Source: Candidatus Nealsonbacteria bacterium DGGOD1a
GTDB lineage: Bacteria > Patescibacteriota > Minisyncoccia > Minisyncoccales > UBA5738
Assembly: GCA_022530585.1 (NCBI GenBank)
Contig: CP092821.1
Coordinates: forward strand, 1,089,509-1,153,508
Length of the DNA: 64,000 bases
Direction of reading: 5' to 3'
Shown: positions 1-64,000 of the stretch, piece after piece
Layout: the number at the start of each line of letters is the position of its first letter
Numbering within the stretch: the stretch's first letter is position 1
Translations under genes and position numbers: made by a program
The notes under the pieces: generated by a model
What the model was told of the DNA's origin: nothing
Database searches by the model: none
The model's input: only the letters and a program-made list of their open reading frames with translations

Positions 1-10
1 CAAAAGTCAA

Positions 11-53
11 GTATGACATTTCTACTTAAATTCCGGGTATGACATTTCTACTT
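11..53. repeat. Two exact 17-nt direct repeats GTATGACATTTCTACTT (11-27 and 37-53), with a degenerate third copy at 54-65
   Basis: Read directly. It lies at the window edge, so the context is incomplete. Confidence 0.6.
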
Positions 54-67
54 GTATTTGACATTAT

Positions 68-110
68 AACCGTGAAAAACAGCGTTTTTGCGCTGTTTTT
101 CACGGTTTTT
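68..110 (+). terminator. Strong hairpin followed by a T-run, probably the terminator of a gene upstream of the window
   Basis: Perfect 17-bp stem AACCGTGAAAAACAGCG / CGCTGTTTTTCACGGTT with a 6-nt loop, followed by TTT. Confidence 0.55.
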
Positions 111-200
111 CGCCGATTTTCATCCGAAAATATCATACACCAACCGCCAATGTTTTTTATACAAACCCTAATCCTGCTATAATCAAATCAACAAAAAACT

Positions 201-887
201 ATGGCAAAATTAAATTCGAGAACCAAATATCTGCAAATCGCGTTAAACGGCAACCTTGACGACGCGGAAAGAATCATCCGGCAACTGCCCGCCAGCGAGA
301 GGATTATCATTGAAGCCGGCACGCCGCTGATCAAGCAGTTTGGCATTGATGCCGCGGCGCGGCTTAATTATTGGTGGCAAAAAAAACTTATCGCCGCGGG
401 AATCGACGCGCCCGCTTATATCGTCGCGGATATGAAAACCATTGACCGCGGCGCCACCGAAGCGCGAATGGCCGCCGGCACCGGCGCTTCCGCGGCAATC
501 GCCGCGGGACTTGCGCCGATAGAAACTTTGAACTCGTTTATCGGCGAATGCGAGATTTTGGGCATTGACGCGATGATAGATATGATGAATGTGGAATATT
601 CTTTAAATATTTTGCGGCAATTGAAAAAACAACCCGCGGTTGTCGTTTTGCACCGCGGCGTGGACGAACTCACATTCAACAAAGAAAAACAAATCCCCTA
701 CCATGAAATCCAGCGGATCAAGGGAAACTATAACATCATGCTGGCCATCGCCGGCGCCGACACGCCTCGCGAGACGCAAAGATCTTTTTTCAACGGCGCC
801 GATATCGCCGTGGTCTGGAAAAATTTTTACGCCGCCGATTCGAATACCGTTGCCATCGCGCAAGAATTCCTGCGCCAGATAAAGTAA
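201..887 (+). CDS. Ribulose-phosphate-binding barrel protein of the 3-hexulose-6-phosphate synthase / OMP decarboxylase family
   Basis: N-terminal YLQIALNG resembles the HPS/KGPDC LQxALD signature. It also has EAGTPL, VADMKTID, HRGVD and a C-terminal AIAGA motif. Several canonical residues are substituted (D to N, GG to GA). Confidence 0.5.
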   Translation: MAKLNSRTKYLQIALNGNLDDAERIIRQLPASERIIIEAGTPLIKQFGIDAAARLNYWWQKKLIAAGIDAPAYIVADMKTIDRGATEARMAAGTGASAAIAAGLAPIETLNSFIGECEILGIDAMIDMMNVEYSLNILRQLKKQPAVVVLHRGVDELTFNKEKQIPYHEIQRIKGNYNIMLAIAGADTPRETQRSFFNGADIAVVWKNFYAADSNTVAIAQEFLRQIK

Positions 888-974
888 TTGCAGTAGCAGA
901 CGCTATCGATGGCCAACGGCATAATTCATACCGTAAAGATTCAAATCATCTTATCCCCGAGGAAATAATTCTAT

Positions 975-2603
975 TCATTCTTTTTGGCGGCGCATCTTCT
1001 CCGGCGCGGAAACGCCAAGCAAACTAAGCGTGTTTTGCAAAACGATTTTCGCCGCCAAAGCCAATCCCAAACGCGCCCGGGCGGTTTTTTTATCCACGCC
1101 GATCACATGGCAATCGCGGTAAAATTTATTGAATTCCGCCGCCAAGCTTGCGGCGTACGAACAGATCCTCTGCAGTTGATAATCCTTGGCCGTATCGCCG
1201 ACAACTTCCGGCAAGCGCGATAATTCCTTCATCAGGCCGATTTCGCTTTGATGTTCCAAACCGGCGAACAACGACGGCGAAACATTTATCTTTTTTGTTT
1301 TGGCCTTGCGCAAAATGCTGGCAATGCGCGCATGCGCGTATTGCACATAAAACACCGGCGAATCACTGGATCTTTGCTTGGCCAGCGCCACATCAAATTC
1401 CATCTGCGACTGTGAAGAATTCTGCAGATAGAAAAATCTGGCCGCGTCAACGCCCACTTCATCGATTAACCAGTTCAAAGAAACGATATTCCCTTCGCGC
1501 TTGGAAATCTTGCCGCCTTTGATGGTCACAATCTGGCAGATCAAAACCTCAAACTCGCCTTTATAACCCAGAATATCCATCACCGCCTTCATCCGCGGCA
1601 CATGGCCTTGATGATCGGCGCCCCAAATATCAATGATTTTTTTATAACCGCGTTTGACTTTGTCCATATGATACGCGATATCGGAAAGAAAATATGTGGG
1701 ACTGCCGTTTGACCGCAACAATACTTCATCTTTTTGGTTGAACTTGGACATATCAATCCAGTAGGCATCATCCCTTTCAACAACCAACCCCTTCTTCTTT
1801 AAGATGTCGTAGGTTTCCATCACCAGCCTTTCTTTATACAAACTTTCCTCGGACATCCAATTATCGAATTTTATTCCCAAGTCTTTAACGATGAATTTTT
1901 TAAGATCTTTCAAAACTTCTTGCGCCAAAAAATAACCGCCGTCGGTCTCGGAATGGATCTTGGAAAGTTTGGGTTGCAACTTGGCGATCTTTTCTTTTAA
2001 ATACGGCGAAAGATACGCCTCCCCTCTTCCCAGCGCCGTCGCGCCTAAAGTCTGTATCTGTTTTGAAACTTTCGCGTCGTTGACATAATATTCCCTTTCC
2101 ACTTCATAGCCGGCTTTTTGCAAAACATTGGCCAAGGCATCGCCATAGAACGCGCTCCGGCCGTTGCCCACATGCAACTGGCCCGAAGGATTGGCCGACA
2201 CAAACTCCACCTGCGTCTTTTTCCCTTTTCCGATATTCACCTTTCCATAATCCGCGCACTCGTCCAAAATTTTCGCGGTTTCAACTTTCAAATAATCCGG
2301 CGCCAAAGTGAAATTGATAAACCCGGGGGCGGCAACCTCAATCTTTGAAAATATTTTCTTGGCCTTGGACGATCCGCCGAGTTCTTCGACAATCTTCCCC
2401 GCGATCTCCATCGGATTTTTCTTTGCCGCGGCGCTCAACCGCATCGCCGCATTGGAAGCGTAATCCCCATGCGTCCGATCCTTGCAAACGCCGGCCAGAT
2501 CGTCCCCCAAAACATTTTTAATATCTTCCGAAGTTAAAAATCCTTCTCTCGCGAGATTCTTTAATGCCGCGTTAACCGATAAATTAACTTGTTCCCGCAC
2601 CAT
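975..2603 (-). CDS. argS: Arginyl-tRNA synthetase
   Basis: 542 aa. Class I HIGH-type motif (SANPSGQLHVGNGR) and a C-terminal anticodon-binding region (FYVQYAHARIASIL). Confidence 0.95.
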   Translation of the reverse strand: MVREQVNLSVNAALKNLAREGFLTSEDIKNVLGDDLAGVCKDRTHGDYASNAAMRLSAAAKKNPMEIAGKIVEELGGSSKAKKIFSKIEVAAPGFINFTLAPDYLKVETAKILDECADYGKVNIGKGKKTQVEFVSANPSGQLHVGNGRSAFYGDALANVLQKAGYEVEREYYVNDAKVSKQIQTLGATALGRGEAYLSPYLKEKIAKLQPKLSKIHSETDGGYFLAQEVLKDLKKFIVKDLGIKFDNWMSEESLYKERLVMETYDILKKKGLVVERDDAYWIDMSKFNQKDEVLLRSNGSPTYFLSDIAYHMDKVKRGYKKIIDIWGADHQGHVPRMKAVMDILGYKGEFEVLICQIVTIKGGKISKREGNIVSLNWLIDEVGVDAARFFYLQNSSQSQMEFDVALAKQRSSDSPVFYVQYAHARIASILRKAKTKKINVSPSLFAGLEHQSEIGLMKELSRLPEVVGDTAKDYQLQRICSYAASLAAEFNKFYRDCHVIGVDKKTARARLGLALAAKIVLQNTLSLLGVSAPEKMRRQKE

Positions 2604-2662
2604 AATTATTTTACTTTTAATAGATTTTAGTTTACCTTAAACTCTGATAAAATGAAAGAGAT

Positions 2663-3127
2663 ATGAAAGTGTTCGCCGAAAACAAAAAAGCCGGATTTAA
2701 TTACAATATCGAAGAAAAATTCGAGGCGGGTTTGAGTTTGAACGGACAGGAAGCCAAAGCCATCAAAACCCGCGGATTATCCCTGGCCGGATCGTATGTG
2801 ATCGCCAAACCCGGCGGAGTTTTTTGGATCGGCGCCAAAATTCCGGCCTATCAACCCGCCAACGCCGGCGCCGACTACCACGAAGAACGCGACCGAAAGC
2901 TGTTGTTGCGCAAACACGAAATACTGCGTTTAAACGGGATTGCGTCTCAAAAAGGCTTGACTTTTATCCCCCTTCGGCTGTATACTAAAGGGCATTACGA
3001 AGGTTCCGGCAAAATCAAGCTGGAATTTGGAGTTGGCCGCGGCAAAAAGAAATTCGACAAGCGCGAAACATTGAAAAAACGCGAAGTTGATCGGGAAATC
3101 GGCCGCACTTTGGGGAAAATCGGATAA
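2663..3127 (+). CDS. smpB: SsrA-binding protein SmpB
   Basis: 154 aa. NKKAGFNY...EAGLSLNGQEAKAIK is the typical SmpB N-terminus. A tmRNA lies directly downstream. Confidence 0.95.
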   Translation: MKVFAENKKAGFNYNIEEKFEAGLSLNGQEAKAIKTRGLSLAGSYVIAKPGGVFWIGAKIPAYQPANAGADYHEERDRKLLLRKHEILRLNGIASQKGLTFIPLRLYTKGHYEGSGKIKLEFGVGRGKKKFDKRETLKKREVDREIGRTLGKIG

Positions 3128-3129
3128 TT

Positions 3130-3232
3130 TCGAAGCACGAATATTCGAATATCGAAACAAGACTCAATCCTTCAGTAAATTCAGGATCGGATTTGTTTCG
3201 GATTTCGAGTTTCGAACATTCGAGTTTATGTT
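3130..3232. repeat. AT-rich word palindrome built from CGAATATTCGAA / TTCGAACATTCGAG words
   Basis: The left arm CGAATATTCGAATATCGAAACAA is roughly complementary to the right arm TTGTTTCGGATTTCGAGTTTCGAACATTCG. The right arm is homologous to the reverse complement of 29971-30012. Confidence 0.7.
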
Positions 3233-3236
3233 TCAA

Positions 3237-3597
3237 GGGGATGTAAGGCTTCGATGGGAAGCCGGTCTCGCGATCGCAAGCCAAGTAGCCGGATCTTGTA
3301 AAAACCGGCAAACTTCAAAAGTGCCAAATCATTCGCATTTAGCGCACCTGAATTAGTCTACGCTTAATAGCCGACTAAATCTGTCCGATGAACGGATTCT
3401 CCATTAAATTTATCGGGCATAACCTTTTGGAGATAGGGTTCTCTTCCGCCTTAAAGAGCGCCCGAAACAAACAAGGCGAAGAATCCAAGAATTTTGTCGG
3501 GTTTTTATCCTGGGTTCTCAAACAAACCGGACTAAGCTTGTAGATATCGCGCGCCACGGTTTTTCAGATACGGGTTCAAGTCCCGTCGTCTCCACAA
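3237..3597 (+). ncRNA. ssrA: tmRNA (SsrA)
   Basis: The 5' GGGGATG pairs with the 3' CGTCTCC. The 3' end has a tRNA-like T-arm, CGGGTTCAAGTCCCG. The internal tag frame from GCA at 3308 reads (A)NFKSAKSFAFSAPELVYA and stops at TAA 3365-3367. It lies next to smpB. CCA is not encoded. Confidence 0.85.
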
Positions 3598-3630
3598 AAC
3601 AGCGGCAGATATTATATTTCATAAAAACGA

Positions 3631-4131
3631 GTGTTTAAAAAACCGCCTATCAACAATCAAATAAGAGCCGCGCAGGTAAGATTGATCGATGAAAACGATC
3701 ATCAAGTGGGCGTTGTTTCACTGAGAGAGGCCTTGGAAATGGCCTACTCCCGGCACCTTGATCTGGTACAGGTTACCGACAAAGTCGCTCCCCCGGTGGC
3801 AAGAATCACCGATTACGGAAAATATCTTTACGCTCTGCAGAAAAAGGAAAAAAACACCCGCACCAGCGAAGTGAAAGGAATCCGGCTGACCTACAACATT
3901 TCCCCGCATGATATGGAAACGCGGGCCAACGCGGCGAGAAAATTTTTGGAAAAAGGCGATAAGGTCAAAATTGAACTCCGGCTAAGAGGCCGCGAAAAAG
4001 CCTTTGGAAATCTTTCAAAAGAGAAAGTTGAGCAATTCCTGGCAATCTTAGCCAAGCTCACCCCCTACAAAATCGACAAAGAAATAAAACGGGAAATGGG
4101 CGGATTCAATATGATAGTTTCAAAAGGTTAA
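3631..4131 (+). CDS. infC: Translation initiation factor IF-3
   Basis: INNQIRAAQVRLIDENDHQVGVVSLREALEMA is a typical IF-3 N-terminus. The infC-rpmI-rplT order is conserved. The non-ATG (GTG) start is uncertain. Confidence 0.9.
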   Translation: MFKKPPINNQIRAAQVRLIDENDHQVGVVSLREALEMAYSRHLDLVQVTDKVAPPVARITDYGKYLYALQKKEKNTRTSEVKGIRLTYNISPHDMETRANAARKFLEKGDKVKIELRLRGREKAFGNLSKEKVEQFLAILAKLTPYKIDKEIKREMGGFNMIVSKG

Positions 4132-4189
4132 ACCATAAAATCATAAAAACATTTAATCATAGAATCATAAAACACGGATTCAGGAAAAC

Positions 4190-4375
4190 ATGAAAACAAG
4201 AAAATCAATCACAAAGCGTTTCAAGATCACCAAGAACGGCAAAATTATGCGCCGGGCGACCGGATCCTGCCATCTGCGTTCGAAAATGTCGGGCGACAAA
4301 GTCCGCGCCGGCCGCAAATGGGTTCCGTTAAACGAATCCGAAGCCAAAAAAATCAGAAAACTAATCATTAAATAA
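4190..4375 (+). CDS. rpmI: 50S ribosomal protein L35
   Basis: 61 aa. MKTRKSITKRFKITKNGKIMRR. Confidence 0.95.
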   Translation: MKTRKSITKRFKITKNGKIMRRATGSCHLRSKMSGDKVRAGRKWVPLNESEAKKIRKLIIK

Positions 4376-4377
4376 AA

Positions 4378-4478
4378 TTAAAAGTGTAAATATCAAAAAT
4401 CAAAATGACAATGTAAAATTACCAAATTTAAAAATTTGAATTGTAATTTTACACTTTGATTTTTACATTTTAAACTAT
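4378..4478. repeat. AT-rich word palindrome (GTAAAATT / TGTAAA words) upstream of rplT
   Basis: GTAAAATTACCAAATTT ... AAATTTGAATTGTAATTTTAC, flanked by AAAGTGTAAA / TTTACACTTT. Confidence 0.6.
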
Positions 4479-4482
4479 TTTT

Positions 4483-4830
4483 ATGCCACGCGTAAAACGA
4501 GGAACACTGCATCACAAAAGAAGGGCCAATATAATTGAATATACAAAAGGATTCAAATGGGGCCGGAAATCGAAACTAGCCGCGGCAAAACAGGCCATGA
4601 TGAAGGCTTTGAGTTACAACTACCGCGACCGCAAGGTAAAAAAGCGCGATACCCGCGCCATGTGGAACATCCACATCAATGGCATCTGCCGCGCTAACGG
4701 AACGAATTACAGCAAATTTATCGGCGCTTTGAAAAAACAGAACATCGTAATCGACCGCAAAATCCTCTCGCAATTAAGCGAAACCCGGCCCGAACTATTC
4801 CAAGCCATAATGGCCAAAGCCGCCAATTAA
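4483..4830 (+). CDS. rplT: 50S ribosomal protein L20
   Basis: 115 aa. MPRVKRGTLHHKRRANIIEYTKGFKWGR. Confidence 0.95.
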   Translation: MPRVKRGTLHHKRRANIIEYTKGFKWGRKSKLAAAKQAMMKALSYNYRDRKVKKRDTRAMWNIHINGICRANGTNYSKFIGALKKQNIVIDRKILSQLSETRPELFQAIMAKAAN

Positions 4831-4857
4831 AAATATCGGTTTAATTTAAAACTCAAT

Positions 4858-4884
4858 CCCCTCCTCCCGGAGGGGTTTTGTTTT
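4858..4884 (+). terminator. Rho-independent terminator after rplT
   Basis: CCCCTCC-TCCC-GGAGGGG stem-loop followed by TTTTGTTTT. Confidence 0.8.
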
Positions 4885-4890
4885 ATAACT

Positions 4891-5014
4891 TTGAATTACG
4901 AAACGCTTTGCATTTGGGGTCTATCCCTTGCTGCCTGTCCCGAGTATTCCCGAGGGATAATCGCAAGGGTTAGACCCCTTCAAGGCATTTGAATTTAATG
5001 TTTTCGTAATTCAA
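4891..5014. repeat. 124-bp nested palindromic element
   Basis: Outer arms TTGAATTACGAAA / TTTCGTAATTCAA. Inner arms GGGGTCTATCCCTTGC / GCAAGGGTTAGACCCC. Confidence 0.7.
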
Positions 5015-5073
5015 GATTATAATAAACTTGCGTCCGTTCTATTTAACGGGCGCATTGGATTGCGATACGCTAA

Positions 5074-5250
5074 GGCGGCTTCCATAAATAACTTCCATAT
5101 ATTGCCCGCGGATTTGGTTCAGATTTCAATTTTCCGACCGAGCGATATTTGAGGCGTAGCTTTGCTACATTAAAAATATCGCGACCGAGAAAAATTGAAA
5201 TATGAAACAAAGACGGGGGTATGGTGTGGAAGTTATTTATGGAAGCCGCC
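5074..5250. repeat. 177-bp MITE-like palindromic element with perfect 24-bp terminal inverted repeats
   Basis: GGCGGCTTCCATAAATAACTTCCA at 5074-5097 and its exact complement at 5227-5250. Inner arms carry TTTCAATTTT ... AAAATTGAAA. No ORF inside. Confidence 0.7.
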
Positions 5251-6008
5251 TAATTATTCAAATTTTGAAAATTCGGGCAAATAACCGCGCATCTGCCGGC
5301 AACGCACATCGACGCGAACGGACAGCGCGACATAGCCAGATAATCGCCCGGAGTGGAACACTCAAAATCATGGACGCAGACAATATCGGTCATTTTTTCC
5401 ACTTTATAATCAAAATCCGCGTTAAAATAGGTTTTGGCGCGTTCGCGGTTAATCTGAAAAGTTTTTTCATTATACGAATTTAAGGCTTTATTGCGGTATT
5501 CGGAAGGAAAAAATTCGTCAATGTCGCGCGCGAAATAACTGCCGTCGCGCGGCGCCCAGTGCGACAGCGACCCATCGTCAAGCTTGATAATTTTTGCCGG
5601 ACCGGCCGCCCCGCTTCCCTCGTATATCTTCCCGCCATCCAAATAAAATTCTTCGCACGAATAATTCAAATAAACCGCTTCTTCGCCATCGCTTTGGCCG
5701 ATTTTTTCATAAGCGCAAAAAACTTTGCCGCCTTTCGCCGCCGCGGCGAAATTTTTCTCAAGATATTCCGCGATATCGCAATCGATATTGTAAACCGACA
5801 GATCGCATTCGCCGGCGAATGGAGTTTCCGTTTTCTCGGATTTTACCGCGTCGATATCGGAATTTCTTTCCTTTCTGATCGAGAGGCCTTCACTGTCATA
5901 ATCGGGTATAATCGTTTGCGGAATTATCGATACCGCCACAAAAGTGAGAATCGCGGCCGAAATCAATATAAATATGGTTAATTTATTCATATAAAATTTT
6001 GTTATCAA
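5250..6008 (-). CDS. Hypothetical secreted or membrane-anchored protein with a Cys-rich C-terminus
   Basis: N-terminal hydrophobic anchor NKLTIFILISAAILTFVAVSII. The C-terminus reads CVHDFECSTPGDYLAMSRCPFASMCVAGRCAVICP. No family recognised. Confidence 0.55.
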   Translation of the reverse strand: MITKFYMNKLTIFILISAAILTFVAVSIIPQTIIPDYDSEGLSIRKERNSDIDAVKSEKTETPFAGECDLSVYNIDCDIAEYLEKNFAAAAKGGKVFCAYEKIGQSDGEEAVYLNYSCEEFYLDGGKIYEGSGAAGPAKIIKLDDGSLSHWAPRDGSYFARDIDEFFPSEYRNKALNSYNEKTFQINRERAKTYFNADFDYKVEKMTDIVCVHDFECSTPGDYLAMSRCPFASMCVAGRCAVICPNFQNLNN

Positions 6009-6516
6009 GCTGGATCAACGCGGCAATAATTGATTGTTTCACGGTATCTTTGCGGCACCATCGGTTTTTAGTCAGTATCCCGATCGCGCCAAGCGACAAA
6101 CCGATTTTGGGGTCGCCGGTCAAGCCCAGTTCATAAAACGCCTGGTTGATATCCCTGCCCTTCCCCACCAATTCAATCGCTTTGGGCGGATATTCAAACG
6201 CCGCCGATGTCCCCAGATAATATCTTTGCCCGTCATAAAACGCGCAAACGCACAAATTCATAAATCCGGTGGCAGCCTGCCCAACCGACATCAACCCGTC
6301 TTCCACGCCCACCGAAAAATCACAATCGCTAAACGCGGTTTTAGCCCGATTTTTGGCGCCGCGAACAGTTTCTTCCAAGCTTTTGGGCTGATCGTCCACG
6401 CCGGACTCCGTTCCGATCGTCTTGATCCGGGCTTTGTTCAAAAAATCATATTCGGCGGTTATTTCCCGCAAAGCGTCGGCCTTGATTTTATTTTTGGTGC
6501 CGATATTTATTTTCAT
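5983..6516 (-). CDS. Non-canonical purine NTP phosphatase (inosine/xanthosine triphosphatase, YjjX/DUF84-like)
   Basis: KINIGTKNKIKADALRE...ESGVDDQPKSLEETVRGAKNRAK...VGVEDGL matches the YjjX-family layout. Confidence 0.7.
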   Translation of the reverse strand: MKINIGTKNKIKADALREITAEYDFLNKARIKTIGTESGVDDQPKSLEETVRGAKNRAKTAFSDCDFSVGVEDGLMSVGQAATGFMNLCVCAFYDGQRYYLGTSAAFEYPPKAIELVGKGRDINQAFYELGLTGDPKIGLSLGAIGILTKNRWCRKDTVKQSIIAALIQLDNKILYE

Positions 6517-6581
6517 TTTTTGCTTGCTACCAAAAACGGCCTTGTGAAAGCCGTTCTGACCTTAATCTCGACATGCCTGAA

Positions 6582-7100
6582 TTACTTTACCAAATCTTCC
6601 GGCGTCTCATTTTCACTTATCACGCCTTCAACGCTGAAGTTAAACGGCGCCGGGGCCGTGCACCCGGTTTTATTCTTGCAAGTTCCGGTCGCTTTCAACA
6701 CCGCCTTGCCTTCGGCAACCACTTGATACACCGCCTGCACTCGGGCATCGCCGACTTTAACATCTCTTCGCGACAAAACATTGCTGTCACTGGAAACAAT
6801 ATCCCAATTATAATCCGTTCCCAACATTAAAACAAGATTTTTCCCGGGAGTGGCGGAATATGTCTGGCCGTTATCGTCCAAAGTGACGCGCAAAGGCAAT
6901 TCGCCGTCTTGCAGATTCAATTGCTTGGCAACCTCTTCATTGGCAAGCTTGGTTTCGGATTTAACCGGCTGATTCGCGGTTTCATCTCCAACCGGCGGAG
7001 TCACGGCCGGTTTTCCGGAATTCTGCATTATTATAACAATGCCGACAACCGCGACAAGAATCACTCCCGCGGCGACATAATACGCAATTTTTTTATCCAT
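6582..7100 (-). CDS. Hypothetical membrane-anchored extracytoplasmic protein
   Basis: N-terminal TM helix IAYYVAAGVILVAVVGIVIIM followed by a beta-rich domain. No motif recognised. Confidence 0.5.
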   Translation of the reverse strand: MDKKIAYYVAAGVILVAVVGIVIIMQNSGKPAVTPPVGDETANQPVKSETKLANEEVAKQLNLQDGELPLRVTLDDNGQTYSATPGKNLVLMLGTDYNWDIVSSDSNVLSRRDVKVGDARVQAVYQVVAEGKAVLKATGTCKNKTGCTAPAPFNFSVEGVISENETPEDLVK

Positions 7101-7197
7101 AGATTATTGATTATTTCCTCCCGATCACGGGATTTGATTATTTATACTTTTATTTTAACAATATTAAAAAACCGCGCAAGCCGCAGCCGCGGCCGCA

Positions 7198-9057
7198 TCA
7201 TTCCAAAATAGCTTTAATGCGCCGCGCCCCCGACGACGACGATTCTTCTTTGGCGATTTTGAAACGACCGAGATTGCCGGTATTTTCCGCGTGCGGTCCG
7301 CCGCAGATTTCCTTGGAAAAATCTCCGATGGCGTAAACCGTCACCCGTTCGCCGTATTTTAAACCGAACGCGCCCATCGCGCCCGCGATTCTGGCGTCTT
7401 CCAAACTCATTTCTTCTTTGGCGACGGGAATATTCTGGCTGATTTTTTCGTTAACCAACACTTCAACCTGTTCTATTTGTTCCGGCGCCATTTTTTGCGG
7501 ATGGGAAAAATCAAACCGCAACCGTTCGGCGGTGATATTGGAGCCGCGCTGGACAATGTGTTCTCCCAAAACCAAACGCAGTGCCGCCAAAAGCAAATGC
7601 GCCGCAGTGTGCAGTTTCGTCGTTTGCTCGCTCGCGTCCGCCAGCCCTCCTTTGAACATTCCCGCGGAAGCGGTGCGCGATAATTCCTGATGCCGTTTCA
7701 AGCCGGCCCCGAATTCATCTTGAGCGGCGGCGGCAACGCCAATGTTTTTTTCTTTGGCAATTTCCAAGCTCAATTCCAGCGGAAATCCAAAACTTTGATA
7801 AAGATCAAAAAGCTGTTTGCCGTTTAAAACCGCGCCGGCCTCCTTGGCCGATTTTTCAAATTCTTTCAACCCCTCATTGAGCGTTTTTTTAAATTTGGTT
7901 TCTTCTTTTTCCAATTCGGCGGCAATGGTTGCTTGCGGCAGTTTGTATATATTTAAATATATATTTGAATATATACTTGCCATTTCCGGCAAAAAGTTTT
8001 TTTCAATCCCCAATTGATTGCCCTTGACAATCGCGCGGCGGATCAACCGGCGGCAAAAATAGCCTTGCGCCTTGTTGGACGGCAACACCCCGTCGGCGAT
8101 CAAAAACGACGCCGAACGAATGTGGTCGGTAATCACCCGCATCGCGCCGGTCATTTTGACATCGGCGCCATATTGCTTGCCTGATAATTTTTCAATTTCG
8201 GCGATCGCCGGAAAAAACAAATCGATTTTGAACGCGTCGGGATCGTTGTTGCTCGCGGCGGCAATCCGCTCCAATCCCCCGCCAAAATCAACATTGTGCC
8301 GTTCCATTTTCACCACCGCCCCGCTTCGCTTCGCGTATTCCATAAATACATTGTTGCCAATCTCCAAAAACCGGCCGCAGTCGCAATTGGGATGGCAGGG
8401 CAAATCTTTCCACGGCGAATTTTCGTGGAGTTTTCGCTCCGCGCCGAAATCCCAAAAAATCTCCGAATCCGGCCCGCCCAGCTCGCCTTCGGGCATAGAT
8501 TGCGGCGTGCCCGATCGGGACCACCAATTCTTTTTTTCGTCATAATAAAAAATCCGGCCGTCTTGCATTCCTTTTTCCTCGGCGAAATCAACATCTTTGG
8601 CGTTAATTCCCGCGGCCGCGAACAATTCTTTCCACACATTGGCGGTTTCCCCGTCCTTTGGAATTCCCGCCTCCGGCAAACCGCGAAACGCGGTCGCGTA
8701 GATATTTCTCGGGTCCAGCCCGATTTCCTTGGTCAAAAATTCAAACATCCAGCCCAGCTGTTCTTTTTTGAAATAATCGTCCAGCGACCAGTTGCCCAGC
8801 ATCTCGAAAAAAGTCATGTGCCGGTTGTCCCCCGCTTCATCGATATCCTGCGTGCGCAAGCATTTTTGCGCGTTGGCCAGGCGCGATCCCAGCGGATGGC
8901 TTTCCCCCAGCAAATAAGGAATCATCTGTTGCATTCCCGCCGAAGTAAACAAAGTGCTCGGATCGTTATCCGGCACCAAACCGCAAGAAGGCACGATCGC
9001 GTGCCCCTGTTTTTTGAAGTAGTTAAGATATTTTTCTCTTATTTCCGAAGTATTCAT
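7198..9057 (-). CDS. alaS: Alanyl-tRNA synthetase, short form lacking the C-terminal C-Ala/DHHA1 region
   Basis: SEIREKYLNYFKKQGHAIVPS...FTSAGMQQ at the N-terminus. Editing-domain motifs HTAAHLL and CGGPH are present. It is only 619 aa. Confidence 0.93.
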   Translation of the reverse strand: MNTSEIREKYLNYFKKQGHAIVPSCGLVPDNDPSTLFTSAGMQQMIPYLLGESHPLGSRLANAQKCLRTQDIDEAGDNRHMTFFEMLGNWSLDDYFKKEQLGWMFEFLTKEIGLDPRNIYATAFRGLPEAGIPKDGETANVWKELFAAAGINAKDVDFAEEKGMQDGRIFYYDEKKNWWSRSGTPQSMPEGELGGPDSEIFWDFGAERKLHENSPWKDLPCHPNCDCGRFLEIGNNVFMEYAKRSGAVVKMERHNVDFGGGLERIAAASNNDPDAFKIDLFFPAIAEIEKLSGKQYGADVKMTGAMRVITDHIRSASFLIADGVLPSNKAQGYFCRRLIRRAIVKGNQLGIEKNFLPEMASIYSNIYLNIYKLPQATIAAELEKEETKFKKTLNEGLKEFEKSAKEAGAVLNGKQLFDLYQSFGFPLELSLEIAKEKNIGVAAAAQDEFGAGLKRHQELSRTASAGMFKGGLADASEQTTKLHTAAHLLLAALRLVLGEHIVQRGSNITAERLRFDFSHPQKMAPEQIEQVEVLVNEKISQNIPVAKEEMSLEDARIAGAMGAFGLKYGERVTVYAIGDFSKEICGGPHAENTGNLGRFKIAKEESSSSGARRIKAILE

Positions 9058-9120
9058 AATTTTTAATTACCAATTTCCAATGCCTCAATTTCCAAACAAA
9101 AAGTCAGCATTTTGGTTTGC

Positions 9121-9160
9121 GAAGGTCTATCCTCGGCGTACTCGCAGAGGTTAGTCCTTG
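9121..9160. repeat. Hairpin GGTCTATCCTC...GAGGTTAGTCC in the alaS upstream region
   Basis: Same GGTCTATCC...GGTTAGNCC design as the inner hairpin of 4891-5014. Confidence 0.5.
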
Positions 9161-9411
9161 GCAAACACCCGCATTTTATCCATTTCTAACATTAACAAAA
9201 ATTTTATGAAGATCGCGCGTTATAAAATACAAACCAACATAATCTTTCCATCTGGCGCGCATTCCCAGCGCGAACGCCTTCATCGCCGCCAGAGTAAATA
9301 AATCCGGCATTTTAACGATCAAATCGAATTTTTGAAAATATTCAATAGATCAATTTACCACAAAACCGCCCCAAAATCCACTCCCGCCCTTCCTGTTTAT
9401 GCAACACAAAA

Positions 9412-9607
9412 ACCCGCAAAGTAATCCCTCACTGGGAGAAGAAAAAATAGCGAATTTGGAGGTCAATCCTCGGTTTGTGAGAGGTTTGACCTCCAAATTC
9501 GCGCCATCCCTTACCGCAAACTCGTTGAGGATTGACCTCAAAATACAAATTCTCGAGGTCAAACCTCAACAAATTTGCTCCCCAGTGAGTGATTACCCCG
9601 CAACCCT
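9412..9607. repeat. Compound palindromic element: an outer stem enclosing two long hairpins, with four copies of GAGGTCAAWCCTC
   Basis: Outer stem GTAATCCCTCACTGGGAG (9421-9437) against CTCCCCAGTGAGTGATTAC (9579-9596). Hairpin 1 has perfect 17-bp arms at 9450-9466 and 9486-9502. Hairpin 2 spans 9524-9570 with one mismatch. Confidence 0.75.
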
Positions 9608-9651
9608 TGACAAAATTGAAATTTAGAACAATATATCATCAAGGTGAAAAA

Positions 9652-9789
9652 ATGAGAGGACACACAAAGCTCTTTGTATTAGAAATGGAAATGCGTCCGT
9701 ATGAAGAAAAAATCGACGCAATGCTATCTTTGATTCATGGCCAACAAAATGCCATCATAATAAAAAAATTCATAGAAAAGGGCAAATAA
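9652..9789 (+). CDS. Small hypothetical protein (45 aa)
   Basis: AAGGTG Shine-Dalgarno about 7 nt before the ATG. No homology recognised, and it could be spurious. Confidence 0.25.
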   Translation: MRGHTKLFVLEMEMRPYEEKIDAMLSLIHGQQNAIIIKKFIEKGK

Positions 9790-9820
9790 ATGCCATCTTT
9801 TTTTATAAAAATTAACAATC

Positions 9821-10327
9821 TCAAATTTTGCGCGCGTCATAGGCCCAGTGCAAAACCGCTTGGCGCTGTTTTTTGCGGCACGACAAATCGCGCGGCGCGC
9901 AATTATTTTTGATTTGGGCGATGTGCCGTGCGATCGCTTTCCATCTTTTGATCTGCCATTGGTCATATTCGGGCATTCGGCGGCCCATATAATAGCGGCA
10001 ATACCACTGAAACCATCCCCGCGGATCCGCCGGATGGATCCAGCCTTTGGCACGCCAAACAGAAAGCGGCTGTGACGCGTTGACACCGAAGCAGTTTAAT
10101 TTCGGATCGTGAAATTCCGAGTTTAATTTCGCTTTTTCATACCAATCTTTCGGAAATTCCTTTTGGCAATCGGTCATATATTTGCCGCCGAATATTCCCA
10201 TCGCCAGCATTCGCTTGGGTGTCAATTCCGGCAAAAAATCCGAATCGAAATTCTCCCCCATCGGCTCGATCAAAAAATATTCATATCCTTTTTGCATTTT
10301 GTCATTGACCGTGATTTTTATTTTCAT
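9821..10327 (-). CDS. Conserved hypothetical protein rich in W/Y (GWFQWYCRYYMGRR motif)
   Basis: Its ATG overlaps the stop of the upstream hydrolase as ATGA (10324-10327). The sequence looks like a conserved family, but I cannot name it. Confidence 0.6.
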   Translation of the reverse strand: MKIKITVNDKMQKGYEYFLIEPMGENFDSDFLPELTPKRMLAMGIFGGKYMTDCQKEFPKDWYEKAKLNSEFHDPKLNCFGVNASQPLSVWRAKGWIHPADPRGWFQWYCRYYMGRRMPEYDQWQIKRWKAIARHIAQIKNNCAPRDLSCRKKQRQAVLHWAYDARKI

Positions 10328-11127
10328 TTGGTTAAAAATTCCACCGCCTTGGGAAACCATTGTTCCCAGAAATCCGGCCGCTCAAGATCGTGGTCGCCGC
10401 CGGGAACGATTATCCGGTTGGGAAATTCAACATTCAAACTTTCCAACGGAACCGACAAATCAAACTGGCCATGAACATGCAAAACCCGGTCTTTAAAATC
10501 ATCAAAGCTGTGCGAAAAATCCATATCTTTGGCCTCCAAAAAATAATCCGGTTTGATATAATTTTCCCGCGTCATTTTTCCGCGGCGCGCGCAATCGATC
10601 AAAAAATCGCCTTCATCCAAATATTGCCGATAATTTTGCCAATTTATTTTTGCGTTCGGATTCTTCTTTTTCATCAGATCGCGGACAAAATAAAACCGCA
10701 ATAAATCTTTTTGGTTTAATGCCGGCGCGATAAAAACCAGCTTGTTGGTCGATGATTCGACCGCGCCAAAAACCAGCGCCAGCGGGCACATCCCCAAACT
10801 GTGCGCCACAAAATTTATTTTCAAATCGCCGCATTCTTTGCGAAAAGCTTCCAACGCCTTCAATAATTCTCTCGCGCGGCCCTTTAATGTAATTTTTGAA
10901 AAATCACCCTCCGACAACCCGCACCCGGACGCGTCAAAACGCAATGACGCGACATTGTTTTTCGCCAATTCGATCGCCATCGATTTGGCTTTCTTTTCCA
11001 CGGTCGCGTTGCGCTCAAATCCCTGCAGAAAAATCGCTCCGAATTCCGGCTTTTTGTCGGGAACCGTCAAAATCCCCCGCAAGATTTCATGATCCTGATT
11101 TTTGAACTCGATTAGCTTTATTCGCAT
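10324..11127 (-). CDS. Alpha/beta hydrolase
   Basis: Nucleophile elbow AHSLG, and a C-terminal GGDHD region typical of the fold. Confidence 0.75.
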   Translation of the reverse strand: MRIKLIEFKNQDHEILRGILTVPDKKPEFGAIFLQGFERNATVEKKAKSMAIELAKNNVASLRFDASGCGLSEGDFSKITLKGRARELLKALEAFRKECGDLKINFVAHSLGMCPLALVFGAVESSTNKLVFIAPALNQKDLLRFYFVRDLMKKKNPNAKINWQNYRQYLDEGDFLIDCARRGKMTRENYIKPDYFLEAKDMDFSHSFDDFKDRVLHVHGQFDLSVPLESLNVEFPNRIIVPGGDHDLERPDFWEQWFPKAVEFLTK

Positions 11128-11128
11128 A

Positions 11129-12514
11129 TTATAAAATTAACTTGTCGCGATGAATCAACCTAACATTTTCCGTTTTTGCTCGCGCGATCATATCTTTGGT
11201 GAAACCGCTTTTGGAAAACAGCGCGTAGTATTCTTTTCTGGCGTCGCGATTCCAATCAACCAGCCGCGCTTTTCTTTTCAGATTTTCATAAATATCGGTG
11301 CCGATCATTTTTTGCGACCATTTGGCTTCGCCAAATAAAATTTCCTTGGTTTCCGAATTCAACGCCACAACATCAATTTCCTCATTTTTATCCCACCACT
11401 TCCCCGCCCGCTCAAAATAGAACAAACCGTCCTCAATCTCCCGCGCCAATTCAAGGCAAATGTCTTCATACGCGATTGATTCAAGCACGAAAAAATTTTC
11501 TTTTATTTTTCTCAACGGCTCATCGTGGCGGCCGATTTCCAAATCGCTTTTATATAGATAAACATATTGAAACCAAAAACGGACGAAATTATCGCAAAGC
11601 TTATATAATCCTTTCCGCGATTTTGCCGCCGAAGATTCGGTAACCGAAAATTCTCTTTCCACGATCTGCAGTCTTTCCAAAACCGACAGATATTTGTTCG
11701 TTAAATTTTTATCAAGCCCGGTTTCGTTGACGATGTTGCCCAGCTTTGTTTTTCCAAACGCCGCCGCCTTTAAAATCGCCATGTAATTCTTTGGCTCCCT
11801 CAATTCCTGCCGAAGGATAAAATCAACCTCGTTGAAAAGATAAGCTGTCGGTAAAAATATTTTATCCAAAATATTGGCCTCAATGGAACTCTTGGGATTG
11901 AATTCCGCCAAATAAGCCGGCATTCCGCCGGTTATCGCGTATATTTCCAAAAAATCATTAAAACTTTTATCGGGAAAAAATTGCCAACTCGGCCGAAACG
12001 CAAGCGGTTTTAACAACAACTGCCCGGTGCGCCGGCCGAAAAGCGGCGCGCTGTAAATCAAAGTTTCCGATTCCATCATCGCGATACTTGATCCCGAAAG
12101 GATAAGAAAGATATTGCTTTCTTTTAAAAACTCATCCCATCCTTTTTGAAACAGCGAAGAAACCGCCTTGTCGGCCTCGGCCAAATAGGGATATTCGTCG
12201 ATCGCCAAAACAAACCTTTCTCTAATGTTTTTTTTAAGATATTCAAACACATCAAGCCATTGGGCAAAACCGTTGCGCGCCAATGCCGGATCGCCAAATT
12301 GACCGCCGATCGCCCGGCCCAAGCTTTGCAATTGCTCTTTTTCCGTGCTCTGGCTGGCCAAAAAATAAACCGCCTGTTTGTCTTTGATAAATTGCTTGAT
12401 CAACTCGGTCTTTCCCACACGCCGCTTGCCATAGATAATAAAAAGTTGCGCGGTATCACTCGCCCATCTTTCTTCCAGCGCTTTTAATTCTCGCTCGCGG
12501 TCAATGAATTTCAT
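11129..12514 (-). CDS. AAA+ ATPase of the archaeal-ATPase/DUF234 type
   Basis: FIDRERELKALEERW...IIYGKRRVGKTELIK carries a Walker A motif. The C-terminal part resembles DUF234. Confidence 0.75.
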   Translation of the reverse strand: MKFIDRERELKALEERWASDTAQLFIIYGKRRVGKTELIKQFIKDKQAVYFLASQSTEKEQLQSLGRAIGGQFGDPALARNGFAQWLDVFEYLKKNIRERFVLAIDEYPYLAEADKAVSSLFQKGWDEFLKESNIFLILSGSSIAMMESETLIYSAPLFGRRTGQLLLKPLAFRPSWQFFPDKSFNDFLEIYAITGGMPAYLAEFNPKSSIEANILDKIFLPTAYLFNEVDFILRQELREPKNYMAILKAAAFGKTKLGNIVNETGLDKNLTNKYLSVLERLQIVEREFSVTESSAAKSRKGLYKLCDNFVRFWFQYVYLYKSDLEIGRHDEPLRKIKENFFVLESIAYEDICLELAREIEDGLFYFERAGKWWDKNEEIDVVALNSETKEILFGEAKWSQKMIGTDIYENLKRKARLVDWNRDARKEYYALFSKSGFTKDMIARAKTENVRLIHRDKLIL

Positions 12515-12571
12515 CTTATTTCCGTCAATTTAGTATACTTATAAGTAGTATACTCACAAGTACACTAATTG

Positions 12572-12796
12572 TCAAGACCGCCGCATTCGGATATCCAAAC
12601 AATCGTCCGTAGCGCTTGAATCATTATAATCGGTATAAATTCGCGCCATCGCGTCCAAAAATCCGTTGGCATAAAAATTTCCCGCGCGTCCGTGAAAATG
12701 CAAAACCGCCGCCCTTGCCTCCCCCTCCGGCGCGAACAACAATCCATCCAGCCACAACTCGTCTTTTGTATTAACCCGGCAAAATTCCGTTTTCAT
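12572..12796 (-). pseudogene. N-terminal remnant (74 aa) of an alpha/beta hydrolase paralogous to 26259-26675
   Basis: MKTEFCRVNTKDELWLDGLLFAPEGEARAAVLHFHGRAGNFYANGFLDAMA aligns with MKTTFCRTDTCDQLKLPGLLFEPDAGSKIGILHLHGRAGGFYANAFLDAMA. The frame then ends. Confidence 0.7.
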
Positions 12797-12954
12797 AATT
12801 CCAATAATGATTTATAAATTTTGAAATTTTCGTCGTCAAAACAGACAAAAAATATTCCGGCGGAACTGGCCGAATTCAAATCGCAAAATTCTTTGAAGGC
12901 CGCAGCCGCCGCGTTCACGATTGCCTCTACTTTTAATGTGGTTATTATCCTCTT
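12793..12954 (-). pseudogene. C-terminal remnant of a macro-domain (YmdB-like) protein
   Basis: The frame reads ...AIVNAAAAAFKEFCDLNSASSAGIFFVCFDDENFKIYKSLLEL*. This resembles the C-terminus of macro-domain proteins (..YFVCYDEENAHLYERLL). No start codon or N-terminal part remains. Confidence 0.5.
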
Positions 12955-12963
12955 TTACAACTT

Positions 12964-13413
12964 TTAACATAATTTTCCCAATATCAAAATTCGGCATAAT
13001 TTTGATATTGAACAATTAATTTTGTTATTTTGGCCAAAGAATGCCAAACAATCAAACAGAATCTGTCCAAAATTGAAACCGATGGCAAGATTTTGTAATT
13101 CGCCCGGCGCGAAAAATTTCATGGCCGCGCCTTCGGCAAGTTTTAAATTTTCAATGTCGACCGGTTCGCGCAGAATATATATCACCTGCTTGATGCCGCC
13201 ATCTTCGTATTCACCGAAAAAATCCGCACGCTTGATTTGGCAACCAAGTTCTTCTTTGATCTCCCGCGCCAGCGCCGCTTCTGGAGATTCTCCGTCCTCA
13301 ACTCCCCCGCCGAACAAAACCCATTTGCCGATCTCCGGATCTTCGTCGCGCAACTGCAACAAAAATTCCCCTTTTTTATTTTTAACGATCAAACAAACTT
13401 TGGTCTTTGGCAT
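12964..13413 (-). CDS. NUDIX hydrolase
   Basis: Nudix box GGGVEDGESPEAALAREIKEELG. Confidence 0.85.
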   Translation of the reverse strand: MPKTKVCLIVKNKKGEFLLQLRDEDPEIGKWVLFGGGVEDGESPEAALAREIKEELGCQIKRADFFGEYEDGGIKQVIYILREPVDIENLKLAEGAAMKFFAPGELQNLAIGFNFGQILFDCLAFFGQNNKINCSISKLCRILILGKLC

Positions 13414-13521
13414 AAATTTTAAACTTTATAAAGTTTCATTTCGCAACAAAACCTATGAATTATCAAAATTCATTTCATCCAAACGGATAAATTTGAATTT
13501 TTCTTTTAACTTTTCAATAAT

Positions 13522-14067
13522 TTACGGTAATGCCGCAAACATTTCCGCCGGCCGCGTTCTTTGTTCCTCTTCTTTGCGGCTTCCGTCATGCAGAAGAATA
13601 ATTGATCCGTTTTGAGAATTTTTAAACACAAAATTAGAGATTTCCGCTTTTCGCAAATGAATATGCGGAAAAACATCGGCATTGATAAATTTAACCGCGT
13701 CATTTCCGCCTACCATATAATAATCAGCTCCCCGATTGACATCAAGGTACGGCGCGCGGGCAAATCCGGTATGTTTTCCGATAATGCCAAATATAACATC
13801 TTCGGCTTTCCCAAAATCAAACGCGCCTTCTTTGGCATGCGAATAGCTATGGTTGCCAATCAAATGGCCTCGTTTATAAATTTCCTTAACGATATCGGGA
13901 AATTTTTCGGCGTTTTGGCCCAAAACAAAGAAACTGGCTTTAACCGAATATTCATCCAAAAGATCCAAAGTTTTAACCGTAAAAAACGGATTTGGCCCGT
14001 CATCAAAAGTCAACGCGATTTTATTTTCCCAGCGGCTGCCGTGATCATAAACTAACATAAAACCCAT
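13522..14067 (-). CDS. Polysaccharide deacetylase (NodB homology domain)
   Basis: IALTFDDGPNP...LIGNHSYSH motifs. Confidence 0.85.
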   Translation of the reverse strand: MGFMLVYDHGSRWENKIALTFDDGPNPFFTVKTLDLLDEYSVKASFFVLGQNAEKFPDIVKEIYKRGHLIGNHSYSHAKEGAFDFGKAEDVIFGIIGKHTGFARAPYLDVNRGADYYMVGGNDAVKFINADVFPHIHLRKAEISNFVFKNSQNGSIILLHDGSRKEEEQRTRPAEMFAALP

Positions 14068-14072
14068 TAACG

Positions 14073-14106
14073 GACATTCTCACATTCTCAAGAATGTTGG
14101 AATGTC
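14073..14106. promoter_or_regulatory. Near-palindromic candidate operator, copy A (between the arsR-like stop and the deacetylase start)
   Basis: ACATTC-TC-ACATTC-TCAA-GAATGT-TG-GAATGT. The same 32 nt occur in inverted orientation at 14424-14455. Confidence 0.5.
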
Positions 14107-14381
14107 CGTATAAATTCAACGAAACGCTTGCCGTAGGGCGATAATGTTTGCGCTACCTGGCGGCCTTGATAATTTTTATTGACCAATCCCGCCTGCACCA
14201 AACGCCTGACATGCTCTGAAATTGTTTTAAAATTAACGTCTAAAATATTGGCGATATCCTCAACCTTGATCCCCTCTTTTTTGGCAATTAATAATAAAAT
14301 ATCGATACGGCGATGATTGGCCACCCCCTTAAAATAACGCTCCAATTGCTTGGCAGTTTTCTGTTTTTCGGCCTCTTCCAT
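14088..14381 (-). CDS. ArsR/SmtB-family winged-helix transcriptional regulator
   Basis: ANHRRIDILLLIAKKEGIKVEDIANILDVNFKTISEHVRRLVQAGLV. Confidence 0.8.
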   Translation of the reverse strand: MEEAEKQKTAKQLERYFKGVANHRRIDILLLIAKKEGIKVEDIANILDVNFKTISEHVRRLVQAGLVNKNYQGRQVAQTLSPYGKRFVEFIRTFQHS

Positions 14382-14423
14382 AAATTTTAATTATTTGATT
14401 AAAATTATATCAAATATTAAACA

Positions 14424-14455
14424 ACATTCCAACATTCTTGAGAATGTGAGAATGT
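14424..14455. promoter_or_regulatory. Near-palindromic candidate operator, copy B (upstream of the arsR-like gene)
   Basis: ACATTCCAACATTCTTGAGAATGTGAGAATGT is the reverse complement of copy A. It lies 43-74 nt upstream of the start codon. Confidence 0.5.
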
Positions 14456-14490
14456 TATTTAGCTTTAACTATAAAGAAAGTTTTATTCGG

Positions 14491-15465
14491 TTAGACAAAG
14501 AAATCTTCCATGATTGAAAAATCAAGTTTCCCAGTATCGAGACGAGATAGGGCACCCACCGGCAAATTGCAATTTGGGATATTGTGGCCGATTTCACCGA
14601 TTTCCAAGATTGGGAAGTCATAACCGGCGGAAGCTTCCAGCATAACTTCGCCAACCGGGCGGTTGCTCAATGGATCCGGTAATGTATTGCCGAAAAAATA
14701 TCCCAGGACCACGCCTTTTATTTTTTTGAAAACCCCGGTCTGGCGCAAAGCTGTAAAGCGGCGCGCCAAATTTTCCACATTGTGACAATAACCCTCCAAA
14801 AATAATATTGTGTCCTTAAACGGCGGCTCGAATCCCGTGCCTTGCAGCGTTTGGATAATGGAAAGATTCCCGCCCAATAATCTTCCTTCCGATATCCCCT
14901 CTCGCCAGCACTTCCACGCCTTTGATGAATTTGACGACTCTTGGGAAACTTCGTGTTTGGAATCGGGCAATACTTCAAACGCCTTTCCGACAAATAACGA
15001 TTGCTTCAAACTTTCAGTTTCATAATCATTGGTCCCGTCGCCGTACCCCCATAACAGATCCGGGCCGTGCAAAGTTATGATGCCGGTTTTGGAAAATATC
15101 GGCAATAAAAGAGCGGTCCCGTCGCTCATGCCTCCGAATATTTTGGGAGTTCTTTTTATTAAATTCCAATCCAAACTGTCCAACAATTCATTGGCGGTTT
15201 CCCCGCCTTGCGATTGGATAACCGCCTTCACCTCCGGATCGGCAAACATTTCATGAATATCGGCAACACGCTCTTCAACCGTGCCGGCGGAATAATAATA
15301 CCTTTTAAAAACATTTTTACCAACTTTGACGCGCAACCCCAAGTTTTCCAAAAATTTAACCCCGCTATCAAATTGCGGTTTTAATTCCGGCGCGATAAAC
15401 CCCGATGGCGACACAATACCAACCGTATCGCCAGCTTTCAGTTTTTTTGGTTTGATAATATCCAT
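14491..15465 (-). CDS. LD-carboxypeptidase (peptidase S66, LdcA/MccF-like)
   Basis: LKAGDTVGIVSPSG...AGTVEERVADIHEMFADPEVKAVI..QGG is the family N-terminus. Confidence 0.8.
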   Translation of the reverse strand: MDIIKPKKLKAGDTVGIVSPSGFIAPELKPQFDSGVKFLENLGLRVKVGKNVFKRYYYSAGTVEERVADIHEMFADPEVKAVIQSQGGETANELLDSLDWNLIKRTPKIFGGMSDGTALLLPIFSKTGIITLHGPDLLWGYGDGTNDYETESLKQSLFVGKAFEVLPDSKHEVSQESSNSSKAWKCWREGISEGRLLGGNLSIIQTLQGTGFEPPFKDTILFLEGYCHNVENLARRFTALRQTGVFKKIKGVVLGYFFGNTLPDPLSNRPVGEVMLEASAGYDFPILEIGEIGHNIPNCNLPVGALSRLDTGKLDFSIMEDFFV

Positions 15466-15608
15466 ATTTTTAAATCTTTAACCAACGCATATCGTTGCAA
15501 TAACACAATTTCATCACAATATATTCCAAATGGAATATATGATAATCGCAAACTTTATATTATTTTACAAAAAACGTGAAACTTTATAAAGTTTCACAAA
15601 GAAAATAT

Positions 15609-16298
15609 TTAATACACGGTTGAATGTTTGATTATCTCCAGCGGATAGCGGCGGCTGGAAAAATAATCCCTGACAATTTGCTTGATATCGGCATCACGCA
15701 GTTCGTTTGGCTTCATCGCATAAATTTCCTCGAACAAAAACCATTTTGTCCCGCGGGTGTCGCCCAGCAAATTCTTTTCCGAATGATCGGCAATATCGCC
15801 GGCGAAAACCAATTTTATCGCGTGAGGCACGCAGCCCCGAAACCCGGCCAAATCTTGGCGCACCAGCGAATAAATCCCGACTAAATGCGTTGGCGTGAAT
15901 TCATAGCCGGTCTCCTCTTTTGCTTCTCTTTTCACCGCCTCAACCGGATGTTCGCCCGCGTCAATCCACCCCGCCGGATGGCTCCATTTGCCGTCATCGG
16001 GGTTTCCCGGCAAATTTTCCCGCACCAGCATCACCTTCCCCTCTTTTTCAATAATCGCGGCCGCCACTGCAAATGTTTGCGTGAATACCCGTTCCGTCAT
16101 AATTTTATTTAAACTCAATAACCTTATCAATTTATCTTTGGTTGCGCCCATTTCATTATCAGTAATAACGATTTTGTCTCCTTCGGCATTATTTATTTCA
16201 ACAATAATCGCGCGTGGCTGTTTATCCAATCCTGATGTCGCCAAAACAGCCAAATTGCGTCGCGACAATAATTCTTTTTGTTTTTTAGTTAATTGCAT
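15609..16298 (-). CDS. NUDIX hydrolase with an N-terminal PNPOx-like extension
   Basis: Nudix box GWIDAGEHPVEAVKREAKEETGY. The N-terminal LAVLATSG..QPRAIIVE resembles a pyridoxamine-phosphate-oxidase-like fold. Confidence 0.75.
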   Translation of the reverse strand: MQLTKKQKELLSRRNLAVLATSGLDKQPRAIIVEINNAEGDKIVITDNEMGATKDKLIRLLSLNKIMTERVFTQTFAVAAAIIEKEGKVMLVRENLPGNPDDGKWSHPAGWIDAGEHPVEAVKREAKEETGYEFTPTHLVGIYSLVRQDLAGFRGCVPHAIKLVFAGDIADHSEKNLLGDTRGTKWFLFEEIYAMKPNELRDADIKQIVRDYFSSRRYPLEIIKHSTVY

Positions 16299-16311
16299 AT
16301 CAACCGCAAAT

Positions 16312-16572
16312 TTATTTTATTGTTTCTTCCTGATCTTCGCGCCAGGGCGGGGTGCAATTCAAAAGCAATTTCATTTTGCCTTTGTAGGTGAACTTGTTGC
16401 CGGCGGGAATCACCGCCAAATCCCCCGCCGCGCAATCTTCGCGATTGCCATTGATTTCAAAATAACCGCTCCCTTCCAAAACATAATAACAAAAATCGCA
16501 TTCGCGCTGGCAAATAACGATTTCATGCCCGGCTTCAGTTTCAACTAAAACAAAACTCATTTTGGTCTTCAA
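16312..16572 (-). CDS. Cupin-domain protein, paralog 1
   Basis: EGSGYFEINGNREDCAAGDLAVIPAGNKFTYKG. It is about 80 percent identical at the DNA level to 24118-24354. A conserved in-frame 5' extension is broken by a TAA (see findings). Confidence 0.7.
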   Translation of the reverse strand: MKTKMSFVLVETEAGHEIVICQRECDFCYYVLEGSGYFEINGNREDCAAGDLAVIPAGNKFTYKGKMKLLLNCTPPWREDQEETIK

Positions 16573-16655
16573 CCTGCTTGATGGAAAAATTTTTTTCGTT
16601 ATGCCAAACTTTTAAAAACTATAATCTTCCGGTTTTTCTATCGCAAACATGTTTT

Positions 16656-17318
16656 TTAATTTTTGATTATTTTGCTTTTAAATTTTTCGGCCTCATTGAT
16701 AAAGTAATTTTGCCAATCTTTACGGTTAATTTTTATTTTCATCACCGGGCAATCTTTCACTTCGGCGGCCAATAAAAAATTACTTCCCAACTGCAAATAA
16801 TCAATTGGCACATCAAATTTGATCCGCGCTTTTTTGGCCAAATCCGTAATTTGAAAACCGAATTCATTATGCAAGCAATACAGATCAATGAAATCGCGCG
16901 CCCGGGGATTTTGGTAAATGGTGAAAATTTTGTTAACTGCGATATCAAGTGCTCCGTCGATCCGCAAATTGCCAATCTCGGTTTTTTGCTGAATTTCAGC
17001 AAAAGGAAAATATGTAAACTCAGTTTTAACAATGTCAGCGTCAAAATGGATAAAAAACAGATTGCGATTAAAACTCTGCTGGTAATCAATTTTTTTGAAG
17101 CCGAGTTTGATTTTGTTCTTTTTGAAAAAAACATTGATCGCCTGCACATCAAATTCATCTTCAGAAAAAAAATCCAGATCTTCAGATAAGCGATGATGCA
17201 AATAAAATTCGGCTAACGCCGTGCCGCCAGTGAGATAAAAACAACGGCAAATTTCTTTGTCGCCGCTGATTGCAAAAAGCAAATTTGTTTGATTTTCGGT
17301 TAAAATCGTTTTTGCCAT
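16656..17318 (-). CDS. Nucleotidyltransferase AbiEii/DUF1814-like toxin-family protein
   Basis: FYLTGGTALAEFYLHHRLSEDLDFF is the family N-terminal signature. Confidence 0.7.
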   Translation of the reverse strand: MAKTILTENQTNLLFAISGDKEICRCFYLTGGTALAEFYLHHRLSEDLDFFSEDEFDVQAINVFFKKNKIKLGFKKIDYQQSFNRNLFFIHFDADIVKTEFTYFPFAEIQQKTEIGNLRIDGALDIAVNKIFTIYQNPRARDFIDLYCLHNEFGFQITDLAKKARIKFDVPIDYLQLGSNFLLAAEVKDCPVMKIKINRKDWQNYFINEAEKFKSKIIKN

Positions 17319-17320
17319 GG

Positions 17321-17521
17321 TTAATTCTTAATCCCTAAAAGCATTGCTAAATACTTCTTTTTGTTTGGGTCAAGACGGAATTTTGGCCAATATTTTTTCA
17401 ATTCGCGAGCACTTAATTTGTCTTTATCCAAACCGAAATTAACCATCTGCTCCAAGCGCCAAACGGCATATTTTTCCTTATCTTTCTTCAATTCTTTTAT
17501 GTCAACAGACCAATTATACAT
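17321..17521 (-). CDS. Small protein upstream of the AbiEii-like gene, possibly its partner or antitoxin
   Basis: 66 aa. Its stop is 2 nt from the AbiEii-like start. No HTH recognised, so the role is inferred from position only. Confidence 0.4.
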   Translation of the reverse strand: MYNWSVDIKELKKDKEKYAVWRLEQMVNFGLDKDKLSARELKKYWPKFRLDPNKKKYLAMLLGIKN

Positions 17522-17556
17522 AACTGCATTCTATCACATTTTATCCCAGAATCCAA

Positions 17557-17881
17557 TCAGCGGCATTTGGAGTCGGAACCGCAATATTTTCCTGCCGGAC
17601 AGCCGCAGGAGTTGCACGCGTCCACCAACCCCAGATCGCTATCAAAGCAAAGCTTGGGTTTAGTTTTTGAACACTGGCCCTGAATGGTTCCGTCCGAACA
17701 CGCGGACGACCTTTGGCAGGTGCCATTCGCCGCCCACCACGCCGCCCTCGTCCTTGGCCTTTTGAAACGCCGCTTTCAATTCTTCCATTGACAATTCCCT
17801 CCCCTGATCTTGCGCGGCCTTCATCGCCCGGCAAATCGGGCAATCGTCAAAAAACATATCTTCTTTGTTTTTGTTGTCCAT
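17557..17881 (-). other. Small CPIC-motif ORF (73 aa) overlapping an out-of-frame Cys-rich module with no start codon of its own
   Basis: Frame 1 reads MDNKNKEDMFFDDCPICRAMK... and ends at 17660. A second frame reads ..CSDGTIQGQCSKTKPKLCFDSDLGLVDACNSCGCPAGKYCGSDSKCR* with its stop at 17557-17559. That module is paralogous to 23861-24010. Confidence 0.35.
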
Positions 17882-17909
17882 GCTTTTGTTTTATTTTTTT
17901 GATTAAAAA

Positions 17910-20516
17910 TTATTTTTTTGGCCCGGGACATTGGTTTTTATTGTCTTGGGCGAATTGAGCGATACGGTCCCGGTAACGGTAATACAAATACCCCGCCAAA
18001 AGAAGAAAGAAACCCAGAATTATAAACGAAAAGAAACGATAGATGTCGCTCAACTCGGCAGTATCAACAAGAAATACCTTAACAATCACGACAGCAAACA
18101 AGGCAATCGCCAAGAATCGTTCATGAGTTGTTTTCTTAATGATCCCCGCGGCCATCAACATCACGCCGTAAACAGTCCATGCCGCCGATAACAAAACATT
18201 CTTTATGTTTTCAAAATCATATCCTGCGAAAAACTTTGCCGGATATAACTCCTGTTTGTCGCAATAACTTATAATTTCGGCGCTAGTTATCCATAAAGCA
18301 AGAAAATGAAAAACCATAAACAATAAAGGCTGGAAGAATTGGTATTCGCCGATAGATATCTTGCCCTTATTGGCGCGTATCAACGCGAGGAAAAACCGAA
18401 TCGCGACCGCCGATGCGACGAACGCGAACACCCGGGCATTAAATAACGGCAAGTATCCGGCAATTTGGACATGACTGTCGAAAACCAGCAAATGGAAAAA
18501 CGCGGCGGCAAAAGTCATATATGTTACGCAACGAAGCGTCGTGCTTTTAAATCTAAATGACAATAATCCGGCAGCCAATCCGCCCATTGTCCACAGAACC
18601 GGATACCAATAACTGCCAAAAAAATCATATATTTCCAAGCTCATTCCGAAAAGTCCGGCAAACGCCGCCTCAAGCGCCAAAACCGGAAACAATGATTTTC
18701 CATCATTTCCCAGTTCGCTCTTTTTGCGGCGGTAAAGATATGCCGCGCCGACCACCATCGCAAAAAATATAATATAAGCCAAAAGCCGCAAATTGAATAT
18801 CGGCGCCGCGGCGGCGGCAAGATCGCCTTCAAAAACAACGAGCCTGAACAGCGCGATCAAAAACAAACAATGGCCAAACGCCCGGTAAAGAACAAGTTTC
18901 AATTTGTAACCGATGGCAATAAACGCCAGCGCTTCAGCCGCCCAAACCATAACAGACCATTTTCCATGGTTGGCAAAAAAATCATGGATTTCAAAACTTG
19001 TCCCGACAACAATGGCCAACGCTGATTCCAACAGCAACAAAGGAAAGACCGCCGATTCCCCTTCGCTAATTTCTCTCTTGAATTGACGATATAAATAGGC
19101 TGCACCCGCGGCGGCGGCAAAACACATAACATACGACAAGAACCGGCCATTGAGCAAAAATATCGCTTGCTCCGACGCGGTGTTTTCAAAAAACACCAGT
19201 CTAAACAGCGAGATAAATATCAGAAGATTGCCAAGCGCCCGATAAAGGACAAGCTTCAATTTGAAACCGGTGGCGGCAAACGCCAGTGCTTCAGCCGCCC
19301 AAGCGACTACAACCCATTTCCCGTCAAATTGTATCGGCGCCGCGATTGCAAGTAAAATAAAACCCGGCGTCAACAAAAAATGGCGGAACAATGACGCTCG
19401 CTCGCCTTCCCCGCCCACCATCACCGCCAACACGCAATAGAAAGCGCCCAGAATAATAGTGAACCATCCCATCGAATCGGGATACAACGGATTGATAATC
19501 GCGTAACTCATCACGAAATAAAACATCGGATTGAGCGAAATTAACGCCAAATCCCAGGAATTTTCGGGAGATTTTTTGATAAAATATTGTATAAATGAAA
19601 TAAACAAAAAAATCGCAAAGAATAAAGTCAAATATCCCTGCGCCGAGGCGAATTGGAAAGAACTGTAAAAATTGAAATACCAATAAAAATAAGCCAGCGC
19701 GGTACCCGCGAAACTAACCGCCGACAGCGGTTGCCACAACTTATAAAAAGCGGTTAAAAATACCGCCACATCAAGCAATGCCACATAAAGGAACAAAATA
19801 TGCGGACTGGAATTGCCATTGCCGATAAGCAAGGGCGTCAGAAAACCGCCTATCTGGGCAAATATCGCCAGCGCCATTGAATTTTGCCGCAACGACAGCA
19901 AGATGCCAACCGCGGTAATCAAAACCATTGCAAAAAACGCCGCCGGTTGAGCCATAAGCCTATAAAAGGCGAATCCCGCGTAAAAAGATACATACAGAAC
20001 CCCCAACCCTCCCCCGGTCAAAGCATGGCTGTAGCTCAAATAATGTTTGCGGGTAATTTCACCGATTATTAAAAGGATTATTCCCGCCGCCACGCCCAAT
20101 ACCACCCGGCCGAATTCATCAATCAGACTATTCTCAAACGCGTAACGCAAGAAAAAACCAACCGCGCAAATCACGGCCACTACGCCCACGCTGGTAAATA
20201 TTTTACTGCCGATTTTAAATTCTAAATTTCCATCGGATTTCTTCTCGGGCCCGATACCGAACGCTTCAATTGTTGCCGCAGGTTTTTGCTCTAAAGCGGC
20301 GGCGGGCGGTTCTTGAACGATTTCCAAAGGAATCGTTTCAACGGCCGCTTGCATCTTCTCGAGCGGCACCGACTGCCCGGCGGCAACCGAAGTCTCTTTT
20401 TTTCTTATTTCCAGCTTGGCATGCAAATAATCTACTTCATCCCTTAATCGGTCAATCGCATTTTTAAGATACAAAAACACGAACAAAAGCACGATAAAAA
20501 TAAAAATTTCGTACAT
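17910..20516 (-). CDS. Large polytopic membrane protein (DUF2339-like)
   Basis: 868 aa. N-terminal TM helix, a coiled segment, then more than 20 hydrophobic helices with internal repeats (WAAEALAF..GYKLKLVLYRA occurs twice). Confidence 0.65.
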   Translation of the reverse strand: MYEIFIFIVLLFVFLYLKNAIDRLRDEVDYLHAKLEIRKKETSVAAGQSVPLEKMQAAVETIPLEIVQEPPAAALEQKPAATIEAFGIGPEKKSDGNLEFKIGSKIFTSVGVVAVICAVGFFLRYAFENSLIDEFGRVVLGVAAGIILLIIGEITRKHYLSYSHALTGGGLGVLYVSFYAGFAFYRLMAQPAAFFAMVLITAVGILLSLRQNSMALAIFAQIGGFLTPLLIGNGNSSPHILFLYVALLDVAVFLTAFYKLWQPLSAVSFAGTALAYFYWYFNFYSSFQFASAQGYLTLFFAIFLFISFIQYFIKKSPENSWDLALISLNPMFYFVMSYAIINPLYPDSMGWFTIILGAFYCVLAVMVGGEGERASLFRHFLLTPGFILLAIAAPIQFDGKWVVVAWAAEALAFAATGFKLKLVLYRALGNLLIFISLFRLVFFENTASEQAIFLLNGRFLSYVMCFAAAAGAAYLYRQFKREISEGESAVFPLLLLESALAIVVGTSFEIHDFFANHGKWSVMVWAAEALAFIAIGYKLKLVLYRAFGHCLFLIALFRLVVFEGDLAAAAAPIFNLRLLAYIIFFAMVVGAAYLYRRKKSELGNDGKSLFPVLALEAAFAGLFGMSLEIYDFFGSYWYPVLWTMGGLAAGLLSFRFKSTTLRCVTYMTFAAAFFHLLVFDSHVQIAGYLPLFNARVFAFVASAVAIRFFLALIRANKGKISIGEYQFFQPLLFMVFHFLALWITSAEIISYCDKQELYPAKFFAGYDFENIKNVLLSAAWTVYGVMLMAAGIIKKTTHERFLAIALFAVVIVKVFLVDTAELSDIYRFFSFIILGFFLLLAGYLYYRYRDRIAQFAQDNKNQCPGPKK

Positions 20517-20610
20517 ATTTTTTGTTTTCTTTATTCTAACTCTGTTTGCAACTATTGGCTATCAACAAAAAATCGCTTGGTTCCGCAAGCATCATCCGCT
20601 GCCGATACAT

Positions 20611-20964
20611 TTAGGAAAGATTTTCCCGGACATCGCATTCGATTTGTTTTTTCAATTCCCGCGGATCATTGAATTTTTTAATGTCTCTGATTTTTTTTAT
20701 TGTCCGCACCGCAACCGTTTCTCCATATATATCATTTGCCAAATCTTGAATGAAGATTTCCAAAGAGACCGGCTCGCCAAATGTTTCCTTCGGCCCGAAA
20801 AACAGCAATCCTTTATATTCCCGACCCAAAACCTCGACTTGAACCAGATAAACCCCGTGGTTCAAATCAACATCTACCGCGTCCAAATTCGCGGTCGGGA
20901 ACCCCATCCCCTTCCCCCGTCCCGCTCCCCGCACCACCTTGGCATTAAAATTAAATTCTCCCAT
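20611..20964 (-). CDS. Riboflavin kinase (stand-alone RibF C-terminal domain)
   Basis: VVRGAGRGKGMGFPTANL...GVY...FGPKETF...LEIFI. Confidence 0.8.
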   Translation of the reverse strand: MGEFNFNAKVVRGAGRGKGMGFPTANLDAVDVDLNHGVYLVQVEVLGREYKGLLFFGPKETFGEPVSLEIFIQDLANDIYGETVAVRTIKKIRDIKKFNDPRELKKQIECDVRENLS

Positions 20965-20996
20965 GTATTTTGGAATTTATATAAAAAAAGATGAGC

Positions 20997-21251
20997 TTAT
21001 TTAGCCCCTTGCGGCGGAAACTGAGGCATATTCAACTGGGTAGCCAAAGTCCCAAGACTTTTATACATCTTTATTGATACTTTTGTTAAAGTTATAACTT
21101 CCGCCGGTTTGAGCAAAAGCTCTACCTTATCGGCATATGAGCGCCCCTTTATTGCGACATCAATTTTGTCACAAATCGGACAATCCTGCCGGTGATTCCT
21201 CATATCAGCGCTCAGCGCACATAAAAAACAAACATTTATTGACCTTCGCAT
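20997..21251 (-). pseudogene. Hypothetical gene whose 5' end is interrupted by the IS630-family element
   Basis: The annotated ATG lies inside the IS terminal repeat. After removing the IS and one TA, the frame stays open into 22366-22420 (..VSTLDEETKVALNVCFLCALSADMRNHRQDCPICDK..). Confidence 0.45.
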
Positions 21252-21269
21252 AATAGATTGACTATCATA

Positions 21270-21834
21270 TCAATATAATTCGGAAGCCTTTAAAAATCCT
21301 TTCATTAATTCTTTGTCTCCGGCGATCTTGCATTTGCCGGATTTGACCGCCCGCCCCAGGGCGGGCAGGCCTTGCGGCCGCAAGTTGCAGACATATTTGT
21401 TTTTCATCGCCGCCCAGAAATATTCAACGGGATTAAGCTCGGGCGCGTAGGCCGGAAATCTCTCAACTCGCAACCAGTATTTTTGAGTTTTTAAATATTC
21501 TTTGACGATCTTGGCGCGATGTGCCGCCAATCCATCCCAGAAAAGAAGCAATCTTTTTCCCTTAAACCAGTATTTTAATAATTTTAAATATACAAGCACA
21601 TCTTCTTTTTTGACGCTTCCTTTTTTGCTTTTCAAAAACATCGCCGGATTGCTTCCTGCCGGCGCGCAAACCAGCGTTGCCGTCAAACTCATTGCGGCCC
21701 ACGATCCGGTGGATTTGATTACCGGCGTTTTGCCTTTAATCGCCCAGGTTTTTCTGACCGTGGGGCGGTCGGAAATTCCCGATTCATCATGGAATCCCAG
21801 CTTAAAATGATGTTTTTGCGCCCATTTTTTTTAA
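21270..21834 (-). CDS. IS630 transposase, DDE catalytic part (orfB, reached by a +1 shift at the A8 run)
   Basis: FHDESG ... LLFWDGLAAHRA ... YAPELNPVEYFW forms the DD(35)E triad. The frame opens exactly at the A8 run (21825-21832). Confidence 0.8.
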
Positions 21835-22308
21835 CCTTGGAAAGGTTTTTACTCTCCAAGTTTTGATGGCTTTCTCATCTCTTTCTTTGGCTTTGATTTC
21901 GGGTTTTTGGCTGGTAAAACCCAGCGAGATTACCACCCTCCAGACATGGCCGGGGTGATATTTTGTTCCCGATATCTTTTTGATCAGATCTCGCAGTCTT
22001 GCCAGCGTCCAAAGATCGGTGGCATATCCCTGCTTTTGCGCTCCTTTGAGGATCGCTTTTTTGATTTCGCGTTTTTCCTCTTGGGTCAATTTGGAATCCG
22101 GCCCGGGATTGCCTTTGCTTTTCAGGCCATCCCATCCTTGGGCTTTGTATGCTTCCACCCAATTGCTCACCGCTTCAAAACTGACTCCCAGTTTTTTGGC
22201 GATTTTATATTGGGTTTGGCCTTTTTCCCAAAGCTTTATCGCTTTGATTCTTCTTTTCTGAAGATCATCTTTGCTTTTGCAAGATGGTGAAGATTTACGA
22301 TTTTTCAT
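21802..22308 (-). CDS. IS630 transposase, N-terminal HTH part (orfA)
   Basis: QYKIAKKLGVSFEAVSNWVEAYK and ATDLWTLARLRDLIKK are the HTH motifs typical of IS630/Tc1-like transposases. Confidence 0.85.
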   Translation of the reverse strand: MKNRKSSPSCKSKDDLQKRRIKAIKLWEKGQTQYKIAKKLGVSFEAVSNWVEAYKAQGWDGLKSKGNPGPDSKLTQEEKREIKKAILKGAQKQGYATDLWTLARLRDLIKKISGTKYHPGHVWRVVISLGFTSQKPEIKAKERDEKAIKTWRVKTFPRLKKMGAKTSF

Positions 22309-22456
22309 ATGCCTTCATTATCCCACAAAGGCGATTATAGTCAAGTTATTATGCGAAGGTCAATAACGCTACTTTTGTTTCTTCATCCAAAGTACTCACC
22401 TGCCAGACAAAGTTAAGCAAATTTATAAGATAATGTCAAAATCATCTCGTTCGCTC

Positions 22457-23202
22457 TTAATCCCAAACTTTCCGTTTGCTAATTATAGCGACTTCCATAC
22501 GATCGTGAATTACAAATGATTTTGAAGTGTCAATATTTTTAACAATTTTTTGTAAAGCATTTTTTGCTATTTGTTGACATCTTTCATCCCAATCAATTTC
22601 TTGATAGTCAGCTATCATGCAATTTTGCATATCTTCAAAATCATTAAATTCCCAGTCAATCGAGTAACCGATATTATTCTCGATTGTCAAACTATAATCT
22701 CGCGCTATACTGTCAATTACCCACCTAGAATGATTAACTAATGTTGAATGCTTAAAATAATTTAAAGACAAATCTATCGAACCAAATAACGCTTGGACAG
22801 AATCAGTTGGATTTTCTTCTGGATCAGCAATAATAATTTGACCGTTATCTTTTAAAACGCGCAATGATTCAAGCAACGCCCCCCTTGTTTCTGCAAGGCT
22901 ATCTCGTGAAAACTAAGCAGCATAAAAACCGTGTCAACGCTTTTATCCGGCAACAAAATCTTGGTCGCGGAACCAACCTTAAAATCAATTTTATCTTTTA
23001 ATTCAGTAGTAACTTGCGAAATGGCTTTATTTATTACATTGATATCGTTATCTATCGCAATATAGTGCTCCGCATATTTAGCCAACATCAAACTCGCTCG
23101 TCCTTCGCCACATCCTATCTCAAAAATTCTTTTCCCTTGAGGCTTAATTAAATTAACCAATATCCCCTCTTCTTTTTTTTGACGGTCAATAATCATAATC
23201 AA
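22457..23202 (-). pseudogene. Class I SAM-dependent methyltransferase split by a frameshift at a G6/C6 homopolymer
   Basis: Motif I is EIGCGEGRAS. One extra G in the run at 22879-22884 fuses ..SFHEIALQKQGG to ALLESLRVLKDNGQIIIAD. Confidence 0.75.
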
Positions 23203-23212
23203 ATATCCAAAA

Positions 23213-23839
23213 TTATTTTCCCCGATTTACAATTTCACCAACCAACTTTATCAATTCGCCTTTTTTATCAAGATCGTAATAACCTTCTATCTTGCCGAAC
23301 AATTTCCCATCTTTAAAAAATAACAGCGCGGGCAATTTGGATATTTGGTATTTTCCCAGCAACAATGCGGTTTTCAATTCAATTTTTTCATAGTTTATCT
23401 TCATGCCCGCCACCAAATCTTTAATCGGTATTGACCTTAAAAGGCATTCTATCGAATTTTCATTGAAAAATTCAACCATTGCCGGTTTTTTTGATTCTAA
23501 AGACGATAAAGTAAATTTATCTTCCGCAACCAAAAACATTGGCGTAACTGGTTGGGCTCCAAACCTGTCTATAAACAAATCCGTAGCTTTCCGCGAATCA
23601 TTATTGATTTCTTTTTTTATCTTTACGTATTCTTTTTCATTCTTTGCCACCTTAATAGCTTCAACTCCGCACGCCCTTTGGCATTTCCCGCAGCTAATAC
23701 ACTTTTTATTATTGATTTTTATGCTTTTCTTCTTTTCGTCCCACGACAAAGCTCCGGTCGGGCAAACCGCGATACCGCTACATTCTTTCGCATTGTCGCA
23801 AATTTTGAAATTGATCAACACTGTCATATATTTTATCAA
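23213..23839 (-). CDS. 4Fe-4S ferredoxin domain fused to a thioredoxin-like domain
   Basis: CISCGKCQRAC cluster motif, and a C-terminal LPALLFFKDGKLFGKIEGY thioredoxin-fold-like segment. Confidence 0.65.
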   Translation of the reverse strand: MIKYMTVLINFKICDNAKECSGIAVCPTGALSWDEKKKSIKINNKKCISCGKCQRACGVEAIKVAKNEKEYVKIKKEINNDSRKATDLFIDRFGAQPVTPMFLVAEDKFTLSSLESKKPAMVEFFNENSIECLLRSIPIKDLVAGMKINYEKIELKTALLLGKYQISKLPALLFFKDGKLFGKIEGYYDLDKKGELIKLVGEIVNRGK

Positions 23840-24105
23840 CCCGAAGCAACAAAACCAGGCTTAATGGCATTTGCTGTCGGAGCCGCAAAACTGCCCGAGG
23901 GGCAGCCGCAGGAGTGGCAGGCATCGGTCAAATCCACTTCTTCGTCGATGCAAAGCTTGGGCTTGTCAGTGGAGCATTTACCAAAAACCGTGCCGTCGGA
24001 ACAATGCTTGCCGTCGGCATTGTCAAAAATCGAAAATCTAGCGCTACTGATATCGCCGATGTTTTGCCGGGTCGAATCGAATATCCGAACGAATATAATA
24101 TTTAT
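23836..24105 (-). pseudogene. Cys-rich module, paralog of 17557-17715, lacking a start codon and carrying a 1-nt frameshift
   Basis: ..KHCSDGTVFGKCSTDKPKLCIDEEVDLTDACHSCGCPSG, then a -1 shift is needed to read QFCGSDSKCH* (stop at 23861-23863). Confidence 0.4.
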
Positions 24106-24117
24106 TATACCACATTG

Positions 24118-24354
24118 TCATCCAACCATTTCCTCCTGCTCCACGCACCACGGCGGCGTGCAATTCAAAAGCATCTTCATCTTTCCTTTATAAGTGAATT
24201 TATTGCCCGCCGGTATCACCACCAAATCCCCCGCAGTGCAATCCTCACGGCCGCTATTAATTTCAAAATATCCGTTACCTTCCAAAATGTAATAACAAAA
24301 ATCACATTCCCGCTGGCAGATTGTGGTTTCATGCCCGCTTTGGGTTTCAATCAA
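24118..24354 (-). CDS. Cupin-domain protein, paralog 2
   Basis: EGNGYFEINSGREDCTAGDLVVIPAGNKFTYKG. A conserved in-frame 5' extension is broken by a TGA. Confidence 0.65.
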   Translation of the reverse strand: MIETQSGHETTICQRECDFCYYILEGNGYFEINSGREDCTAGDLVVIPAGNKFTYKGKMKMLLNCTPPWCVEQEEMVG

Positions 24355-24464
24355 AACAAATCTTGTTCTTACCGTCAGACCGCTTGATGGAAAAATTTTT
24401 CCCTTGATTCAGAATTTCTCAAAACTATAATCTTTCGGCTCTTTTATTACAAACATATTTTTTA

Positions 24465-24902
24465 TTATTCTTTAATCATCGCAAACCCATCGTTGTTAAT
24501 AGCTCTTCCCTTGCTTATAATTTTCTCAACCATATCCCGATATAACGCAGGCAATAAATCGTCCTGCATTTCTTTAAATCCCTGCTCTTCGTAAAACTTT
24601 TGGTTTCTTCTTCGGCACATCAAATATATCGGCCGTCTTTTTTCCTGGGCAAGAAGCATTTGTATCAGCTTGCCGCCAATCCCTTTTTTCCTAAATCCTT
24701 CAACCACTGCGACGCTCGATAATTCAATATTGCCATCGCCAATCTCGGTTATTCTGGCACATCCCAAAACGCGCCGGCCCTGCGCCGCCACCAAAAAACC
24801 ATCGGCAACCATATTGGACGCATTCAAATCAAAAGCAATCATCATCTCCAATATTTGCGGCAAATCATCCTTGTTCGATTTTCGATAAATAATTTCTTCC
24901 AT
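24465..24902 (-). CDS. GNAT-family N-acetyltransferase
   Basis: VAVVEGFRKKGIGGKLIQML is the acetyl-CoA binding motif. Confidence 0.85.
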   Translation of the reverse strand: MEEIIYRKSNKDDLPQILEMMIAFDLNASNMVADGFLVAAQGRRVLGCARITEIGDGNIELSSVAVVEGFRKKGIGGKLIQMLLAQEKRRPIYLMCRRRNQKFYEEQGFKEMQDDLLPALYRDMVEKIISKGRAINNDGFAMIKE

Positions 24903-24905
24903 TTA

Positions 24906-25178
24906 TCATTTTAAAAAAACTTCGAGTTGAGAATCCAACGCTTTGGCGATTTTTTGCAAAAACAATAACGATGGGTTCGAGCGTCCCGATTCCAAACGGG
25001 AAATTGCCGATTGCTTTGTGCCAATTTTTTCCGCCAGATCTTGTTGCGATAACCCGCTTTTCAATCTTTTTTTAATTACCATTTCGATCAACGCAAATTC
25101 CGGCCCGAGTTTTTCATAATGCTTGGCAATTTCTTCGTCTTTTAATAGTTTGTTTTTAAATTCAGTATATGTTTTCAT
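24906..25178 (-). CDS. XRE-family HTH protein, HigA-like antitoxin
   Basis: GLSQQDLAEKIGTKQSAISRLESGRSNPSLLFLQKIAKAL. It lies directly downstream of a RelE/Gp49-type toxin gene. Confidence 0.8.
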   Translation of the reverse strand: MKTYTEFKNKLLKDEEIAKHYEKLGPEFALIEMVIKKRLKSGLSQQDLAEKIGTKQSAISRLESGRSNPSLLFLQKIAKALDSQLEVFLK

Positions 25179-25199
25179 AAATTATATATAACATATATG

Positions 25200-25529
25200 T
25201 TATATATTAGTCAATCTTTCATGCCTCTGAATAGCAACTTTGATCTCCTTTTTGGGGATTTTATCGGATTTTTTGACGAAACCGTGCAGCAAAATTATAT
25301 TCTTCCTTTTAAAACAATAAAAAAATCTTATTTCCTGCCGGCTCCGAATTCTCAATTCGTAAATCGCGGCGGTTATCTTTTTGCTGTGCGGCATGCCTAA
25401 TTCATGGCCGAAATTCTCAAGCAAATCGATAACCCGCAAAACTTTTGCGATCGCCGGTTTTTCCAAAGAATTTATAAACCCTTCAACCAAATCATCCAAA
25501 ATAATTTTATTATCTCTTTCGTTTCCCAT
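25200..25529 (-). CDS. RelE/ParE-superfamily toxin (phage Gp49/HigB-like)
   Basis: IYELRIRSRQEIRFFYCFKRKNIILLHGFVKKSDKIPKKEIKVA is the typical Gp49/DUF891 core. Confidence 0.8.
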   Translation of the reverse strand: MGNERDNKIILDDLVEGFINSLEKPAIAKVLRVIDLLENFGHELGMPHSKKITAAIYELRIRSRQEIRFFYCFKRKNIILLHGFVKKSDKIPKKEIKVAIQRHERLTNI

Positions 25530-26675
25530 ATTGCAAAACTTCTTTTAACCAAGCCTCAATTAATTCTGCGACTTGATTTTCACATTTGTGATATGTGTGG
25601 TCGGCGCCATCGATTATCGCGGTTTTTGAATTTTGGTTTTTCAAATGGCTGGCGACGATTGCCAGGTCTTCTTTTGGCGAGTTAATACAAAGATTTTCTT
25701 TGGAGCCATAGAACGCCAGAATCGGCATTTTGATTCTCTCCAGCTTCTCAAAATTGCCGTTTTCGAAAACCGGGAAAATATCCGCCTTGGTGTCTTTGCC
25801 GAATTCATCGACGAAACTTTTTGCCGAAATGTAATATGTGCCGCGGATCGGCCGCGGCAACAATTCGTTGCCCCTCCCCTGCGCAACCATAGCTTCCGCT
25901 TCCGCAAGATCTTTTTCAAAATTCTGCGGATCAAATTTTTTCAATAGCCCGGCGGCATCTGCCGGCGACATCAAAACCAGCGCGGTAACATCCGCGGGTA
26001 TTTTTTCATTTAAAAAATAAATTGCTTTGCCGCCGCCCTGGCTTAGCTCGACACTAACTAAGTTTTATCGTTTTAGCAGGATTTATTTGATCTGGATTCT
26101 AGGCGCGAGGAGCGTAATGTAGTCGTAGCACTACATTAGCGACAAGCAACAACGAAGACAGATCAAATAAATCCTGCCCTGCGGGAACATTGAAATTAAA
26201 TCGTTTTCCGCTTCACTCTTCCTCAATGTATCTGAAAAAGATACAATTTCGTCATCGTTCATTGAAACCGACTTAATTTGAATGTTCTAAAACGATAAAA
26301 CTTAGTTAGTGTCGAGCCTCCCTGCAAAATTATTTTTTCATAACCGCGCGACCGGAAAAAATCCAACCACGCGCCAATGTCCAAAACGCATTCTTCAAAA
26401 ATATCAAATGCCTGCCCGATTCTTTTTATCTGGTCGGTATCGCCCACCCGAAAATCCGCGATCTGGTCATGGCCGCGCAAATTAACCGTTAAAAACCCGA
26501 ATCCGGCCGCGGTATAAGTTTCGGCCATCGCGTCCAAAAACGCATTGGCATAAAACCCGCCGGCCCGGCCGTGCAAATGCAAAATGCCGATTTTCGATCC
26601 GGCGTCCGGCTCAAAAAGCAACCCGGGCAATTTCAATTGATCGCAAGTATCTGTCCGGCAAAAAGTAGTTTTCAT
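25510..26675 (-). pseudogene. Alpha/beta hydrolase gene interrupted by a 272-bp TIR element
   Basis: An N-terminal ORF (26259-26675) and a C-terminal ORF (25510-25974 plus an upstream open frame). Deleting 26046-26317 restores ..KIILQGVSQGGGKAIYF.. with a GVSQG nucleophile elbow. Confidence 0.8.
26046..26317. mobile_element. MITE-like non-autonomous element (272 bp) with 31-bp terminal inverted repeats
   Basis: GCTCGACACTAACTAAGTTTTATCGTTTTAG at 26046-26076 and its exact complement at 26287-26317. Nested internal inverted repeats at 26076-26094 / 26159-26177 and at 26115-26138. No ORF inside. Confidence 0.75.
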
Positions 26676-26758
26676 AATTTATCAAATATAATAACTTAAA
26701 TCAGCTTCCAACTCAAACAAAAACCCGGGTTATCCCGGGATTAAAAATTCGATGTTTT

Positions 26759-27610
26759 TTATTTCGCGCCGGTCAGTTTTTTGAAGCCTTCCATAATTTC
26801 CACCGGCAGGGCGAAGATCACGGTTTTGGACGGATCGGGATTTATCTTTTCAATGGTTTGCAAAGTGCGCATCGACAGGCCCCCGGGAGTGTCGGTGAGC
26901 ATTTTGGCGGCTTCGGCCAATCGCGCCGATGCCTGGAATTCGCCTTCGGCGCGGATGATGATGGCTCTTCTTTCGCGTTCGGATTCGGCCTGCTTGGCCA
27001 TAACGCGCTTCATATCCGCGGGCAATTCAATATCCTGGATTTTGATGTCGGTGACATTTATCCCCCAACTGTTGGTGGCTTGGTCAACGATTTGTTTGAT
27101 CGCTTCGGAAATTTTCTCGCGCTCGGAAAGCAGCGGGTCAAGTTCAATACCGCCAATCACATCGCGCAACGCGGCTTGCGCGTATTGCGCCACGGCCAGC
27201 GTGTAATCCTTGATATTCAAAATCGCTTTCTCGGCCGACTCCACCTGGAAATAAACCACGGCGTTGATTCCCACCGGCACATTGTCTTTGGTGATCACTT
27301 CCTGCGACGGAATGTCGGTGGTGGTGATGCGCATATCAACTTTGACCATGCGCTGGATGCCGATCAATATCCATGTCAATCCCGGCGACCGCGTTCCCGA
27401 ATATTGTCCAAGAGTCAAAACAAGCGCCCGTTCATATTGGTCAACCACGCGCAAACCAATAAGAAGGACCGACAAAACCAAGCCTACAAAAATCGCCAGC
27501 AATCCCAGCGGCCCAAAAATGCTCATTGCCGGGCCGACAAGAACAATGGCGCCAATAATCAGCGCGGCGATACTGGACAAAGAACTGATATCTTGATTGT
27601 TTTGTGCCAT
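26759..27610 (-). CDS. SPFH/band-7 (stomatin/slipin-like) membrane protein
   Basis: N-terminal TM segments, then VVDQYERALVLTLGQY...VKVDMRITTTDIPSQEVITKDNVPVGINAVVYFQV. Confidence 0.88.
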   Translation of the reverse strand: MAQNNQDISSLSSIAALIIGAIVLVGPAMSIFGPLGLLAIFVGLVLSVLLIGLRVVDQYERALVLTLGQYSGTRSPGLTWILIGIQRMVKVDMRITTTDIPSQEVITKDNVPVGINAVVYFQVESAEKAILNIKDYTLAVAQYAQAALRDVIGGIELDPLLSEREKISEAIKQIVDQATNSWGINVTDIKIQDIELPADMKRVMAKQAESERERRAIIIRAEGEFQASARLAEAAKMLTDTPGGLSMRTLQTIEKINPDPSKTVIFALPVEIMEGFKKLTGAK

Positions 27611-27689
27611 ACAATTTAATTATTTAGCTTAAATTTGCCTTTTATGATATTCATTATAGCATAATCTTGATAGAGTAAAGGCAACAATA

Positions 27690-27826
27690 ATTTTCAATTA
27701 TCAATTTACAATTTTCATTGAATTTTCAATGCACCAATGAATCAAACAGAATCCTAACTGAAACATTTGTTTGGAACATTGAAATTTGGAACATTTATTG
27801 TAAATTGTAAATTGAAAATTTTATCT
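27690..27826. repeat. AT-rich word palindrome upstream of recG
   Basis: AATTTTCAATTATCAATTTACAATTTTCATTG ... CATTGAAATTTGGAACATTTATTGTAAATTGTAAATTGAAAATT. Confidence 0.6.
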
Positions 27827-27828
27827 CT

Positions 27829-29970
27829 ATGGATTTCGACGCTTCAATTGAAAAATTCACGCGAATTTCGGCGGCCTATAAATCCCGATTGAAAAATATG
27901 GGAATTTTGACGATGCGGGATTTGCTCTATCACTTCCCCTCGCGCTACCATGATTTTTCCGCGCGGACGAATATCGCCGATTTGGAAGTCGATAAAACCG
28001 CCTGCGTCCAGGGAACCGTCGAAACAATAAAAATGATCCGCATTTGGAAGCGGCACATGACGCTCATTGAAGCCATGGTGACCGACGCTACCGGCTCGGT
28101 AAAAGCTTTATGGTTCAACCAGCCATACCTTGCCGGCACCCTTAAAAAGGGCACTATAGTTTGTCTGGCGGGAAAACTGGTTGACAAAAAAGGCGCCAAA
28201 TACCTTTCCAACCCGATGTATGAAAAAGTTCGCGACGGTTTTGAAACCGAAGAAGATTACACCCACACCGGACGGATGGTGCCGGTTTATCCGGAAACCG
28301 CGGGTGTTTCCAGCCGCTGGTTGCGCTATATTATCAAACCGCTCCTGGCCGGTTATTCAAAAATGCCCGATCCCCTGCCTGAAAATTTGCTCGGCGATTA
28401 TGATTTCATGCCGTGGCGCGACGCGATAAAACAAATCCATTTCCCGGAATCCGATGAATTCGCCGCCGCCGCGCGGAAGCGTTTCGCGTTCGAAGAATTG
28501 TTTTTCATCCAGTTGGCGGTTTTGCGCGAACGCGTGCGGCTGAACAGCGAAAAAGCTTTGGCAATCCCGTTCGACGCGGACTTGGTGAAAGAATTCGTGC
28601 AATCTCTGCCCTTCACCCTTACCCAGGCCCAGCGCGAAACCGCCTTTCGGATATTGAAAGATTTGGAAAAACCGCGGCCGATGAACCGCCTCCTGCAAGG
28701 CGATGTCGGCTCGGGCAAAACCGTCGTGGCGATGATCGCGGCCCTGGCAACCGCTAAAGCCGGCGCGCAAATCGCGGTTATGGTGCCCACGGAAATCCTC
28801 GCCCAACAACATTACGCGAGCTTTTCCAAAATGTTATCGCCGCTCAACATTGAAATCGGCTTGCTTTGCAGCAAGAATTCCCGGCTTTCTTCATACGGAT
28901 CCGCGTCAAAATCCGCGGTGCTGGAACAGGCGAAAAGCGGCGAAGTTTCCATTTTGATCGGTACCAACGCTTTGATTCAAAAAGGCGTTGAATTTAAAAA
29001 TCTAGCTTTGGTGGTTTTGGACGAACAGCATCGCTTCGGCATCGACCAGCGCGCGGCGCTCGCAAAAAACAACAAAACAAATTCAAAAAAATCCTTGGTG
29101 CCGCATTTGCTTTCAATGACCGCCACGCCCATCCCCCGCACCCTGGCGCTCACAGTCTATGGCGACCTTGACCTGGCACTGATCAATGAAATGCCCGCGG
29201 GCAGGCTTAAAGTTGGAACAAAGATTGTCCTTCCCGATGGTCGCGCCAAAGCTTACGAGATGATCCGCAAAGAAATCCAATCCGGCCGCCAGGCGTTCGT
29301 TATCTGCCCGCGCATCGACCCCGACGAGGACAAGCCCGAACAAAAGCGGGACGGAATTTTATTCGACCCGAAAGCCGATTACTCCGGCGCGGACGCGGTC
29401 AAGGCCGTCAAAGAAGAATATGAAAAACTGTCAAAAGAAATTTTTCCGGAATTGAAAGTCGGCATGATGCACGGCAAAATGAAAGCCGCGGAAAAAGAAG
29501 AAGTGATGGTAAAATTAAAAGACGGGAAAATAGACATTCTGGTTTCCACCTCGGTGATCGAAGTCGGCATCGACATTCCCAACGCCACGATCATGGCCAT
29601 CGAAGGCAGCCACAAATTCGGCCTGGCGCAATTGCACCAGTTCCGCGGCCGTGTGGGTCGCGGCGAACACCAATCGTATTGCCTGCTGTTTTCCGATTAC
29701 CCCACCCGGCGCCTGAACGCGATGCTCAAATTCGACAGCGGCTTCGACCTGGCCGAAAAAGACTTGGAAATCCGCGGCCCGGGAGAAGTGTTCGGCTCCC
29801 AGCAATGGGGCGCGCCCGATCTAGCCATGGCTTCCCTCGCCGACGTGTTCCTGGTGGAAAAATCCCGCAACGCCGCCAAAGGCATTCTCCAAAACGACCC
29901 CGACCTCTCGCGCCATCCCGCACTCCGCGCCCGCATCCAGCACTTCCGCGACCGCGCCCACCTGGAGTGA
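27829..29970 (+). CDS. recG: ATP-dependent DNA helicase RecG
   Basis: 713 aa. Wedge-domain N-terminus, Walker A GDVGSGKT, and VLDEQHRFG. Confidence 0.95.
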   Translation: MDFDASIEKFTRISAAYKSRLKNMGILTMRDLLYHFPSRYHDFSARTNIADLEVDKTACVQGTVETIKMIRIWKRHMTLIEAMVTDATGSVKALWFNQPYLAGTLKKGTIVCLAGKLVDKKGAKYLSNPMYEKVRDGFETEEDYTHTGRMVPVYPETAGVSSRWLRYIIKPLLAGYSKMPDPLPENLLGDYDFMPWRDAIKQIHFPESDEFAAAARKRFAFEELFFIQLAVLRERVRLNSEKALAIPFDADLVKEFVQSLPFTLTQAQRETAFRILKDLEKPRPMNRLLQGDVGSGKTVVAMIAALATAKAGAQIAVMVPTEILAQQHYASFSKMLSPLNIEIGLLCSKNSRLSSYGSASKSAVLEQAKSGEVSILIGTNALIQKGVEFKNLALVVLDEQHRFGIDQRAALAKNNKTNSKKSLVPHLLSMTATPIPRTLALTVYGDLDLALINEMPAGRLKVGTKIVLPDGRAKAYEMIRKEIQSGRQAFVICPRIDPDEDKPEQKRDGILFDPKADYSGADAVKAVKEEYEKLSKEIFPELKVGMMHGKMKAAEKEEVMVKLKDGKIDILVSTSVIEVGIDIPNATIMAIEGSHKFGLAQLHQFRGRVGRGEHQSYCLLFSDYPTRRLNAMLKFDSGFDLAEKDLEIRGPGEVFGSQQWGAPDLAMASLADVFLVEKSRNAAKGILQNDPDLSRHPALRARIQHFRDRAHLE

Positions 29971-30005
29971 AGCTCGAATGTTCGAATATCCGAAATCCAA
30001 AACAA

Positions 30006-30036
30006 AAATCCGCAGGAGTCTTGCTCCTGCGGATTT
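30006..30036. terminator. Bidirectional terminator hairpin between recG and the convergent small ORF
   Basis: 13-bp stem AAATCCGCAGGAG / CTCCTGCGGATTT. A T-run follows on the minus-strand reading. Confidence 0.65.
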
Positions 30037-30073
30037 GCGTCTTGATAAAAAGACTATAAACACCAGATTGCGT

Positions 30074-30265
30074 TTACAATAATTCCAAAACATCCTCGGC
30101 GGTCAAAACTTCGGGGTTGCCCAACATATGGCCCAAGCGATTGATCTCGGGCCGCATCAAATTGGCTTTTCCCAAAACATCGGTCTGGGCGAAAGTCTTG
30201 CGCGCCGGACCATCGGAAATTATCCGGCCAAACGAATCGCGGCAAACATATTCGTAAAATTTCAT
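30074..30265 (-). CDS. Small hypothetical ORF (63 aa)
   Basis: Open frame followed by a terminator. No family recognised, and it may be a gene fragment. Confidence 0.3.
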   Translation of the reverse strand: MKFYEYVCRDSFGRIISDGPARKTFAQTDVLGKANLMRPEINRLGHMLGNPEVLTAEDVLELL

Positions 30266-30281
30266 ATAATTTTACTTCTTC

Positions 30282-30348
30282 CTCCCCTTTTCCGTGATCC
30301 AGAAACCGAGGGGCTTGTTGAGAATGAGGCGGGTCTGAGATTCCAGCG
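30282..30348. repeat. 67-bp direct repeat, copy A (a non-coding copy of the glycosyltransferase 3' end)
   Basis: 61/67 identical to 32902-32968. It translates as ..LESQTRLILNKPLGFWITEKGRKK* against ..LESQTRLIINKPLGFWITEKGRKNGK*. Confidence 0.85.
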
Positions 30349-30359
30349 ATAGTAAAAAA

Positions 30360-31535
30360 TCATTCTTGCGACAAATAGTAAATTTCCATTTTTTCCGCGG
30401 GGGTAAGGCCTTGCAATTCTTCACGGGGGGTGTTGTTCCAAAGCTGGTTGGCATATTCAAAAAACGCAGTGAATGATTTTTCGTCGGGAAAATTTATTTT
30501 TTCCGAAATCATTTTCATGATCGGGCCGGATGATCGGCTTTCGTTCATTGCTTTTTGAATATCTTCCACCTGCCAGATGTCCCCTGCGCCAACCAAATCC
30601 AGCACTCGTTGAAACTCATTTTCAAAATCCGATCGTTGGCGGATTTCAAGCCATCTTGCCAAACAAAACGGTTCAATCTCCTGCGCGTCGCGCTCCGCCA
30701 GCTCTTTTTGAAACTGTTTATCCAATTCGCTTCCCTTAAATTTGCGCTCCATTTCTTTTAATCTCTCTTCCATCTTTTCAATATCTACTTCATTGCCGCC
30801 TCCTTCATCATCCCCTTCGGCAACTTTTTCCAACAAATGATTCCATCTTTGTTCCCAATTTCGTTTCCATGATTTGTTATCGGGATATTTTTCCGCATAG
30901 CTGATGCCATTGGCCAAATAATAATAATGCCACTTCATTTCATTTATCGCAATATCGTCTTTTACTTGTTCAAAAAACACCAAAGATCGCTTCAAAAGTT
31001 CTAAAATTATTTTATCTTTGGTATTAACCAAAATACTACCAATAAAATCTTGGATATCTTTGTCCTTTTCAAACAATTTTATCAAAAAATTTTTAACCGG
31101 AATTTGGTCTATAAATTCGCCCAGCACGCCAACGGCAAAAATTTTCGCGCGCCACGGATCATTGTCAATCCTGCGCTCGATAAACTCAATCGCAAGAGGG
31201 ACAACCGATCCCGGATGCGCTCTTTCAATCAGCACCAGCGTATCCTCAGCCGCCTCTTGTGTAAAATCCTCATCGCTGTCAAAAACATCAAGCAAGTACG
31301 GAACCGCATCTTTGTCGCGCATAATCCCCAAAACCGCAATCGCCCAAATCGCGGCCAAAGATTCGCAAACCCGAAAATTTTCAACAATTTCGCGCAACGC
31401 GGTTTTTAATTGCTTGTTTTTGTCTTGCCGCGCCAAATAATTTACCGCTTCCCTGATTGTTTTCGGATCATCCGAATCCAAGTCATTCAACCTTTTTTTA
31501 ACCGCCGGATTTTCAATTTTTGTTTCAATTTCCAT
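30360..31535 (-). CDS. HEAT/ARM-like repeat protein (possibly DUF1186-like)
   Basis: DPKTIREAVNYLAR...DKDAVPYLLDVF are HEAT-like repeats. Acidic central coil. The C-terminus reads ..LWNNTPREELQGLTPAEK. The family call is tentative. Confidence 0.5.
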   Translation of the reverse strand: MEIETKIENPAVKKRLNDLDSDDPKTIREAVNYLARQDKNKQLKTALREIVENFRVCESLAAIWAIAVLGIMRDKDAVPYLLDVFDSDEDFTQEAAEDTLVLIERAHPGSVVPLAIEFIERRIDNDPWRAKIFAVGVLGEFIDQIPVKNFLIKLFEKDKDIQDFIGSILVNTKDKIILELLKRSLVFFEQVKDDIAINEMKWHYYYLANGISYAEKYPDNKSWKRNWEQRWNHLLEKVAEGDDEGGGNEVDIEKMEERLKEMERKFKGSELDKQFQKELAERDAQEIEPFCLARWLEIRQRSDFENEFQRVLDLVGAGDIWQVEDIQKAMNESRSSGPIMKMISEKINFPDEKSFTAFFEYANQLWNNTPREELQGLTPAEKMEIYYLSQE

Positions 31536-31555
31536 GGTTTTAATTTTTAATTATT

Positions 31556-32791
31556 TTAAATTTTCCAATACGGAATAAATTTTACTGTTGTGGTTTTTAT
31601 TTTTACCACCGTATCCAGCGACAGATTGACCACCCACGCTTCATTGGGTTTGTATTTTTCAACAAACGACAGCAACGACTTTCCCAAAACCGGCGATTTC
31701 AAATCGATGTATTTGACTTCAACCGGCAGCACTTCCCGGCCGCGATTGATCACAAAATCCACTTCGGCTCCGGAAAGGGTGCGCCAAAAATTTATCACAG
31801 CGGCGGTATCTTTGTTTTTTTCCAAAAGAGCGTTTAAAACAAAATTTTGAAACACAAAAGAAAAGCTTTGCGGATCGGATAACGCCCCCATTAATTCTAT
31901 GGAAAAATTGCGCAAACCAAGATCATAGAAATATGCCGACGACGACCGAGTGATTTCTTTTTGCTTGTTGGTAAAGTATGGCCGGACGATTTTGAGCAAA
32001 AAAATTTTTTGCGCGTACCACAAATATTTTTTCAACGGCGCGAAAGTCAAATCTATTTGCTGGCCCAATTTTGAATAATTCAAAATTTGCCCGGATTGGC
32101 TGGCAATGATTTTAACCATCAACGAAAACGCTTCCGGCCGGTCGATTTCCAAAAGTGAAAGCAGATCTTTTTCAACGCAACTGCGAAAAATCTCCCCCAT
32201 TATTTTGTTTTTCTCCAAAACATGGTTCGCCAAAATAACGCGCGGATAACCGCCGAAATTGAGATATTCTTTCAAAAAAATTTTTGTTCTGTCCTTTTCT
32301 ATTTCAAAATAACTTCCAATCTTGTCTTCATAGCGGTAATCTGTTTTGAAATTCGCGAATTCCTTAAAATTAACCGGATTAATTTCGAAAATTCTTTTTC
32401 GTCCGGCCAGCGATTCGTGAATTTTTTCTTTCAGTTCCAAACTTCCGGATCCGGAAACAATGAATTTATACGGCAAATCCAAATCATAAATTCCCTTCAA
32501 AAAAATCCCGGCATCCTTTTTCCGCTGGATCTCATCGATAAAAACAAACCCCCCGGGCGCAAGATGAATCCTGATTTTTTCAATCAATTCCGCCTGGCTC
32601 GTGAAATATTTTTCATCCGCCTCATTGTCCAAATTTAAAAAAAGATATTTTTTACCGATACTTTCAAGGTGCCCGGCCAACTCACGCATCAATGTAGTTT
32701 TGCCCACTTGCCGCGGGCCGACCAACAAAGTAATTTCTTTTTGAGTTAAATGCTCTTTTAATTCTTGAAAAATCTCCCGCTTAATCAACAT
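31556..32791 (-). CDS. AAA+ ATPase (AAA_14 + DUF4143-type)
   Basis: LLVGPRQVGKTTLMRE is the Walker A and VFIDEIQ the Walker B. The C-terminal ..AEVDFVI..EVK.. is typical of DUF4143 proteins. Confidence 0.75.
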   Translation of the reverse strand: MLIKREIFQELKEHLTQKEITLLVGPRQVGKTTLMRELAGHLESIGKKYLFLNLDNEADEKYFTSQAELIEKIRIHLAPGGFVFIDEIQRKKDAGIFLKGIYDLDLPYKFIVSGSGSLELKEKIHESLAGRKRIFEINPVNFKEFANFKTDYRYEDKIGSYFEIEKDRTKIFLKEYLNFGGYPRVILANHVLEKNKIMGEIFRSCVEKDLLSLLEIDRPEAFSLMVKIIASQSGQILNYSKLGQQIDLTFAPLKKYLWYAQKIFLLKIVRPYFTNKQKEITRSSSAYFYDLGLRNFSIELMGALSDPQSFSFVFQNFVLNALLEKNKDTAAVINFWRTLSGAEVDFVINRGREVLPVEVKYIDLKSPVLGKSLLSFVEKYKPNEAWVVNLSLDTVVKIKTTTVKFIPYWKI

Positions 32792-32885
32792 GGTTTTGAG
32801 TTAAAATATCAATATACTTTAATTTTAACCTTATTATTATTAAAGTCAAGATTAATAATTATCGGGTTAACATTGAAGTCAATCT

Positions 32886-34430
32886 CTATTTGCCATTCTT
32901 TCTCCCCTTTTCCGTGATCCAAAAACCGAGGGGCTTGTTGATGATGAGGCGAGTCTGGGACTCCAGCGCCGGAAGCGAACCGAAAAATATCAGCGTGATC
33001 GGCAGACACAGCCATTGAAGCAACATTGATATGTGGCGCCAGCGGCCGTAATGTTTGGGCCGCGGCGGCAGCAACAACATACTGATAATGGCCGACACCA
33101 CCATCCCCACCATTGCCGAGGTCATAATCACCGAAGTTATCATCGGCAAATTATACGAAAGCAAAGTGGCATTGAAATTTTTGCCGCCCATCAGCAGAGG
33201 AAGCCATCCCAAACCGAATGTCATAATCGAACCGGTCGCCCACGACCAGAAACCTTCAATCATGGTTATAATATGGAAAACTTTTTCCCGCAGTTTTATT
33301 CCGGCGCTGGCCGGATTCATAAAAAGATTGAAAAAAACATAGGGCAAATTTTCCACGCCCCACGACCAGCGCCGCTGCTGTTTGTATTGGTTGACCATGG
33401 TGCGGAATGTCGACTTGCCAAGCACCGCGTCCATTGAAACCGGATAATACATGGGAATTGCCTTATAACGGCCGCCGTAATAGAAATAGGCGCGCCAGAA
33501 AATGCGCGAATCGTCGGAAACCACATTATAAGGATAACCCACCTCCAAAAGCGCCTTTAAAGGCATAGAATGGCTTGAGAAGGTTACCAATTGTTCGGGC
33601 CGCTCCTGTTGCATCATTTCCCAAAAAGTCGACGAAGTGGCAATTATGCGGCTCACCAGCGGCGCCTCCCAAATGTTGTTGTTATATACGGGTATCGGCT
33701 GGTAGCTCTTGTGAAGCCGGTCGGATTCGTTTAAATAATACCATGTCAAACAGGAAAAATACTGCGGATACGGCTTGGTGTCAATGTCGAAAAGCGACAC
33801 GACGATATTCTCTTGCGGGATATTCATCCCGGGCAAATATTTTTCTTTAACTTCTTTGAACGCCCAGTTTACATTGGCGCCTTTCCCCTGCAGTTCGCCG
33901 CCGATTCCCTTGGGATGCACCACCAGCCAAAACGCGAAAAATTTTGAACGGTATTCCGGCTCGATCCTGGCCGCCAATTCTCGCGCCGATTGAATATCTT
34001 CGATTGCCAGCAAAATAATAATTCTATTCTTGGGATAATCGGCGTTGACAAGCGAATCAAGCGTCGCCCGCACCACTTCAGGCCCCTCGCTGGCAAAGGG
34101 CAGAGCAATTAAATGATAAATATCTTGCCATTCGTCTTTATTGTCGCGTTCAAGTTTTGATCTCCAATCAATGGCAATATTTTTTTTCATTTTCCCGTAA
34201 CTGGCGATTTGATGGGCCGCCAAATATAAAACCCGGCAAAGCCAGTAAAAATCAAAAGAGATAATGAAAATCGCGACCGCGAACGGCCAAATCCCGGACA
34301 AAACAAAACCCAAAATAAGAGTTGCCCATGAAACAAACCCGGGAAGCATTTCCAAAAAACGGTACGCGGCGCGATGCCAATGATTTTTAAAATCATCGGC
34401 GCGCGAAAGATTCAAATAATCGATTGCCAT
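32886..34430 (-). CDS. Membrane-bound family-2 glycosyltransferase (processive type)
   Basis: The DxD region is FDIDTKP and the QxxRW motif is QQRRWSWG. TM helices flank the catalytic domain. The start is set at ATG 34430 because the longer ORF overlaps tRNA-Glu. Confidence 0.8.
   Translation of the reverse strand: MAIDYLNLSRADDFKNHWHRAAYRFLEMLPGFVSWATLILGFVLSGIWPFAVAIFIISFDFYWLCRVLYLAAHQIASYGKMKKNIAIDWRSKLERDNKDEWQDIYHLIALPFASEGPEVVRATLDSLVNADYPKNRIIILLAIEDIQSARELAARIEPEYRSKFFAFWLVVHPKGIGGELQGKGANVNWAFKEVKEKYLPGMNIPQENIVVSLFDIDTKPYPQYFSCLTWYYLNESDRLHKSYQPIPVYNNNIWEAPLVSRIIATSSTFWEMMQQERPEQLVTFSSHSMPLKALLEVGYPYNVVSDDSRIFWRAYFYYGGRYKAIPMYYPVSMDAVLGKSTFRTMVNQYKQQRRWSWGVENLPYVFFNLFMNPASAGIKLREKVFHIITMIEGFWSWATGSIMTFGLGWLPLLMGGKNFNATLLSYNLPMITSVIMTSAMVGMVVSAIISMLLLPPRPKHYGRWRHISMLLQWLCLPITLIFFGSLPALESQTRLIINKPLGFWITEKGRKNGK
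32902..32968. repeat. 67-bp direct repeat, copy B (the genuine 3' end of the glycosyltransferase gene)
   Basis: See 30282-30348. The two copies start 2620 bp apart. Confidence 0.85.
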
Positions 34431-34485
34431 ATCTGTATTATATGCGAAAAGGCGGCTTTTAACCGCCTTGTCGCCAGAAACCAAG

Positions 34486-34557
34486 TGGCCCCAGCGGGAA
34501 TCGAACCCGCGTTTTCGCCTTGAAAGGGCAACGTCCTGACCACTAGACGATGGGGCC
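34486..34557 (-). tRNA. tRNA-Glu (anticodon UUC)
   Basis: GGCCCCA TC GTCT AGTGGTCA GGAC G TTGCC CTTTCAA GGCGA AAAC GCGGG TTCGATT CCCGC TGGGGCC A. The cloverleaf fits, and no CCA is encoded. Confidence 0.92.
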
Positions 34558-34782
34558 AAACGCAAAAATCATAACAAAAAAACGCGAAAAAGTCCACACT
34601 GGCCGGAATCATGCCAAATTATCAATCATCTCCAAGCCGATATGCGAATCATTGTATTCCAAACATTCGGGCGTCAAATCGATTACCCGTTTTAAAAACC
34701 CCGCGTTTCCAACTCCCCCGCTTTCTCAAAATTTTCCGCCGCGCGCAAAGTTTTATTCAATCCCTGATCTTAGTCTTTCATA

Positions 34783-35379
34783 TTATTTTTTGCTCCGCGA
34801 TTCAAACTTATTTTTTATCGGCTCCAATTCCATCCACCAATCTTCAATACCGGTTTCTTTCACCGCCGTGAAAATTTCTTTCGCCGAATCGGTTTTAAAA
34901 ATATCCGCGGCGCTTTCAATCCACAACAATGCTTTTTTATTGCCATTGTCGGCGTAATATTTTGCTTGAATCGCCATATCCAAAAAATCCGCGTCCCCAG
35001 CGATTTGCGCCTCCTTGGTTTTGCATTCTTTCAGTTCATCGAAAATCGATTTCATTTGCGGCGCGACAGACACGCCACCTATCTGATCTTTTTGCGCCCT
35101 TTCAACTTGGCTTGCAGAGCCATTATAAATCCTTGCCACCCAATTTATATCGCCCAAACGCAATTTGGCGGTATCGTGAAAAATCGCCAACGCCGCCGCG
35201 CGGTCAGCATCGGCGCCTTCCATTGCCGCCAAGATATACGCAATCTGCCCCGTTAACGCGCTATGATCGGCCAGCGACTCCGGCAACCTGACGCCAATCC
35301 TCTGCCACCCGGAGCGCGGCATTGTTTTCGCTCCGGACAACTCAAACAAAAAGTTAACCAATTTTTTAATATTTTCCAT
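34783..35379 (-). CDS. HD-domain phosphohydrolase (YfbR-like 5'-deoxynucleotidase)
   Basis: PRSGWQRIGV..ESLADHS...IFHDTAKLRLGDI. Confidence 0.8.
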   Translation of the reverse strand: MENIKKLVNFLFELSGAKTMPRSGWQRIGVRLPESLADHSALTGQIAYILAAMEGADADRAAALAIFHDTAKLRLGDINWVARIYNGSASQVERAQKDQIGGVSVAPQMKSIFDELKECKTKEAQIAGDADFLDMAIQAKYYADNGNKKALLWIESAADIFKTDSAKEIFTAVKETGIEDWWMELEPIKNKFESRSKK

Positions 35380-35385
35380 ATATTT

Positions 35386-35524
35386 TTATTCTTTTTATAC
35401 CCTGTCGGCTCGCCGCGGGGAACAAAAAGAACGAGGATTCCTTAGCAAAGCGCAAGTAATCTTGAAGGAAACATCCTTTGGTTGATGGCGGGGTTAATAT
35501 CCCGACATCAATGTATTTTTAATT
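35386..35524. repeat. Dispersed structured repeat, copy 1 (139 bp)
   Basis: Matches the reverse complement of 51422-51538 almost base for base, except for a 23-nt insertion (TTAGCAAAGCGCAAGTAATCTTG). Confidence 0.85.
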
Positions 35525-35573
35525 ATCGCCGTTATTGGGAGATACTGACATAATCGCGGGAAAAAAACAATTT

Positions 35574-36713
35574 TTATTTTAATATGTCCAACAATTCCTG
35601 GAATACAAAAACGCGGTTCCTCTTTCTTCCCGGCTCCTCTTTTAATATCCCCAACTGGATGAATTTTTCCAAAAGATTATAAATGGTTTGGGGATTTTTA
35701 GTTTTTAATTTATCTTTTATTTTCGCGTATGTGATTATCGGCGAGACAAAAAGTGATTCCAACAGATTGAGCGCGTAAACCGAATTGGCGGCGGTAATTT
35801 CTTTTTTCAAACGATCGTTTAATTCCAAAATTTTCGAGATTGAATTTTGCGTCTTTAACGATTGAGTTATCAACGCCAGCAAAAAAAATTTAAGCCATGA
35901 TTCCCAGTCGCCCCTTTCGGTCACTCCGCGCAGATAACCGTAATAGTCCTGCCGGTTTCTTTCAAAATATTCGCTGATATACAACAACGGCGACGACAAC
36001 AAATCGCGCTGGTACAAAAACAGCGGAATCAACAACCGGCCCACGCGGCCGTTTCCGTCGCGGAACGGATGGATTGACTCCAGCTGATAATGCGCCGCCG
36101 CGATCTGCACCAACAAATCTTTTTCCTGATTTGAGTTAACATACTTTTCCCAATTCGACAGCAAGGCCGGCAATTCCGCCGGCGCGGGCGGCACATAACT
36201 GGCCTCCTCAATCCGCGCTCCGGGCATGCCAATGTACACCTGTCCGGTCCGGAATTTGCCGCGGTCTTTCTCCGCGCCGCGCGATAAATCAAGCAACAGA
36301 TAATGGATTTTTTTAATAAATGATTGGTTAATCGATTTTGTTTTCAACTCCTCCATCGAAAAATTCATCGCCCGACGATAATTGATAATTTCGGTGATTT
36401 CTCGATTCTGGCCGCCGGCAAGCTCGCCGGCGGGTTGGGCTTCATATTGAAAAACATCTTCCAGCGTCGCTTGCGTGCCTTCAATGCGAGAGCTCAAAAC
36501 CGCCTCTTTCGTCAGCAACGGAGTTACCAGCAATTCCGGACTCAAAATATTTTTTCGCAACAAACCGTTCAATTCGCCGATCGCGCCGTGCGCTTCGCCA
36601 ATCACGCGGATCAGCGAATCATAATTTATTTTCGGAGGCAACGGATCCAATATATAAGATTTGATCGGCATAAAAAGTTTGTTGAAATAAATCAAGCGCT
36701 TGAGTTTTGCCAA
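35574..36713 (-). CDS. Fic-family protein (AMPylase type) with a C-terminal winged-helix-like region
   Basis: Canonical Fic motif HPFRDGNGRVGR. Confidence 0.9.
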   Translation of the reverse strand: MAKLKRLIYFNKLFMPIKSYILDPLPPKINYDSLIRVIGEAHGAIGELNGLLRKNILSPELLVTPLLTKEAVLSSRIEGTQATLEDVFQYEAQPAGELAGGQNREITEIINYRRAMNFSMEELKTKSINQSFIKKIHYLLLDLSRGAEKDRGKFRTGQVYIGMPGARIEEASYVPPAPAELPALLSNWEKYVNSNQEKDLLVQIAAAHYQLESIHPFRDGNGRVGRLLIPLFLYQRDLLSSPLLYISEYFERNRQDYYGYLRGVTERGDWESWLKFFLLALITQSLKTQNSISKILELNDRLKKEITAANSVYALNLLESLFVSPIITYAKIKDKLKTKNPQTIYNLLEKFIQLGILKEEPGRKRNRVFVFQELLDILK

Positions 36714-36847
36714 TAATTCCTCATGCTTTTTATTCTCCGCGGCAAGCTTGCGGCGGATAAAAAGAATAAGGTCTTTTGTTATTCCAAGGTATTGGAATAA
36801 CGGCCTCTGTTATTCTAATCTTAAAGCAACTTGGATGATGATGCAAC

Positions 36848-36880
36848 AAAAAAAGAAGGAGGCGATTTCCTTCTTTTTTG
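36848..36880 (-). terminator. Rho-independent terminator of the 36900-37898 gene
   Basis: AAAAGAAGGA-GGCGATT-TCCTTCTTTT. A T-run follows on the minus strand. Confidence 0.65.
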
Positions 36881-36899
36881 ATTTTTATATTCAAACGCC

Positions 36900-37898
36900 T
36901 TACCTGAAGATTTTTCCGAAAAATCCTTTGGCGGATTGATCATCGTTCCGTTGCGCGGGAATCCGTCCGCCATTCCCCGCCCCGTTGGCAATGGTCTTAT
37001 TTTTATTTTGCGGATTGATGTTTGATTGATTATTTTCCGGCGCGTATGCCGCGTCTTCCCGATAGGCAACTTTTAATTTTATTGGATTGGCGACCGGTTC
37101 GACAACTTTCGGCGCGGGCGAAGATGATGGAGAAACTTCTTCGCTTGATACCGCCGGGATTTCCGTTCTGGGTTGAATCTTGCGCTCGTTTTTCGGCTTC
37201 TCAAGAAGCACCATTTTGTCTTGCAATCCTTTTAATAAAATATTTGTTTCGCGATTCCTTTCAATCAGTTGGCCGATTTTTTCATCAAGATTTTTGATCT
37301 GTCCGTCCTTGACCTGCAACTGATCGCGCAACATTTCGGTCGTTTCTTTTAAAAGTATGATTATCTGTTCGTTGCTGTGGTCTTGATTTGGCGCCGTGTC
37401 TTGAAAGGGTTCGCTGTGATTCGCGGTCGGCGGAGTCGGTTCGCCAGTCGTGTTTTCCCGCGCCTTATCTTCCGGCGCCGCGGCAATCGTTTCCGCTTCT
37501 TTGGGGAATGGTTGCGCCGGCGCTACGGGTTGACCGGGGATTGTCTGGCCAGGCGCGTTTTGAAAAGAAATTCCCGGCATCATAAACGGTTGCGGCATAG
37601 TTCGGGGTTGCTGGTAATTAATCGATGCGAACGATGCCATATTCTGCCTCATGTTCGACAATTGCGGCATATAATTAAACTGCCGTATTTCATCTTCCCT
37701 TTGCTTGAGAACTTCCACTTCGGCCCGGCTAAAACGATATTCAAGCGTCCCTTGTCTGCTTTTTATACCCACCGGGTGGAGAATGTCCCGATGGACATAT
37801 CGGCTAATCGTCCTGGAACTTTTACCAAGCATCTCGCAAACTTCGTAGAGAGAAAGGATATAATCCTTGGGTGTTTGATTGTTATTTTGTTGTTCCAT
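36900..37898 (-). CDS. DNA-binding protein with an excisionase/MerR-type HTH and a long low-complexity, coiled tail
   Basis: LSLYEVCEMLGKSSRTISRYVHRDILHPV..EYRFSRAEVEVL is the excisionase-family HTH pattern. Confidence 0.6.
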   Translation of the reverse strand: MEQQNNNQTPKDYILSLYEVCEMLGKSSRTISRYVHRDILHPVGIKSRQGTLEYRFSRAEVEVLKQREDEIRQFNYMPQLSNMRQNMASFASINYQQPRTMPQPFMMPGISFQNAPGQTIPGQPVAPAQPFPKEAETIAAAPEDKARENTTGEPTPPTANHSEPFQDTAPNQDHSNEQIIILLKETTEMLRDQLQVKDGQIKNLDEKIGQLIERNRETNILLKGLQDKMVLLEKPKNERKIQPRTEIPAVSSEEVSPSSSPAPKVVEPVANPIKLKVAYREDAAYAPENNQSNINPQNKNKTIANGAGNGGRIPAQRNDDQSAKGFFGKIFR

Positions 37899-38073
37899 AA
37901 TTTTTAATTATAAAAAATTTCTTCGTTGATTATATCTTAAGCAATACAAAAAAATTTGCAATCATTGTCCGGTCTCTGTTCTCTTGCCGAACAATAATAA
38001 AACCCGGCATCGTTACGGCATTTGCAGAACCGGGAAGTGCATATATAATGATCAAAGATAATCAATTCAAAAA

Positions 38074-39021
38074 ATGGAACCAAACACAAATATGGCCGCG
38101 CAAACAAAACCGCAATTACCATCATTCTTCGCTTTGCTGAACGATACTTTTAAGGTCTATGGCCAAAAATTAAAACCGCTCTTAATTATCGCTCTTTGCT
38201 GTTATATTTTAATGACGGCGGCGGTTGCTATCATTATACTTATAGGAATGATTGCCTCGCTGATCGTGGCCACAACCAATAATTTGATTGCGACGCTGAT
38301 CGTCAGCATCGTTGCCATCATTGCAATGACATTCTTTGTTTTATACTTTTTTTCATGGATATCCGCGGCAACAATAATTGTTTTAAAAGACAGACAGGAA
38401 ACATTCGGATTGCGAGAAGCTCTGAAGCGAGCCAAGCCTTACGCGATGCCGTCTCTCTGGGTTGGCGTTCTTTCCGCGGCAATTCTTTTTTTTGGATATG
38501 TTTTCTTCATTATTCCGGGAATAATTTTCTCAATCTGGTTTTTGTTTTCCCGATATGCGGTTATCGCCGACGATAAAAAGGGAATGGAAGCGTTATTAAA
38601 AAGCCGCGACTACGGCCGCGGCAACTTTTGGAATATTTTTTTATTGGTGGCATTGGGAATAGTTTCAATGTTGTTTATCGATTCAATTATCCAACCGCTG
38701 AACAAAGCGGCGGGGCCTCAAACAGAAAATATTGTCAATTTTATTTTTGGATTTTTAATTTCTCCGGTCGCGACGATCTATTACTATTTGATTTTTGAAA
38801 ATTTAAAAAAAACGAAAACGGATTCGGCAATTTTGATATCGCCATCGGAAAAAAATTTCTTCGGGCCGATGGCAATTATCGGATTTATTCTTATGGTCTC
38901 GCTCGCGGTATTATCGGTTTATTTCGCGCCCCAAATTAAAAACATATACGAAGAGGAAACAAGAAAATTACCTGTGACAATTGAAAACGGCATACCCGTC
39001 CTGCCGCAAAACATTTTGTAA
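38074..39021 (+). CDS. Hypothetical polytopic membrane protein
   Basis: About 6 hydrophobic helices. No family recognised with confidence. Confidence 0.55.
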   Translation: MEPNTNMAAQTKPQLPSFFALLNDTFKVYGQKLKPLLIIALCCYILMTAAVAIIILIGMIASLIVATTNNLIATLIVSIVAIIAMTFFVLYFFSWISAATIIVLKDRQETFGLREALKRAKPYAMPSLWVGVLSAAILFFGYVFFIIPGIIFSIWFLFSRYAVIADDKKGMEALLKSRDYGRGNFWNIFLLVALGIVSMLFIDSIIQPLNKAAGPQTENIVNFIFGFLISPVATIYYYLIFENLKKTKTDSAILISPSEKNFFGPMAIIGFILMVSLAVLSVYFAPQIKNIYEEETRKLPVTIENGIPVLPQNIL

Positions 39022-39035
39022 ATAGAACCGGCACG

Positions 39036-39070
39036 CCAAACAAAAAACCTCGATGAGGTTTTTTGTTTGG
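39036..39070. terminator. Bidirectional terminator
   Basis: CCAAACAAAAAACCTC-GAT-GAGGTTTTTTGTTTGG. Confidence 0.75.
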
Positions 39071-39144
39071 CGATATTCCATCCCGCCACCGGCTAAAGCT
39101 AGAAAGATAATGGTCGCCTTCGTTAAAACTTCGGCGAAACAAAG

Positions 39145-39215
39145 TCGGGGAGCAGGGAATCGAACCCTGTCTGCACGAACCCGAATCGTGCGTACTGCCG
39201 GCATACTCCTCCCCG
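39145..39215 (-). tRNA. tRNA-Pro (anticodon CGG)
   Basis: CGGGGAG GA GTAT GCCGGCA GTAC G CACGA TTCGGGT TCGTG CAGA CAGGG TTCGATT CCCTG CTCCCCG A. No CCA is encoded. Confidence 0.9.
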
Positions 39216-39306
39216 TCGCGCAAAAATTTTCTTCAAAAATTAACGCGATTTCATTCTAGCTTAATTTCCTTATTTGTAAATCCCCGCTCTTAAAAATCAA
39301 AACGCC

Positions 39307-39410
39307 GGGCTCGGGAATCTTTTCGCGGAACCCTGCGAGCGCGATGGCGCGAACACAAGGAATCCCGCCGCGGCGGGATATCCGTGTTCCGCGGAAAAAT
39401 TCCCGAGCCC
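39307..39410. repeat. 104-bp palindromic element downstream of cca
   Basis: Arms GGGCTCGGGAATCTTTTCGCGGAAC / GTTCCGCGGAAAAATTCCCGAGCCC. Inner palindrome ATCCCGCCGCGGCGGGAT. Confidence 0.7.
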
Positions 39411-39419
39411 AAGGCCAAG

Positions 39420-40928
39420 TCATGTCACCCAATACTTTTTCTTCGTCATCCGATCGCGTTTTATTTCCACCGCGTCTTTTTGTTTTTCCGCGGCTTCGGA
39501 AATCTTTGACAATTCCTCTTCGCCAAGACTTCCAAGCCGCCTGATCTCGGCCTCAAGATAATTTCTTTCGTTAAGCGCCGGATCGTTTAAAATCTGCGCC
39601 AGCAAAACATCAAGTATCCGACCGACCTTCGGTCCGGGCCGGATACCAAGGATATCCATAATATCTTTACCGTTCGCCTTGATCATTTTGGCTGAAATAG
39701 GGTCAAGCGAAGCTTTTTCCATAAGATAGCGCAAGTGCCGCAATTTATACGGCTCGGCTTTGGGACATCCGGAACCGATGCGGTCCGCCATCCTCACCCG
39801 CAATAAATCTTCCAAATTTTCCCGGCCAACATTGCGCACCAACCGCCGAATCGAGGCTTCGCCGACTTCGCCCACATTGTAATAAAACAAATGATATCTA
39901 ACCAGCCGCACAATTTTTTCCGCGTCTTTTTTGGGAAATTTCATTCGAGAAAGGATTTGGGCCGCAGTTTTGGCGCCAATTATTTCGTGGTTATAAAAAG
40001 TCGAATCCGGACCGTCGCCGGATTTAGATTTGGGTTTGCCGATGTCATGCAACAACGCGGCCATCCGAACATGCATGCTGAAATTTTTTTGAGCGGTAAA
40101 TTCGAGAGATTTTATCAAATGGGTGTAACAGTCATATATATGATGCTTATTCTGGCCCACTCGGTAACATGTCAAAAGTTCCGGCATAATATAATCCAGC
40201 AAGCCAAGCTTTCTCAATGTATCGATACCGTCAGCCGCCCAGTCCGACATTATTATTTTCACGAATTCGTCGCGAATCCGCTCCTGGGAAACTTCTTTAA
40301 GCCATTTGGCGTTGGCGACGATTGCCTGTTCGGTTTTGGCCTCGATATGCCACCCTTTCCCCAAGGACACGGAAAACCTTACCGCGCGCATCATCCTTAG
40401 CGCGTCCTCAAGAAAGCGTTCGTCGGGGCCCCGAACCGCGCGGATCACTTTTGCCGCGATATCTTCTTTTCCCCCGAACAAATCTATCGTTTCGGTTTTC
40501 AGTTTGCCGGTTTTCTTTTCCTTTATATAGCTCAACGCGATCGCGTTAACCGTAAAATCCCGGCGGGACAGATCGTCGTTAATATTGTCGGCCCATTCAA
40601 CCTTGTCTGGATGGCGCTTATCGGTGTACTTGGATTCAATGCGATAGGGGGTTATTTCGATCTCGAAAAAAGAGGTTTCGCCCAATAATCCCGGATTTTT
40701 AATCCTGGCGGTCACCGTGCCAAACTTATTGTCGCTGAAATTTTCCGGAAAAACCGCCTGAATCCGCTCCGGCGCCGCGCTGGTTGCCACATCCCAATCC
40801 GAAGGGATATTGCCGCAAAGCAGATCGCGCACGCAACCGCCCACGACATAAGCCTGAAACCCCGCCCGCTGCAATTCTTCTATGGCGAATTTTACCTCTT
40901 TTGGAATTTTATCGAAAAAATCTTGCAT
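39420..40928 (-). CDS. cca: CCA-adding tRNA nucleotidyltransferase with an HD domain
   Basis: YVVGGCVRDLL...DWDVAT nucleotidyltransferase head, and the HD motif LLHDIGKP. Confidence 0.9.
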   Translation of the reverse strand: MQDFFDKIPKEVKFAIEELQRAGFQAYVVGGCVRDLLCGNIPSDWDVATSAAPERIQAVFPENFSDNKFGTVTARIKNPGLLGETSFFEIEITPYRIESKYTDKRHPDKVEWADNINDDLSRRDFTVNAIALSYIKEKKTGKLKTETIDLFGGKEDIAAKVIRAVRGPDERFLEDALRMMRAVRFSVSLGKGWHIEAKTEQAIVANAKWLKEVSQERIRDEFVKIIMSDWAADGIDTLRKLGLLDYIMPELLTCYRVGQNKHHIYDCYTHLIKSLEFTAQKNFSMHVRMAALLHDIGKPKSKSGDGPDSTFYNHEIIGAKTAAQILSRMKFPKKDAEKIVRLVRYHLFYYNVGEVGEASIRRLVRNVGRENLEDLLRVRMADRIGSGCPKAEPYKLRHLRYLMEKASLDPISAKMIKANGKDIMDILGIRPGPKVGRILDVLLAQILNDPALNERNYLEAEIRRLGSLGEEELSKISEAAEKQKDAVEIKRDRMTKKKYWVT

Positions 40929-40936
40929 ATGATTTA

Positions 40937-41030
40937 GCGTAAAGCTAAAAACGAAAAGCGTAAAGTATTTCTCGCGATTTTTCGCTTTTCGTTTTCAGTT
41001 TTGCGCTTTACGCTTTCTTATATCCCGTTA
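40937..41030. repeat. Word palindrome (GCGTAAAGC / AAAACGAAAAGCG words) upstream of cca
   Basis: AGCGTAAAGCTAAAAACGAAAAGCG ... CGCTTTTCGTTTTCAGTTTTGCGCTTTACGCT. Confidence 0.6.
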
Positions 41031-41091
41031 TTTGCTTTTTTTCAATTCTTTGGTATAATAATCCTGTTATCCGCCGCACCGATGCCGTTTG

Positions 41092-41163
41092 GCCTCTGTA
41101 GCTTAACGGACAAAGTACCGGTCTTCGGAACCGGTGACGGGGGTTCGATTCCCTCCAGAGGCA
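41092..41163 (+). tRNA. tRNA-Arg (anticodon UCG)
   Basis: GCCTCTG TA GCTT AACGGACA AAGT A CCGGT CTTCGGA ACCGG TGAC GGGGG TTCGATT CCCTC CAGAGGC A. Confidence 0.9.
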
Positions 41164-41200
41164 CACAAAAAGAGGGGATCGGAAATTTATAATTTTCCAA

Positions 41201-41611
41201 ATGAAAAAAAACGCGCGGTTTATCGCTTTTTTGGGAATGTTTATATTGCCGCTCACCGCTTTCGCGGAAGATGAAAAATTGTTGAAATGCGGCGGGCCGG
41301 ATCAGCCATCGTGCGGAATCTGCGATCTTTTCACTTTGGTCAATACCGCAATCGATGTAATTTTGAAAGGATTGATACCGCTGGTCGCCGTATTGATAAT
41401 CGCTTGGGCGGGGTTCAGGATGATGCTCAACCAAGGGAATACCGATGTGGCCAAACAATCCAAAGGAATAATGCTGGCGGTCGCCATCGGACTGGTTGTT
41501 ATGTTTTCCAGTTACGCGGTCGTGGGTCTGGTATTGGATTCAATGGGATATGTGCAAATGAACAACCCTCTTGACTGGGCGCCTGATTGCAAGGTTGATG
41601 CCATTGAATAA
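41201..41611 (+). CDS. VirB2/TrbC-type (T4SS) pilin-like protein
   Basis: Signal peptide ..LPLTAFA, a Cys pair CGGPDQPSCGIC, then a helix-loop-helix: LFTLVNTAIDVILKGLIPLVAVLIIAWAGF - NQGNTDVAKQSK - GIMLAVAIGLVVMFSSYAVVGLVL. Confidence 0.6.
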   Translation: MKKNARFIAFLGMFILPLTAFAEDEKLLKCGGPDQPSCGICDLFTLVNTAIDVILKGLIPLVAVLIIAWAGFRMMLNQGNTDVAKQSKGIMLAVAIGLVVMFSSYAVVGLVLDSMGYVQMNNPLDWAPDCKVDAIE

Positions 41612-41618
41612 CGATTGC

Positions 41619-41690
41619 GCCCCCATGACTCAACGGTAGAGTAGCTGCCTCTTAAGCAGTTCGTTGCAGGTTCGAATCCTGCTGGGGGCA
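41619..41690 (+). tRNA. tRNA-Lys (anticodon CUU)
   Basis: GCCCCCA TG ACTC AACGGTA GAGT A GCTGC CTCTTAA GCAGT TCGTT GCAGG TTCGAAT CCTGC TGGGGGC A. Confidence 0.9.
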
Positions 41691-41748
41691 CACATAACAA
41701 ATTGAAAATTTAAATAAAATATTTTCCGCAGAAAATAAAACAAAGAAT

Positions 41749-42015
41749 ATGTTAACCACCGAAGAAAAAGCGAAACTGATCGATAAGTATAAATTACACG
41801 AAGAGGACACCGGGTCTCCCCGCGTACAAATCGCGCTGTTAAGCGAAGAAATCGACCGCTTGCAGAAACATTTGAAAAAACACGGCAAAGATATCCATTC
41901 CAAGAGAGGGCTCTTGAAAATGGTATCCAAACGCCGCAAGTTTCTTAATTATTTGCGCGACATCAATGTTACCCAATACGCGCAAACCCTGAAGCAATTA
42001 GGTCTGAAAAAGTAA
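41749..42015 (+). CDS. rpsO: 30S ribosomal protein S15
   Basis: 88 aa. ..EEDTGSPRVQIALLSEEIDRLQKHLKKHGKDIHSKRGLLKMVSKRR. Confidence 0.95.
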   Translation: MLTTEEKAKLIDKYKLHEEDTGSPRVQIALLSEEIDRLQKHLKKHGKDIHSKRGLLKMVSKRRKFLNYLRDINVTQYAQTLKQLGLKK

Positions 42016-42070
42016 AACTTCCCCCGCCTTGGCGGGGGTTGTCTGCTATTTTCAGCGACTCGCGACTATC

Positions 42071-42574
42071 ATGATATTGCAACCAAACGCCCAGCGCATC
42101 GCGGTGTTAATTGATGTGCAAAATCTGTATTATTCGGCGCGCAACCTTTATCAGGCGCGCGTCAATTTCAACGAGATTTTAAAAACCGCGGTCGGACGCC
42201 GAAGCCTGATCCGCGCGTTTGCTTATGTGGTGCGCACAAAAACCGGCGAGGAAAAACCATTTTTCGACGCGTTGATAAAACTTGGCATCGAAACCCGAAT
42301 CCGCGATTTGCAGGAATATTATGACGGGCTGAAAAAAGCGGACTGGGATGTGGGCATTACGGTTGACGCCATCCGTATTTCACCTTCGGTGGACACGATC
42401 GTATTGGCTTCGGGGGACGGCGACTTTCAACAATTGGTTGAATATCTGGAAAACCAAGGCAAGCGGGTGGAAATAATCGCTTTCGGCCGGTCGGCATCGT
42501 CAAAATTAAAAGAAATCGCCGATGCGTTTATTGATATGGAAAAAGAGCCGGAACGATTTTTGCTTAAAAAATAA
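42071..42574 (+). CDS. NYN-domain (LabA-like) protein
   Basis: RIAVLIDVQNLYYSAR...VLASGDGDF. The start is moved to ATG 42071. Confidence 0.8.
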   Translation: MILQPNAQRIAVLIDVQNLYYSARNLYQARVNFNEILKTAVGRRSLIRAFAYVVRTKTGEEKPFFDALIKLGIETRIRDLQEYYDGLKKADWDVGITVDAIRISPSVDTIVLASGDGDFQQLVEYLENQGKRVEIIAFGRSASSKLKEIADAFIDMEKEPERFLLKK

Positions 42575-42576
42575 TC

Positions 42577-42705
42577 AATCCCAAAGTTCGAATTTCAAAT
42601 GTCAAATCAAGCCCAAATTTCAAATGTCAAAAAGAATGCCGCGTTCCTTTTGAACTTTGAGCTTAGAGCTTTTCTTGACATTTGAATTTACAATTTTGGC
42701 ATTTA
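42577..42705. repeat. Word palindrome (TTCAAATGTCAA words) upstream of pnp
   Basis: TTCAAATGTCAAA occurs twice in direct orientation and TTGACATTTGAA once in inverted orientation. Confidence 0.6.
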
Positions 42706-42710
42706 AGAAA

Positions 42711-44825
42711 ATGGACGCTGAAAAAAACAAGTTTTCCCTGACGCTGGGGGGCAAAGAACTGTCGGTCGAGGTCAATGATTTGGCCGGACAAGCCAACGGT
42801 TCGGCGGTAGTGCGCTATGGCGACACCATGGTGCTGACCACCGCGGTTATGGCAAAAAAAGAAAAACCTGATATGGGATTTTTTCCGCTGATGGTCGATT
42901 ATGAAGAAAAATATTACGCCGCCGGAAAAATCAAAGGGCCAAGATTCATCAAAAGAGAGACTCGGCCTTCCGACGAAGCGATTTGCAACGCGCGCCAAAT
43001 TGACCGCTCGATAAGGCCTCTTTTTGACGACCGCCTGAAAAACGAAGTCCAAACCATTGCCACGGTTTTGTCGTGGGACGCGGAAAACGAACCCGACATT
43101 CTTAGCATGTTCGGCATTTCCTGCTCACTGACAATCTCGAACATCCCATGGAACGGCCCGGCGGCCTCGGTGCGCGTAGGTTATCTTGACGGCGAATATA
43201 TCATTAACCCAACCTACGAACAAAGAGCGAAAAGCGCGATCGATGTAGTATTCGCGGGAATCATCCGCGACAATGATATTGTCGCCAATATGATCGAAGG
43301 CGGTTTTGACCAAGCTCAAGAAGAAATGGTTTTGGAAGCTTTTCGGTTCGCCAAACCTTACATCAAACAGCTGATTGATTTCCAGAACGAAATCGCCAAA
43401 AGTATCGGCAAACCCAAAATGGCGCTCAAGGAACCGGCATTCGGAGCCGATTATGAAGACGAATTGCGCGGCCAACTTGGAAACGATCTAAAGGACGCTC
43501 TCTACCAAAAACAAAAAGACGCGCGCCAGGAATCAATGGACGCGGCCAAAACCAAACTCGAGGAATACATCGCCAAAACCTACCCGGAAGACATGGAAAG
43601 ACTCAAGTTCGCCAAATCCTTCTTTGAAAAAGAAATCGACAATGTTTTGCACGAAGTTATTTTAACCACGGGCTTGCGGCCCGATGGACGGACTTTTAAT
43701 CAATTACGGCCGCTTTCCGCGCGAGTAGCGGTCATCCCGCGGACTCACGGTTCCGCTCTTTTCCAAAGAGGCGAAACCAAGGCCCTTTCCAGCGCCACCT
43801 TGGGTGCGCCCGGAGACCAGCAGCTGCTTGACGGGATGGAAATCACCGGCAAAAAGCGATTTTTGCATCATTATAATTTCCCGCCTTATTCCTGCGGAGA
43901 AGTGAGGTTCTTGCGCGCGCCGGGACGGCGCGAAATCGGGCATGGCATGCTGGCCGAAAAAACTCTTCTGCCGCTGATTCCTTCGGTGGAAGATTTCCCC
44001 TATACCATCCGCGTAACATCCGAAATCGTTTCTTCCAACGGATCAACTTCCATGGCCGCTTTATCGGCCGCGACTCTGGCGCTGATGGACGCCGGCGTGC
44101 CGATCAAAGCGCCCGCGACCGGCATCTCAATGGGTTTGGTTTCAAAAGGCGCGAACAATTATAAAGTTCTCACCGACATACAAGGTCCCGAAGACCACCA
44201 CGGCGATATGGATTTCAAAGTGGCCGGCACCCGGCTTGGCATCAATGCCATCCAAATGGATGTTAAAATCGACGGCATCACCGAAAAGATGATGGCTGAT
44301 ATTCTGGAGCAGGGCAAAAAAGCGCGCTACCAAATACTGGATGTGATCGAAGGCACATTAAGCGCGCCGCGGCCGGAATTGTCGCCTTATGCTCCGCGTA
44401 TCATTATTATCCATATCAACCCTGAAAAAATTCGCGAAGTCATCGGACCGGGCGGTAAAATGATCAATGAAATTATCGCCGAAACCGGCGTTCAGATTGA
44501 TATTGAAGACGATGGAACGGTTTTCATTACCGCGGAAAAGCCGGAGGCCGGGCAAAAAGCCACGGAATGGATACAGAACATCACCCGCGAAGTCAAGGTG
44601 GGGGAGATATTTCAAGGCGTGGTAAAACGCATAATGAACTTTGGCGCGTTCGTGGAAATATTGCCGGGCCAGGAAGGAATGGTGCATATCTCAAAACTGG
44701 CCGATCATCGCGTCAATAAAGTTGAAGATGTGGTGAACATCGGCGATATGATATCGGTGAAAGTCGTCGAAATCGACGACCATGGGCGAATCAACCTGTC
44801 GTTAAAAGACGCGAAAAGAAATTAG
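42711..44825 (+). CDS. pnp: Polyribonucleotide nucleotidyltransferase (PNPase)
   Basis: Two RNase PH-like domains followed by KH and S1 (GEIFQGVVKRIMNFGAFVEILPGQEGMVHIS). The start is set at ATG 42711. Confidence 0.93.
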   Translation: MDAEKNKFSLTLGGKELSVEVNDLAGQANGSAVVRYGDTMVLTTAVMAKKEKPDMGFFPLMVDYEEKYYAAGKIKGPRFIKRETRPSDEAICNARQIDRSIRPLFDDRLKNEVQTIATVLSWDAENEPDILSMFGISCSLTISNIPWNGPAASVRVGYLDGEYIINPTYEQRAKSAIDVVFAGIIRDNDIVANMIEGGFDQAQEEMVLEAFRFAKPYIKQLIDFQNEIAKSIGKPKMALKEPAFGADYEDELRGQLGNDLKDALYQKQKDARQESMDAAKTKLEEYIAKTYPEDMERLKFAKSFFEKEIDNVLHEVILTTGLRPDGRTFNQLRPLSARVAVIPRTHGSALFQRGETKALSSATLGAPGDQQLLDGMEITGKKRFLHHYNFPPYSCGEVRFLRAPGRREIGHGMLAEKTLLPLIPSVEDFPYTIRVTSEIVSSNGSTSMAALSAATLALMDAGVPIKAPATGISMGLVSKGANNYKVLTDIQGPEDHHGDMDFKVAGTRLGINAIQMDVKIDGITEKMMADILEQGKKARYQILDVIEGTLSAPRPELSPYAPRIIIIHINPEKIREVIGPGGKMINEIIAETGVQIDIEDDGTVFITAEKPEAGQKATEWIQNITREVKVGEIFQGVVKRIMNFGAFVEILPGQEGMVHISKLADHRVNKVEDVVNIGDMISVKVVEIDDHGRINLSLKDAKRN

Positions 44826-44984
44826 CGTCAAGAACAAAAAAACGGAAATCACTCTCCGTTTTTTTGTCGCGCCGCAAAAACACTTTCGCGCAAAATTTGC
44901 ATATGCTAAAATAATGACAAGGAAAATAAAAACGCCCAAGCGCGAAACGCGGCGGTGAGACATCTATCCGCCGCAATTTAAAAC

Positions 44985-47126
44985 ATGCTGAAATTAAAAG
45001 ACAACGCGATCAAAACAATGGCCGGAGATCTGGCTGGCGGGAACATCCCGGCACAACCCGCGATGGAATCGCCGGAAATCGCCGATTTGAACCAAAAACT
45101 GAACGAAGCTTTTGGCATTTCAACCGGCATAAAAAATACGGCGGCGGAACAATGGAAAACGGTAAAAACAACAACCGCCCCGACACCGCCAAAAGCAACT
45201 TTGGCCGTCCAACAGGTTCCCCAACAAAAAGAAAACAATGATGACGGAAACGATGAACAAGAAGATAGAAAAAACGACGAAGAAAAAAAACTCCGCCAGA
45301 TTGAAGATTTGAAAAATATAAAAATACAGCTTGAACGGCAAAAACGGGAAGCGGCAAAGCTGGCCGAAGAAAAAGCGAAGCGCGAGGAAGAAACAACCGG
45401 AACGCAAAAAACTGAAGAAGAACAGATACTCAACGGAGAAGAAAAACTTGAAGAAGAAAAAAGGAAACGCGAGGAAGCGGCAAAGCTGGCCGAAGAAAAA
45501 GCGAAGCGCGAAGAAGAGGAAAAAGCGAAAGCGCGAAAAGCCGAAGAAGAAAGATTGCGGATCGAAGAAGAAAAAAAGGCGCGGGAAGCGGCAAGGCTGG
45601 CCGAAGAAAAAGCGAAGCGCGAAGAAAAACAGAAAAAACTCGAAGAAGAAAGACGGATCGCCCAAGAAAAAATGCGGCAAGAGACTTTGCGCGCGCGGGA
45701 AGAAAAAGAAAAAGCGCGGGAAGAAAAGCGGCGGCGGCTGGCGGCTTTGGAATTAGAGCGCGAACAGAATTTGCAAAGAGAAAAAGAACTGCAAGAACAG
45801 GAAATTCTCCGGCGCGATACAGAAACGCAAAAACAAGCGGCGAAAATCGACAACAGTCAAGAAACAAATAATTTGGATGGCGCGTTTGAAAGATTGATTA
45901 TGAAATTGAATGACAAAAAAAACGGCCTTGAAAAAGAATTGGCGAGTTTCCCGGCGAAAAAAATACCGCTTGAACAAAAAAAAATCAACCTTGGAAGCGA
46001 AGTTTCGGCGATAAAAGACAAAGAATTATCCATCGCGGAAGAACGGGAAAAAGAAATCGAAAGATTGGGAACGGATGAAAAAGCGAAACTTAGCCAAAAA
46101 TTATCGCCACAACAGAAAAAAACAATCGAACAAAAACTTTGGTCCATCGAAGATCGGCGCAAGGAAATCGAAAAACAGCGCTGGAATATTGAAGACCGCA
46201 TCAATAAAATACTTGCCGAAGCCGAAACCACAAACAACCTGATCAAAGAAAAAGACGAAGAAGCGGAAGCGATTCGGCAAAAAATAAAAAACACGGACAA
46301 TCAAATAAAACTGGTCCGATTCGCGATCGAAAAAGGAAAACTGGAAGAAGAATTGATCGGGAATATCGAAGAAAGAGAATCTCGCTTACCTTTGCTTGAG
46401 GAAGCAACCGAAAGAAAGAATTCCACAATGAACAGATTTGAAGAATTGGCCGAAAAAGAAAATTCTGTCAACGCCGAACTGAACGCGATCGAACAACAAG
46501 AAAAACAAGCCGCCGATCCGGTGCAAAAAAGAGCGGCCGAACAGGAACGATGGCGCGTTACCGGCGTTTTAAAGTCGACCACCCGGGCAAAATGGGAAAG
46601 CGATGAAAAAGCCAAAGACGCGAAAACCCGGCTGCAATCAATCCAAGGAGAAATTGACGCGATCAGCGCGATAATAGATAAAATACAAAGCAAAATTTTT
46701 AACAAAGAAGCCGCTCTGGGAAAAGAAGGACTGCCGGTGGGAAAAATCCGCGATTCGATCTCCGATTTGTTCAAAGAAAACGACATTAAAATCGATCAAG
46801 AACTTTTAAAAGACATAATTCAAACCGACGACCGGCCCCAAAAGCCAGACCCTGTTCTTGAAGAAAAAATTCCCGCGGCAACCACGGTTCAAAAAATTAG
46901 CGCTCCGGCGGAAATAAAACCCGTTGTCGCGCCAAAATCAACGAATGAGGCGCCCGCCGACGACCCGGCGGAAATAAAACCCGTTGTCGCGCCGGATACC
47001 GCCAATTTTGTCCCGAAAAATCCAATCGCGGAAAACAATTCTCCCGAAAAACAAGCCGGGCGAAACGCGATAGAAGAACCGGTGCCGGATAATTCCGCGC
47101 CAAACGATCCTCTAGGCATAAGATAA
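44985..47126 (+). CDS. Large K/E-rich coiled-coil protein with tandem repeats
   Basis: 713 aa. AAKLAEEKAKREEE occurs three times, followed by a long heptad-like region. The C-terminal PAEIKPVVAP occurs twice. Confidence 0.65.
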   Translation: MLKLKDNAIKTMAGDLAGGNIPAQPAMESPEIADLNQKLNEAFGISTGIKNTAAEQWKTVKTTTAPTPPKATLAVQQVPQQKENNDDGNDEQEDRKNDEEKKLRQIEDLKNIKIQLERQKREAAKLAEEKAKREEETTGTQKTEEEQILNGEEKLEEEKRKREEAAKLAEEKAKREEEEKAKARKAEEERLRIEEEKKAREAARLAEEKAKREEKQKKLEEERRIAQEKMRQETLRAREEKEKAREEKRRRLAALELEREQNLQREKELQEQEILRRDTETQKQAAKIDNSQETNNLDGAFERLIMKLNDKKNGLEKELASFPAKKIPLEQKKINLGSEVSAIKDKELSIAEEREKEIERLGTDEKAKLSQKLSPQQKKTIEQKLWSIEDRRKEIEKQRWNIEDRINKILAEAETTNNLIKEKDEEAEAIRQKIKNTDNQIKLVRFAIEKGKLEEELIGNIEERESRLPLLEEATERKNSTMNRFEELAEKENSVNAELNAIEQQEKQAADPVQKRAAEQERWRVTGVLKSTTRAKWESDEKAKDAKTRLQSIQGEIDAISAIIDKIQSKIFNKEAALGKEGLPVGKIRDSISDLFKENDIKIDQELLKDIIQTDDRPQKPDPVLEEKIPAATTVQKISAPAEIKPVVAPKSTNEAPADDPAEIKPVVAPDTANFVPKNPIAENNSPEKQAGRNAIEEPVPDNSAPNDPLGIR
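45345..45630 (+). repeat. Intragenic tandem repeat: GCGGCAARGCTGGCCGAAGAAAAAGCGAAGCGCGA three times (periods 126 and 111 nt)
   Basis: Copies start at 45351, 45477 and 45588. Confidence 0.8.
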
Positions 47127-47132
47127 ACACAT

Positions 47133-48713
47133 ATGGCAATGACAATTGATCAATTTGGACAAGCCATTAAACGCAAATATCCGCAATACCGCGATATGCC
47201 GGATGCGGAATTGGGGGAAAAAATGCTGGCCAAATATCCGCAATATTCGGATATGGTTAGCGTTGGCGACATTCAAACCGCTCCCGGGCAAACAACGCCG
47301 GAAATAACCGCCCAAAAACAAACCGAAAAAGTTCAAAAAGAACAAACGAAACAAAACAAAACCGAAGAAAAAATTCCCGGCAAACCGCCCGCGGTTCCTC
47401 CCGACGCCAGTTCAAAAAAACCGGCGGAAAACATCGTCGGCAACCCCGCAAAAATCGTTTCAAACCACGAAGATTCCCCGTCCGAAGACAGTATCTGGAA
47501 GCCGGGAGCAAAACCGGGCGATATCGCGGGAAAAACAGAGCCTGTCGATAATACAAAAACCGCGCCCGAAACAAAATCTTCAAAAATAGAAGAATCTTTA
47601 TCGAAAACCGCATCTTTTTACCGCGAACAGATTGAATCATCTCCCGCGACAAAAATTCGCGCATTGCCCATCGCGCCCGCCAAAGGAGAAGTTGTCGCGC
47701 CGAAAAATCAAGAAAAAACGCCTGAAAAAAATAACGAAAACGCTCCAAATGGCGGCGAAACCGTGAAAAAACCGATAATAAACGACCCAACCGCGGAAGC
47801 GGAAAGACCCAGCGCCCGTATTTTGGAAAGCCGATGGGAACAAATCAAAAAATCATCCTCGCCCGCGGCAGGCGCGACATCAACCGCGGCACCTCCGGAA
47901 GCCTCCCCGGCAATGCCCGAGCGACTGAAACCAACCGGCAAAAACAAAGTTTTGGCAAGAGTGCTTGTTGTCGTGGCGCTGATTGGGATAATTGGGATTA
48001 TTTTGGCCGTTGTTTTAACCAAAAACAATACGCCGACAATCATTAAAAAAACAACCGGGGAAAACTCAACCACCACAACCACCGGCAAAAAAATAGACAC
48101 CGCCGAACCAACCGCCGAAAACAACAAAAAAAATAACGGCGAATCGCCTTATATGGCGACAGTTTCCACCATACCTATCTATACCGAAGATCTGGCAAGC
48201 GTCCCGAATCTGCTTTCGCCCTATCTGCAAACATCGCTCGGATCAACCGGCTACTATCAGGTTTCCATCGTGGACAAAAAGAATAACTCCAAGATTGGAT
48301 TAAAACAATTTTTTAACATATACAAAATTAGCGCGCCCGAAATATTCTACTCGTCCGTAAGCGATGATTTCACGCTTTTCATCTATTCAAACAACGGCAA
48401 GAACCGTCTGGGTTTTGTCGCCCCGGCCGGCAATACCGAATCATTGAAAACGGCAATGGAAGGCTGGGAGGGGAGCCTGCGAACCGATACCGACAATCTA
48501 TTCAAGTTGTTGGGCAGAAAAACCCAAGACCCGGAGAAAGAACTTCGATTTAAAACCGAAAACTCAACCGGCGGAACCGAATACCGATCAATGGTTTTTC
48601 TGCCGGAAACCGATAACTTTTCAATCAATTGGGCGATTTACAACGATAAGTATTTTGTTTTCGCGACTTCGGCCGATACTCTGAAAAAAACTTTCGACCA
48701 ATTGCCAAAATAG
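47133..48713 (+). CDS. Single-pass membrane protein: KYPQY-repeat N-terminus, disordered linker, TM helix, C-terminal globular domain
   Basis: KRKYPQYRDM / AKYPQYSDM duplication, TM helix VLARVLVVVALIGIIGIILAVVL, and a C-terminal beta-rich domain. No family asserted. Confidence 0.6.
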   Translation: MAMTIDQFGQAIKRKYPQYRDMPDAELGEKMLAKYPQYSDMVSVGDIQTAPGQTTPEITAQKQTEKVQKEQTKQNKTEEKIPGKPPAVPPDASSKKPAENIVGNPAKIVSNHEDSPSEDSIWKPGAKPGDIAGKTEPVDNTKTAPETKSSKIEESLSKTASFYREQIESSPATKIRALPIAPAKGEVVAPKNQEKTPEKNNENAPNGGETVKKPIINDPTAEAERPSARILESRWEQIKKSSSPAAGATSTAAPPEASPAMPERLKPTGKNKVLARVLVVVALIGIIGIILAVVLTKNNTPTIIKKTTGENSTTTTTGKKIDTAEPTAENNKKNNGESPYMATVSTIPIYTEDLASVPNLLSPYLQTSLGSTGYYQVSIVDKKNNSKIGLKQFFNIYKISAPEIFYSSVSDDFTLFIYSNNGKNRLGFVAPAGNTESLKTAMEGWEGSLRTDTDNLFKLLGRKTQDPEKELRFKTENSTGGTEYRSMVFLPETDNFSINWAIYNDKYFVFATSADTLKKTFDQLPK

Positions 48714-48723
48714 ATAACCGTCT

Positions 48724-50247
48724 ATGCCGTCAAAAATATTTTCTGCGGCGATCGCCGGACTGGACGCCCAAATAATTGAAGTGGAGGTGGAAACTTCGTA
48801 TGGATTGCGAAGATTCGATATTGTCGGCCTGCCTGACAAATCAGTGCAGGAAGCCCGGGAACGGGTTGGCGCGGCAATCGAAAGCGCCGGCTTCACATCG
48901 CCGCACCATCTTCCGGTCAAAGTCCTGGTTTCTTTGGCGCCCGCCGATCTGAAAAAAGAGGGCTCTCTGTATGATCTTCCCATTGCTTTGGGATATCTTG
49001 CCGCAAGCGAAAAAATTAAATTTGATCCGGCAGGAAAAATTTTTCTCGGCGAACTGGCCTTGGACGGAAGATTGCGTCCGGCCAAAGGCACGATTTGTTT
49101 CGCAATCGCCTGCCGCCAGAAAGGAATAAAGGAAATTATTCTTCCCAAAGAAAATTCCAAAGAAGCCAGTCTCATTGACGGGCTACGGGTAATCGGAGTT
49201 GAAACGCTGGAACAAACGATCGCTTATCTGGAAGGCCGGATCGCGATCGACCCGGCGGCGAAAGTAAAAGCCGCGGACGGGGAGAAAAAATTTGAAAATG
49301 ATTTAGGGCTCATCTCGGGTCAGGAATCTTCAAAGCGCGCCCTTGAAATCGTTGCCGGCGGCGGGCACAATCTTTCGATGTGGGGGCCGCCGGGAACCGG
49401 AAAAACTCTGCTGGCAAAAGCTCTGCCCACGATACTCCCGCCGCTATCCTTTGATGAATCGCTTGAAGTTACCAAAATATACAGCATTTGCGGATTATTA
49501 TCCGCCGATTCGCCGCTGGCCATAAACCGCCCGTTCCGAGCGCCCCACCATACGACTTCCGATGCCGCGCTTATCGGCGGCGGCAATCCGCCGCGCCCGG
49601 GTGAAATTACCCTCGCTCATCGAGGAATACTTTTTTTGGATGAATTTCCGGAATTCCACCGCGACACGCTTGAAGCGTTGCGCCAACCGATAGAGGAGGG
49701 GGCAATCAATGTCCTGCGCGCCCGACACGCATTGTCTTTGCCGGCAAGATTCACTCTCGTGCTCGCGTCAAACCCTTGCCCATGCGGCAATTTTGGCAAC
49801 CCGGAAAAACGATGCGTCTGCTCAAGCTCCCAAATCGCGATGTACCGCAAAAAGCTCTCCGGTCCGTTGATGGATCGCATTGATCTTTTTATCAATGTAC
49901 CCGCCGTAAAGTATGAAAAGCTCGCGAGCGCGGAATTCGACCCGGAAAACTCCAGCCGGCGGATAAGAGAACGCGTTTGCTTGTGCCGCGACATCCAGCG
50001 GGAAAGATTCGGCGACGAACACACCAACGCGGAAATGAATATCTCCCAGGTTAAACAATACTGCCGGATAGATCAATCCTCGGAAAAACTTTTGAAAGCC
50101 GCGGTCGATTCGGGCAAGCTTTCCGCGCGCGGCTACCACCGCGTGTTAAAAGTCAGCCGCACCATCGCCGATCTTGCCGGATCGGAAGAAATAAAATTCA
50201 ATCATATTTCCGAAGCTTTGGCATACCGGCCAATCGAAACCGTTTAA
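48724..50247 (+). CDS. comM: YifB/ComM-family Mg-chelatase-like AAA+ ATPase
   Basis: N-terminal Lon-protease-like domain, Walker A MWGPPGTGKTLLAK, and the C-terminal ChlI-like HRVLKVSRTIADL. Confidence 0.9.
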   Translation: MPSKIFSAAIAGLDAQIIEVEVETSYGLRRFDIVGLPDKSVQEARERVGAAIESAGFTSPHHLPVKVLVSLAPADLKKEGSLYDLPIALGYLAASEKIKFDPAGKIFLGELALDGRLRPAKGTICFAIACRQKGIKEIILPKENSKEASLIDGLRVIGVETLEQTIAYLEGRIAIDPAAKVKAADGEKKFENDLGLISGQESSKRALEIVAGGGHNLSMWGPPGTGKTLLAKALPTILPPLSFDESLEVTKIYSICGLLSADSPLAINRPFRAPHHTTSDAALIGGGNPPRPGEITLAHRGILFLDEFPEFHRDTLEALRQPIEEGAINVLRARHALSLPARFTLVLASNPCPCGNFGNPEKRCVCSSSQIAMYRKKLSGPLMDRIDLFINVPAVKYEKLASAEFDPENSSRRIRERVCLCRDIQRERFGDEHTNAEMNISQVKQYCRIDQSSEKLLKAAVDSGKLSARGYHRVLKVSRTIADLAGSEEIKFNHISEALAYRPIETV

Positions 50248-50299
50248 AAAAACACCGCCAAACGGGGTGTTTTGCGTGTTTAAAAACGCAGAGAACAAA

Positions 50300-51367
50300 T
50301 TACTTGTTGAATGGGTTGGCCGCGCCAATGACTTCAAAATGCAAGTGGCATCCGGTTGATTGCCCGGTTTTCCCCATAAAGCCGATTACATCGCCCTTTT
50401 TAACTTCCTGTCCCTGAACAACGGAAAGGGTTTGCAAATGATAATAATGAGTGATGATTGTTCCGCCCAAATGAGAAATTGAAATATTGTTTCCGGCGCC
50501 GCCATTCCAGCCGGTTTTGGATTTCGTCACGGTGCCCGATGCGGCGGCATATATCGGCGCGCCGCAATAACCGCCGGTTAAATCAACCGCGTTGCGAAAA
50601 TGCAACCCTTGCGTCTTTTTGCAAGCCGCGCCCACCGGACAAAGAAAATAATTACCCGATACCAACGCCGAATCTTGCAATCCATGGCTTGAACTTTGGG
50701 CTCCGGACGAAGAAAGAGGTTTTTTCGCGATCACCGGCTTGGGCATTTTACCATTCGGCACGATAATCACATCGCCGATAAACACATCGTTTTCTCCGTC
50801 AAGCTCGTTAAAAGCGACTATTTCATCGATTTTGGCTTGATATTCCAAAGCAATTTTCGCCATTGTGTCACCCGAAACGACATAATGGATAACGCCGGTG
50901 ACCGGCGGAATGATCAACTGCCGCCCGGGCTTCAAAACCGCCCCTTTCGCCAGATCGTTTGCCCAGAGAATCGTATCCGAACTGACGCTGAATTTCTCCG
51001 CCAAGCTCGATATCGTATCGTTTTGTTCCGTCTGATATTCAACGATTGTTTTGAGCGAATCCGCATTCATTTCGCAATCTTGGGCATCGCCAACAATCGC
51101 CCCCAGTACCTTGGGGGTTACCACAATCGGCGGCACCGCCGCTTTAACGCAAGCGTCGCCCGCCATCAAATAGCTGGGCGATTCGGGCTTGGCTTGTTTA
51201 TCGGACCGGGCAACCATATCCTTGGCTAAATCCGCTTGGCAAACAGTGCTTGTTTTCGCCGATACGCATTTAACAACATAATTTGACACGGCCGAACAAA
51301 CAACAAACAAAACCGCTCCGATAAGAAGAAGTTTGGCGAAATTTTTTAATTGAAGTTTGATATTCAT
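50300..51367 (-). CDS. Secreted LysM-domain M23 metallopeptidase (peptidoglycan hydrolase)
   Basis: Two LysM-like segments (DTISSLAEKFSVSSDTILWANDL and DTMAKIALEYQAKIDEIVAFNEL). M23 motifs HYYHLQ and TGCHLHFEV. Confidence 0.85.
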   Translation of the reverse strand: MNIKLQLKNFAKLLLIGAVLFVVCSAVSNYVVKCVSAKTSTVCQADLAKDMVARSDKQAKPESPSYLMAGDACVKAAVPPIVVTPKVLGAIVGDAQDCEMNADSLKTIVEYQTEQNDTISSLAEKFSVSSDTILWANDLAKGAVLKPGRQLIIPPVTGVIHYVVSGDTMAKIALEYQAKIDEIVAFNELDGENDVFIGDVIIVPNGKMPKPVIAKKPLSSSGAQSSSHGLQDSALVSGNYFLCPVGAACKKTQGLHFRNAVDLTGGYCGAPIYAAASGTVTKSKTGWNGGAGNNISISHLGGTIITHYYHLQTLSVVQGQEVKKGDVIGFMGKTGQSTGCHLHFEVIGAANPFNK

Positions 51368-51421
51368 CTGACAACTATTATGGTATAAAAACGGCTTAAA
51401 ATGTCAATGCCTTTATGCTAA

Positions 51422-51538
51422 AATTAAAAATACATTGATGTCGGGGTATTAACCCCGCCATCAACCAAAGGATGTTTCCTTTGGAATCCTCATTCTTTTT
51501 ATTCCCCGCGGCGAGCCGACGGGGTATAAAAAGAATAA
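51422..51538. repeat. Dispersed structured repeat, copy 2 (117 bp)
   Basis: Reverse complement of 35386-35524 minus the 23-nt insertion. It ends 23 nt before the rsmA start codon. Confidence 0.85.
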
Positions 51539-51561
51539 AGCCGCGCGGCACCGAAAAAAAT

Positions 51562-52392
51562 ATGCATCGAAAACTCGAAAAAAAACAAACCATAACTCCC
51601 AAAAAAGGCCTGGGGCAAAATTTTTTAACGCAAATCGGAGTGATCGAAAAGCTGGTCAAAACCGCCGGAATAAAACAAGGAGAAACGATTCTCGAAATCG
51701 GGCCCGGCACCGGCAATTTAACCGCCGAACTGGCAAAACGCGGCGACAAAATAATCGCCATCGAAAAAGACGCGGATATGATGGCAATCCTAGAAAAAAG
51801 GTTTTTAAAAACGCCCAATGTCGAAATATCAAACGGCAATGCGCTGCGCTTCAATGAAGCCGAAATTTCTTCTCCGTATAAAATCGCGGCCAATTTGCCG
51901 TTCTATTTAACCGCGCCGCTGATCCGCAAGTTCTTGGAAAGCGCCAACCCGCCATTATCGCTGACCGTGATCGTGCAAAAAGAAGTCGCCCAACGAATAT
52001 GCGCCGTGCCGCCCAAAATGAATTTGCTGGCGGTTTCGACGCAGTTTTACGCCGCGGCCAAAATTATTGATTACATTTCCAAAGGAAATTTCTGGCCCGT
52101 GCCCAAAGTTGATTGCGCCATTCTGCAAGTCATTCCGCGCACGCATATATATGAAGGGGGAGGGACCGGCAAAAAATTCACCGAACAATTTTTCAAAATC
52201 GTAAAAGCCGGATTTTCCCACCCGCGCAAACAGTTGGCAAACAATCTGGCCAAACAATTAAAACTCAATAAAGAAAAAATCGCCGCGTGGCTGGCCGGCG
52301 GCGGCATTGATTCCAACCGGCGAGCCGAAACTCTGACGGTCGCCGACTGGGTGAAGCTTACGCAAACCCGACCGATGGATTATACTAAATAG
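51562..52392 (+). CDS. rsmA: 16S rRNA (adenine1518/1519-N6)-dimethyltransferase
   Basis: KKGLGQNFL and EIGPGTGNLT motifs. The start is set at ATG 51562 because the longer ORF runs through the repeat element. Confidence 0.9.
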   Translation: MHRKLEKKQTITPKKGLGQNFLTQIGVIEKLVKTAGIKQGETILEIGPGTGNLTAELAKRGDKIIAIEKDADMMAILEKRFLKTPNVEISNGNALRFNEAEISSPYKIAANLPFYLTAPLIRKFLESANPPLSLTVIVQKEVAQRICAVPPKMNLLAVSTQFYAAAKIIDYISKGNFWPVPKVDCAILQVIPRTHIYEGGGTGKKFTEQFFKIVKAGFSHPRKQLANNLAKQLKLNKEKIAAWLAGGGIDSNRRAETLTVADWVKLTQTRPMDYTK

Positions 52393-55169
52393 TGAATACC
52401 AAACGCCAAATGAAAACTTTTGCGAAAAAATCATTCTTGCCGGTTTTGTTGGCGTTATTTTGTTTTATTGTCCCGCCACGGACGGCCAACGCCGACCACA
52501 TCAACTATTATTGCGAAAGCGGACGCGGCGGCGACAACGGCACCCAATGCAACGAAGACGCGATAGATGTAGATGTTGTTTATGATAAGAACGGGTCTCG
52601 CCTTGTGCGCACAACAAAATTCACCGTCAAAGCATGGCAGCAATGCGTGAACAAAAAAACTTCCGAAGCCGACACCATCTTCGGCATTTGCCACAAAGAT
52701 TGTTTGGACAAGGTCATAAATCCCAAATACTATAATGATCCAAAAACTCCCGGAATCCAAAACAACAAGCAAAACATAAAATTGCCGGTGGTTTTGGCAT
52801 GGGACAATGTGCGCGGCTTTGGCGACAACCGCGGCCAGTACGACGCCTGCACTTACGACAGCCACCATAACGATTGCCACCACCTTGAAAAAGTTAAAAC
52901 CTTCACCGGCGATGGCTATGGCCCGATTTCCTACCGCATCCAAATCCAAGATGACAGCGCCAACGGAATTGGCAATTTGACCATTCCCACCATAAAAAAC
53001 GGCCAAGTCGAAATCGCGGATAACGGCAAGCAAGCGTTCTACGCGATACTGGATAAAAACGCTTTCAATTCTCTTGAGGACGCCGGACCGTGTTTCTTCA
53101 ACTCCACCGATACCTATCATTGGCGAGTGGTCGCTTGCTGCAACGCCAACGGCACCGGATGCAAAGACTGGCCCCGGGATTGGTGGACCTTCACCGCCAG
53201 CACCGCGCCCGAACCATCGGTGCCGCCGAATAAAATCAGCTCGTTGATGGACCCGGATTGGAACGGCAAAAATGGCGCGGCGGCCGAATCTTTTAAAGAC
53301 ATTGTTCCGTCAAAAGAACCTCTGCGCTGGTGCGCGGCCAAACTGCCGGCCGAATACCAGATCGCCGGTCGGCCGGTACAATACGCCAAATCATACAAAA
53401 TCGAAGTTACCTCTGACGAACAAAATTCCTTCACCGAGGAACTCCGCAAAAAAATCACGGATTGGATTTCCTGGATATCCGGGAATTCTTCTTCCGACAG
53501 CCAGTCAACCCATTCGCTTTCGATCATCAATGGCGGCTGGCTGTATGAAATCAAGCCGGTTGGCGGAAATATCTACAGCTGGTATTCTCCTCTCAACAAC
53601 CGCGGGAGCGTGGAAACATGGTATCCCTCGCAAGGCCGCCAGGATTTGGCTTATTTTTCGCGGGAACACATCTATTCGTGGAAACTGCAAAGCTGTACCG
53701 ACGACATCGCCAAAGTGTGTTTTTGCGATAATGGCGAAGCTAAAGCCGAGTGCGCCGACGGGACATCTCCGGAATACAGCCAGGAATGGAAAGTCAAAAC
53801 TCCTTTTGAAACAATCTCGTCCCCGGAAGCGATTTCGCCAAAAAACGATCCCGAAGGAAAAGATCCGGTTGGTTTCCCGATCAGCCTTTCTTGGACGATC
53901 CCGTCGGGCGCCAATTCGTTTCGCTACAAAACAACAATACCGGGGCTTGAAGAAGGGAAAACTTCATGGAGCAGCATCCCCAACAACGAGTTCGACGACA
54001 ATTCAAAAAATCTTTTCACCCTGGAAAAATCCAACTTAAAGCTGGACACTTTATATAAATGGCAAGTCCGCTCCTGCGCGCAATTCGATCCGGACGCAAC
54101 AAAAAAAAGCGGCGGCTTGGATTGCGACGAGTGGTCCGAGGAATTTTCATTCCGCACCACGGGCCGGCCGCCGTTGCAAAGCTCAATGGAACCGAATTTG
54201 TCGTCAACGATAACCTTCCCGCAAAATTTCAAATGGGAAAAAGTGCCGGGCGCGAAATCCTATAATTTCAAACTGTTCGACGGCACAACGGAAATTGCCG
54301 CAGCCGCCAAAACCGTGAAATTCGGATCGGCGGATTCGGACCGGCCGGGAACGCAAGCCGACTATCCGAACATTTTGCCGCCCGTGGGCGTCGACAGCAA
54401 GCCCTACACATGGAAAGTGCAAACCTGCGCCGATGAAAACGGCAAGTATTGCGGCGGATGGCAATCGCAATATTTTAAAACCGCGCGGCCCGAAACTCCA
54501 ACGCTTGAAAATCAAAACCGGACCAACGGTTCGCTCAACGACGCCGGTTTTTCATGGACGGGGCAAACAAAATACTATCAAGTGACAATAAACTACGAAA
54601 AGGGGACGGTGGAACAATCCGACTGCGATTTGGAAAATCCGATTGTTAACAAAATTATCGATAAAAATTCCTGCTCCGTTTCAAACGGATGCATTCCTTC
54701 AAACATCAAAGGCTCCTGCGTCGGCACCTATAAGTGGACGGTCCAACCCTGCGTCAACCCCGATTGTTCCGACAAAGGCGACGATAACCGCCTGTCCGAT
54801 TCGTTTCTGGTTGTCAAGCAAACTTCCGAATCAAAAGACACTGTCGCGGTCTGCGGCCAAACTTTTAACAATTCAAAAACCAGTTGGGACGAAACCGAAA
54901 AGTGCGAAGTCAAGCATATTTTTATGATGATAAAAATAATAATCGATTTCTTTCTCTTTAAATTGTCAATTATGATCCTGCCGATATTGGCATTGATCAC
55001 CGGCGGGTTTTTCTACCTTGGCAAAGAAGGGCCCAACACCGTCAAATACATCAAGGACGCATGGATCCGCATCGGCATCGGTTACGCGATACTGTTTATG
55101 GCTTGGCTTTTGGTTTCATGGATCATGGCGGCCGCCGGATTCGAAGGCGATTGGTGGAAAATATTATAA
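52392..55169 (+). CDS. Giant secreted Cys-rich modular protein with a C-terminal T4SS-pilin-like helical hairpin (paralog A)
   Basis: Signal peptide MKTFAKKSFLPVLLALFCFIVPPRTANA (likely ATG 52410). Repeated Y.W.V..C modules. The C-terminus reads KCEVKHIFMMIKIIIDFFLFKLSIMILPILALITGGFFYLGKEGPNTVKYIKDAWIRIGIGYAILFMAWLLVSWIMAAAGF. Confidence 0.6.
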   Translation: MNTKRQMKTFAKKSFLPVLLALFCFIVPPRTANADHINYYCESGRGGDNGTQCNEDAIDVDVVYDKNGSRLVRTTKFTVKAWQQCVNKKTSEADTIFGICHKDCLDKVINPKYYNDPKTPGIQNNKQNIKLPVVLAWDNVRGFGDNRGQYDACTYDSHHNDCHHLEKVKTFTGDGYGPISYRIQIQDDSANGIGNLTIPTIKNGQVEIADNGKQAFYAILDKNAFNSLEDAGPCFFNSTDTYHWRVVACCNANGTGCKDWPRDWWTFTASTAPEPSVPPNKISSLMDPDWNGKNGAAAESFKDIVPSKEPLRWCAAKLPAEYQIAGRPVQYAKSYKIEVTSDEQNSFTEELRKKITDWISWISGNSSSDSQSTHSLSIINGGWLYEIKPVGGNIYSWYSPLNNRGSVETWYPSQGRQDLAYFSREHIYSWKLQSCTDDIAKVCFCDNGEAKAECADGTSPEYSQEWKVKTPFETISSPEAISPKNDPEGKDPVGFPISLSWTIPSGANSFRYKTTIPGLEEGKTSWSSIPNNEFDDNSKNLFTLEKSNLKLDTLYKWQVRSCAQFDPDATKKSGGLDCDEWSEEFSFRTTGRPPLQSSMEPNLSSTITFPQNFKWEKVPGAKSYNFKLFDGTTEIAAAAKTVKFGSADSDRPGTQADYPNILPPVGVDSKPYTWKVQTCADENGKYCGGWQSQYFKTARPETPTLENQNRTNGSLNDAGFSWTGQTKYYQVTINYEKGTVEQSDCDLENPIVNKIIDKNSCSVSNGCIPSNIKGSCVGTYKWTVQPCVNPDCSDKGDDNRLSDSFLVVKQTSESKDTVAVCGQTFNNSKTSWDETEKCEVKHIFMMIKIIIDFFLFKLSIMILPILALITGGFFYLGKEGPNTVKYIKDAWIRIGIGYAILFMAWLLVSWIMAAAGFEGDWWKIL

Positions 55170-55181
55170 AAAAAATTTATA

Positions 55182-57557
55182 ATGAATTTAATGACATACA
55201 AAAATTTCGGATTCGCGGCATTGTTTTTATTTTTCGCGCTGGCAACCCCGCTTTTTTGCCGCGCCGAAAACGCGACCACCACTGTTTTTAATTTCGATCA
55301 AAGTTGCGGCGCCACCATTAACGGCCCGGCGAGCATAATATGCAAAAACTACCAAAGAGGCTCCCAAACATCGGTGGAAACCATTGAGGTCGCCACCTGC
55401 ATTTGCGCCAACACCTGCTTGACTATGCCTCCGGATCATTACTACTACGACGATCCGGTCGCCAAAACCCGGCAGACCGATGTCAACGCCATAACTTTGC
55501 CCGTGGTTCTGGCTTGGGACCCCGTGGAAGCTTGGATGAACGAAGCCGGCGAATATGTCTGGTCCGGACTCGGATTAAACGGTCAAGAAACCGTAACTTC
55601 CAAAATCTTCGGCGCGCGCTCCTATCTTCTGGAAATCGACAACGCCAACCACGAATTAAACGAATCCCAAAGCGACGGCGGAATTTTCCGCCAGATATTG
55701 AAAACCACGGAATTTAACCCAACCGACCAGTTCTACCCCTGTTTTTTCAATTCCGGCCGCAAGATAAAGTGGCGCGTACGGCCCTGTTGCGGCGAAGACG
55801 GATCATATTGCATGCCCGCCGAACAAGCCGAATGGTGGGAATTTACCACCAGCTACGCTCCGGAACCGATAATCGCCAAGGACCCGGATTGGAACGGCCA
55901 AAACAAAGCTACCGGAATACCGTTCAAAGGATACCAGATAAAATGGTGCCGCGTACCGTTGCCGGAGTCCGGCCAATTCGCGAAATCTTACCGGCTGATG
56001 GTGACTTCGGATGAAAAAGGCTCCAATACCCTGAATTGCCATCCTTTAATGGTTTCCAACGGCCAATGCCGGGATGACGATATTTTAGCCGATTCCAACG
56101 AAGGCGAAGTCAGATATATCACCGACCACGACAATGTGGTAAAAAATATTTTTCCGGTGCAAGGCCGCCAGGATCACGCGCTTTTCACGCGCAACCGCAC
56201 CTACGCGTGGAAAATGAAAACCTGCTTTGACGATACTGCCGCCAACTGCAGCGATTACGGACAAACTTGGAAATTTTCCACCAAAAACGATCCGATTGGA
56301 ATTCCGGAAGCGGTTACTCCAAAAAACAGCGTTCAAGACAACGACTTGGCGGCGCTGCCGTTGAGCATGTCATGGACGATACCCGACGGCGCCAATTCGT
56401 TTGTGTACCAAACATCTTTCCTTGACGGAGACCAAAAAACCGGCGATCCGATTGTCCCGAACAATAATTCCGGCGCGGCGGAAAAACTTTTGTTCGATGC
56501 CGACAATTTAAAGCCCGACACCCAATATAAATGGCGCGCCAAAGCGTGCGCCAAATTCGATTCCACGGATTGCGACGGCTGGTCGGATTGGTTTGTCTTC
56601 CGCACCACGGGCCGGCCGGCAAAAAACGATTCGCTGGCGGTAACAACCGGGATTCCGGCAACTTTTTCATGGGAAGCGGTTCCGGGCGCGAAATCCTATA
56701 ATTTCAGCATCGGCAAAACCGGCACGGCCGGCACGATAAAAATTTTAAACGATTCCGATCTGTTAAAAAACCCCAAACACACTGTGGGCTATCCCGATAT
56801 CGACCAGTCGCAAAGCTACTCTTGGAAAGTGCAAACTTGCGCCCACGCGGACGGAAAAGTATGCGGCGAATGGAGCCAGGAAAAAACTTTCGCCGCGCCG
56901 ACGCTAACCGCCGCGGCCAATATAAAACCCGCCATGGAATCAACGATATACGCCGATCAGCCGGCGCAAAATATTTCATGGGACGCGGTAACCGGCGCGT
57001 CCGCCTATCATTATATTTTATCTCTAGCCATATCAAAGGAAAAACAAGAATGCATCCAAGAACCGATTGAGAAAACTATTCCCCGCGTTTCCGACACGGT
57101 GCAATTGAATTGTTTGGGAGAATATCATCTGATCGTCCAGCCCTGCGTGGACGCGGCTTGCAAAAGCGGGGGACCGAAAAGCGAGTTGAAGTTCACGCTG
57201 GACCAGCATATTCCGGCAAACAAATCCTCATTCGCGGTTTGCGGCACCGCCTATGACGACCCGGACACCCAATGGAACGAAAGGGAAGCGTGCCAACCCA
57301 AGCACACTCTTTTGTCGATAAAAATCATCATTGATTTCGCGCTGTTCAAACTGTCGATCTGGCTCCTGCCGATATTGGCGCTGGCCACCGGCCTGCTTTT
57401 CTATTCGCCTTTCGGCACGCCCGAGCTTTTGGATAAAATCAAAATATGGTGGAAATACATCGGCATCGGCTACGCGCTGTTGATTTTCGCGTGGATTATC
57501 ACCGGCTTTATCCTGCAAATAGCCGGCTTCCCGGGATTATGGTTCAAAATTCTGTAA
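55182..57557 (+). CDS. Giant secreted Cys-rich modular protein with a C-terminal T4SS-pilin-like helical hairpin (paralog B)
   Basis: Signal peptide ..FAALFLFFALATPLFCRA. Module order is collinear with paralog A. The C-terminus reads ACQPKHTLLSIKIIIDFALFKLSIWLLPILALATGLLFYSPFGTPELLDKIKIWWKYIGIGYALLIFAWIITGFILQIAGF. Confidence 0.6.
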   Translation: MNLMTYKNFGFAALFLFFALATPLFCRAENATTTVFNFDQSCGATINGPASIICKNYQRGSQTSVETIEVATCICANTCLTMPPDHYYYDDPVAKTRQTDVNAITLPVVLAWDPVEAWMNEAGEYVWSGLGLNGQETVTSKIFGARSYLLEIDNANHELNESQSDGGIFRQILKTTEFNPTDQFYPCFFNSGRKIKWRVRPCCGEDGSYCMPAEQAEWWEFTTSYAPEPIIAKDPDWNGQNKATGIPFKGYQIKWCRVPLPESGQFAKSYRLMVTSDEKGSNTLNCHPLMVSNGQCRDDDILADSNEGEVRYITDHDNVVKNIFPVQGRQDHALFTRNRTYAWKMKTCFDDTAANCSDYGQTWKFSTKNDPIGIPEAVTPKNSVQDNDLAALPLSMSWTIPDGANSFVYQTSFLDGDQKTGDPIVPNNNSGAAEKLLFDADNLKPDTQYKWRAKACAKFDSTDCDGWSDWFVFRTTGRPAKNDSLAVTTGIPATFSWEAVPGAKSYNFSIGKTGTAGTIKILNDSDLLKNPKHTVGYPDIDQSQSYSWKVQTCAHADGKVCGEWSQEKTFAAPTLTAAANIKPAMESTIYADQPAQNISWDAVTGASAYHYILSLAISKEKQECIQEPIEKTIPRVSDTVQLNCLGEYHLIVQPCVDAACKSGGPKSELKFTLDQHIPANKSSFAVCGTAYDDPDTQWNEREACQPKHTLLSIKIIIDFALFKLSIWLLPILALATGLLFYSPFGTPELLDKIKIWWKYIGIGYALLIFAWIITGFILQIAGFPGLWFKIL

Positions 57558-57569
57558 ATCTTCGCTCTT

Positions 57570-58298
57570 ATGAAACTACCCGCGCCGCTAATCATAGTTT
57601 TGTTTTCAATCGCCGCTTTGGCAATGTCTGTTTACTGGCAGTTTTCCGGCGGCAGATTAAACATCGGCGGCAATAATTTACAATTCCCGGAATTCGACAA
57701 ATCGGTTTATTTAAAAAACCCTTACCAAAAAGACCCTGAAGCGGCAAAAGAACCCTATGTTGATTTCACCAGCCCGGACGGAAACTTAACCCTCAAATAT
57801 CCGTCGGCATTTTCCGGCGGCGAGACTTTGTTTGGACAAGAAACCCTGGCCAAGCTAAAATTAAATAACATCCTGCTGTTTGCCTATCAAATTTCAATTC
57901 CCGATCTTCAACCTTCATATATACTGGCGTCGGAAACCAACGGCACCACCACCGAAGACATCGCCGAACAAATAAAACAGTCCCTCGGCCGGCAACAATG
58001 CGCCGCCAGTGTCCAAAATGCCAGCTCAACCAATCCCGCGATATTTGAAATAATCAACGCCGGCTATGAATGCGCCGATGCGATGAACGGCTTCAACAAG
58101 TGGCAATCGACGGCCGCGCTGGTCAAAAAGGAAAACGGCTTCTATATTATCGCGGCGATCACCACGGACAAAAATTGGCCCAACATCCAAACCGCCGCCC
58201 AATCTTTATTTAACTCGATATCAATCAGTGTTTCCGAACAAAACGCGACCGGCACGATCGCGACCGGCACGGAAGAAACGATCGAATCCAAACCGTAA
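57570..58298 (+). CDS. Membrane-anchored hypothetical protein (possibly a PsbP/DcrB-like fold)
   Basis: N-terminal TM helix LIIVLFSIAALAMSVYW followed by an extracytoplasmic alpha/beta-looking domain. The fold call is a guess. Confidence 0.45.
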   Translation: MKLPAPLIIVLFSIAALAMSVYWQFSGGRLNIGGNNLQFPEFDKSVYLKNPYQKDPEAAKEPYVDFTSPDGNLTLKYPSAFSGGETLFGQETLAKLKLNNILLFAYQISIPDLQPSYILASETNGTTTEDIAEQIKQSLGRQQCAASVQNASSTNPAIFEIINAGYECADAMNGFNKWQSTAALVKKENGFYIIAAITTDKNWPNIQTAAQSLFNSISISVSEQNATGTIATGTEETIESKP

Positions 58299-58316
58299 AA
58301 ATTATTATCGATAATT

Positions 58317-59276
58317 ATGAAATTTTTTTCAAACAGAACCGGCGGCATTGTTTTGGCAATTTTATTTTTTGCGGTTATCGGCTTCGCGTTCGCGGCCAAC
58401 GCGGCCGATAGCGCCACCACCACTTTCAAATTCCAAGCGCAATGGCCGGCATCGCCCATGGGCACCGACATCGCCAAAGAAACCAACCCGACGGTAGCGC
58501 TTGGCATTAAATATATCTACGAATGGGGAGTGGGGCTGGGAGGTCTGGCGGTTTTTATCGCGCTGATAATCGCCGGTTTTGAATACATCACTTCCATCGG
58601 CAACCCGTCGAAAATGCAGGATGCCTTCAACCGCATCCGCGACGCGGTCATCGGCTTGGTGATCCTCCTTTCCTCTTACGCAATTTTATCGCTGATCGGG
58701 ATAAATCTAAACTCAATAAAAATCACTCCATTCCAGGAAAATTTTTCTTCTCAAGCCACCACCTGCAAAAGCGCGGAAAAAGAACCCGCCCCCGATTGCT
58801 GCAAAGACAAAGACGGCGATCAGATCAAAAATTGCAAAGACGAATATTATACCTGCATCGGATATGATCCCGCCGCCAACAAGGCCGGTTATTGCTGGCC
58901 GAGATGGAATAAAGCGGAATGCAAATCCGCAAAAATTATCTATGAATCGGGCGGCGATTATTCAATCAATGATTTCGACAACGAACATACGATTGATCCT
59001 AAAAAACAAATCGGGTCGGTGGTATTCTACAGCGAATCGAACGGCGCGGGCGCGCCGTGTTACGACCCGACATCCGACGACGAGTCTCTGCGAGATACCA
59101 AAAATCCGGTTTGCAAATGCGGCCTGCAATTATTTACCAAATCAAGCACGAACACCGGCGGCGGGATAACCAAAGAATGCGAAAATACCGATATTTATGT
59201 CGCGACGAACAACGAATCGCTCAAAACATATGTAAACGCCAAAGCCACGGTTTGCGTTATGCTCATCAAACAATAA
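58317..59276 (+). CDS. T4SS-pilin-like protein with a Cys-rich C-terminal extension
   Basis: Signal peptide ..FAFAANA, then the hairpin GIKYIYEWGVGLGGLAVFIALIIAGFEYITSIGNPSKMQDAFNRIRDAVIGLVILLSSYAILSLI, then about 170 aa carrying 13 Cys. Confidence 0.55.
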   Translation: MKFFSNRTGGIVLAILFFAVIGFAFAANAADSATTTFKFQAQWPASPMGTDIAKETNPTVALGIKYIYEWGVGLGGLAVFIALIIAGFEYITSIGNPSKMQDAFNRIRDAVIGLVILLSSYAILSLIGINLNSIKITPFQENFSSQATTCKSAEKEPAPDCCKDKDGDQIKNCKDEYYTCIGYDPAANKAGYCWPRWNKAECKSAKIIYESGGDYSINDFDNEHTIDPKKQIGSVVFYSESNGAGAPCYDPTSDDESLRDTKNPVCKCGLQLFTKSSTNTGGGITKECENTDIYVATNNESLKTYVNAKATVCVMLIKQ

Positions 59277-59279
59277 GAT

Positions 59280-61526
59280 ATGCTCAATATGATTTTTACA
59301 AACGCAAACCAAAAAAAATTCGATCTAAAAAAACACGCCCTGATTTTTGGCGGAGCGGCGTTGTTCGCCATCTTTCTCTTTGGCGCGAAAACGGTTTTCG
59401 CGTTTGATGCCGATGGCGTAAAAGGCGCCGCGACCGCGGGGCTGGAAGATCTTTTATCATTTGTTTCCGGCACGATTATCTGGGTACTCGCCGCGCTGGC
59501 ATCGCTTTGGCTCACCACCACCGCTTTGCAATGGCTGATCAACAATCAAACTTCGCTGATAAATTTCAACAATGGTTTCATTTCCCACGGATTGGCGGTC
59601 ACGCAAGGACTGGCTGATTTGCTGTTATTGCTCGCGTTCGTGGTCGCGGCATTTTGCATAATTCTCAAATTATGGGATTTTGAAGCCAAGAAAATAATAC
59701 CGAAACTGATCTTCGCGGCAATCGCCACTCGTTTTGGCGTGCTTTTGGTCAAAATGATGGTGGATATCGGCAATGTCGCCATCAACACGATTATGGCCAA
59801 TAACGGCGATCTGCTGTCAAAAGCGACCTATGATTTGATGTCCGGCGCGATATTCTCAATCGCCACAACGCTTGCCGCCATGGCCGCGCTTATGGTGTCA
59901 TACGCGATTCCGGTGGTCAACCTTCTTTCCATCGGCGCGACAATCGGCAGCATCGCCACGGCGGCGGCCACCATATTGGGAATCAATACCGACCCGGCAT
60001 TGGGCGCGATTGGCAACGCGACTATTTATTTTGCCACCAATTTTGTGGCAAAAGGAATATTCCAGATTTTCGCGTGCACCATATTATCCGGCATATTTTT
60101 GAGCTATATCGTTTTGTTCGTATCGCGCATCTTTATGCTGCAAATCCTGGCCGTGATCTCGCCCCTGGCCATTATGGCTTATGGCTTGCCGCAAACTCGG
60201 CGTTATTTCGGCGATTGGTGGAAATCGCTGGTAAAGTGGACATTCGCCGGTGTTTGGGTCTTATTTTTCCTTGTATTGGGGCTGGGATCGGCGGATTTTA
60301 TTTTGTCAAAAAATTATGAAACGGACGCGGTCACGGATGTAAAAGCTCTCGAAGGAATTCATATGGACAATACTATGTTCTATTATTTGTTTTTAATCGT
60401 TTATCTGGCTTTGGTAAAAAGCATGGCCGGAAGCGACGCGGTAATGGCCGAAATGTTCCGCACGGCGATGGTGGGCGCCGGCGCCGTGGCATATTCGCAT
60501 GTGGTCAAACCGACATTAAGCGGCGCTCGGAAAGGCGCCATGCGCAGTTATGAAGACGCCGACAAGCGCATCGGCACGGATAAAGAACACTTCTATGACA
60601 AAACCGTTAAACACATTTCGGGCCTAACCGCCAATATCGCCAACGAAAAAACAATGTCAACCTGGCGCGGCGCGTTTTCCGGCGATCCGAACAAGGTCAG
60701 CGAAATTGGCGAGAAAGCCGGCAAGACATGGAATATCAGAAAATACAAAAAATTCTCGGATATTGGCTCTTTGATAAAAGAAGAAGTCAAGGAAGCGGGC
60801 AAGGACAAAACCATTGAAGACATTATGGCCAAAGGAGCGAACGCAAGTTCCGAAGAAGCGGTTTGGGCGATGCAAACCGCCAAATCCGAAGATTTGCCCG
60901 ATCTCATTTCCGGTTTCGGCAAAAATACCGGACGCGATCTTGATTACGCGGTTAAATATGGCTTGATAAAACCCGGAGTTATGGAAGCGGCCGCGCGATC
61001 GGGCGGGTTGGAATCATCGCAGCAGTTAAGAGATTATTACAAAAAACAAGATAAACAAGACTTACAATTAACCAAGGTTGAAAAATTTGCCAACGCAACA
61101 CCCAGCACGCTAAGCCCCCAAGCGCAAGCCGAGGAAAATGAAAAAATGCGCGCCAGAGTAATGAGCCTCAAAAGCGCAACCGTCCGAAGGGACACTTTCA
61201 AAAAACTTCCCGACAGCGTCTTTGCGGACAATAAGAACATACAAGCTATGCTGATCAGCGGCGGCACCGATATGATTGGCTATTCAAGAAGCATCAATAA
61301 AGAAACTTATAAAAAAATCGCCGCGGTCGCGAAAGACAACTTTAAAGGATTGGCAAAGGCCAACCCGGACCTTGTAAGAGCCATGGCCCAGGACCCCAAT
61401 GATATAAACGGTTACGGCGCTTTCATCCCCGACGACATCAAGCAACAGGCGGAAAACGACTACCAGCGCCGCGGCGATATCACTTACAACGAAGCGTTGA
61501 AAGAAATAGTCGAAGGGCTGACATAA
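59280..61526 (+). CDS. Polytopic membrane protein, VirB6/TrbL-like, with a about 300-aa hydrophilic C-terminal domain
   Basis: About 8 hydrophobic helices in the first 430 aa with a loop after helix 1. It lies immediately downstream of the pilin-like genes. The assignment rests on architecture and context only. Confidence 0.4.
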   Translation: MLNMIFTNANQKKFDLKKHALIFGGAALFAIFLFGAKTVFAFDADGVKGAATAGLEDLLSFVSGTIIWVLAALASLWLTTTALQWLINNQTSLINFNNGFISHGLAVTQGLADLLLLLAFVVAAFCIILKLWDFEAKKIIPKLIFAAIATRFGVLLVKMMVDIGNVAINTIMANNGDLLSKATYDLMSGAIFSIATTLAAMAALMVSYAIPVVNLLSIGATIGSIATAAATILGINTDPALGAIGNATIYFATNFVAKGIFQIFACTILSGIFLSYIVLFVSRIFMLQILAVISPLAIMAYGLPQTRRYFGDWWKSLVKWTFAGVWVLFFLVLGLGSADFILSKNYETDAVTDVKALEGIHMDNTMFYYLFLIVYLALVKSMAGSDAVMAEMFRTAMVGAGAVAYSHVVKPTLSGARKGAMRSYEDADKRIGTDKEHFYDKTVKHISGLTANIANEKTMSTWRGAFSGDPNKVSEIGEKAGKTWNIRKYKKFSDIGSLIKEEVKEAGKDKTIEDIMAKGANASSEEAVWAMQTAKSEDLPDLISGFGKNTGRDLDYAVKYGLIKPGVMEAAARSGGLESSQQLRDYYKKQDKQDLQLTKVEKFANATPSTLSPQAQAEENEKMRARVMSLKSATVRRDTFKKLPDSVFADNKNIQAMLISGGTDMIGYSRSINKETYKKIAAVAKDNFKGLAKANPDLVRAMAQDPNDINGYGAFIPDDIKQQAENDYQRRGDITYNEALKEIVEGLT

Positions 61527-61542
61527 AATCCAAACCACCGAC

Positions 61543-61575
61543 AAAAAATCGAGCCGCGGCCTGGCTCGATTTTTT
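61543..61575 (+). terminator. Rho-independent terminator closing the pilin-domain gene cluster
   Basis: AAAAAATCGAGCC-GCGGCCT-GGCTCGATTTTTT. Confidence 0.8.
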
Positions 61576-61641
61576 GTCAACAACCGCCTTCGCATAAAAA
61601 AAGAAGCCCAGCGATTCAGCGCTGAACTTATGTAGTAAACA

Positions 61642-63240
61642 TTATTTATTTTCACCTCCTTGATTTCTCCCGGATTTATGGAATTTTTTCCCACCATTGC
61701 TTGCCACTTTATGATCGTTGCTTTCCGGTTTTCCTTTTTTCAACTCTTCTTTAAATAGAAAAGCTGTAGTTAGTTTGTCTTCGTTGGTCGGTTCTTGACC
61801 ATTCTCATTGTCATTAAATAGCCCCGCAAGCACGGCAATGCGCGCCGCCTCGCCTCCTTTTTCGATCACTCCTATCTCATAGTCCATACCTTCGCTTATA
61901 TTTTTCATTACCACCCTTCTGCCTTGGGAACGAATAATGTCCGCACGTCTTTTAAGTTCTGCCTCCTTGATACCCGTTAAGAGCTGTTCGTAATCACCAA
62001 CCAAACCCTTCCTTTCGATTACGATATTAGTAATCTCCCGGCCGTATTTATTCATTATCTCTAAGCAGAGACCGGCCATTTTAGGTTTCCCTATCTGTGC
62101 AACTAATTTAGCTTCTGATCCTGCTCCTATTTTTGGCTCTGTTTCTATTTCTATTTCTGGCTTTGGCTCTAGCCGCCTACCCATATGCTCAAGAAACCGC
62201 TCTGCCAGATCTTTATTTTCTTCAGTGCCAACCATTACACCTTTAAGCGCCTCGACTGGAGGCGGCGTTGGGTTTTCTTTTTGTGACGCATCTAAATCTT
62301 GACCCTCATAGATCAGGATAGCATTCTCCTGCCACCAATCCATAAGAGCACCCCTGACGAGCCGAATCATTAGATCGTCGGAGTTAGGAATCGAAACCCA
62401 CGCCTTATCCAAGTGGCGAATCTTATAAATGATGGTCACCTGTACCCACCATGGGAATCCAGATTTATCCAGCATGGGCTCTTTTTCGGTGACATCGAAA
62501 GCAGTATCAACTTCCGTCACCCTGATATATCTCTCCCATTCCTGACGTTTCACCAATACGGTGCCCTTCCGCGTATACCAAACTATTTCGTGTTTTGGTG
62601 CCCGTGCCAAAAGCCACAAATTGCCCAAATAATAATGGGCGAAGTTATCAGCCAAGTAGTGGTTCAAATTGAAAGTCTTTGTTCGCGGTTCTTCATCTAT
62701 CTCAACGCCGGTCTTGGGTTCTGGCACTGGATCATCTTCGCCGGTTTCATGGTTATATATATAATCCATCTTAGTAACATAACCCGCGGCATCGACATAA
62801 TACTTATCCAAGTTAACGAATGAACCAACATATTTACCGGTGCTGGTCCAGACATTTTCCATATCTTTGACTTCCGTGCTTTTGCCATTTATTTCAACGA
62901 CTTTCACAAATGGCCCTCCGTCTAACGGATTTATTTTGGCGCGCGACACCTTTGTCGGAAGAAACGCCTGGATTATTGTTCCAGCGTAACCCGAAGGCGG
63001 GTTGCCGTAAAACACACCCCATTTGGGCCCAAACATAATTGCTGCGATTACCGTAGCTCCTGCGATAACTAAGCCTGCCCCCGCGAGAATTGGCAAAGAA
63101 GACCATCCTAACGAAGGTATAAGGCTCCGGCCAGCGTCAATAAGATCGCCAGCCCCATTCCCTAAATTTAATCCATTCCCGCTTGCATTTCGCGCTGCAC
63201 TATTCAACCAGCTATTGTAAATCGTTTCTGACGATGTCAT
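61642..63240 (-). CDS. Membrane-anchored protein with a tentative SPFH/band-7-like core
   Basis: Gly-rich N-terminus and TM helix LPILAGAGLVIAGATVIAAIMF. The segments VQVTIIYKIRHLDKAWVSIPNSDDLMIRLVRGALMDWW and ..EAELKRRADIIRSQGRR.. resemble the SPFH core and tail. Low certainty. Confidence 0.35.
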   Translation of the reverse strand: MTSSETIYNSWLNSAARNASGNGLNLGNGAGDLIDAGRSLIPSLGWSSLPILAGAGLVIAGATVIAAIMFGPKWGVFYGNPPSGYAGTIIQAFLPTKVSRAKINPLDGGPFVKVVEINGKSTEVKDMENVWTSTGKYVGSFVNLDKYYVDAAGYVTKMDYIYNHETGEDDPVPEPKTGVEIDEEPRTKTFNLNHYLADNFAHYYLGNLWLLARAPKHEIVWYTRKGTVLVKRQEWERYIRVTEVDTAFDVTEKEPMLDKSGFPWWVQVTIIYKIRHLDKAWVSIPNSDDLMIRLVRGALMDWWQENAILIYEGQDLDASQKENPTPPPVEALKGVMVGTEENKDLAERFLEHMGRRLEPKPEIEIETEPKIGAGSEAKLVAQIGKPKMAGLCLEIMNKYGREITNIVIERKGLVGDYEQLLTGIKEAELKRRADIIRSQGRRVVMKNISEGMDYEIGVIEKGGEAARIAVLAGLFNDNENGQEPTNEDKLTTAFLFKEELKKGKPESNDHKVASNGGKKFHKSGRNQGGENK

Positions 63241-63423
63241 CTCAAATCATCTCCATATCTTTTTTTGTCCATCATTCGATTCACCCTCGTTTCGAGAGGG
63301 GATATGAAACTTTAAATACCCGTAATTTTAGGGTAAATACTGGCATTATTATGACAGAAAATTTATAAATGTCAAGGTTTGAAAGACAAAATAAAATGGC
63401 GCGATTATCCATAAAAAATTGGA

Positions 63424-63870
63424 TCATTCGCGCCCTTCGTACCACCATGCAAATAATGCAATCCCTGCCAATGCTACATACGGAGCGTATTGGAGAACCG
63501 GCCAGCCAACTTCTACAGCAGAAAATGTACCGCTGAACAAATAAGGCAAGAAGTCCGTTGTGCTTAAATACTTGCGGTTGTACAAGTAATTAGCTTCTAT
63601 GGCGGTGACAACTGCCACACCGCCAAGTGGAATTATTGCCAACCATGCAAGCCTGCTGGTTTTCTTAGAAAGAAATAATCCTAAAACCAGCAAAACCAAC
63701 GCGATAGCCGCACCCCAGATAAGCGACAGCCCTATCGTTTTAAAGTAAAACGCGTTGCCGTCAACCCTGAAAATCAAAGGGAACAATGCGAAACGACACA
63801 CCATTCCACACAAAAAGATTACACACTCCACTATGATTAAGTCTTTTAACAATTTAGCTCCTTTAATCAT
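63424..63870 (-). CDS. Hypothetical four-helix membrane protein
   Basis: 148 aa with four hydrophobic segments. No family recognised. Confidence 0.45.
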   Translation of the reverse strand: MIKGAKLLKDLIIVECVIFLCGMVCRFALFPLIFRVDGNAFYFKTIGLSLIWGAAIALVLLVLGLFLSKKTSRLAWLAIIPLGGVAVVTAIEANYLYNRKYLSTTDFLPYLFSGTFSAVEVGWPVLQYAPYVALAGIALFAWWYEGRE

Positions 63871-64000
63871 TAAAGTCCTCCTTTTTTTCTGTTTGCTATT
63901 ATAACAGAAAAAATCATTTTGTCAATACTTTGCCCGACTGGGGCAAGTGGTATACTTAAATATTATTTAACTTTAAAATTATGATCCAACTCGATGAAGC

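Follow-up and report, generated by a model that had tools for sequence, protein, structure and literature searches.

A 176-bp palindromic element upstream of alaS in Candidatus Nealsonbacteria DGGOD1a resembles a miniature terminal-inverted-repeat transposon with REP-like hairpins

Candidatus Nealsonbacteria DGGOD1a belongs to the CPR/Patescibacteria and lives as an epibiont on Methanothrix. Its closed genome of 1.16 Mb (CP092821) has 39 predicted transposases, and the supplementary files of the paper describing it contain no list of transposase families (bioRxiv 10.1101/2022.04.20.488981). We analyzed a window of 64,000 nucleotides of this genome, in which a compound palindrome lies 365 bp upstream of alaS (7198-9057, minus strand, encoding a 619-aa AlaS that matches the DGGOD1a protein with 100% identity). 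What is this palindrome? The initial annotation offered a structured sRNA, a recombinase or transposase binding array, or a non-autonomous mobile element. Our analysis indicates that 9421-9596 is probably a 176-bp miniature non-autonomous transposon with terminal inverted repeats, similar to the elements known as MITEs, and we put the probability of this reading at roughly 0.7.

The compound palindrome is real, with the outer stem, the two hairpins, and four copies of the 13-mer GAGGTCAAWCCTC all present in the 176 bp. A repeat finder placed the arms of the outer inverted repeat at 9421-9436 and 9581-9596 (15 of 16 positions complementary), those of hairpin 1 at 9450-9471 and 9481-9502 (21 of 22), and those of hairpin 2 at 9516-9539 and 9555-9578 (21 of 24). 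The perfect 17-bp arms first described for hairpin 1 are contained in the longer arms given here, and the 16-nt arms described for hairpin 2 are present but not perfect, as they include one A.A mismatch. The 13-mer occurs exactly four times, at 9459 (+), 9481 (-), 9527 (-), and 9555 (+), compared to 0.05 copies expected by chance in 64 kb, and no site with up to one mismatch was found outside these four copies in the 64 kb scanned. Thus, the reported number of copies is correct, but their orientation (+ - - +) is not strictly alternating, as had been stated. The features referred to below are as follows.

9115 to 9166, minus strand: degenerate A-type hairpin, separate from the insertion, about 60 nt upstream of the alaS start
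9413 to 9420, no strand assigned: left copy of the 8-bp target-site duplication, CCCGCAAA, 7/8 identical to the right copy
9421 to 9437, plus strand: left terminal inverted repeat, GTAATCCCTCACTGGGA
9450 to 9502, no strand assigned: hairpin module A (hairpin 1), with 13-mers at 9459-9471 and 9481-9493 and one T.T mismatch (A.A on the minus strand)
9516 to 9578, no strand assigned: hairpin module B (hairpin 2), with 13-mers at 9527-9539 and 9555-9567
9580 to 9596, minus strand: right terminal inverted repeat, GTAATCACTCACTGGGG on the minus strand
9597 to 9604, no strand assigned: right copy of the 8-bp target-site duplication, CCCGCAAC
9607 to 9612, plus strand: hand-read TTGACA box (promoter-like -35) of the divergent ORF 9652-9789, 10 bp from the right end of the element

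The terminal inverted repeats are 16 to 17 bp long and start with GTAA at the 5' end. Read on the alaS strand, hairpin B precedes hairpin A between the two terminal repeats, with hairpin B consisting of GCGAATTTGNGGAGGTTTGACCTC, the loop GAGAATTTGCATTTT, and GAGGTCAATCCTCAACRAATTCGC and hairpin A of GAGGTCWAACCTC, a loop of about TGCGATTACGCC, and GAGGATWGACCTC. The ORFs that cross the element (47 to 75 aa) overlap one another on both strands within the palindrome, and the element is both small and without predicted coding capacity, as MITEs are.

The site had been described as a boundary between core and accessory sequence; a variable spacer with a syntenic block on either side is a more apt description. 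In relatives whose AlaS is 77 to 82% identical to that of DGGOD1a, gene order is common on both sides of this spacer, with genes for an ATPase_2/DUF234 protein, a hydrolase or UMPH-1 protein, and a 168-aa protein on one side and with alaS, a gene for a 172-aa protein, and an NTPase gene on the other. The content of the spacer itself, from the 168-aa gene to alaS, differs in every lineage; one relative has a 103-aa gene, another has a NUDIX gene, and two more have NUDIX and flavodoxin genes. The divergent gene beside the element is a 45-codon ORF (9652-9789) in the window, compared to the 103-aa gene (L015 4372-4683) in the closest relative. The segment 9176-9322, which had been compared to part of an AbiEii-type gene, has no Pfam match even at E <= 1.

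This closest relative, with an AlaS that is 82% identical, is represented by three independent assemblies (L015, L016, and L017). All three have the same flanks as the window, homologous right up to the element junctions, and all three lack the 176 bp. On the alaS strand, the empty site reads TTTTGTCAAGGGTTGCGGG followed directly by TTTTTGCGG (given in another extent, by TTTTTGCGGCGCACAAACATGG). The filled site, on the window minus strand, reads TTTTGTCAAGGGTTGCGGG, then the element from GTAATCAC to GGGATTAC, and then TTTGCGGGTTTTTG (in the other extent, the element from GTAATCACTCACTGGGG to CCCAGTGAGGGATTAC and then TTTGCGGGTTTTTGTGTTGCATAAACAGG). The 8-mer GTTGCGGG (alaS strand) is found once in the relative and twice in the window, where the second copy has one change. 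Comparison with relatives therefore yielded both the direct repeat that the initial annotation had proposed to look for at the ends of the outer stem and an empty site. Two points count against reading these features as traces of a MITE insertion: the duplication in the window is imperfect (7 of 8 bases), and an empty site could in principle come from a deletion between direct repeats. A deletion would leave unexplained why repeats abut the terminal repeats in two copies of the element and differ in sequence between them.

The second copy came from a scan of JGI metagenomes with a degenerate hairpin pattern, which led to locus L098 (contig Ga0172380_10002199). The sequence at L098 6245-6416 is approximately 80% identical to the window element over its whole length and has the same order of parts. 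Its terminal repeats read GTAACCACTCACTGGGG at both ends (17/17), and it is flanked on both sides by a perfect 8-bp repeat, TCAACCAA, which differs in sequence from the window duplication. This copy does not neighbor alaS but lies between an HI0933-like flavoprotein gene and an unknown gene, and a related strain has the same locus (L076). Homologous elements at two unrelated loci, each abutted by a different 8-bp repeat, are the mark left by a transposon with a staggered cut of 8 bp, and this element family has inserted independently at least twice. Of the readings first offered, the non-autonomous mobile element is supported, by the empty site, the 8-bp flanking duplication, and the second copy with a different duplication. 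With terminal inverted repeats, an 8-bp duplication that varies between copies, and an empty site in a related genome, the element has several of the characteristics by which MITEs are recognized.

We also found a decayed copy in the spacer between a lysS-like gene and serS (L010), which has both hairpins in order and remnants of both ends. Besides the full copy, 14 kb of the L098 contig contain a solitary sequence resembling a terminal repeat and two free-standing hairpins of the A type. A search for the 13-mer array, which had also been suggested, thus turned up homologous elements and hairpins in other genomes but no further full copy in 84 kb of DGGOD1a (the window plus 10 kb on each side), which counts against the MITE reading. 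The exact pattern of terminal repeat plus 13-mer had 0 matches in the JGI metagenomes; since this pattern does match the window, the collection evidently does not contain this organism's own contig. In viral contigs, hairpin B had no match and the terminal-repeat pattern had one, on a giant-virus contig, which we took as a chance match. BLAST searches of plasmids and phages gave no match, and a literature search for GAGGTCAAWCCTC-type 13-mers returned only unrelated plant and virus papers.

Next to the L098 copy are a reverse transcriptase gene (RVT_1, 3563-4570) and two ORFs (4675-5025, 116 aa; 5424-6176, 250 aa), and the layout of this cassette looks like that of a diversity-generating retroelement or a retron. 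If the element were a retron-type msr-msd RNA gene, its outer repeats would be the a1/a2 repeats around the stem-loops, and the overall shape is indeed similar, with the reverse transcriptase gene 1.7 kb from the L098 copy. However, the 6 kb to each side of the window element contain no RVT domain, two genes and a promoter-like box lie between the L098 element and the reverse transcriptase gene, and the small ORF and the 250-aa ORF there are probably more like parts of a diversity-generating cassette. As the element is in addition an insertion with a target duplication, we consider a retron RNA extremely improbable.

The palindrome could also act as RNA. When we folded both strands, as the initial annotation had suggested, both gave the same three-way junction and both folded far better than shuffled sequence, with RNA parameters (-90.5 kcal/mol and z = -13.1 for the plus strand; -113.3 kcal/mol and z = -13.5 for the minus strand) as well as with DNA parameters (z = -9.2 and -12.4, respectively). 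These values bear on the possibility that the element encodes a structured noncoding RNA, either an sRNA or a cis-acting leader, read from the minus strand and folded as a three-way junction whose outer stem would be extended by G-U pairs into the flanking "duplication." The better folding of the minus strand is consistent with such an RNA, as are wobble positions, where a G-U pair on the minus strand corresponds to A.C on the plus strand; in a hand tally over the whole family, which is weak evidence, they favor the minus-strand orientation of the window by about 8 to 2. A related hairpin is also conserved just upstream of alaS in several relatives. In an RNAalifold analysis of four sequences, the three-way junction was kept and 6 of 63 pairs had compensatory changes, one of them in the terminal repeats. 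These compensatory changes do not separate an RNA stem from transposon ends, because the terminal repeats of a transposon must stay alike and therefore covary as stems do. Further evidence argues against an RNA gene: the window and 15 related loci have no Rfam match at the gathering score (at a relaxed E value, the only matches were microRNA-precursor hairpins far below their gathering scores), the element is absent from the closest relative, a homologous copy occurs at an unrelated locus, and the element reads as upstream of, rather than within, the promoter-like boxes on both sides. The proposed structured sRNA thus drew no direct support from this analysis, and we regard a noncoding RNA as quite unlikely. 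Since its structure is explained as a mobile insertion, the element should not be annotated as an sRNA gene.

As judged from hand-read boxes, the element appears to sit between two divergent promoters, upstream of both and outside their transcripts, with the TTGACA box of the divergent ORF on one side and an alaS promoter-like region near 9150-9190 on the other. A promoter scan did not call the TTGACA box at 9607-9612, and its promoter and terminator matches were at chance level. Between these promoters, the element would most likely be passive DNA, and an effect on the neighboring promoters is a conjecture. Both full copies lie 10 to 11 bp upstream of a -35-like CCTTGACAAAAT of a divergent gene, in the same relative orientation (window 9597-9612; L098 6228-6244, where the TTGACA box is 11 bp away). 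In these two cases, the adjacency to CCTTGACAAAAT may reflect target preference, selection, or coincidence.

If the element is a MITE-like transposon, its insertion would have been catalyzed by a DDE-type transposase supplied in trans that makes a staggered 8-bp cut. Elements of the IS66 family have a terminal inverted repeat starting with GTAAGCG and 8-bp direct repeats (PMC11946415), and examples of IS66 ends begin with GTAAGCGTCC and GTAACCGTCC (PMC12888890); the starts documented in these two papers are GTAAGCG or GTAACCG. Both the window and L098 copies have a GTAA start (GTAACC in the L098 copy) and 8-bp direct repeats, like the IS66 elements in these reports (PMC11946415, PMC12888890). 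Beyond the first six bases, their terminal repeats are dissimilar from those of IS66. On the basis of these ends and repeats, IS66 may be the best-fitting family, which we treat as a lead. No IS66 transposase or element with these ends was found in any sequence read, and no autonomous partner with the same ends was found in approximately 1 Mb of fetched loci or in the viral contigs, another point against the MITE reading. The transposases near the element are IS630-like, IS4/IS5-like, and IS200-like; none is of the IS66 type, and none has GTAA ends. The IS630-like element (21236-22366) has 33-bp terminal inverted repeats that are 91% complementary and HTH and DDE_3 ORFs with the look of a split transposase. 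An IS4/IS5-like gene and a 160-aa IS200-type Y1 gene are found in the 10 kb beyond the window start. The latter gene, about 7 kb beyond the window start (L140 2888-3370, JARDUI010000019.1), is accompanied by unrelated hairpins that are rich in GC, has a YafQ-toxin gene and the IS4/IS5-like gene as neighbors, and is not a member of the 240-aa RayT-like family described below.

Parts of the interior also occur outside the element. Modules A and B belong to a dispersed REP/REPIN-like family of hairpins in genomes of the Paceibacteria type. Hairpin B occurs alone, without terminal repeats and nearly identical, with its loop conserved, upstream of leuS (L110) and at L072 and L134, and L119 has a related B hairpin with the same 13-mers and a different loop. 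Solitary A hairpins are found in L010, 24 nt before the lysS-like gene, at two further places in L098, and upstream of smpB-tmRNA in L095 and 23S rRNA in L092. Others lie at the 3' ends of two genes, one for a histidine kinase and one for a CCA enzyme. Homologues of module A in L098, L076, and L010 have compensatory changes. A single A.A or T.T mismatch, at position 5/9 of the duplex formed by the 13-mers, is present in almost every hairpin of the family and is kept even where the core has been changed by compensatory substitutions (window 9450-9502 and 9516-9578; L098, L010, L018, L044, L053, L092, L095, and others). The two modules inside the MITE-like element may be REP-like hairpins that it captured or inherited, and the internal 13-mers could possibly serve as the transposase-binding array that had been proposed for them.

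The hairpins of this family often lie just upstream of translation genes, namely, serS, lysS-like genes (twice), leuS, smpB-tmRNA, 23S rRNA, and a tRNA gene (L010 3062-3190 and 4724-4769, L008 4515-4568, L110 3302-3364, L095 1505-1551, L092 6482-6528, and L003 7710-7749). The degenerate A-type hairpin at 9115-9166 of the window has counterparts at the same position, approximately 80 nt upstream of alaS, in L018, L019, and L020 (4873-4925), whose AlaS is 77 to 80% identical; these have compensatory changes and share GTGTTTG...CAAACC flanks with the window hairpin. It is absent from L015 to L017, the 82% relative. Taken together, the contexts are diverse intergenic sites that include several aminoacyl-tRNA synthetase genes, and the association with the latter is not exclusive. 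An aminoacyl-tRNA synthetase leader of the T-box type was considered and dropped as a specific explanation, as the hairpins also occur at the 3' ends of the histidine kinase and CCA-enzyme genes and beside genes of metabolism. Integron attC sites were likewise considered for the hairpins that follow one another in intergenic regions of JAKLGH01 and were rejected, because their core sites, judged by eye, do not fit GTTRRRY / RYYYAAC and because a Y1 transposase is present rather than an integrase.

These contexts also bear on whether the 13-mers are double-stranded DNA operators. As GAGGT-N3-ACCTC pseudo-palindromes, the four copies could be binding sites for a dimeric regulator that the element carries upstream of promoters. 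Every 13-mer is itself palindromic, both insertions with terminal repeats lie in the same orientation at the same short distance from a TTGACA box, and alaS can be added to the translation genes that family hairpins often precede. Conversely, the centers of paired 13-mers are 18 to 61 bp apart with no helical phasing (by hand tally), 3' ends of unrelated genes are among the contexts, and no candidate regulator was identified. In addition, the sequences are complementary over stretches much longer than the 13-mers and show covariation there, as hairpins would. An operator array is, in our judgment, very unlikely.

A different enzyme is connected to the hairpins themselves. We scanned a genome collection for inverted pairs of the 13-mer and found 12 loci, all labeled Patescibacteria except for one "Pacearchaeota" bin, with several copies in two of the genomes. 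Each of these two multicopy genomes has a Y1_Tnp gene of approximately 250 aa that is flanked by repeat doublets (L002 916-1686 and L012 3600-4349, 51% identical to each other). Each gene also contains one more copy of the repeat in frame, about 20 aa before the HUH motif, where CTGGTGAGGTCAAACCTCACCAG is translated as LVRSNLT and CTGTTGAGGTCAAACCTCAAC as LLRSNLN. The family of RayT-like Y1 proteins to which these belong has at least 228 members at E <= 1e-5; few come with a source name, and these are Patescibacteria or Paceibacterota bins. A JGI entry names one member "REP element-mobilizing transposase RayT." At the position of the repeat, family members have the peptides RSNL, RSDL, RFDL, RLNL, and KSDF, which are translated palindromes of the GAGGT-N3-ACCTC type. 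Among 118 metagenome loci that were chosen only by DNA pattern, 12 encode a RayT-like homologue. Of the 11 RayT-like loci inspected, 7, including L002 and L012, have a cognate repeat next to the gene as well as within it, and the cores of these repeats are of several kinds; the other five genes are L023 604-1263, L035 3367-3996, L052 1002-1649, L115 1159-1791, and L137 381-1064. The 13-mer is thus a member of a REP-like superfamily that is linked to a RayT-like transposase. A literature search found no paper linking RAYT or REPIN to Patescibacteria, and we know of no report of an in-frame repeat inside a transposase gene. The degenerate pattern also matched tandem GAGG-N5-CCTC arrays with a period of approximately 23 to 110 nt on unrelated metagenome contigs (L045 4346-4589, L091 18-282, L125 152-466, and L039 331-698).

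This link raises the possibility that the whole element is a REPIN- or BIME-like cluster, that is, two REP doublets mobilized as single-stranded hairpins by a RayT-like Y1 (HUH) transposase, in which case the outer repeat would be a third level of hairpin and the flanking repeat incidental. As in a REPIN, a short palindromic unit is doubled in inverted orientation so that it folds into a hairpin, the same 13-nt core is found beside and inside the Y1 genes of L002 and L012 (with related cores at the other five loci), modules A and B occur singly without terminal repeats, and one conserved A.A/T.T mismatch is what would be expected for structure-specific recognition. The frequency of RayT-like genes among the hairpin-pattern loci also agrees with it. 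Y1 transposition, however, makes no target duplication. In both full copies, 8-bp duplications that differ in sequence abut the terminal repeats, and Y1 transposition does not explain these duplications. Furthermore, no RayT-like gene of about 240 aa was found in the 84 kb of DGGOD1a read, and the sole nearby Y1 gene is the 160-aa IS200-type gene with unrelated hairpins. We therefore consider it unlikely that a RayT-like enzyme accounts for the insertion, and a MITE-like transposon remains the preferred explanation.

A broader proposal joins the two systems. The modules could be recognition units of a Patescibacteria-wide RayT-like system that were captured by an element with terminal repeats, which would place DDE and HUH chemistries on one 176-bp unit. 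Targeting or selection might have placed the unit at a fixed distance of about 10 bp from -35 boxes, on their upstream side, and from there it would modulate transcription, and the A.A/T.T mismatch would be a feature for protein recognition. This proposal is speculative, and we think it doubtful as a whole.

Compared with known systems, the element is most like the bacterial MITEs (Correia/NEMIS of Neisseria, ERIC, and RUP), which are 100 to 300 bp long and noncoding, with terminal inverted repeats, a target-site duplication, a strongly folding interior, intergenic positions beside promoters, and presence/absence polymorphism between relatives. Correia elements duplicate TA. The element described here differs from these MITEs in its 8-bp duplication, GTAA ends, and CPR host and in its interior, which consists of two modules that are also found on their own as hairpin repeats. 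With REP, BIME, and REPIN sequences, it has in common short palindromes that are paired in inverted orientation into long hairpins and are intergenic and dispersed, and, as in REP/RAYT systems, a single Y1 transposase gene is flanked by this core in other Patescibacteria. Unlike REPIN/RAYT systems, the compound in the window has terminal repeats and a target duplication and no RayT-like gene nearby, and unlike REP/RAYT systems elsewhere, the Patescibacterial ones also carry the cognate repeat in frame inside the transposase gene. PATEs, which are derived from IS200/IS605, are likewise without genes and built of subterminal hairpins, which in PATEs are recognized as single strands. Neither terminal inverted repeats nor a target duplication are known from PATEs.

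The element family is undescribed, although MITEs as a kind are well known, and it adds an example with a clean empty site in CPR/Patescibacteria, where small mobile DNA is hardly described. The most interesting by-product of the analysis is the Patescibacterial REP/RayT-like system with an in-frame repeat; the data point to GAGG-N5-CCTC repeats, possibly undescribed and Patescibacteria-wide, that are tied to these Y1 genes. Such repeats may be useful as markers for assembly, strain typing, and genome dynamics of ultrasmall symbionts.

Other repeats were seen in the window. A perfect 32-bp inverted repeat, ACATTCTCACATTCTCAAGAATGTTGGAATGT, lies at 14074-14105 and 14424-14455 with 318 bp between its arms and may be a small mobile element. 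Long imperfect palindromes are found at 5073-5251, 26046-26317, and 42577-42703; their arms are 63 to 78 nt long and 74 to 78% complementary, and one of them has a gap of 1 nt. Repeats of 65 to 71 nt (up to 95% complementary) at 35385-35529 and 36699-36769 lie on either side of a Fic-domain gene (35574-36713), and they are found again 16 kb away, at 51417-51539, beside a KsgA-type rRNA methyltransferase gene. The region from 45000 to 48000 has an extreme AT skew (0.40 to 0.61) and contains degenerate 72-nt purine-rich repeats that begin with GAAGAAAAAGCGAAGCGCGA.

Follow-up and report, generated by a model that had tools for sequence, protein, structure and literature searches.

A 272-bp three-armed element interrupts an alpha/beta hydrolase gene in a CPR bacterium and recurs with the same length at an unrelated site

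An alpha/beta hydrolase gene of Candidatus Nealsonbacteria bacterium DGGOD1a, a transposase-rich episymbiont of the CPR, is interrupted by a 272-bp element that sits inside its GxSxG codons (positions 26046–26317 of the window, that is, of the whole 64-kb stretch of DNA analyzed). On balance, this is probably a copy of a nonautonomous mobile DNA element defined by its structure, which pseudogenized a dispensable gene. New here are the nonancestral valine at the junction codon and a second copy of the element, at the locus L034, with compensated base pairs.

Architecture and fold of the element

The element as a whole (26046–26317) was annotated without a strand; its sense orientation corresponds to the minus strand of the window, in which it aligns to the plus strand of L034 and runs in the same direction as the host gene. 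The preliminary description had reported two nested inverted repeats within terminal inverted repeats (TIRs) that match perfectly over 31 bp, and all of these were recovered. The left TIR (GCTCGACACTAACTAAGTTTTATCGTTTTAG; 26046–26076, plus strand) and the right TIR (26287–26317, minus strand) pair at 31 of 31 positions with no mismatch and no outward extension, and 0.00 such repeats are expected by chance. Between them lie two hairpin modules separated by a 7-nt spacer at a three-way junction (26178–26184). In arm A (26076–26177, 102 nt), a stem of 24 bp is followed by internal-loop strands of 15 nt and an apical hairpin of 24 nt, and arm B (26185–26287, 103 nt) has segments of 24/15/24/16/24 nt, as in arm A. 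The nested inverted repeats are the stems of these modules, pairing 26076–26099 with 26154–26177 in arm A (24 nt, 92%) and 26185–26208 with 26264–26287 in arm B (24 nt, 88%), and each encloses a small apical hairpin. The overall shape is three-armed, with a 31-bp closing stem and two homologous modules of approximately 100 nt.

Compared with shuffled sequences, the element is far more stable when folded as RNA in either orientation (z = −12.8 and −11.5 for the two strands) or as DNA (z = −14.3). Each fold contains about 100 Watson-Crick pairs versus 0–4 G·U pairs; the two strands are similarly stable (within 3–7 kcal/mol), with neither consistently better, and the G·U and A·C mismatches are split about evenly between them. 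Neither the window copy nor the L034 copy matched any Rfam family, including RF00028, RF00029, and ribozymes, at E ≤ 10, and no promoter-like or terminator-like signal was found within the element. Judging from the Watson-Crick pairing, the strand symmetry, and the lack of an Rfam match, it is probably a DNA rather than an RNA element. The earlier statement that it contains no open reading frame (ORF) needs amending, because a single 43-aa ORF is present, but this ORF shows no coding signal in the second copy: differences between the window and L034 fall 8/8/9 by codon position, and 12 codons are changed nonsynonymously versus 4 synonymously. A coding role for the 43/59-aa ORF was rejected on this comparison. 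Of the six frames, five contain stop codons, and the remaining one reaches a stop 18 codons in.

Perfect 31-bp inverted repeats around a 210-bp segment are also what an intragenic inverton would have, the repeats serving as recombination sites for an invertase. This is highly improbable, since both orientations would retain the 272 nt and the stop codons, neither restoring the gene; moreover, a single orientation occurs in all the assemblies that span the site, and the window contains no invertase or recombinase gene.

The interrupted hydrolase gene and its junction

The 5′ part of the hydrolase gene (26318–26675, minus strand) comprises codons 1–119 and one further base, the first of codon 120; in its present form, it runs into the TIR and then meets a stop codon, which gives a 138-aa product. 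The 3′ part (25510–26045, minus strand) begins with the two remaining bases of codon 120, runs through Ser121 of GxSxG to the stop codon, and has no in-frame start codon ahead of 25974, for which reason a two-piece enzyme was rejected. Compared with every homolog, the element is an insertion, and translation is stopped, in agreement with the earlier view that the gene is inactive in its present state. Conceptual deletion of exactly 272 bp produces a single 297-aa frame, reading ..KIILQGVSQGGGK.., which matches Pfam Hydrolase_4, DUF1749, and Abhydrolase_1 and aligns without gaps to 290-aa homologs. The rebuilt junction codon is GTA (Val), whereas the homologs with the motif have His (43/49) or Tyr (6/49) at this position. 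Because none of the 49 homologs has Val there, excision fails to restore the ancestral sequence. The insertion had been called precise; this holds for the frame and the length, which removal restores, but not for the original gene. At the DNA level, relatives read CAGGG[G/T]TA[C/T]AGCC, compared with CAGGGAG-TAAGCC in the window (hyphen, junction), and all in-frame junctions within ±2 nt encode Leu, Val, or Gly, never the invariant His or Tyr.

The two junctions of the window copy share no repeated base, so the earlier observation that a target-site duplication (TSD) is lacking was borne out. Models with a TSD of 2, 3, or 4 bp, a TA target, or a palindromic AGCT TSD either failed or broke the reading frame of the window, and a 2-bp serine-recombinase core was rejected as a misfit with both the junctions and the frame. 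Translational bypassing was also discarded: a GGA take-off codon is present, but no landing site matches it, and the length of 272 nt is much too great.

The gene shows few signs of decay. The dN/dS ratio on the window branch is 0.10–0.12, like that of intact relatives, and the window hydrolase has just one odd substitution at the conserved columns. Among strains, the hydrolase halves contain 1 polymorphism in 894 nt versus 3 in 272 nt in the element (P = 0.04), and the gene could thus still be constrained. The strain polymorphisms include an uncompensated stem break at 26197, which we read as decay after insertion. Given the low dN/dS ratio and the still perfect TIR of the window copy, the insertion is either recent or neutral for the host. 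Elsewhere in the window, a truncated second hydrolase had been reported at 12572–12796; it is real, but the homologous part, an N-terminal paralog fragment of 55 aa (62% identity, E = 4e−18), covers 12632–12796 (minus strand). This fragment reflects a separate decay event and has no related TIR.

Persistence of the insertion across assemblies

Assemblers can be confused by inverted repeats, and the Logan contigs do break at the TIR, so an assembly chimera or artifact was considered. The break lies 30 nt into the TIR, as expected for k = 31. At least 11 contigs encode an identical 138-aa truncated product; they come from assemblies in NCBI, JGI, and ENA that belong to different projects and eras. 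Every contig that spans the site carries the element. Its sequence is present in independent assemblies (JGI 2020627003 and 2061766000; ENA ERZ922796/7 and ERZ27315062; JGI 3300019861/NCBI JARDUI01), and a sister strain also carries it, with two substitutions. The occurrence of the same sequence across projects and assemblers, together with the sister strain, refutes an artifact, to which we give practically no credence. The insertion has persisted across strains and more than 10 years of sampling. An empty site had been suggested as something to look for, and at the level of assemblies no intact allele was found, the best intact homolog being 87% identical.

A second copy at an unrelated site

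A peptide-level search with the accidental ORF of the element led to a second copy at L034 (positions 1672–1943). It is exactly 272 nt long and aligns without gaps, with 210 of the 272 positions identical (77%). It occupies an unrelated intergenic site in another organism, outside any ORF and in a different gene context, where it follows a natural stop codon in a 3′-UTR-like position and in sense orientation; relative to the upstream gene, both copies point the same way. The genes at this locus are PEP-utilizers and ROK. As at the window copy, no base is repeated at the junctions. The flanks share no common motif in a comparison of these two copies, reading GGAG (window) versus CCTA (L034) before the element on the sense strand and CTTA versus ACCG on the antisense strand. 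This second copy upholds the earlier reading of a discrete mobile element with copies elsewhere and shows that it belongs to a previously unrecognized family occurring at unrelated sites.

The two copies share a fold of 104 pairs, with 96.6% of the cells paired. Twenty base pairs are changed on both sides, compared with 0–1 in slid controls, and none of 500 shuffles reached this number. The TIR of the L034 copy pairs at 27 of 31 positions (31 of 31 in the window), and conservation between the copies is lowest at the TIR tips. The opposite is true of four internal-loop blocks (minus strand of the window; sense sequences given), which differ at 4 of 61 positions versus 58 of 211 elsewhere (P = 4e−4). 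The block CGCTCCTCGCGCCTA (26100–26114) is identical in both copies and falls within an invariant 26-mer (26096–26121), whereas GTTGTTGCTTGTCGC (26139–26153), GAGGAAGAGTGAAGCG (26209–26224), and AATGAACGATGACGA (26249–26263) differ in L034 at 2/15, 1/16, and 1/15 positions, respectively. As shown here by comparison of the two copies, the family appears to have evolved under selection for its fold and for these four short unpaired blocks. Template switching between the arms can likewise produce compensatory changes in DNA palindromes, with no selection involved, and clear arguments for a function come only from the exact length and the conservation of the loop blocks.

These features bear on three other explanations. 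In the first, the element would be palindromic filler DNA, itself immobile, that was captured during double-strand-break repair. This would explain the scrambled 3–4 target bases: the junction codon is nonancestral, and a +1-nt change on one side of the junction combined with a −1-nt change on the other would describe the difference. An equal-length copy at an unrelated locus in another organism and the signature of selection on fold and loops are at odds with such an origin, which we consider very unlikely.

In the second, the element would be an intron-like RNA whose 272 nt are removed by self-cleavage, or by a host dsRNA- or structure-specific nuclease and a ligase, so that a hydrolase with a Val elbow is still made. 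Exact removal restores the frame and length, the hydrolase halves lack decay (dN/dS of 0.10–0.12; 1 polymorphism in 894 nt versus 3 in 272 nt), both copies are oriented alike relative to the upstream gene, covarying stems with conserved loops are the classical signature of a functional RNA, and introns are unusually common in Patescibacteria (PMC13011429). Nevertheless, at E ≤ 10 neither copy matches a group I, group II, or ribozyme family in Rfam. With a 5′ exon closing on ..GGGAG and an element that reads GCUCGAC...GUCGAGC, the boundaries do not fit group I introns (U as the last base of the 5′ exon, G as the last base of the intron) or group II introns (GUGYG...AY). A bulge-helix-bulge, with a 4-bp helix between two 3-nt bulges at the exon-intron junctions, could not be drawn, because the perfect 31-bp stem reaches both junctions unbulged and GGAG/GCCA cannot form the central helix (examined by hand). 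The helices are almost purely Watson-Crick and strand-symmetric, the junction residue is Leu, Val, or Gly (within ±2 nt) and never His or Tyr, and splicing would be pointless at L034, where the copy lies past a natural stop codon. We therefore regard this reading as decidedly unlikely. The preliminary description had left an RNA-level element open, for which the missing Rfam match, the unfitting boundaries, the strand-symmetric helices, and the position of the L034 copy outside ORFs give no support.

In the third, the element would be a mobile or duplicated structured noncoding RNA gene or a 3′-UTR cis-element, with the RNA as the product and the landing in the hydrolase gene incidental. The conserved loops, the covarying stems, and the exact conservation of length would suit this, as would the 3′-UTR-like position and sense orientation of the L034 copy. 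Against it, the wobble pairs show no strand bias, there is no promoter-like or terminator-like signal and no Rfam family, and one of the two copies destroys a gene. This explanation is unlikely, if less so than an intron-like RNA.

Searches for further copies and candidate mobilizers

In the host, one copy was found in 84 kb (the 64-kb window and a 20-kb extension) of a genome of roughly 1.16 Mb. Exact TIR 25-mers and 18-mers had no match in the GTDB representative genomes, which is weak evidence given the poor conservation of the TIR tips, and an exact TIR 20-mer had none in the JGI metagenomes, weak evidence for the same reason and because that collection lacks the element-bearing contig L010. 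The sole metagenome match of an 11+11 two-ended pattern (L033) was dismissed as chance, having no similarity beyond the 22 forced bases, as were all nine 15-mer matches in IMG/VR, where two conserved-block patterns gave 0 matches. Searches against plasmids and phages with blastn returned chance-level matches only. Six-frame and tail peptide queries in a word-indexed protein database and an exact look-up of the 43-aa ORF returned nothing.

The preliminary description had suggested looking for further copies and an autonomous partner transposase; a second copy was found in L034, but no partner transposase. The only insertion sequence (IS) in the window belongs to the IS630 family (21236–22366), with unrelated TIRs and a TA/TA duplication; its transposase copy is unique. 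Beyond it, no other transposase, invertase, or recombinase gene was found within the 64-kb window, and no related autonomous IS was found for the element. A Y1_Tnp gene (IS200-type HUH transposase) lies 7 kb to the left of the window on the same contig (L037, 2888–3370). It is flanked by short GC-rich hairpins unrelated to the element, and a profile search of the element with nhmmer gave no match there. The host also has DDE_Tnp_1 and a number of long palindromic intergenic elements that are unrelated, and DGGOD1a has been reported to have 39 transposases (bioRxiv 10.1101/2022.04.20.488981); with the IS630 and Y1_Tnp copies, these mark a host permissive to mobile DNA. Other inverted repeats of the window, at an ArsR gene (14074–14455), at a Fic gene (35386–36769), and in the IS630 copy, are unrelated features. 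Retron, bridge RNA, and attC identities were rejected, as there is no reverse transcriptase, IS110 recombinase, or integrase and the core motifs are absent.

Comparison with known systems

The bacterial MITEs (miniature transposable elements with inverted repeats), such as Correia/NEMIS of Neisseria, RUP of Streptococcus, and MITEAba12, resemble the element in being noncoding and approximately 100–300 bp long, with TIRs and strong secondary structure; they too can disrupt genes, and their mobilization in trans is presumed. Classical MITEs, however, carry the TSD of a parent IS and TIRs that match it, and are usually multicopy. The element has no TSD in either copy, no matching IS, and an apparently low copy number; its TIR tips are its most variable part, and its length is conserved to the base. 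A classification as a classical MITE is not supported, given the missing TSD, the single copy in 84 kb, the lack of a related autonomous IS, and the variable TIR tips.

The PATEs and REPINs derived from IS200/IS605 and mobilized by Y1 HUH enzymes (TnpA/RAYT) likewise have no TSD, form DNA hairpins, and show compensatory stem evolution. They typically lie just downstream of genes, as the L034 copy does, and a Y1_Tnp gene is located 7 kb from the window. Long TIRs are absent from them, and their subterminal hairpins are short (~20 nt), in contrast to the 31-bp TIR closure, the ~100-nt hairpins, and the large conserved internal loops of the element. IS200/IS605 elements insert 3′ of a fixed tetra- or pentanucleotide, whereas no common flanking motif was seen in the two copies compared; REPINs are high-copy, and the end hairpins of the local Y1 transposase are unrelated. 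The Rickettsia palindromic elements are also palindromic selfish DNA inside protein genes of a host-associated bacterium with a reduced genome and have no obvious transposase, but they insert in frame and are translated, unlike the element, whose length (272 nt) is not divisible by 3 and which has stop codons in every frame except one, itself ending soon past the TIR.

The T-shaped ITRs of parvoviruses (AAV) and long integron attC sites are structural analogs only. In them, an outer palindrome around two inner ones forms a three-way DNA junction, HUH (Rep) or tyrosine (IntI) enzymes recognize the folded single strand, and conservation is greater for structure than for sequence. Their biology is entirely different, and the element has no RYYYAAC/GTTRRRY core sites (by eye) and no Rep or integrase gene. 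Intervening sequences of 200–300 nt, similar in size to the element, are frequent in Patescibacteria as group I introns (PMC13011429). These occupy tRNA and rRNA genes, match RF00028, have U/omega-G boundaries, and form strand-specific RNA folds, none of which holds for the element.

Proposed mechanism and significance

If the element is a structure-defined mobile DNA, its movement would require the DNA to be folded, whether as a cruciform or as a hairpin formed by one or the other single strand. The internal-loop blocks may be recognized by a structure-specific enzyme acting in trans, possibly an HUH/Y1-type single-strand transposase or a recombinase specific for junctions or hairpins. This enzyme would make no staggered cut and would join the element precisely at the stem base, so that the lack of a TSD would be accounted for, and the 3–4 altered target bases at the junction would most simply be a by-product of the insertion event. 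Several observations weigh against this explanation: only two members of the family are known, and 84 kb of the host genome contain just one; the TIR tips are less conserved than any other part, an unusual property for ends bound by a transposase, and the flanks have no common motif; and neither an autonomous partner nor an empty-site allele was found, the ends of the local Y1 element being unrelated.

A bolder possibility, which we put forward only as a speculation, is that CPR bacteria have a hitherto undescribed class of mobile DNA, exemplified by the element, in which the three-way DNA junction and the four conserved single-stranded loop blocks form the recognition unit and a hairpin- or cruciform-specific enzyme inserts and excises it seamlessly at the stem base. 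Interruptions of genes such as the hydrolase gene would then be reversible switches rather than dead ends.

CPR bacteria (Patescibacteria) have tiny genomes, in which gene loss and mobile DNA are poorly charted. Here, a small element outside the rules of classical MITEs and of IS200/IS605 derivatives knocked out a gene at its catalytic serine motif. Exact k-mers on the TIR tips missed its relative, which the peptide search found, so similar families may be missed routinely. If the family is widespread, it would constitute a new structure-based mobile element and would point to an enzyme that recognizes branched DNA.

Structure of the hairpin element

The preliminary description had reported perfect 31-bp terminal inverted repeats, and these were borne out: the repeat GCTCGACACTAACTAAGTTTTATCGTTTTAG bounds a 272-bp segment (26046–26317) and occurs at these two sites only in the 64 kb (expected by chance, 0.00). 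Two hairpins of approximately 100 nt with 24-bp stems, arm A (26076–26177) and arm B (26185–26287), start directly inside the terminal repeats and are separated by a 7-nt spacer. Because their segment lengths match (24/15/24/15–16/24), the arms are two versions of a single module. The predicted fold of the whole element is a three-way junction of approximately 100 base pairs, far more stable than shuffled sequence (z = −12.8 and −11.5 for the two strands with RNA parameters, −14.3 with DNA parameters), and the GC content is 38.6%, versus 45.5% for the window.

Interruption of the hydrolase gene

The element separates an alpha/beta hydrolase gene into two parts (26675–26318 and 26045–25510, − strand). 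As had been proposed, removing exactly 272 bp reopens one frame, encoding a 297-aa protein with Pfam matches to Hydrolase_4, DUF1749, and Abhydrolase_1, which aligns with 290-aa homologs from Paceibacteria/Minisyncoccales without a gap at the junction (top identity, 87%). The insertion point lies within codon 120, one residue ahead of Ser121 of the G-x-S-x-G motif. The gene is indeed inactivated as it stands, with reading entering the terminal repeat and reaching a stop after 18 codons to give a 138-aa product; in the 3′ part, the first in-frame start codon does not occur before 25974. At conserved columns, the two halves carry one unusual substitution, the same as intact relatives, and the branch dN/dS is 0.10–0.12. 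The halves thus show no decay, and the interruption is therefore either recent relative to the divergence of the gene or harmless.

The earlier view that excision restores the gene precisely holds for frame and length, but not for the ancestral codon. The residue before the nucleophile serine is His (43) or Tyr (6) in all 49 homologs showing the motif, and Tyr in the six closest, whereas excision yields Val. The DNA of relatives reads CAGGG-[G/T]-TA[C/T]-AGCC, versus CAGGG-AG|TA-AGCC in the window; four of the six junction bases thus differ, with flanks conserved on both sides, and the conceptual product therefore carries a non-ancestral residue. Zero bases are repeated across the two junctions, in agreement with the reported lack of a target-site duplication (TSD), and none of the TSD models reproduces the junction with the frame kept. 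The simplest account would be the gain of one base on the 5′ side and the loss of one base 3′ of TA, a pattern that points to the target having been remodeled as the element inserted.

A second, truncated hydrolase copy is real, but its homologous part spans 12796–12632 (− strand) rather than 12572–12796 (55 aa, 62% identity, E = 4e−18); it ends ahead of an ATPase_2/DUF234 gene, and no related repeat was found near it. The intervals 10324–11127 and 11129–12514 contain a third alpha/beta hydrolase, more distant and apparently intact (267 aa, weak Hydrolase_4 match), and the adjoining ATPase_2/DUF234/AAA_14 gene, which comes after the truncated paralog; another AAA_14/DUF4143 gene is located at 31556–32791. 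A toxin–antitoxin pair (24906–25529), consisting of a HigB-like gene (Gp49, 25200–25529) and an HTH antitoxin gene (24906–25178), lies between the interrupted hydrolase and an acetyltransferase gene and overlaps the hydrolase 3′ end, extending the hydrolase by 7 residues. In two contigs of relatives (L007 and L008), the hydrolase directly abuts the acetyltransferase.

Occurrence among strains and assemblies

An assembly chimera is contradicted by the site-spanning contigs, all of which hold the element in one orientation, and the identical truncated 138-aa product is recorded in at least 11 contigs. At 100% identity, the window matches NCBI JARDUI010000019.1, that is, JGI 3300019861, a metagenome of the benzene-degrading methanogenic consortium DGG-1A (PMC10190668). 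JGI assemblies 2020627003 and 2061766000, as well as several from ENA, also contain the interrupted sequence. Logan contigs stop 30 nt into the terminal repeat, as expected given k = 31, and the odd beginning of one contig (L015) is an Illumina adapter. No intact hydrolase allele closer than 87% was found among 5.8 billion protein clusters. The host is probably Ca. Nealsonbacteria DGGOD1a, judging from the similar GC contents (45.5% for the window, 45.8% for DGGOD1a), the Paceibacteria origin of the homologs, and the occurrence of the identical adjacent Band_7 protein on a contig of more than 1 Mb.

The contig of a sister strain, L011, is approximately 99.5% identical to the window outside a 3.5-kb block that it lacks, comprising an IS630-family element and its surroundings (Fer4 and methyltransferase genes). 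It carries the hairpin element with two substitutions, both at unpaired positions. A DGG strain polymorphism at 26197 breaks a stem pair and is uncompensated, which fits neutral decay after insertion. A 2.3-kb block (24609–26904), including the Band_7 3′ end, the interrupted hydrolase, and the toxin–antitoxin pair, is nearly identical between L011 and the window and is bordered by patches of 7–20% divergence, which suggests recombinational exchange between strains.

Other repeats and genes in the window

Several other long palindromic intergenic elements, with sequences unrelated to the 272-bp element, occur in the window, and the host is thus rich in hairpin-type DNA. Those at 4883–5022, 5073–5251, 27696–27820, and 42577–42703 are 125–180 nt long, form hairpins, and are unrelated in sequence; the first is dispersed, since a relative with 68% identity lies at another locus of L011 (2590–2693). 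A perfect 32-nt inverted repeat, ACATTCTCACATTCTCAAGAATGTTGGAATGT (14074–14455), brackets a gene for a 97-aa ArsR/MarR-type winged-helix protein (14088–14381, −) and could be a pair of operator sites or, alternatively, a small mobile cassette. A Fic-domain gene (35574–36713, −) lies between 71-nt inverted repeats (76%; 35386–36769), and a third copy of the approximately 140-bp palindromic unit flanking it is found at 51422–51539 (81%); these copies form a small dispersed repeat family. Dispersed direct repeats are located at 16323–16658/24129–24464 (336 bp, 78% identity) and 30276–30348/32896–32968 (73 bp, 90%). A tmRNA gene (3237–3595) adjoins smpB. A cluster of large function-unassigned proteins (52392–63240), including a T4SS-pilin-like gene, extends past the window into TraC/TraG/PrgI-like genes (763–3499 of L039, which covers sequence beyond the window). 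The window lies near the replication origin, because dnaA and dnaN are 6–9 kb beyond its right end.

A second copy in an unrelated organism

Scans of public sequence collections for exact terminal-repeat k-mers returned no further copy, and one two-ended pattern match was a chance match. For the two largest DNA collections, the scans used the terminal repeat as the query and preceded recognition of the conserved blocks, and a zero in the JGI metagenome 20-mer scan does not amount to absence, since that scan missed Ga0206388_1080462, which holds the queried 20-mer. When the 51-residue open stretch of the element served as the query of an exhaustive HMMER search, a 59-aa protein (72% identical, E = 3e−10) was detected on a contig of an unrelated organism, L034 (ENA ERZ18627720), which led to a second copy of exactly 272 nt (1672–1943). 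It aligns with the window − strand without gaps (210/272 positions identical). Its terminal repeat matches 27/31 internally and only 21/31 against that of the window, which is why the exact scans failed. The genes on L034 (a PEP-utilizers enzyme, a ROK protein, and a MarR-like protein) have no counterparts in the window.

The L034 copy starts at the final base of the TAG stop of the upstream gene and is effectively intergenic, because the Pfam domain of that gene is complete (72/72 profile positions), ending nine residues before the stop. No TSD was found at this copy, and no flanking motif is common to both (8/15 upstream bases match, p about 0.05).

Divergence between the copies

In the predicted structure (104 pairs, two copies), 96.6% of cells are paired. 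Twenty of the 29 pairs that differ between the copies changed on both sides and still pair (closing stem, 7; arm A, 7; arm B, 6); slid partners gave 0–1 double changes, and the observed value was reached in 0/500 shuffles. Differences affect 19/60 positions of the terminal repeat, 22/96 of the arm stems, and 16/48 of the apical hairpins, but only 4/61 of four internal-loop blocks, short unpaired stretches within the arms (versus the rest of the element, Fisher p = 4e−4); a 26-mer (26096–26121) is invariant. A coding role for the small ORF was rejected, with differences of 8/8/9 over codon positions, 12 nonsynonymous versus 4 synonymous codons, and a stop in the window copy where L034 continues. 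The compensated pairs and conserved loop blocks thus indicate that the family, known from two copies, probably evolved under selection on the fold and on four short unpaired sequences.

Candidate enzymes and possible mechanism

The IS630-family IS (21236–22366; 33-bp terminal inverted repeats, 91%), considered as an autonomous partner within the window, has ends that bear no relation to the element and is bordered by a canonical TA/TA duplication; two ORFs, HTH (21802–22308, −) and DDE_3 (21270–21692, −), make up its split transposase. On L037, the left extension of the same contig, short GC-rich hairpins flank the gene of an IS200-type Y1 HUH transposase (2888–3370; 160 aa, HUH motif DHVHM and catalytic Tyr), located 7 kb to the left of the window. 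The hairpins at its ends are not related to the element, which also departs from the fixed-target-tetranucleotide rule of the IS200 family; the enzyme shows only that its class is present in the host. At 5 kb to the left of the window lies a DDE_Tnp_1 transposase (L037 4618–5427), with a YafQ-type toxin pair between the two transposases. In the DGGOD1a genome, 39 transposases have been reported (bioRxiv 10.1101/2022.04.20.488981).

The helices are nearly all Watson–Crick, with 0–4 G·U pairs per fold. When both orientations were folded, the strands were within 3–7 kcal/mol of each other, neither consistently better, and the few transition mismatches are about evenly split between G·U on one strand and on the other. 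A functional RNA normally accepts G·U on its own strand only; such strict strand symmetry would be a requirement of a cruciform or of the use of either DNA strand. An Rfam search gave no match for either copy. The boundary nucleotides do not fit a group I or II intron, and the motif of a bulge-helix-bulge intron cannot be drawn from the sequence. In Patescibacteria, only group I introns have been found, within tRNA and rRNA genes (PMC13011429). The gene halves show a slight polymorphism deficit (p = 0.04), and the element may still be excised, either from the DNA or from the RNA. On balance, we lean toward a mobile DNA element that is non-autonomous: it would be recognized through its folded form and joined to the target precisely where the closing stem begins, with no staggered cut.

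Follow-up and report, generated by a model that had tools for sequence, protein, structure and literature searches.

How did two genes in a genome of the Candidatus Nealsonbacteria type come to be bracketed by direct repeats that reproduce the 3' end of the adjoining gene? A sequence-only reading of this DNA had taken the repeats for the attL and attR sites of a site-specific integration event. We examined the block within a window of 64,000 nucleotides, the whole stretch of DNA analysed, and compared it with the corresponding loci (L numbers) of related genomes and metagenomes.

The repeat pair and the cassette between its copies

A repeat search of the window recovered two copies of this repeat and no more. 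The identity first reported, 61/67 over a 67-nt span, is exact, and the full repeat extends to 73 nt (30276-30348 and 32896-32968), with 66 of 73 positions identical (90%) at a spacing of 2620 nt. With up to three mismatches allowed, the 38-nt core of the repeat matched only copies A and B in the 64-kb window, and 0 matches were expected from 100 shuffles. ORFs and translation confirmed that copy B (32896-32968, minus strand) is the functional 3' end of a glycosyltransferase (GT)-like gene, namely, the last 24 codons of its 514-aa reading frame, and that copy A is a non-coding duplicate. The latter (30272-30348 with the old stop codon included, minus strand) begins 11 nt past the stop codon of the HEAT-repeat gene, and its reading is still intact as LESQTRLILNKPLGFWITEKGRKK followed by a stop.

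The DNA between the copies is more AT-rich than its flanks, as had been judged by eye: the window averages 45.5% GC and this DNA 39.2%, which places it at the 2.8th percentile of sliding windows of equal size, and GC3 is 0.44-0.46 in its genes versus 0.54-0.65 in the adjoining ones. It is best explained as a cassette with the order promoter/palindrome, PDC-S01-type ATPase-nuclease and HEAT protein, residing in a hypervariable slot of a Nealsonbacteria-like genome. The expected domains were recovered by profile searches. The ATPase (31556-32791, minus strand, 411 aa) combines AAA_14 and DUF4143 (Pfam E-values of 1e-31 and 1.5e-30) fused to a PD-(D/E)xK nuclease-like domain, and it gave a full-length HMM match to PADLOC family PDC-S01 (E = 4.4e-78). 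Walker A (GKTT), Walker B (DE) and E/D...ExK motifs are kept in its homologs (n = 15). The HEAT-repeat protein (30360-31535, minus strand, 391 aa; HEAT_2, Pfam E = 7e-8) belongs to a small, lineage-restricted family, for which a word search of 5.8 billion proteins returned only seven clusters and a full HMM search about 50 representatives; its AF2 model has confident helical repeats in residues 1-160 only. The dN/dS values, from 0.11 to 0.19 for the ATPase and from 0.10 to 0.19 for the HEAT protein, place both genes under purifying selection.

Upstream of the ATPase lies an imperfect palindrome (32816-32879, minus strand; 23 of 28 arm positions paired, loop TCTTGACT), which is cassette-specific and found once in the window. 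It overlaps a promoter-like site, TTGACT-16-TAAAAT, and is kept upstream of the cassette's first gene, be that the ATPase or the HEAT gene (L007, L010, L012, L014, L017, L088, L089, L091, L092, L103 and L121); it may be the promoter/operator of the cassette, a putative assignment.

A variable slot flanked by core genes

The cassette lies between two core genes. On one side, the gene ending in copy B (32886-34430, minus strand) encodes a membrane protein of 514 aa, with position 34430 taken as its true start because a longer ORF call covers a tRNA-Glu gene (34485-34557). Its assignment as GT-like is based on a QQRRW motif and a sub-threshold match to Chitin_synth_2, the sole match in Pfam, and nothing else; NCBIfam and PDB gave none. 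Conservation of the gene, and its convergence with recG, extends across Paceibacteria-type Patescibacteria: homologs occupy 80 loci in genomes and 80 in metagenomes, and a convergent recG gene usually follows. In the window, RecG (27829-29970, plus strand; identified by its Pfam families and synteny) forms the opposite boundary, and a terminator-like hairpin (29998-30044; 13-pair stem and T run in a terminator scan) separates it from the slot. Between this hairpin and copy A, orf63 (30074-30265, minus strand) is what remains of an ECF transporter operon, a chimera in which the EcfT start MKFYEY is joined to the EcfA C-terminus. The intact operon occupies the slot in L009 and L083.

The empty site that had been predicted, with the GT gene followed directly by the orf63 region, exists exactly so in L013, where GT, orf63 and RecG stand in series. 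The slot is likewise empty in L008, L011, L108 and L127, where recG comes directly after the GT gene. The block is thus an insertion polymorphism, and the cassette is real accessory DNA. Elsewhere the slot, which measures from 0 to about 9.4 kb, holds an EamA gene, the ECF operon, a DUF6398/TPR gene, the ATPase and/or HEAT genes, or toxin-antitoxin-type modules (HicAB, SocA, HigB-like and Phd-like), and relic tail copies of the flanking genes delimit sub-slots within it. Such copies also derive from recG: L009 has RecG, a 95-nt tail with terminator, another DUF4143 ATPase and a tail copy, and L017 has RecG, a 349-nt tail, HicBA and a tail copy, the boundaries of these two repeats being different. 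The slot is best read as a hotspot flanked by core genes and occupied by accessory, toxin-antitoxin and defence-candidate genes.

The proposal that the two cassette genes move as a unit holds in part. They occur together in L014 and L089, but L092, L093, L095 and L112 carry the ATPase and the same repeat with no HEAT gene, and L007, L012, L109 and L110 have the HEAT gene with no ATPase. No ATPase relative of at least 72% identity, and no HEAT relative with placeable flanks, was seen at any site other than the GT/RecG slot.

Two pairs of loci bear on the exchange of slot contents. L092 and L014 share 99-100% identity across some 4 kb on the left and 3.1 kb on the right, but one carries the ATPase only and the other the ATPase, the HEAT gene, a relic tail and SocA, and their ATPase alleles are just 70-83% identical. 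The left breakpoint falls about 25 nt inside copy B, and the right one about 100-130 nt inside the 3' end of recG; whole-slot replacement between strains uses homology in these two genes. L014 and L089 have in common the series GT, ATPase, HEAT and relic tail, with divergence starting right after the latter; their cassette genes are mostly 97-99% identical, falling to 83-90% in the HEAT end and the relic tail, which behaves as a joint. Between the window and L014, synonymous divergence is 2-3 times lower in the cassette (dS of 0.44 for the ATPase and 0.63 for HEAT) than in the flanking genes (1.36 for GT and 1.12 for RecG). By this difference, 0.44-0.63 versus 1.1-1.4, the cassette is younger than its flanks and has been exchanged between lineages more recently.

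Origin of the duplicated tail

The two copies have different affinities. The distal 46 nt of copy A and the DNA downstream match the functional tail and following region of the empty-site relative L013 exactly or almost so; with L013, the right part of copy A, orf63 and the RecG end share 94-97% identity, versus about 74% for the GT body. This supports copy A as the resident, native GT tail. Copy B reads as a hybrid, the start being host-like and the rest travelling with the cassette: in the comparison with L007, whose GT body is 95-97% identical, mismatch density rises abruptly at 32970. Across genomes, relic tails differ mostly at third codon positions, and therefore derive from different functional tails.

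We consider it probable that the repeat is the scar of an insertion of the C-terminal-displacement type, in a slot whose contents are swapped by homologous recombination. Incoming DNA with a GT 3' end and the cassette would have recombined homologously within the GT gene, while a second junction, at the start of the resident tail, would have been illegitimate; C-terminal displacement or homology-facilitated illegitimate recombination (HFIR) could describe this founding step. The incoming tail would now finish the GT gene as copy B, and the resident tail would have been displaced downstream as a relic, copy A. Later, RecA-type crossovers in the unusually conserved GT tail, the relic tail and the RecG 3' end exchanged the contents, with no recombinase required from the cassette or its neighbourhood. 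Gain, loss and swapping of slot contents between lineages by RecA-type homologous recombination is shown by the loci compared.

The founding event itself, with one homologous and one illegitimate junction and a duplicated tail, is reconstructed rather than observed, and simple strand-replacement HFIR normally deletes, not duplicates, recipient DNA. Under a scar origin, the shared repeat boundaries of ATPase-only and ATPase plus HEAT cassettes, together with repeat copies 98.6-100% identical in the ATPase-only lineages, call for recent events or gene conversion. In two independent comparisons the switch falls no more than 1-2 nt from repeat position 25, a possible sign of a fixed crossover point.

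This last feature would suit a site-specific integrative element, with the 73-nt repeats as attL/attR, attB in the GT 3' end, and a tyrosine or serine recombinase that was lost or acts in trans on a cargo-only mobilisable islet. The origin of the direct repeats in the 3' end of a gene, the empty sites, identical boundaries in two cassette versions and near-perfect repeats in some lineages all agree with it, and integrases do occur in Patescibacteria: in L044 a PF00589 gene adjoins a 53-nt repeat pair that is 98% identical. We nonetheless regard it as unlikely. As the sequence-only reading had noted, the block has no recombinase; no recombinase family turns up in the precomputed Pfam annotation of about 10 kb to each side, nor at the slot in the eight loci with such annotation, and in 15 further slots, most without a Pfam scan, the ORFs inspected are transporter, toxin-antitoxin or unassigned genes. 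Nor are the breakpoints at a fixed core: the switch relative to L007 lies at the repeat start instead of position 25. Whole-slot replacement has a crossover inside recG too, and repeat identity spreads from 77% to 100%. The 95- and 349-nt RecG-tail repeats have unlike boundaries, so that no single att site explains the pattern, and the confinement of close homologs to this one slot also speaks against such an element. The original observation is upheld, and its interpretation only in part, the attL/attR component being unsupported.

An integrase-free alternative differs from the scar reading only in how the duplication originated: a circle (tail, palindrome and ATPase, the HEAT gene being optional) would enter the GT tail through a single RecA-mediated crossover of the Campbell type, and the reverse reaction would remove it. 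One tail copy on the circle would yield exactly the observed structure, with both copies hybrid, in agreement with the pattern in the window; the shared boundaries and the clean appearance of the empty site in L013 fit as well. However, a circular form was not observed, 73 nt with 90% identity makes a poor recombination substrate, competence takes up DNA as linear single strands, and whole-slot swaps using RecG homology are left unexplained, which makes this route quite improbable. Homing-like self-mobilisation, in which the PD-(D/E)xK ATPase would cut cassette-free GT or RecG tails and repair from a cassette-bearing template would copy in the gene and a replacement tail, would resemble free-standing homing endonuclease genes with a duplicated target-gene 3' end, as in fungal mitochondrial atp6. 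Two unrelated DUF4143 paralogs (28-36% identical) each lie co-directionally and immediately downstream of a core gene whose tail brackets them, GT in the window, L014, L089 and L092, and RecG in L009; the conserved nuclease motif and the near-identical repeats of ATPase-only cassettes are also in its favour. Yet the same bracket surrounds HicAB (L017), AbiE (L053) and an ArsR-like gene (L035), all without such an ATPase, DUF4143 genes occur without a bracketing repeat (L051, and a 64% homolog at L096-L099), and the HEAT-only variant L007 retains the repeat. Moreover, carrier genomes hold the supposed target tail twice and would not be immune. We judge homing very improbable.

Relation to known systems

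Core-gene-flanked slots exchanged by homologous recombination are known as core defence hotspots in Pseudomonas aeruginosa and as integration hotspots in the E. coli pan-genome, and the locus resembles them: cargo rich in toxin-antitoxin and defence-candidate genes, and free of mobile-element hallmark genes, varies among close relatives between two conserved core genes, and near-identical strains differ in cargo, with breakpoints in the flanking genes. Unlike these, the host here has a reduced Patescibacteria genome, and the slot is tiny, with sub-slots set by relic tails. Integrase-made islands at tRNA or protein genes share the repeats from a gene's 3' end around AT-richer foreign DNA, the intact target gene and the empty sites in relatives, but the present block has no integrase in or near it and no fixed core for crossover, its cargo genes can occur apart, and whole-slot exchange also uses the far flank.

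The displaced 3' ends at Rhs, CDI and T6SS effector-immunity loci, for which a published model proposes HFIR as the mechanism (PMC5361080), similarly involve incoming DNA in which a conserved gene's new 3' end is followed by further genes, an old 3' end left downstream as an orphan, and one homologous and one non-homologous junction. In contrast, the piece displaced here comprises 24 conserved tail codons that play no part in toxicity or immunity. Its replacement encodes an almost unchanged peptide, and the cargo is a separate gene pair rather than a variable toxin tip.

The sequence-only suggestion of a defence-type module is in line with the assignment of the ATPase to PDC-S01, a phage-defence candidate whose defence role is putative (PMC12988326). 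The ATPase has the two-domain architecture of this single-gene candidate, with ATPase and nuclease motifs conserved, and its family membership and context suggest, as the most likely role, a stand-alone defence or conflict gene that targets nucleic acids. A HEAT-repeat gene, outside the PDC-S01 definition, often follows it here, and would be a dispensable, lineage-specific companion.

A cassette bracketed by a glycosyltransferase gene tail

The slot is the DNA between two convergent core genes, namely, a membrane glycosyltransferase-like gene (GT, 514 aa by open reading frame and translation; 32886-34430, minus strand) and RecG (27829-29970, plus strand). In reading order, all genes from tRNA-Glu(UUC) (34485-34557) through a 63-codon ORF termed orf63 (30074-30265) lie on the minus strand. 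The tRNA is followed by GT, a 94-nt spacer, an AAA_14 plus DUF4143 ATPase gene (31556-32791), a HEAT_2 gene (30360-31535), both annotated by Pfam, a relic tail that still reads LESQTRLILNKPLGFWITEKGRKK and a stop (30272-30348), and orf63. A strong hairpin, detected by inverted-repeat and terminator scans, separates orf63 from RecG. The mechanical call of the GT ORF (32886-34565, 559 aa, TTG start) overruns the tRNA; the true start is the ATG at 34430, matching public records. The window lies in assembly GCA_029216075.1 (contig JARDUI010000019.1), and NCBI attributes its proteins to Candidatus Nealsonbacteria bacterium DGGOD1a.

The ATPase and HEAT genes, together referred to as the cassette, are bracketed by a 73-nt direct repeat (copy A, 30276-30348; copy B, 32896-32968), whose copies are 66/73 (90%) identical at a spacing of 2620 nt. 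The repeat scan also confirmed the identity of 61/67 that the sequence-only reading had given for a 67-nt span. This is the single direct-repeat family that stands out in the region read, and its 38-nt core, even with up to three mismatches allowed, is found at these two sites only in the 64-kb window, none being expected in shuffles. The repeat is correctly observed and beyond chance. A genome-wide terminator or REP-like motif was rejected, because the window has just these two copies and, in all relatives examined, it is the GT tail that the repeat matches. Copy B provides the final 24 codons of GT, and its peptide differs from that of copy A at one of 23 aligned residues, plus the last few residues before the stop.

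The compositional difference from the flanks that had been proposed by eye is borne out: the GC content of the cassette is 39.2% versus 45.5% for the window, which places it at the 2.8th percentile among equal-sized windows, and its GC3 is 0.44-0.46 versus 0.54-0.65 in neighbouring genes. Both cassette genes are under purifying selection (dN/dS of 0.10-0.19), and they are intact in all relatives. When compared with L014, one of the homologous loci from related genomes or metagenomes that we identify by L-numbers, dS is 0.44 for the ATPase and 0.63 for HEAT, below the 1.36 of GT and the 1.12 of RecG. The cassette was therefore exchanged between the lineages of the window and L014 after divergence of the flanks, that is, more recently than the flanks themselves. 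Descent of the ATPase from a phage or virus was discarded, as no close relative was found in IMG/VR, which gave only three matches of 25-30% identity.

Contents of the slot in related genomes

The GT protein was used to scan one genome per species and the JGI metagenomes, with exact-protein look-ups added, and slot contents were mapped by tblastn in the approximately 45 same-clade loci obtained (GT at least 66% identical). GT and the convergent RecG are the constant boundaries, and the cargo between them varies, with at least ten cargo states. In L008, L011, L108 and L127 the slot is empty, with GT directly followed by RecG across gaps of 40-128 nt; in L013 it holds orf63 alone, which is the empty site that had been predicted. 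These loci uphold the insertion and empty-site parts of the earlier interpretation. Other slots hold an intact ECF transporter operon with EamA and more (L009, L083, L104), EamA alone (L100-L102, L105, L107), HicAB (L017/L120, by Pfam), SocA and a partner (L014/L121, SocA by Pfam), HigB-like plus HTH and Phd-like modules (L123, by sequence inspection), a DUF6398/TPR gene (L087), a large secreted protein (L122), or the ATPase and/or HEAT genes. The cargo is rich in defence and toxin-antitoxin genes (PDC-S01, HicAB, SocA, HigB-like and Phd-like, with SoFic upstream), and the cassette is polymorphic both for presence or absence and for its alleles. The start of orf63, MKFYEY, matches that of EcfT, and its remainder corresponds to the C-terminal part of the fused EcfA in L009/L083; orf63 is a chimeric relic of the ECF operon, which fills the slot intact in those two loci.

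The ATPase and HEAT genes had been read as a pair that moves as a unit; an obligate two-gene unit does not survive the comparison, since each occurs alone in four loci. In the window, L014/L111 and L089/L115, a relic tail comes after both genes; the pair lacks this tail in L091/L121 and in L087, whose contig begins inside the ATPase gene. The ATPase alone precedes the relic tail in L092, L093, L095 and L112, where the tail keeps the same boundaries (CTGGAATCC...GAAGAA) and the two repeat copies are 98.6-100% identical. HEAT alone is found in L007, with a relic tail, and in L012/L109/L110; it also lies directly after GT in L103, a contig that ends inside HEAT. Decayed C-terminal fragments of the ATPase persist in L010, L016/L118 and L017/L119/L120. 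ATPase homologs at least 72% identical always lie directly after GT, and a 64% identical homolog lies elsewhere, at an unrelated locus that has no repeats.

L007 (6597-7724), L089 (8374-9501) and L115 were noted to carry, between RecG and the relic tail of GT, a second DUF4143 ATPase (375 aa) in convergent orientation, so that HEAT in these three loci is flanked by or adjoins a PDC-S01-type gene on its other side. A RecG-tail relic after this reverse ATPase was looked for in L007 and L089, with short, non-significant collinear matches as the only result.

Exchange breakpoints and the origin of the bracket

Past copy A, L013 and the window are collinear, at 94-97% identity from approximately repeat position 26 through orf63 into the end of RecG, versus approximately 74% for the GT bodies. 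Thus, copy A, at least in its distal part, is the resident tail. Copy B begins like the GT lineage shared by the window and L007 and then diverges, the mismatch density between the two rising from approximately 1 per 27 nt to approximately 1 per 8 nt at 32970, the repeat start. Both copies look like hybrids. The relic tails of different genomes differ from each other mostly at third codon positions, and therefore come from different functional tails rather than from one decayed ancient pseudogene. Tandem duplication followed by deletion was rejected as the origin of the repeat, as copy A is followed by native downstream sequence and not by a second cassette.

Two pairs of loci locate the breakpoints of exchange. 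L092 and L014 are 99-100% identical over approximately 4 kb on the left, from Fic through GT, and over 3.1 kb on the right, from RecG onward, yet L092 carries the ATPase only and L014 the ATPase, HEAT, a relic tail and a SocA module, with ATPase alleles 70-83% identical. The left break falls approximately 25 nt into copy B, within the last approximately 50 nt of GT, and identity resumes approximately 100-130 nt inside the RecG 3' end. Here, the whole slot was replaced by homologous recombination, with the ends of GT and RecG as anchors. L014 and L089 have GT, ATPase, HEAT and relic tail in common, at 97-99% identity over the ATPase and most of HEAT and 83-90% over the HEAT end and relic tail. 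They diverge exactly after the relic tail, into SocA in one and the reverse DUF4143 ATPase in the other, and hence this tail also marks a joint. Homologous recombination thus has its breakpoints in the tail of GT, in the relic tail and at the end of RecG. Compared with L013, the last approximately 75 nt of GT (32896-32968) show 92% DNA identity versus 63-80% for the rest, synonymous sites included; no other part of GT is as well conserved in its DNA, which makes the tail a natural place for crossovers when lineages have diverged. This conservation may stem from frequent gene conversion or recombination, or from a role of the sequence itself.

Similar brackets were encountered elsewhere. Downstream of RecG in L009, a different DUF4143/AAA_14 ATPase of 391 aa, 28% identical to that of the window, lies within a 95-nt repeat, 90.5% identical (9775-9867 and 11140-11234), made of the last eight codons of RecG and its terminator hairpin; this is the architecture of the window at the other core gene. 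The HicBA pair of L017, like that of L120, lies downstream of RecG between two copies of the RecG 3' end, in a repeat of 349 nt, 87% identical (2727-3073 and 3915-4260 in L017). An ArsR-like gene in L035 lies between two 395-nt copies, 96% identical, of the tail of a DUF6498 gene (9287-9681 and 10612-11006), and an AbiEii/AbiEi pair inside a 93-nt repeat in L053 (7967-8059 and 9774-9866), whose source is the 5' part of a lipoprotein gene. Overall, approximately ten repeat-bracketed blocks of one to four genes were found in 1.2 Mb of sampled Patescibacteria loci.

To account for the bracket, incoming DNA consisting of a GT tail plus the cassette would have entered by homologous recombination inside GT, and illegitimate joining at the start of the resident GT tail would have created the founding duplication. 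A model of C-terminal displacement, or homology-facilitated illegitimate recombination, was put forward for Rhs, CDI and T6SS loci (PMC5361080). As in those loci, where a new 3' end with its downstream genes displaces the old one, copy B here completes GT, and the displaced old end persists downstream as copy A, contiguous with native sequence as in L013. However, the displaced tip of those systems is a variable toxin domain with its cognate immunity gene, whereas here it is a conserved 24-codon tail. The constant flanks, the variable cargo and the near-identical strains with breakpoints in the flanking genes are, in addition, those of a core-gene-flanked hotspot. The feature belongs to these known kinds and is no new class of mobile element; it is a small recombination hotspot of accessory or defence-type cassettes, with a displaced gene tail as its scar.

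The sequence-only reading had taken the repeats as attL and attR of site-specific integration, which was not borne out, as no local recombinase was found. Target-derived terminal direct repeats and an empty site in relatives are indeed common to integrative elements and to this block, but the former encode a site-specific recombinase in or beside the element. Here, Pfam annotation revealed none in either cassette gene, and none of PF00589, resolvase or other recombinase families among the called genes within approximately 10 kb on either side; the same holds for the Pfam annotation of six other annotated loci, and none was evident among the ORFs of 15 further slots, most of them read without a Pfam scan. 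An integrase acting in trans keeps some weight, given the constant boundaries of the repeats, the near-perfect repeats in the ATPase-only lineages and the coincidence of two switch points near position 25, a third comparison, between the window and L007, placing the switch at the repeat start, with few informative sites. The differing boundaries of the two RecG events, however, argue against one att site and in favor of homology plus illegitimate joining. The product of displacement would also be expected from a circular copy entering by a RecA-mediated single crossover. That the ATPase-nuclease mobilises itself is attractive, since two unrelated paralogs show the same bracket, but this idea is weakened by the HicAB, AbiE and ArsR cassettes, which carry the same bracket, and by DUF4143 genes that do without it (no bracketing repeats were found around those of L051 and L096-L099).

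Displacement remains our preferred reading of the founding duplication. The slot shows how defence and toxin-antitoxin genes are still exchanged in a very small symbiont genome poor in mobile elements, through a tiny stretch of recombining DNA with a core gene at either end; leftover gene tails mark its joints and may also act as them. We consider it unlikely that relic gene tails are, more generally, portable homology arms for the recombinase-free insertion, shuffling and removal of small defence or toxin-antitoxin cassettes in Patescibacteria, with bracketing repeats as a general, lineage-typical capture route instead of isolated scars.

As a contrasting case, a tyrosine recombinase gene of L044 (PF00589, E = 2e-31; 5366-6292) lies immediately beyond a pair of 53-nt direct repeats, 98% identical (6581-6633 and 9227-9279), that bracket three genes; the related genome seems here to contain a true element of the integrase type.

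The cassette genes, their promoter and neighbours

The ATPase matches the PADLOC profile PDC-S01 over residues 1-389 (E = 4.4e-78), so that its earlier reading as a defence candidate holds, and its Walker A, Walker B and E/D...ExK nuclease motifs are kept even in paralogs 28-31% identical. PDC-S01, an ATPase fused to a PD-(D/E)XK domain, is among the commonest defence candidates and awaits validation (PMC12988326); DUF4143 was included in a survey of the PD-(D/E)XK superfamily (PMC3424549). We infer that the ATPase is a putative defence or conflict gene, stand-alone and directed against nucleic acids, with HEAT as its presumed dispensable companion. The slot provides a clean natural context for this candidate family, with the ATPase alone, ATPase plus HEAT, HEAT alone, and empty states. 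Sequence searches found no solved-structure relatives of the ATPase or GT.

HEAT had no match in PADLOC or NCBIfam, and its AF2 model (pLDDT of 57.8) is confident only for the N-terminal helical repeats, residues 1-160. Its close relatives are very rare (seven clusters among 5.8 billion proteins) and lie in this slot wherever flanks are available. A full HMM search added approximately 50 more distant representatives, of which 8 of the 16 scanned end in a SEC-C motif. Distant homologs P0128-P0149 (mutual identity of 27-43%) often have this zinc motif C-terminally; HEAT from the window is without it. A distant homolog in L180 (2146-3495) adjoins an AbiEii toxin gene and has no ATPase neighbour, in the context of this one contig.

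In all alleles, an imperfect palindrome (32816-32879, minus strand; arms 23/28, loop TCTTGACT) precedes the first cassette gene, whichever this is; the window contains no second copy of it. Its centre, TTGAC(T), doubles as the -35 box of a promoter-like site, TTGACT-16-TAAAAT, and the palindrome is probably an operator. It is confined to this slot, and was thus rejected as a dispersed MITE-like repeat.

The upstream neighbours are conserved (35574-36713 and 36900-37898, minus strand), namely, a Fic protein of the SoFic type (PADLOC SoFic, E = 2e-111) and an HTH_17 protein whose mad1-like match is weak; they give the wider neighbourhood a defence flavour. Elsewhere in the window, two copies of a small cupin-like gene (16323-16658 and 24129-24464; 78% identical, 7.8 kb apart) bracket a DUF2339 protein, an AbiEii-like ORF, a flavokinase-like gene, methyltransferase pieces, a ferredoxin-like gene and pieces of an IS630-type transposase (HTH_23, DDE_3; approximately 21270-22308). 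A tmRNA gene lies at 3237-3597 (plus strand), with AKSFAFSAPELVYA as the tag peptide given by ARAGORN.
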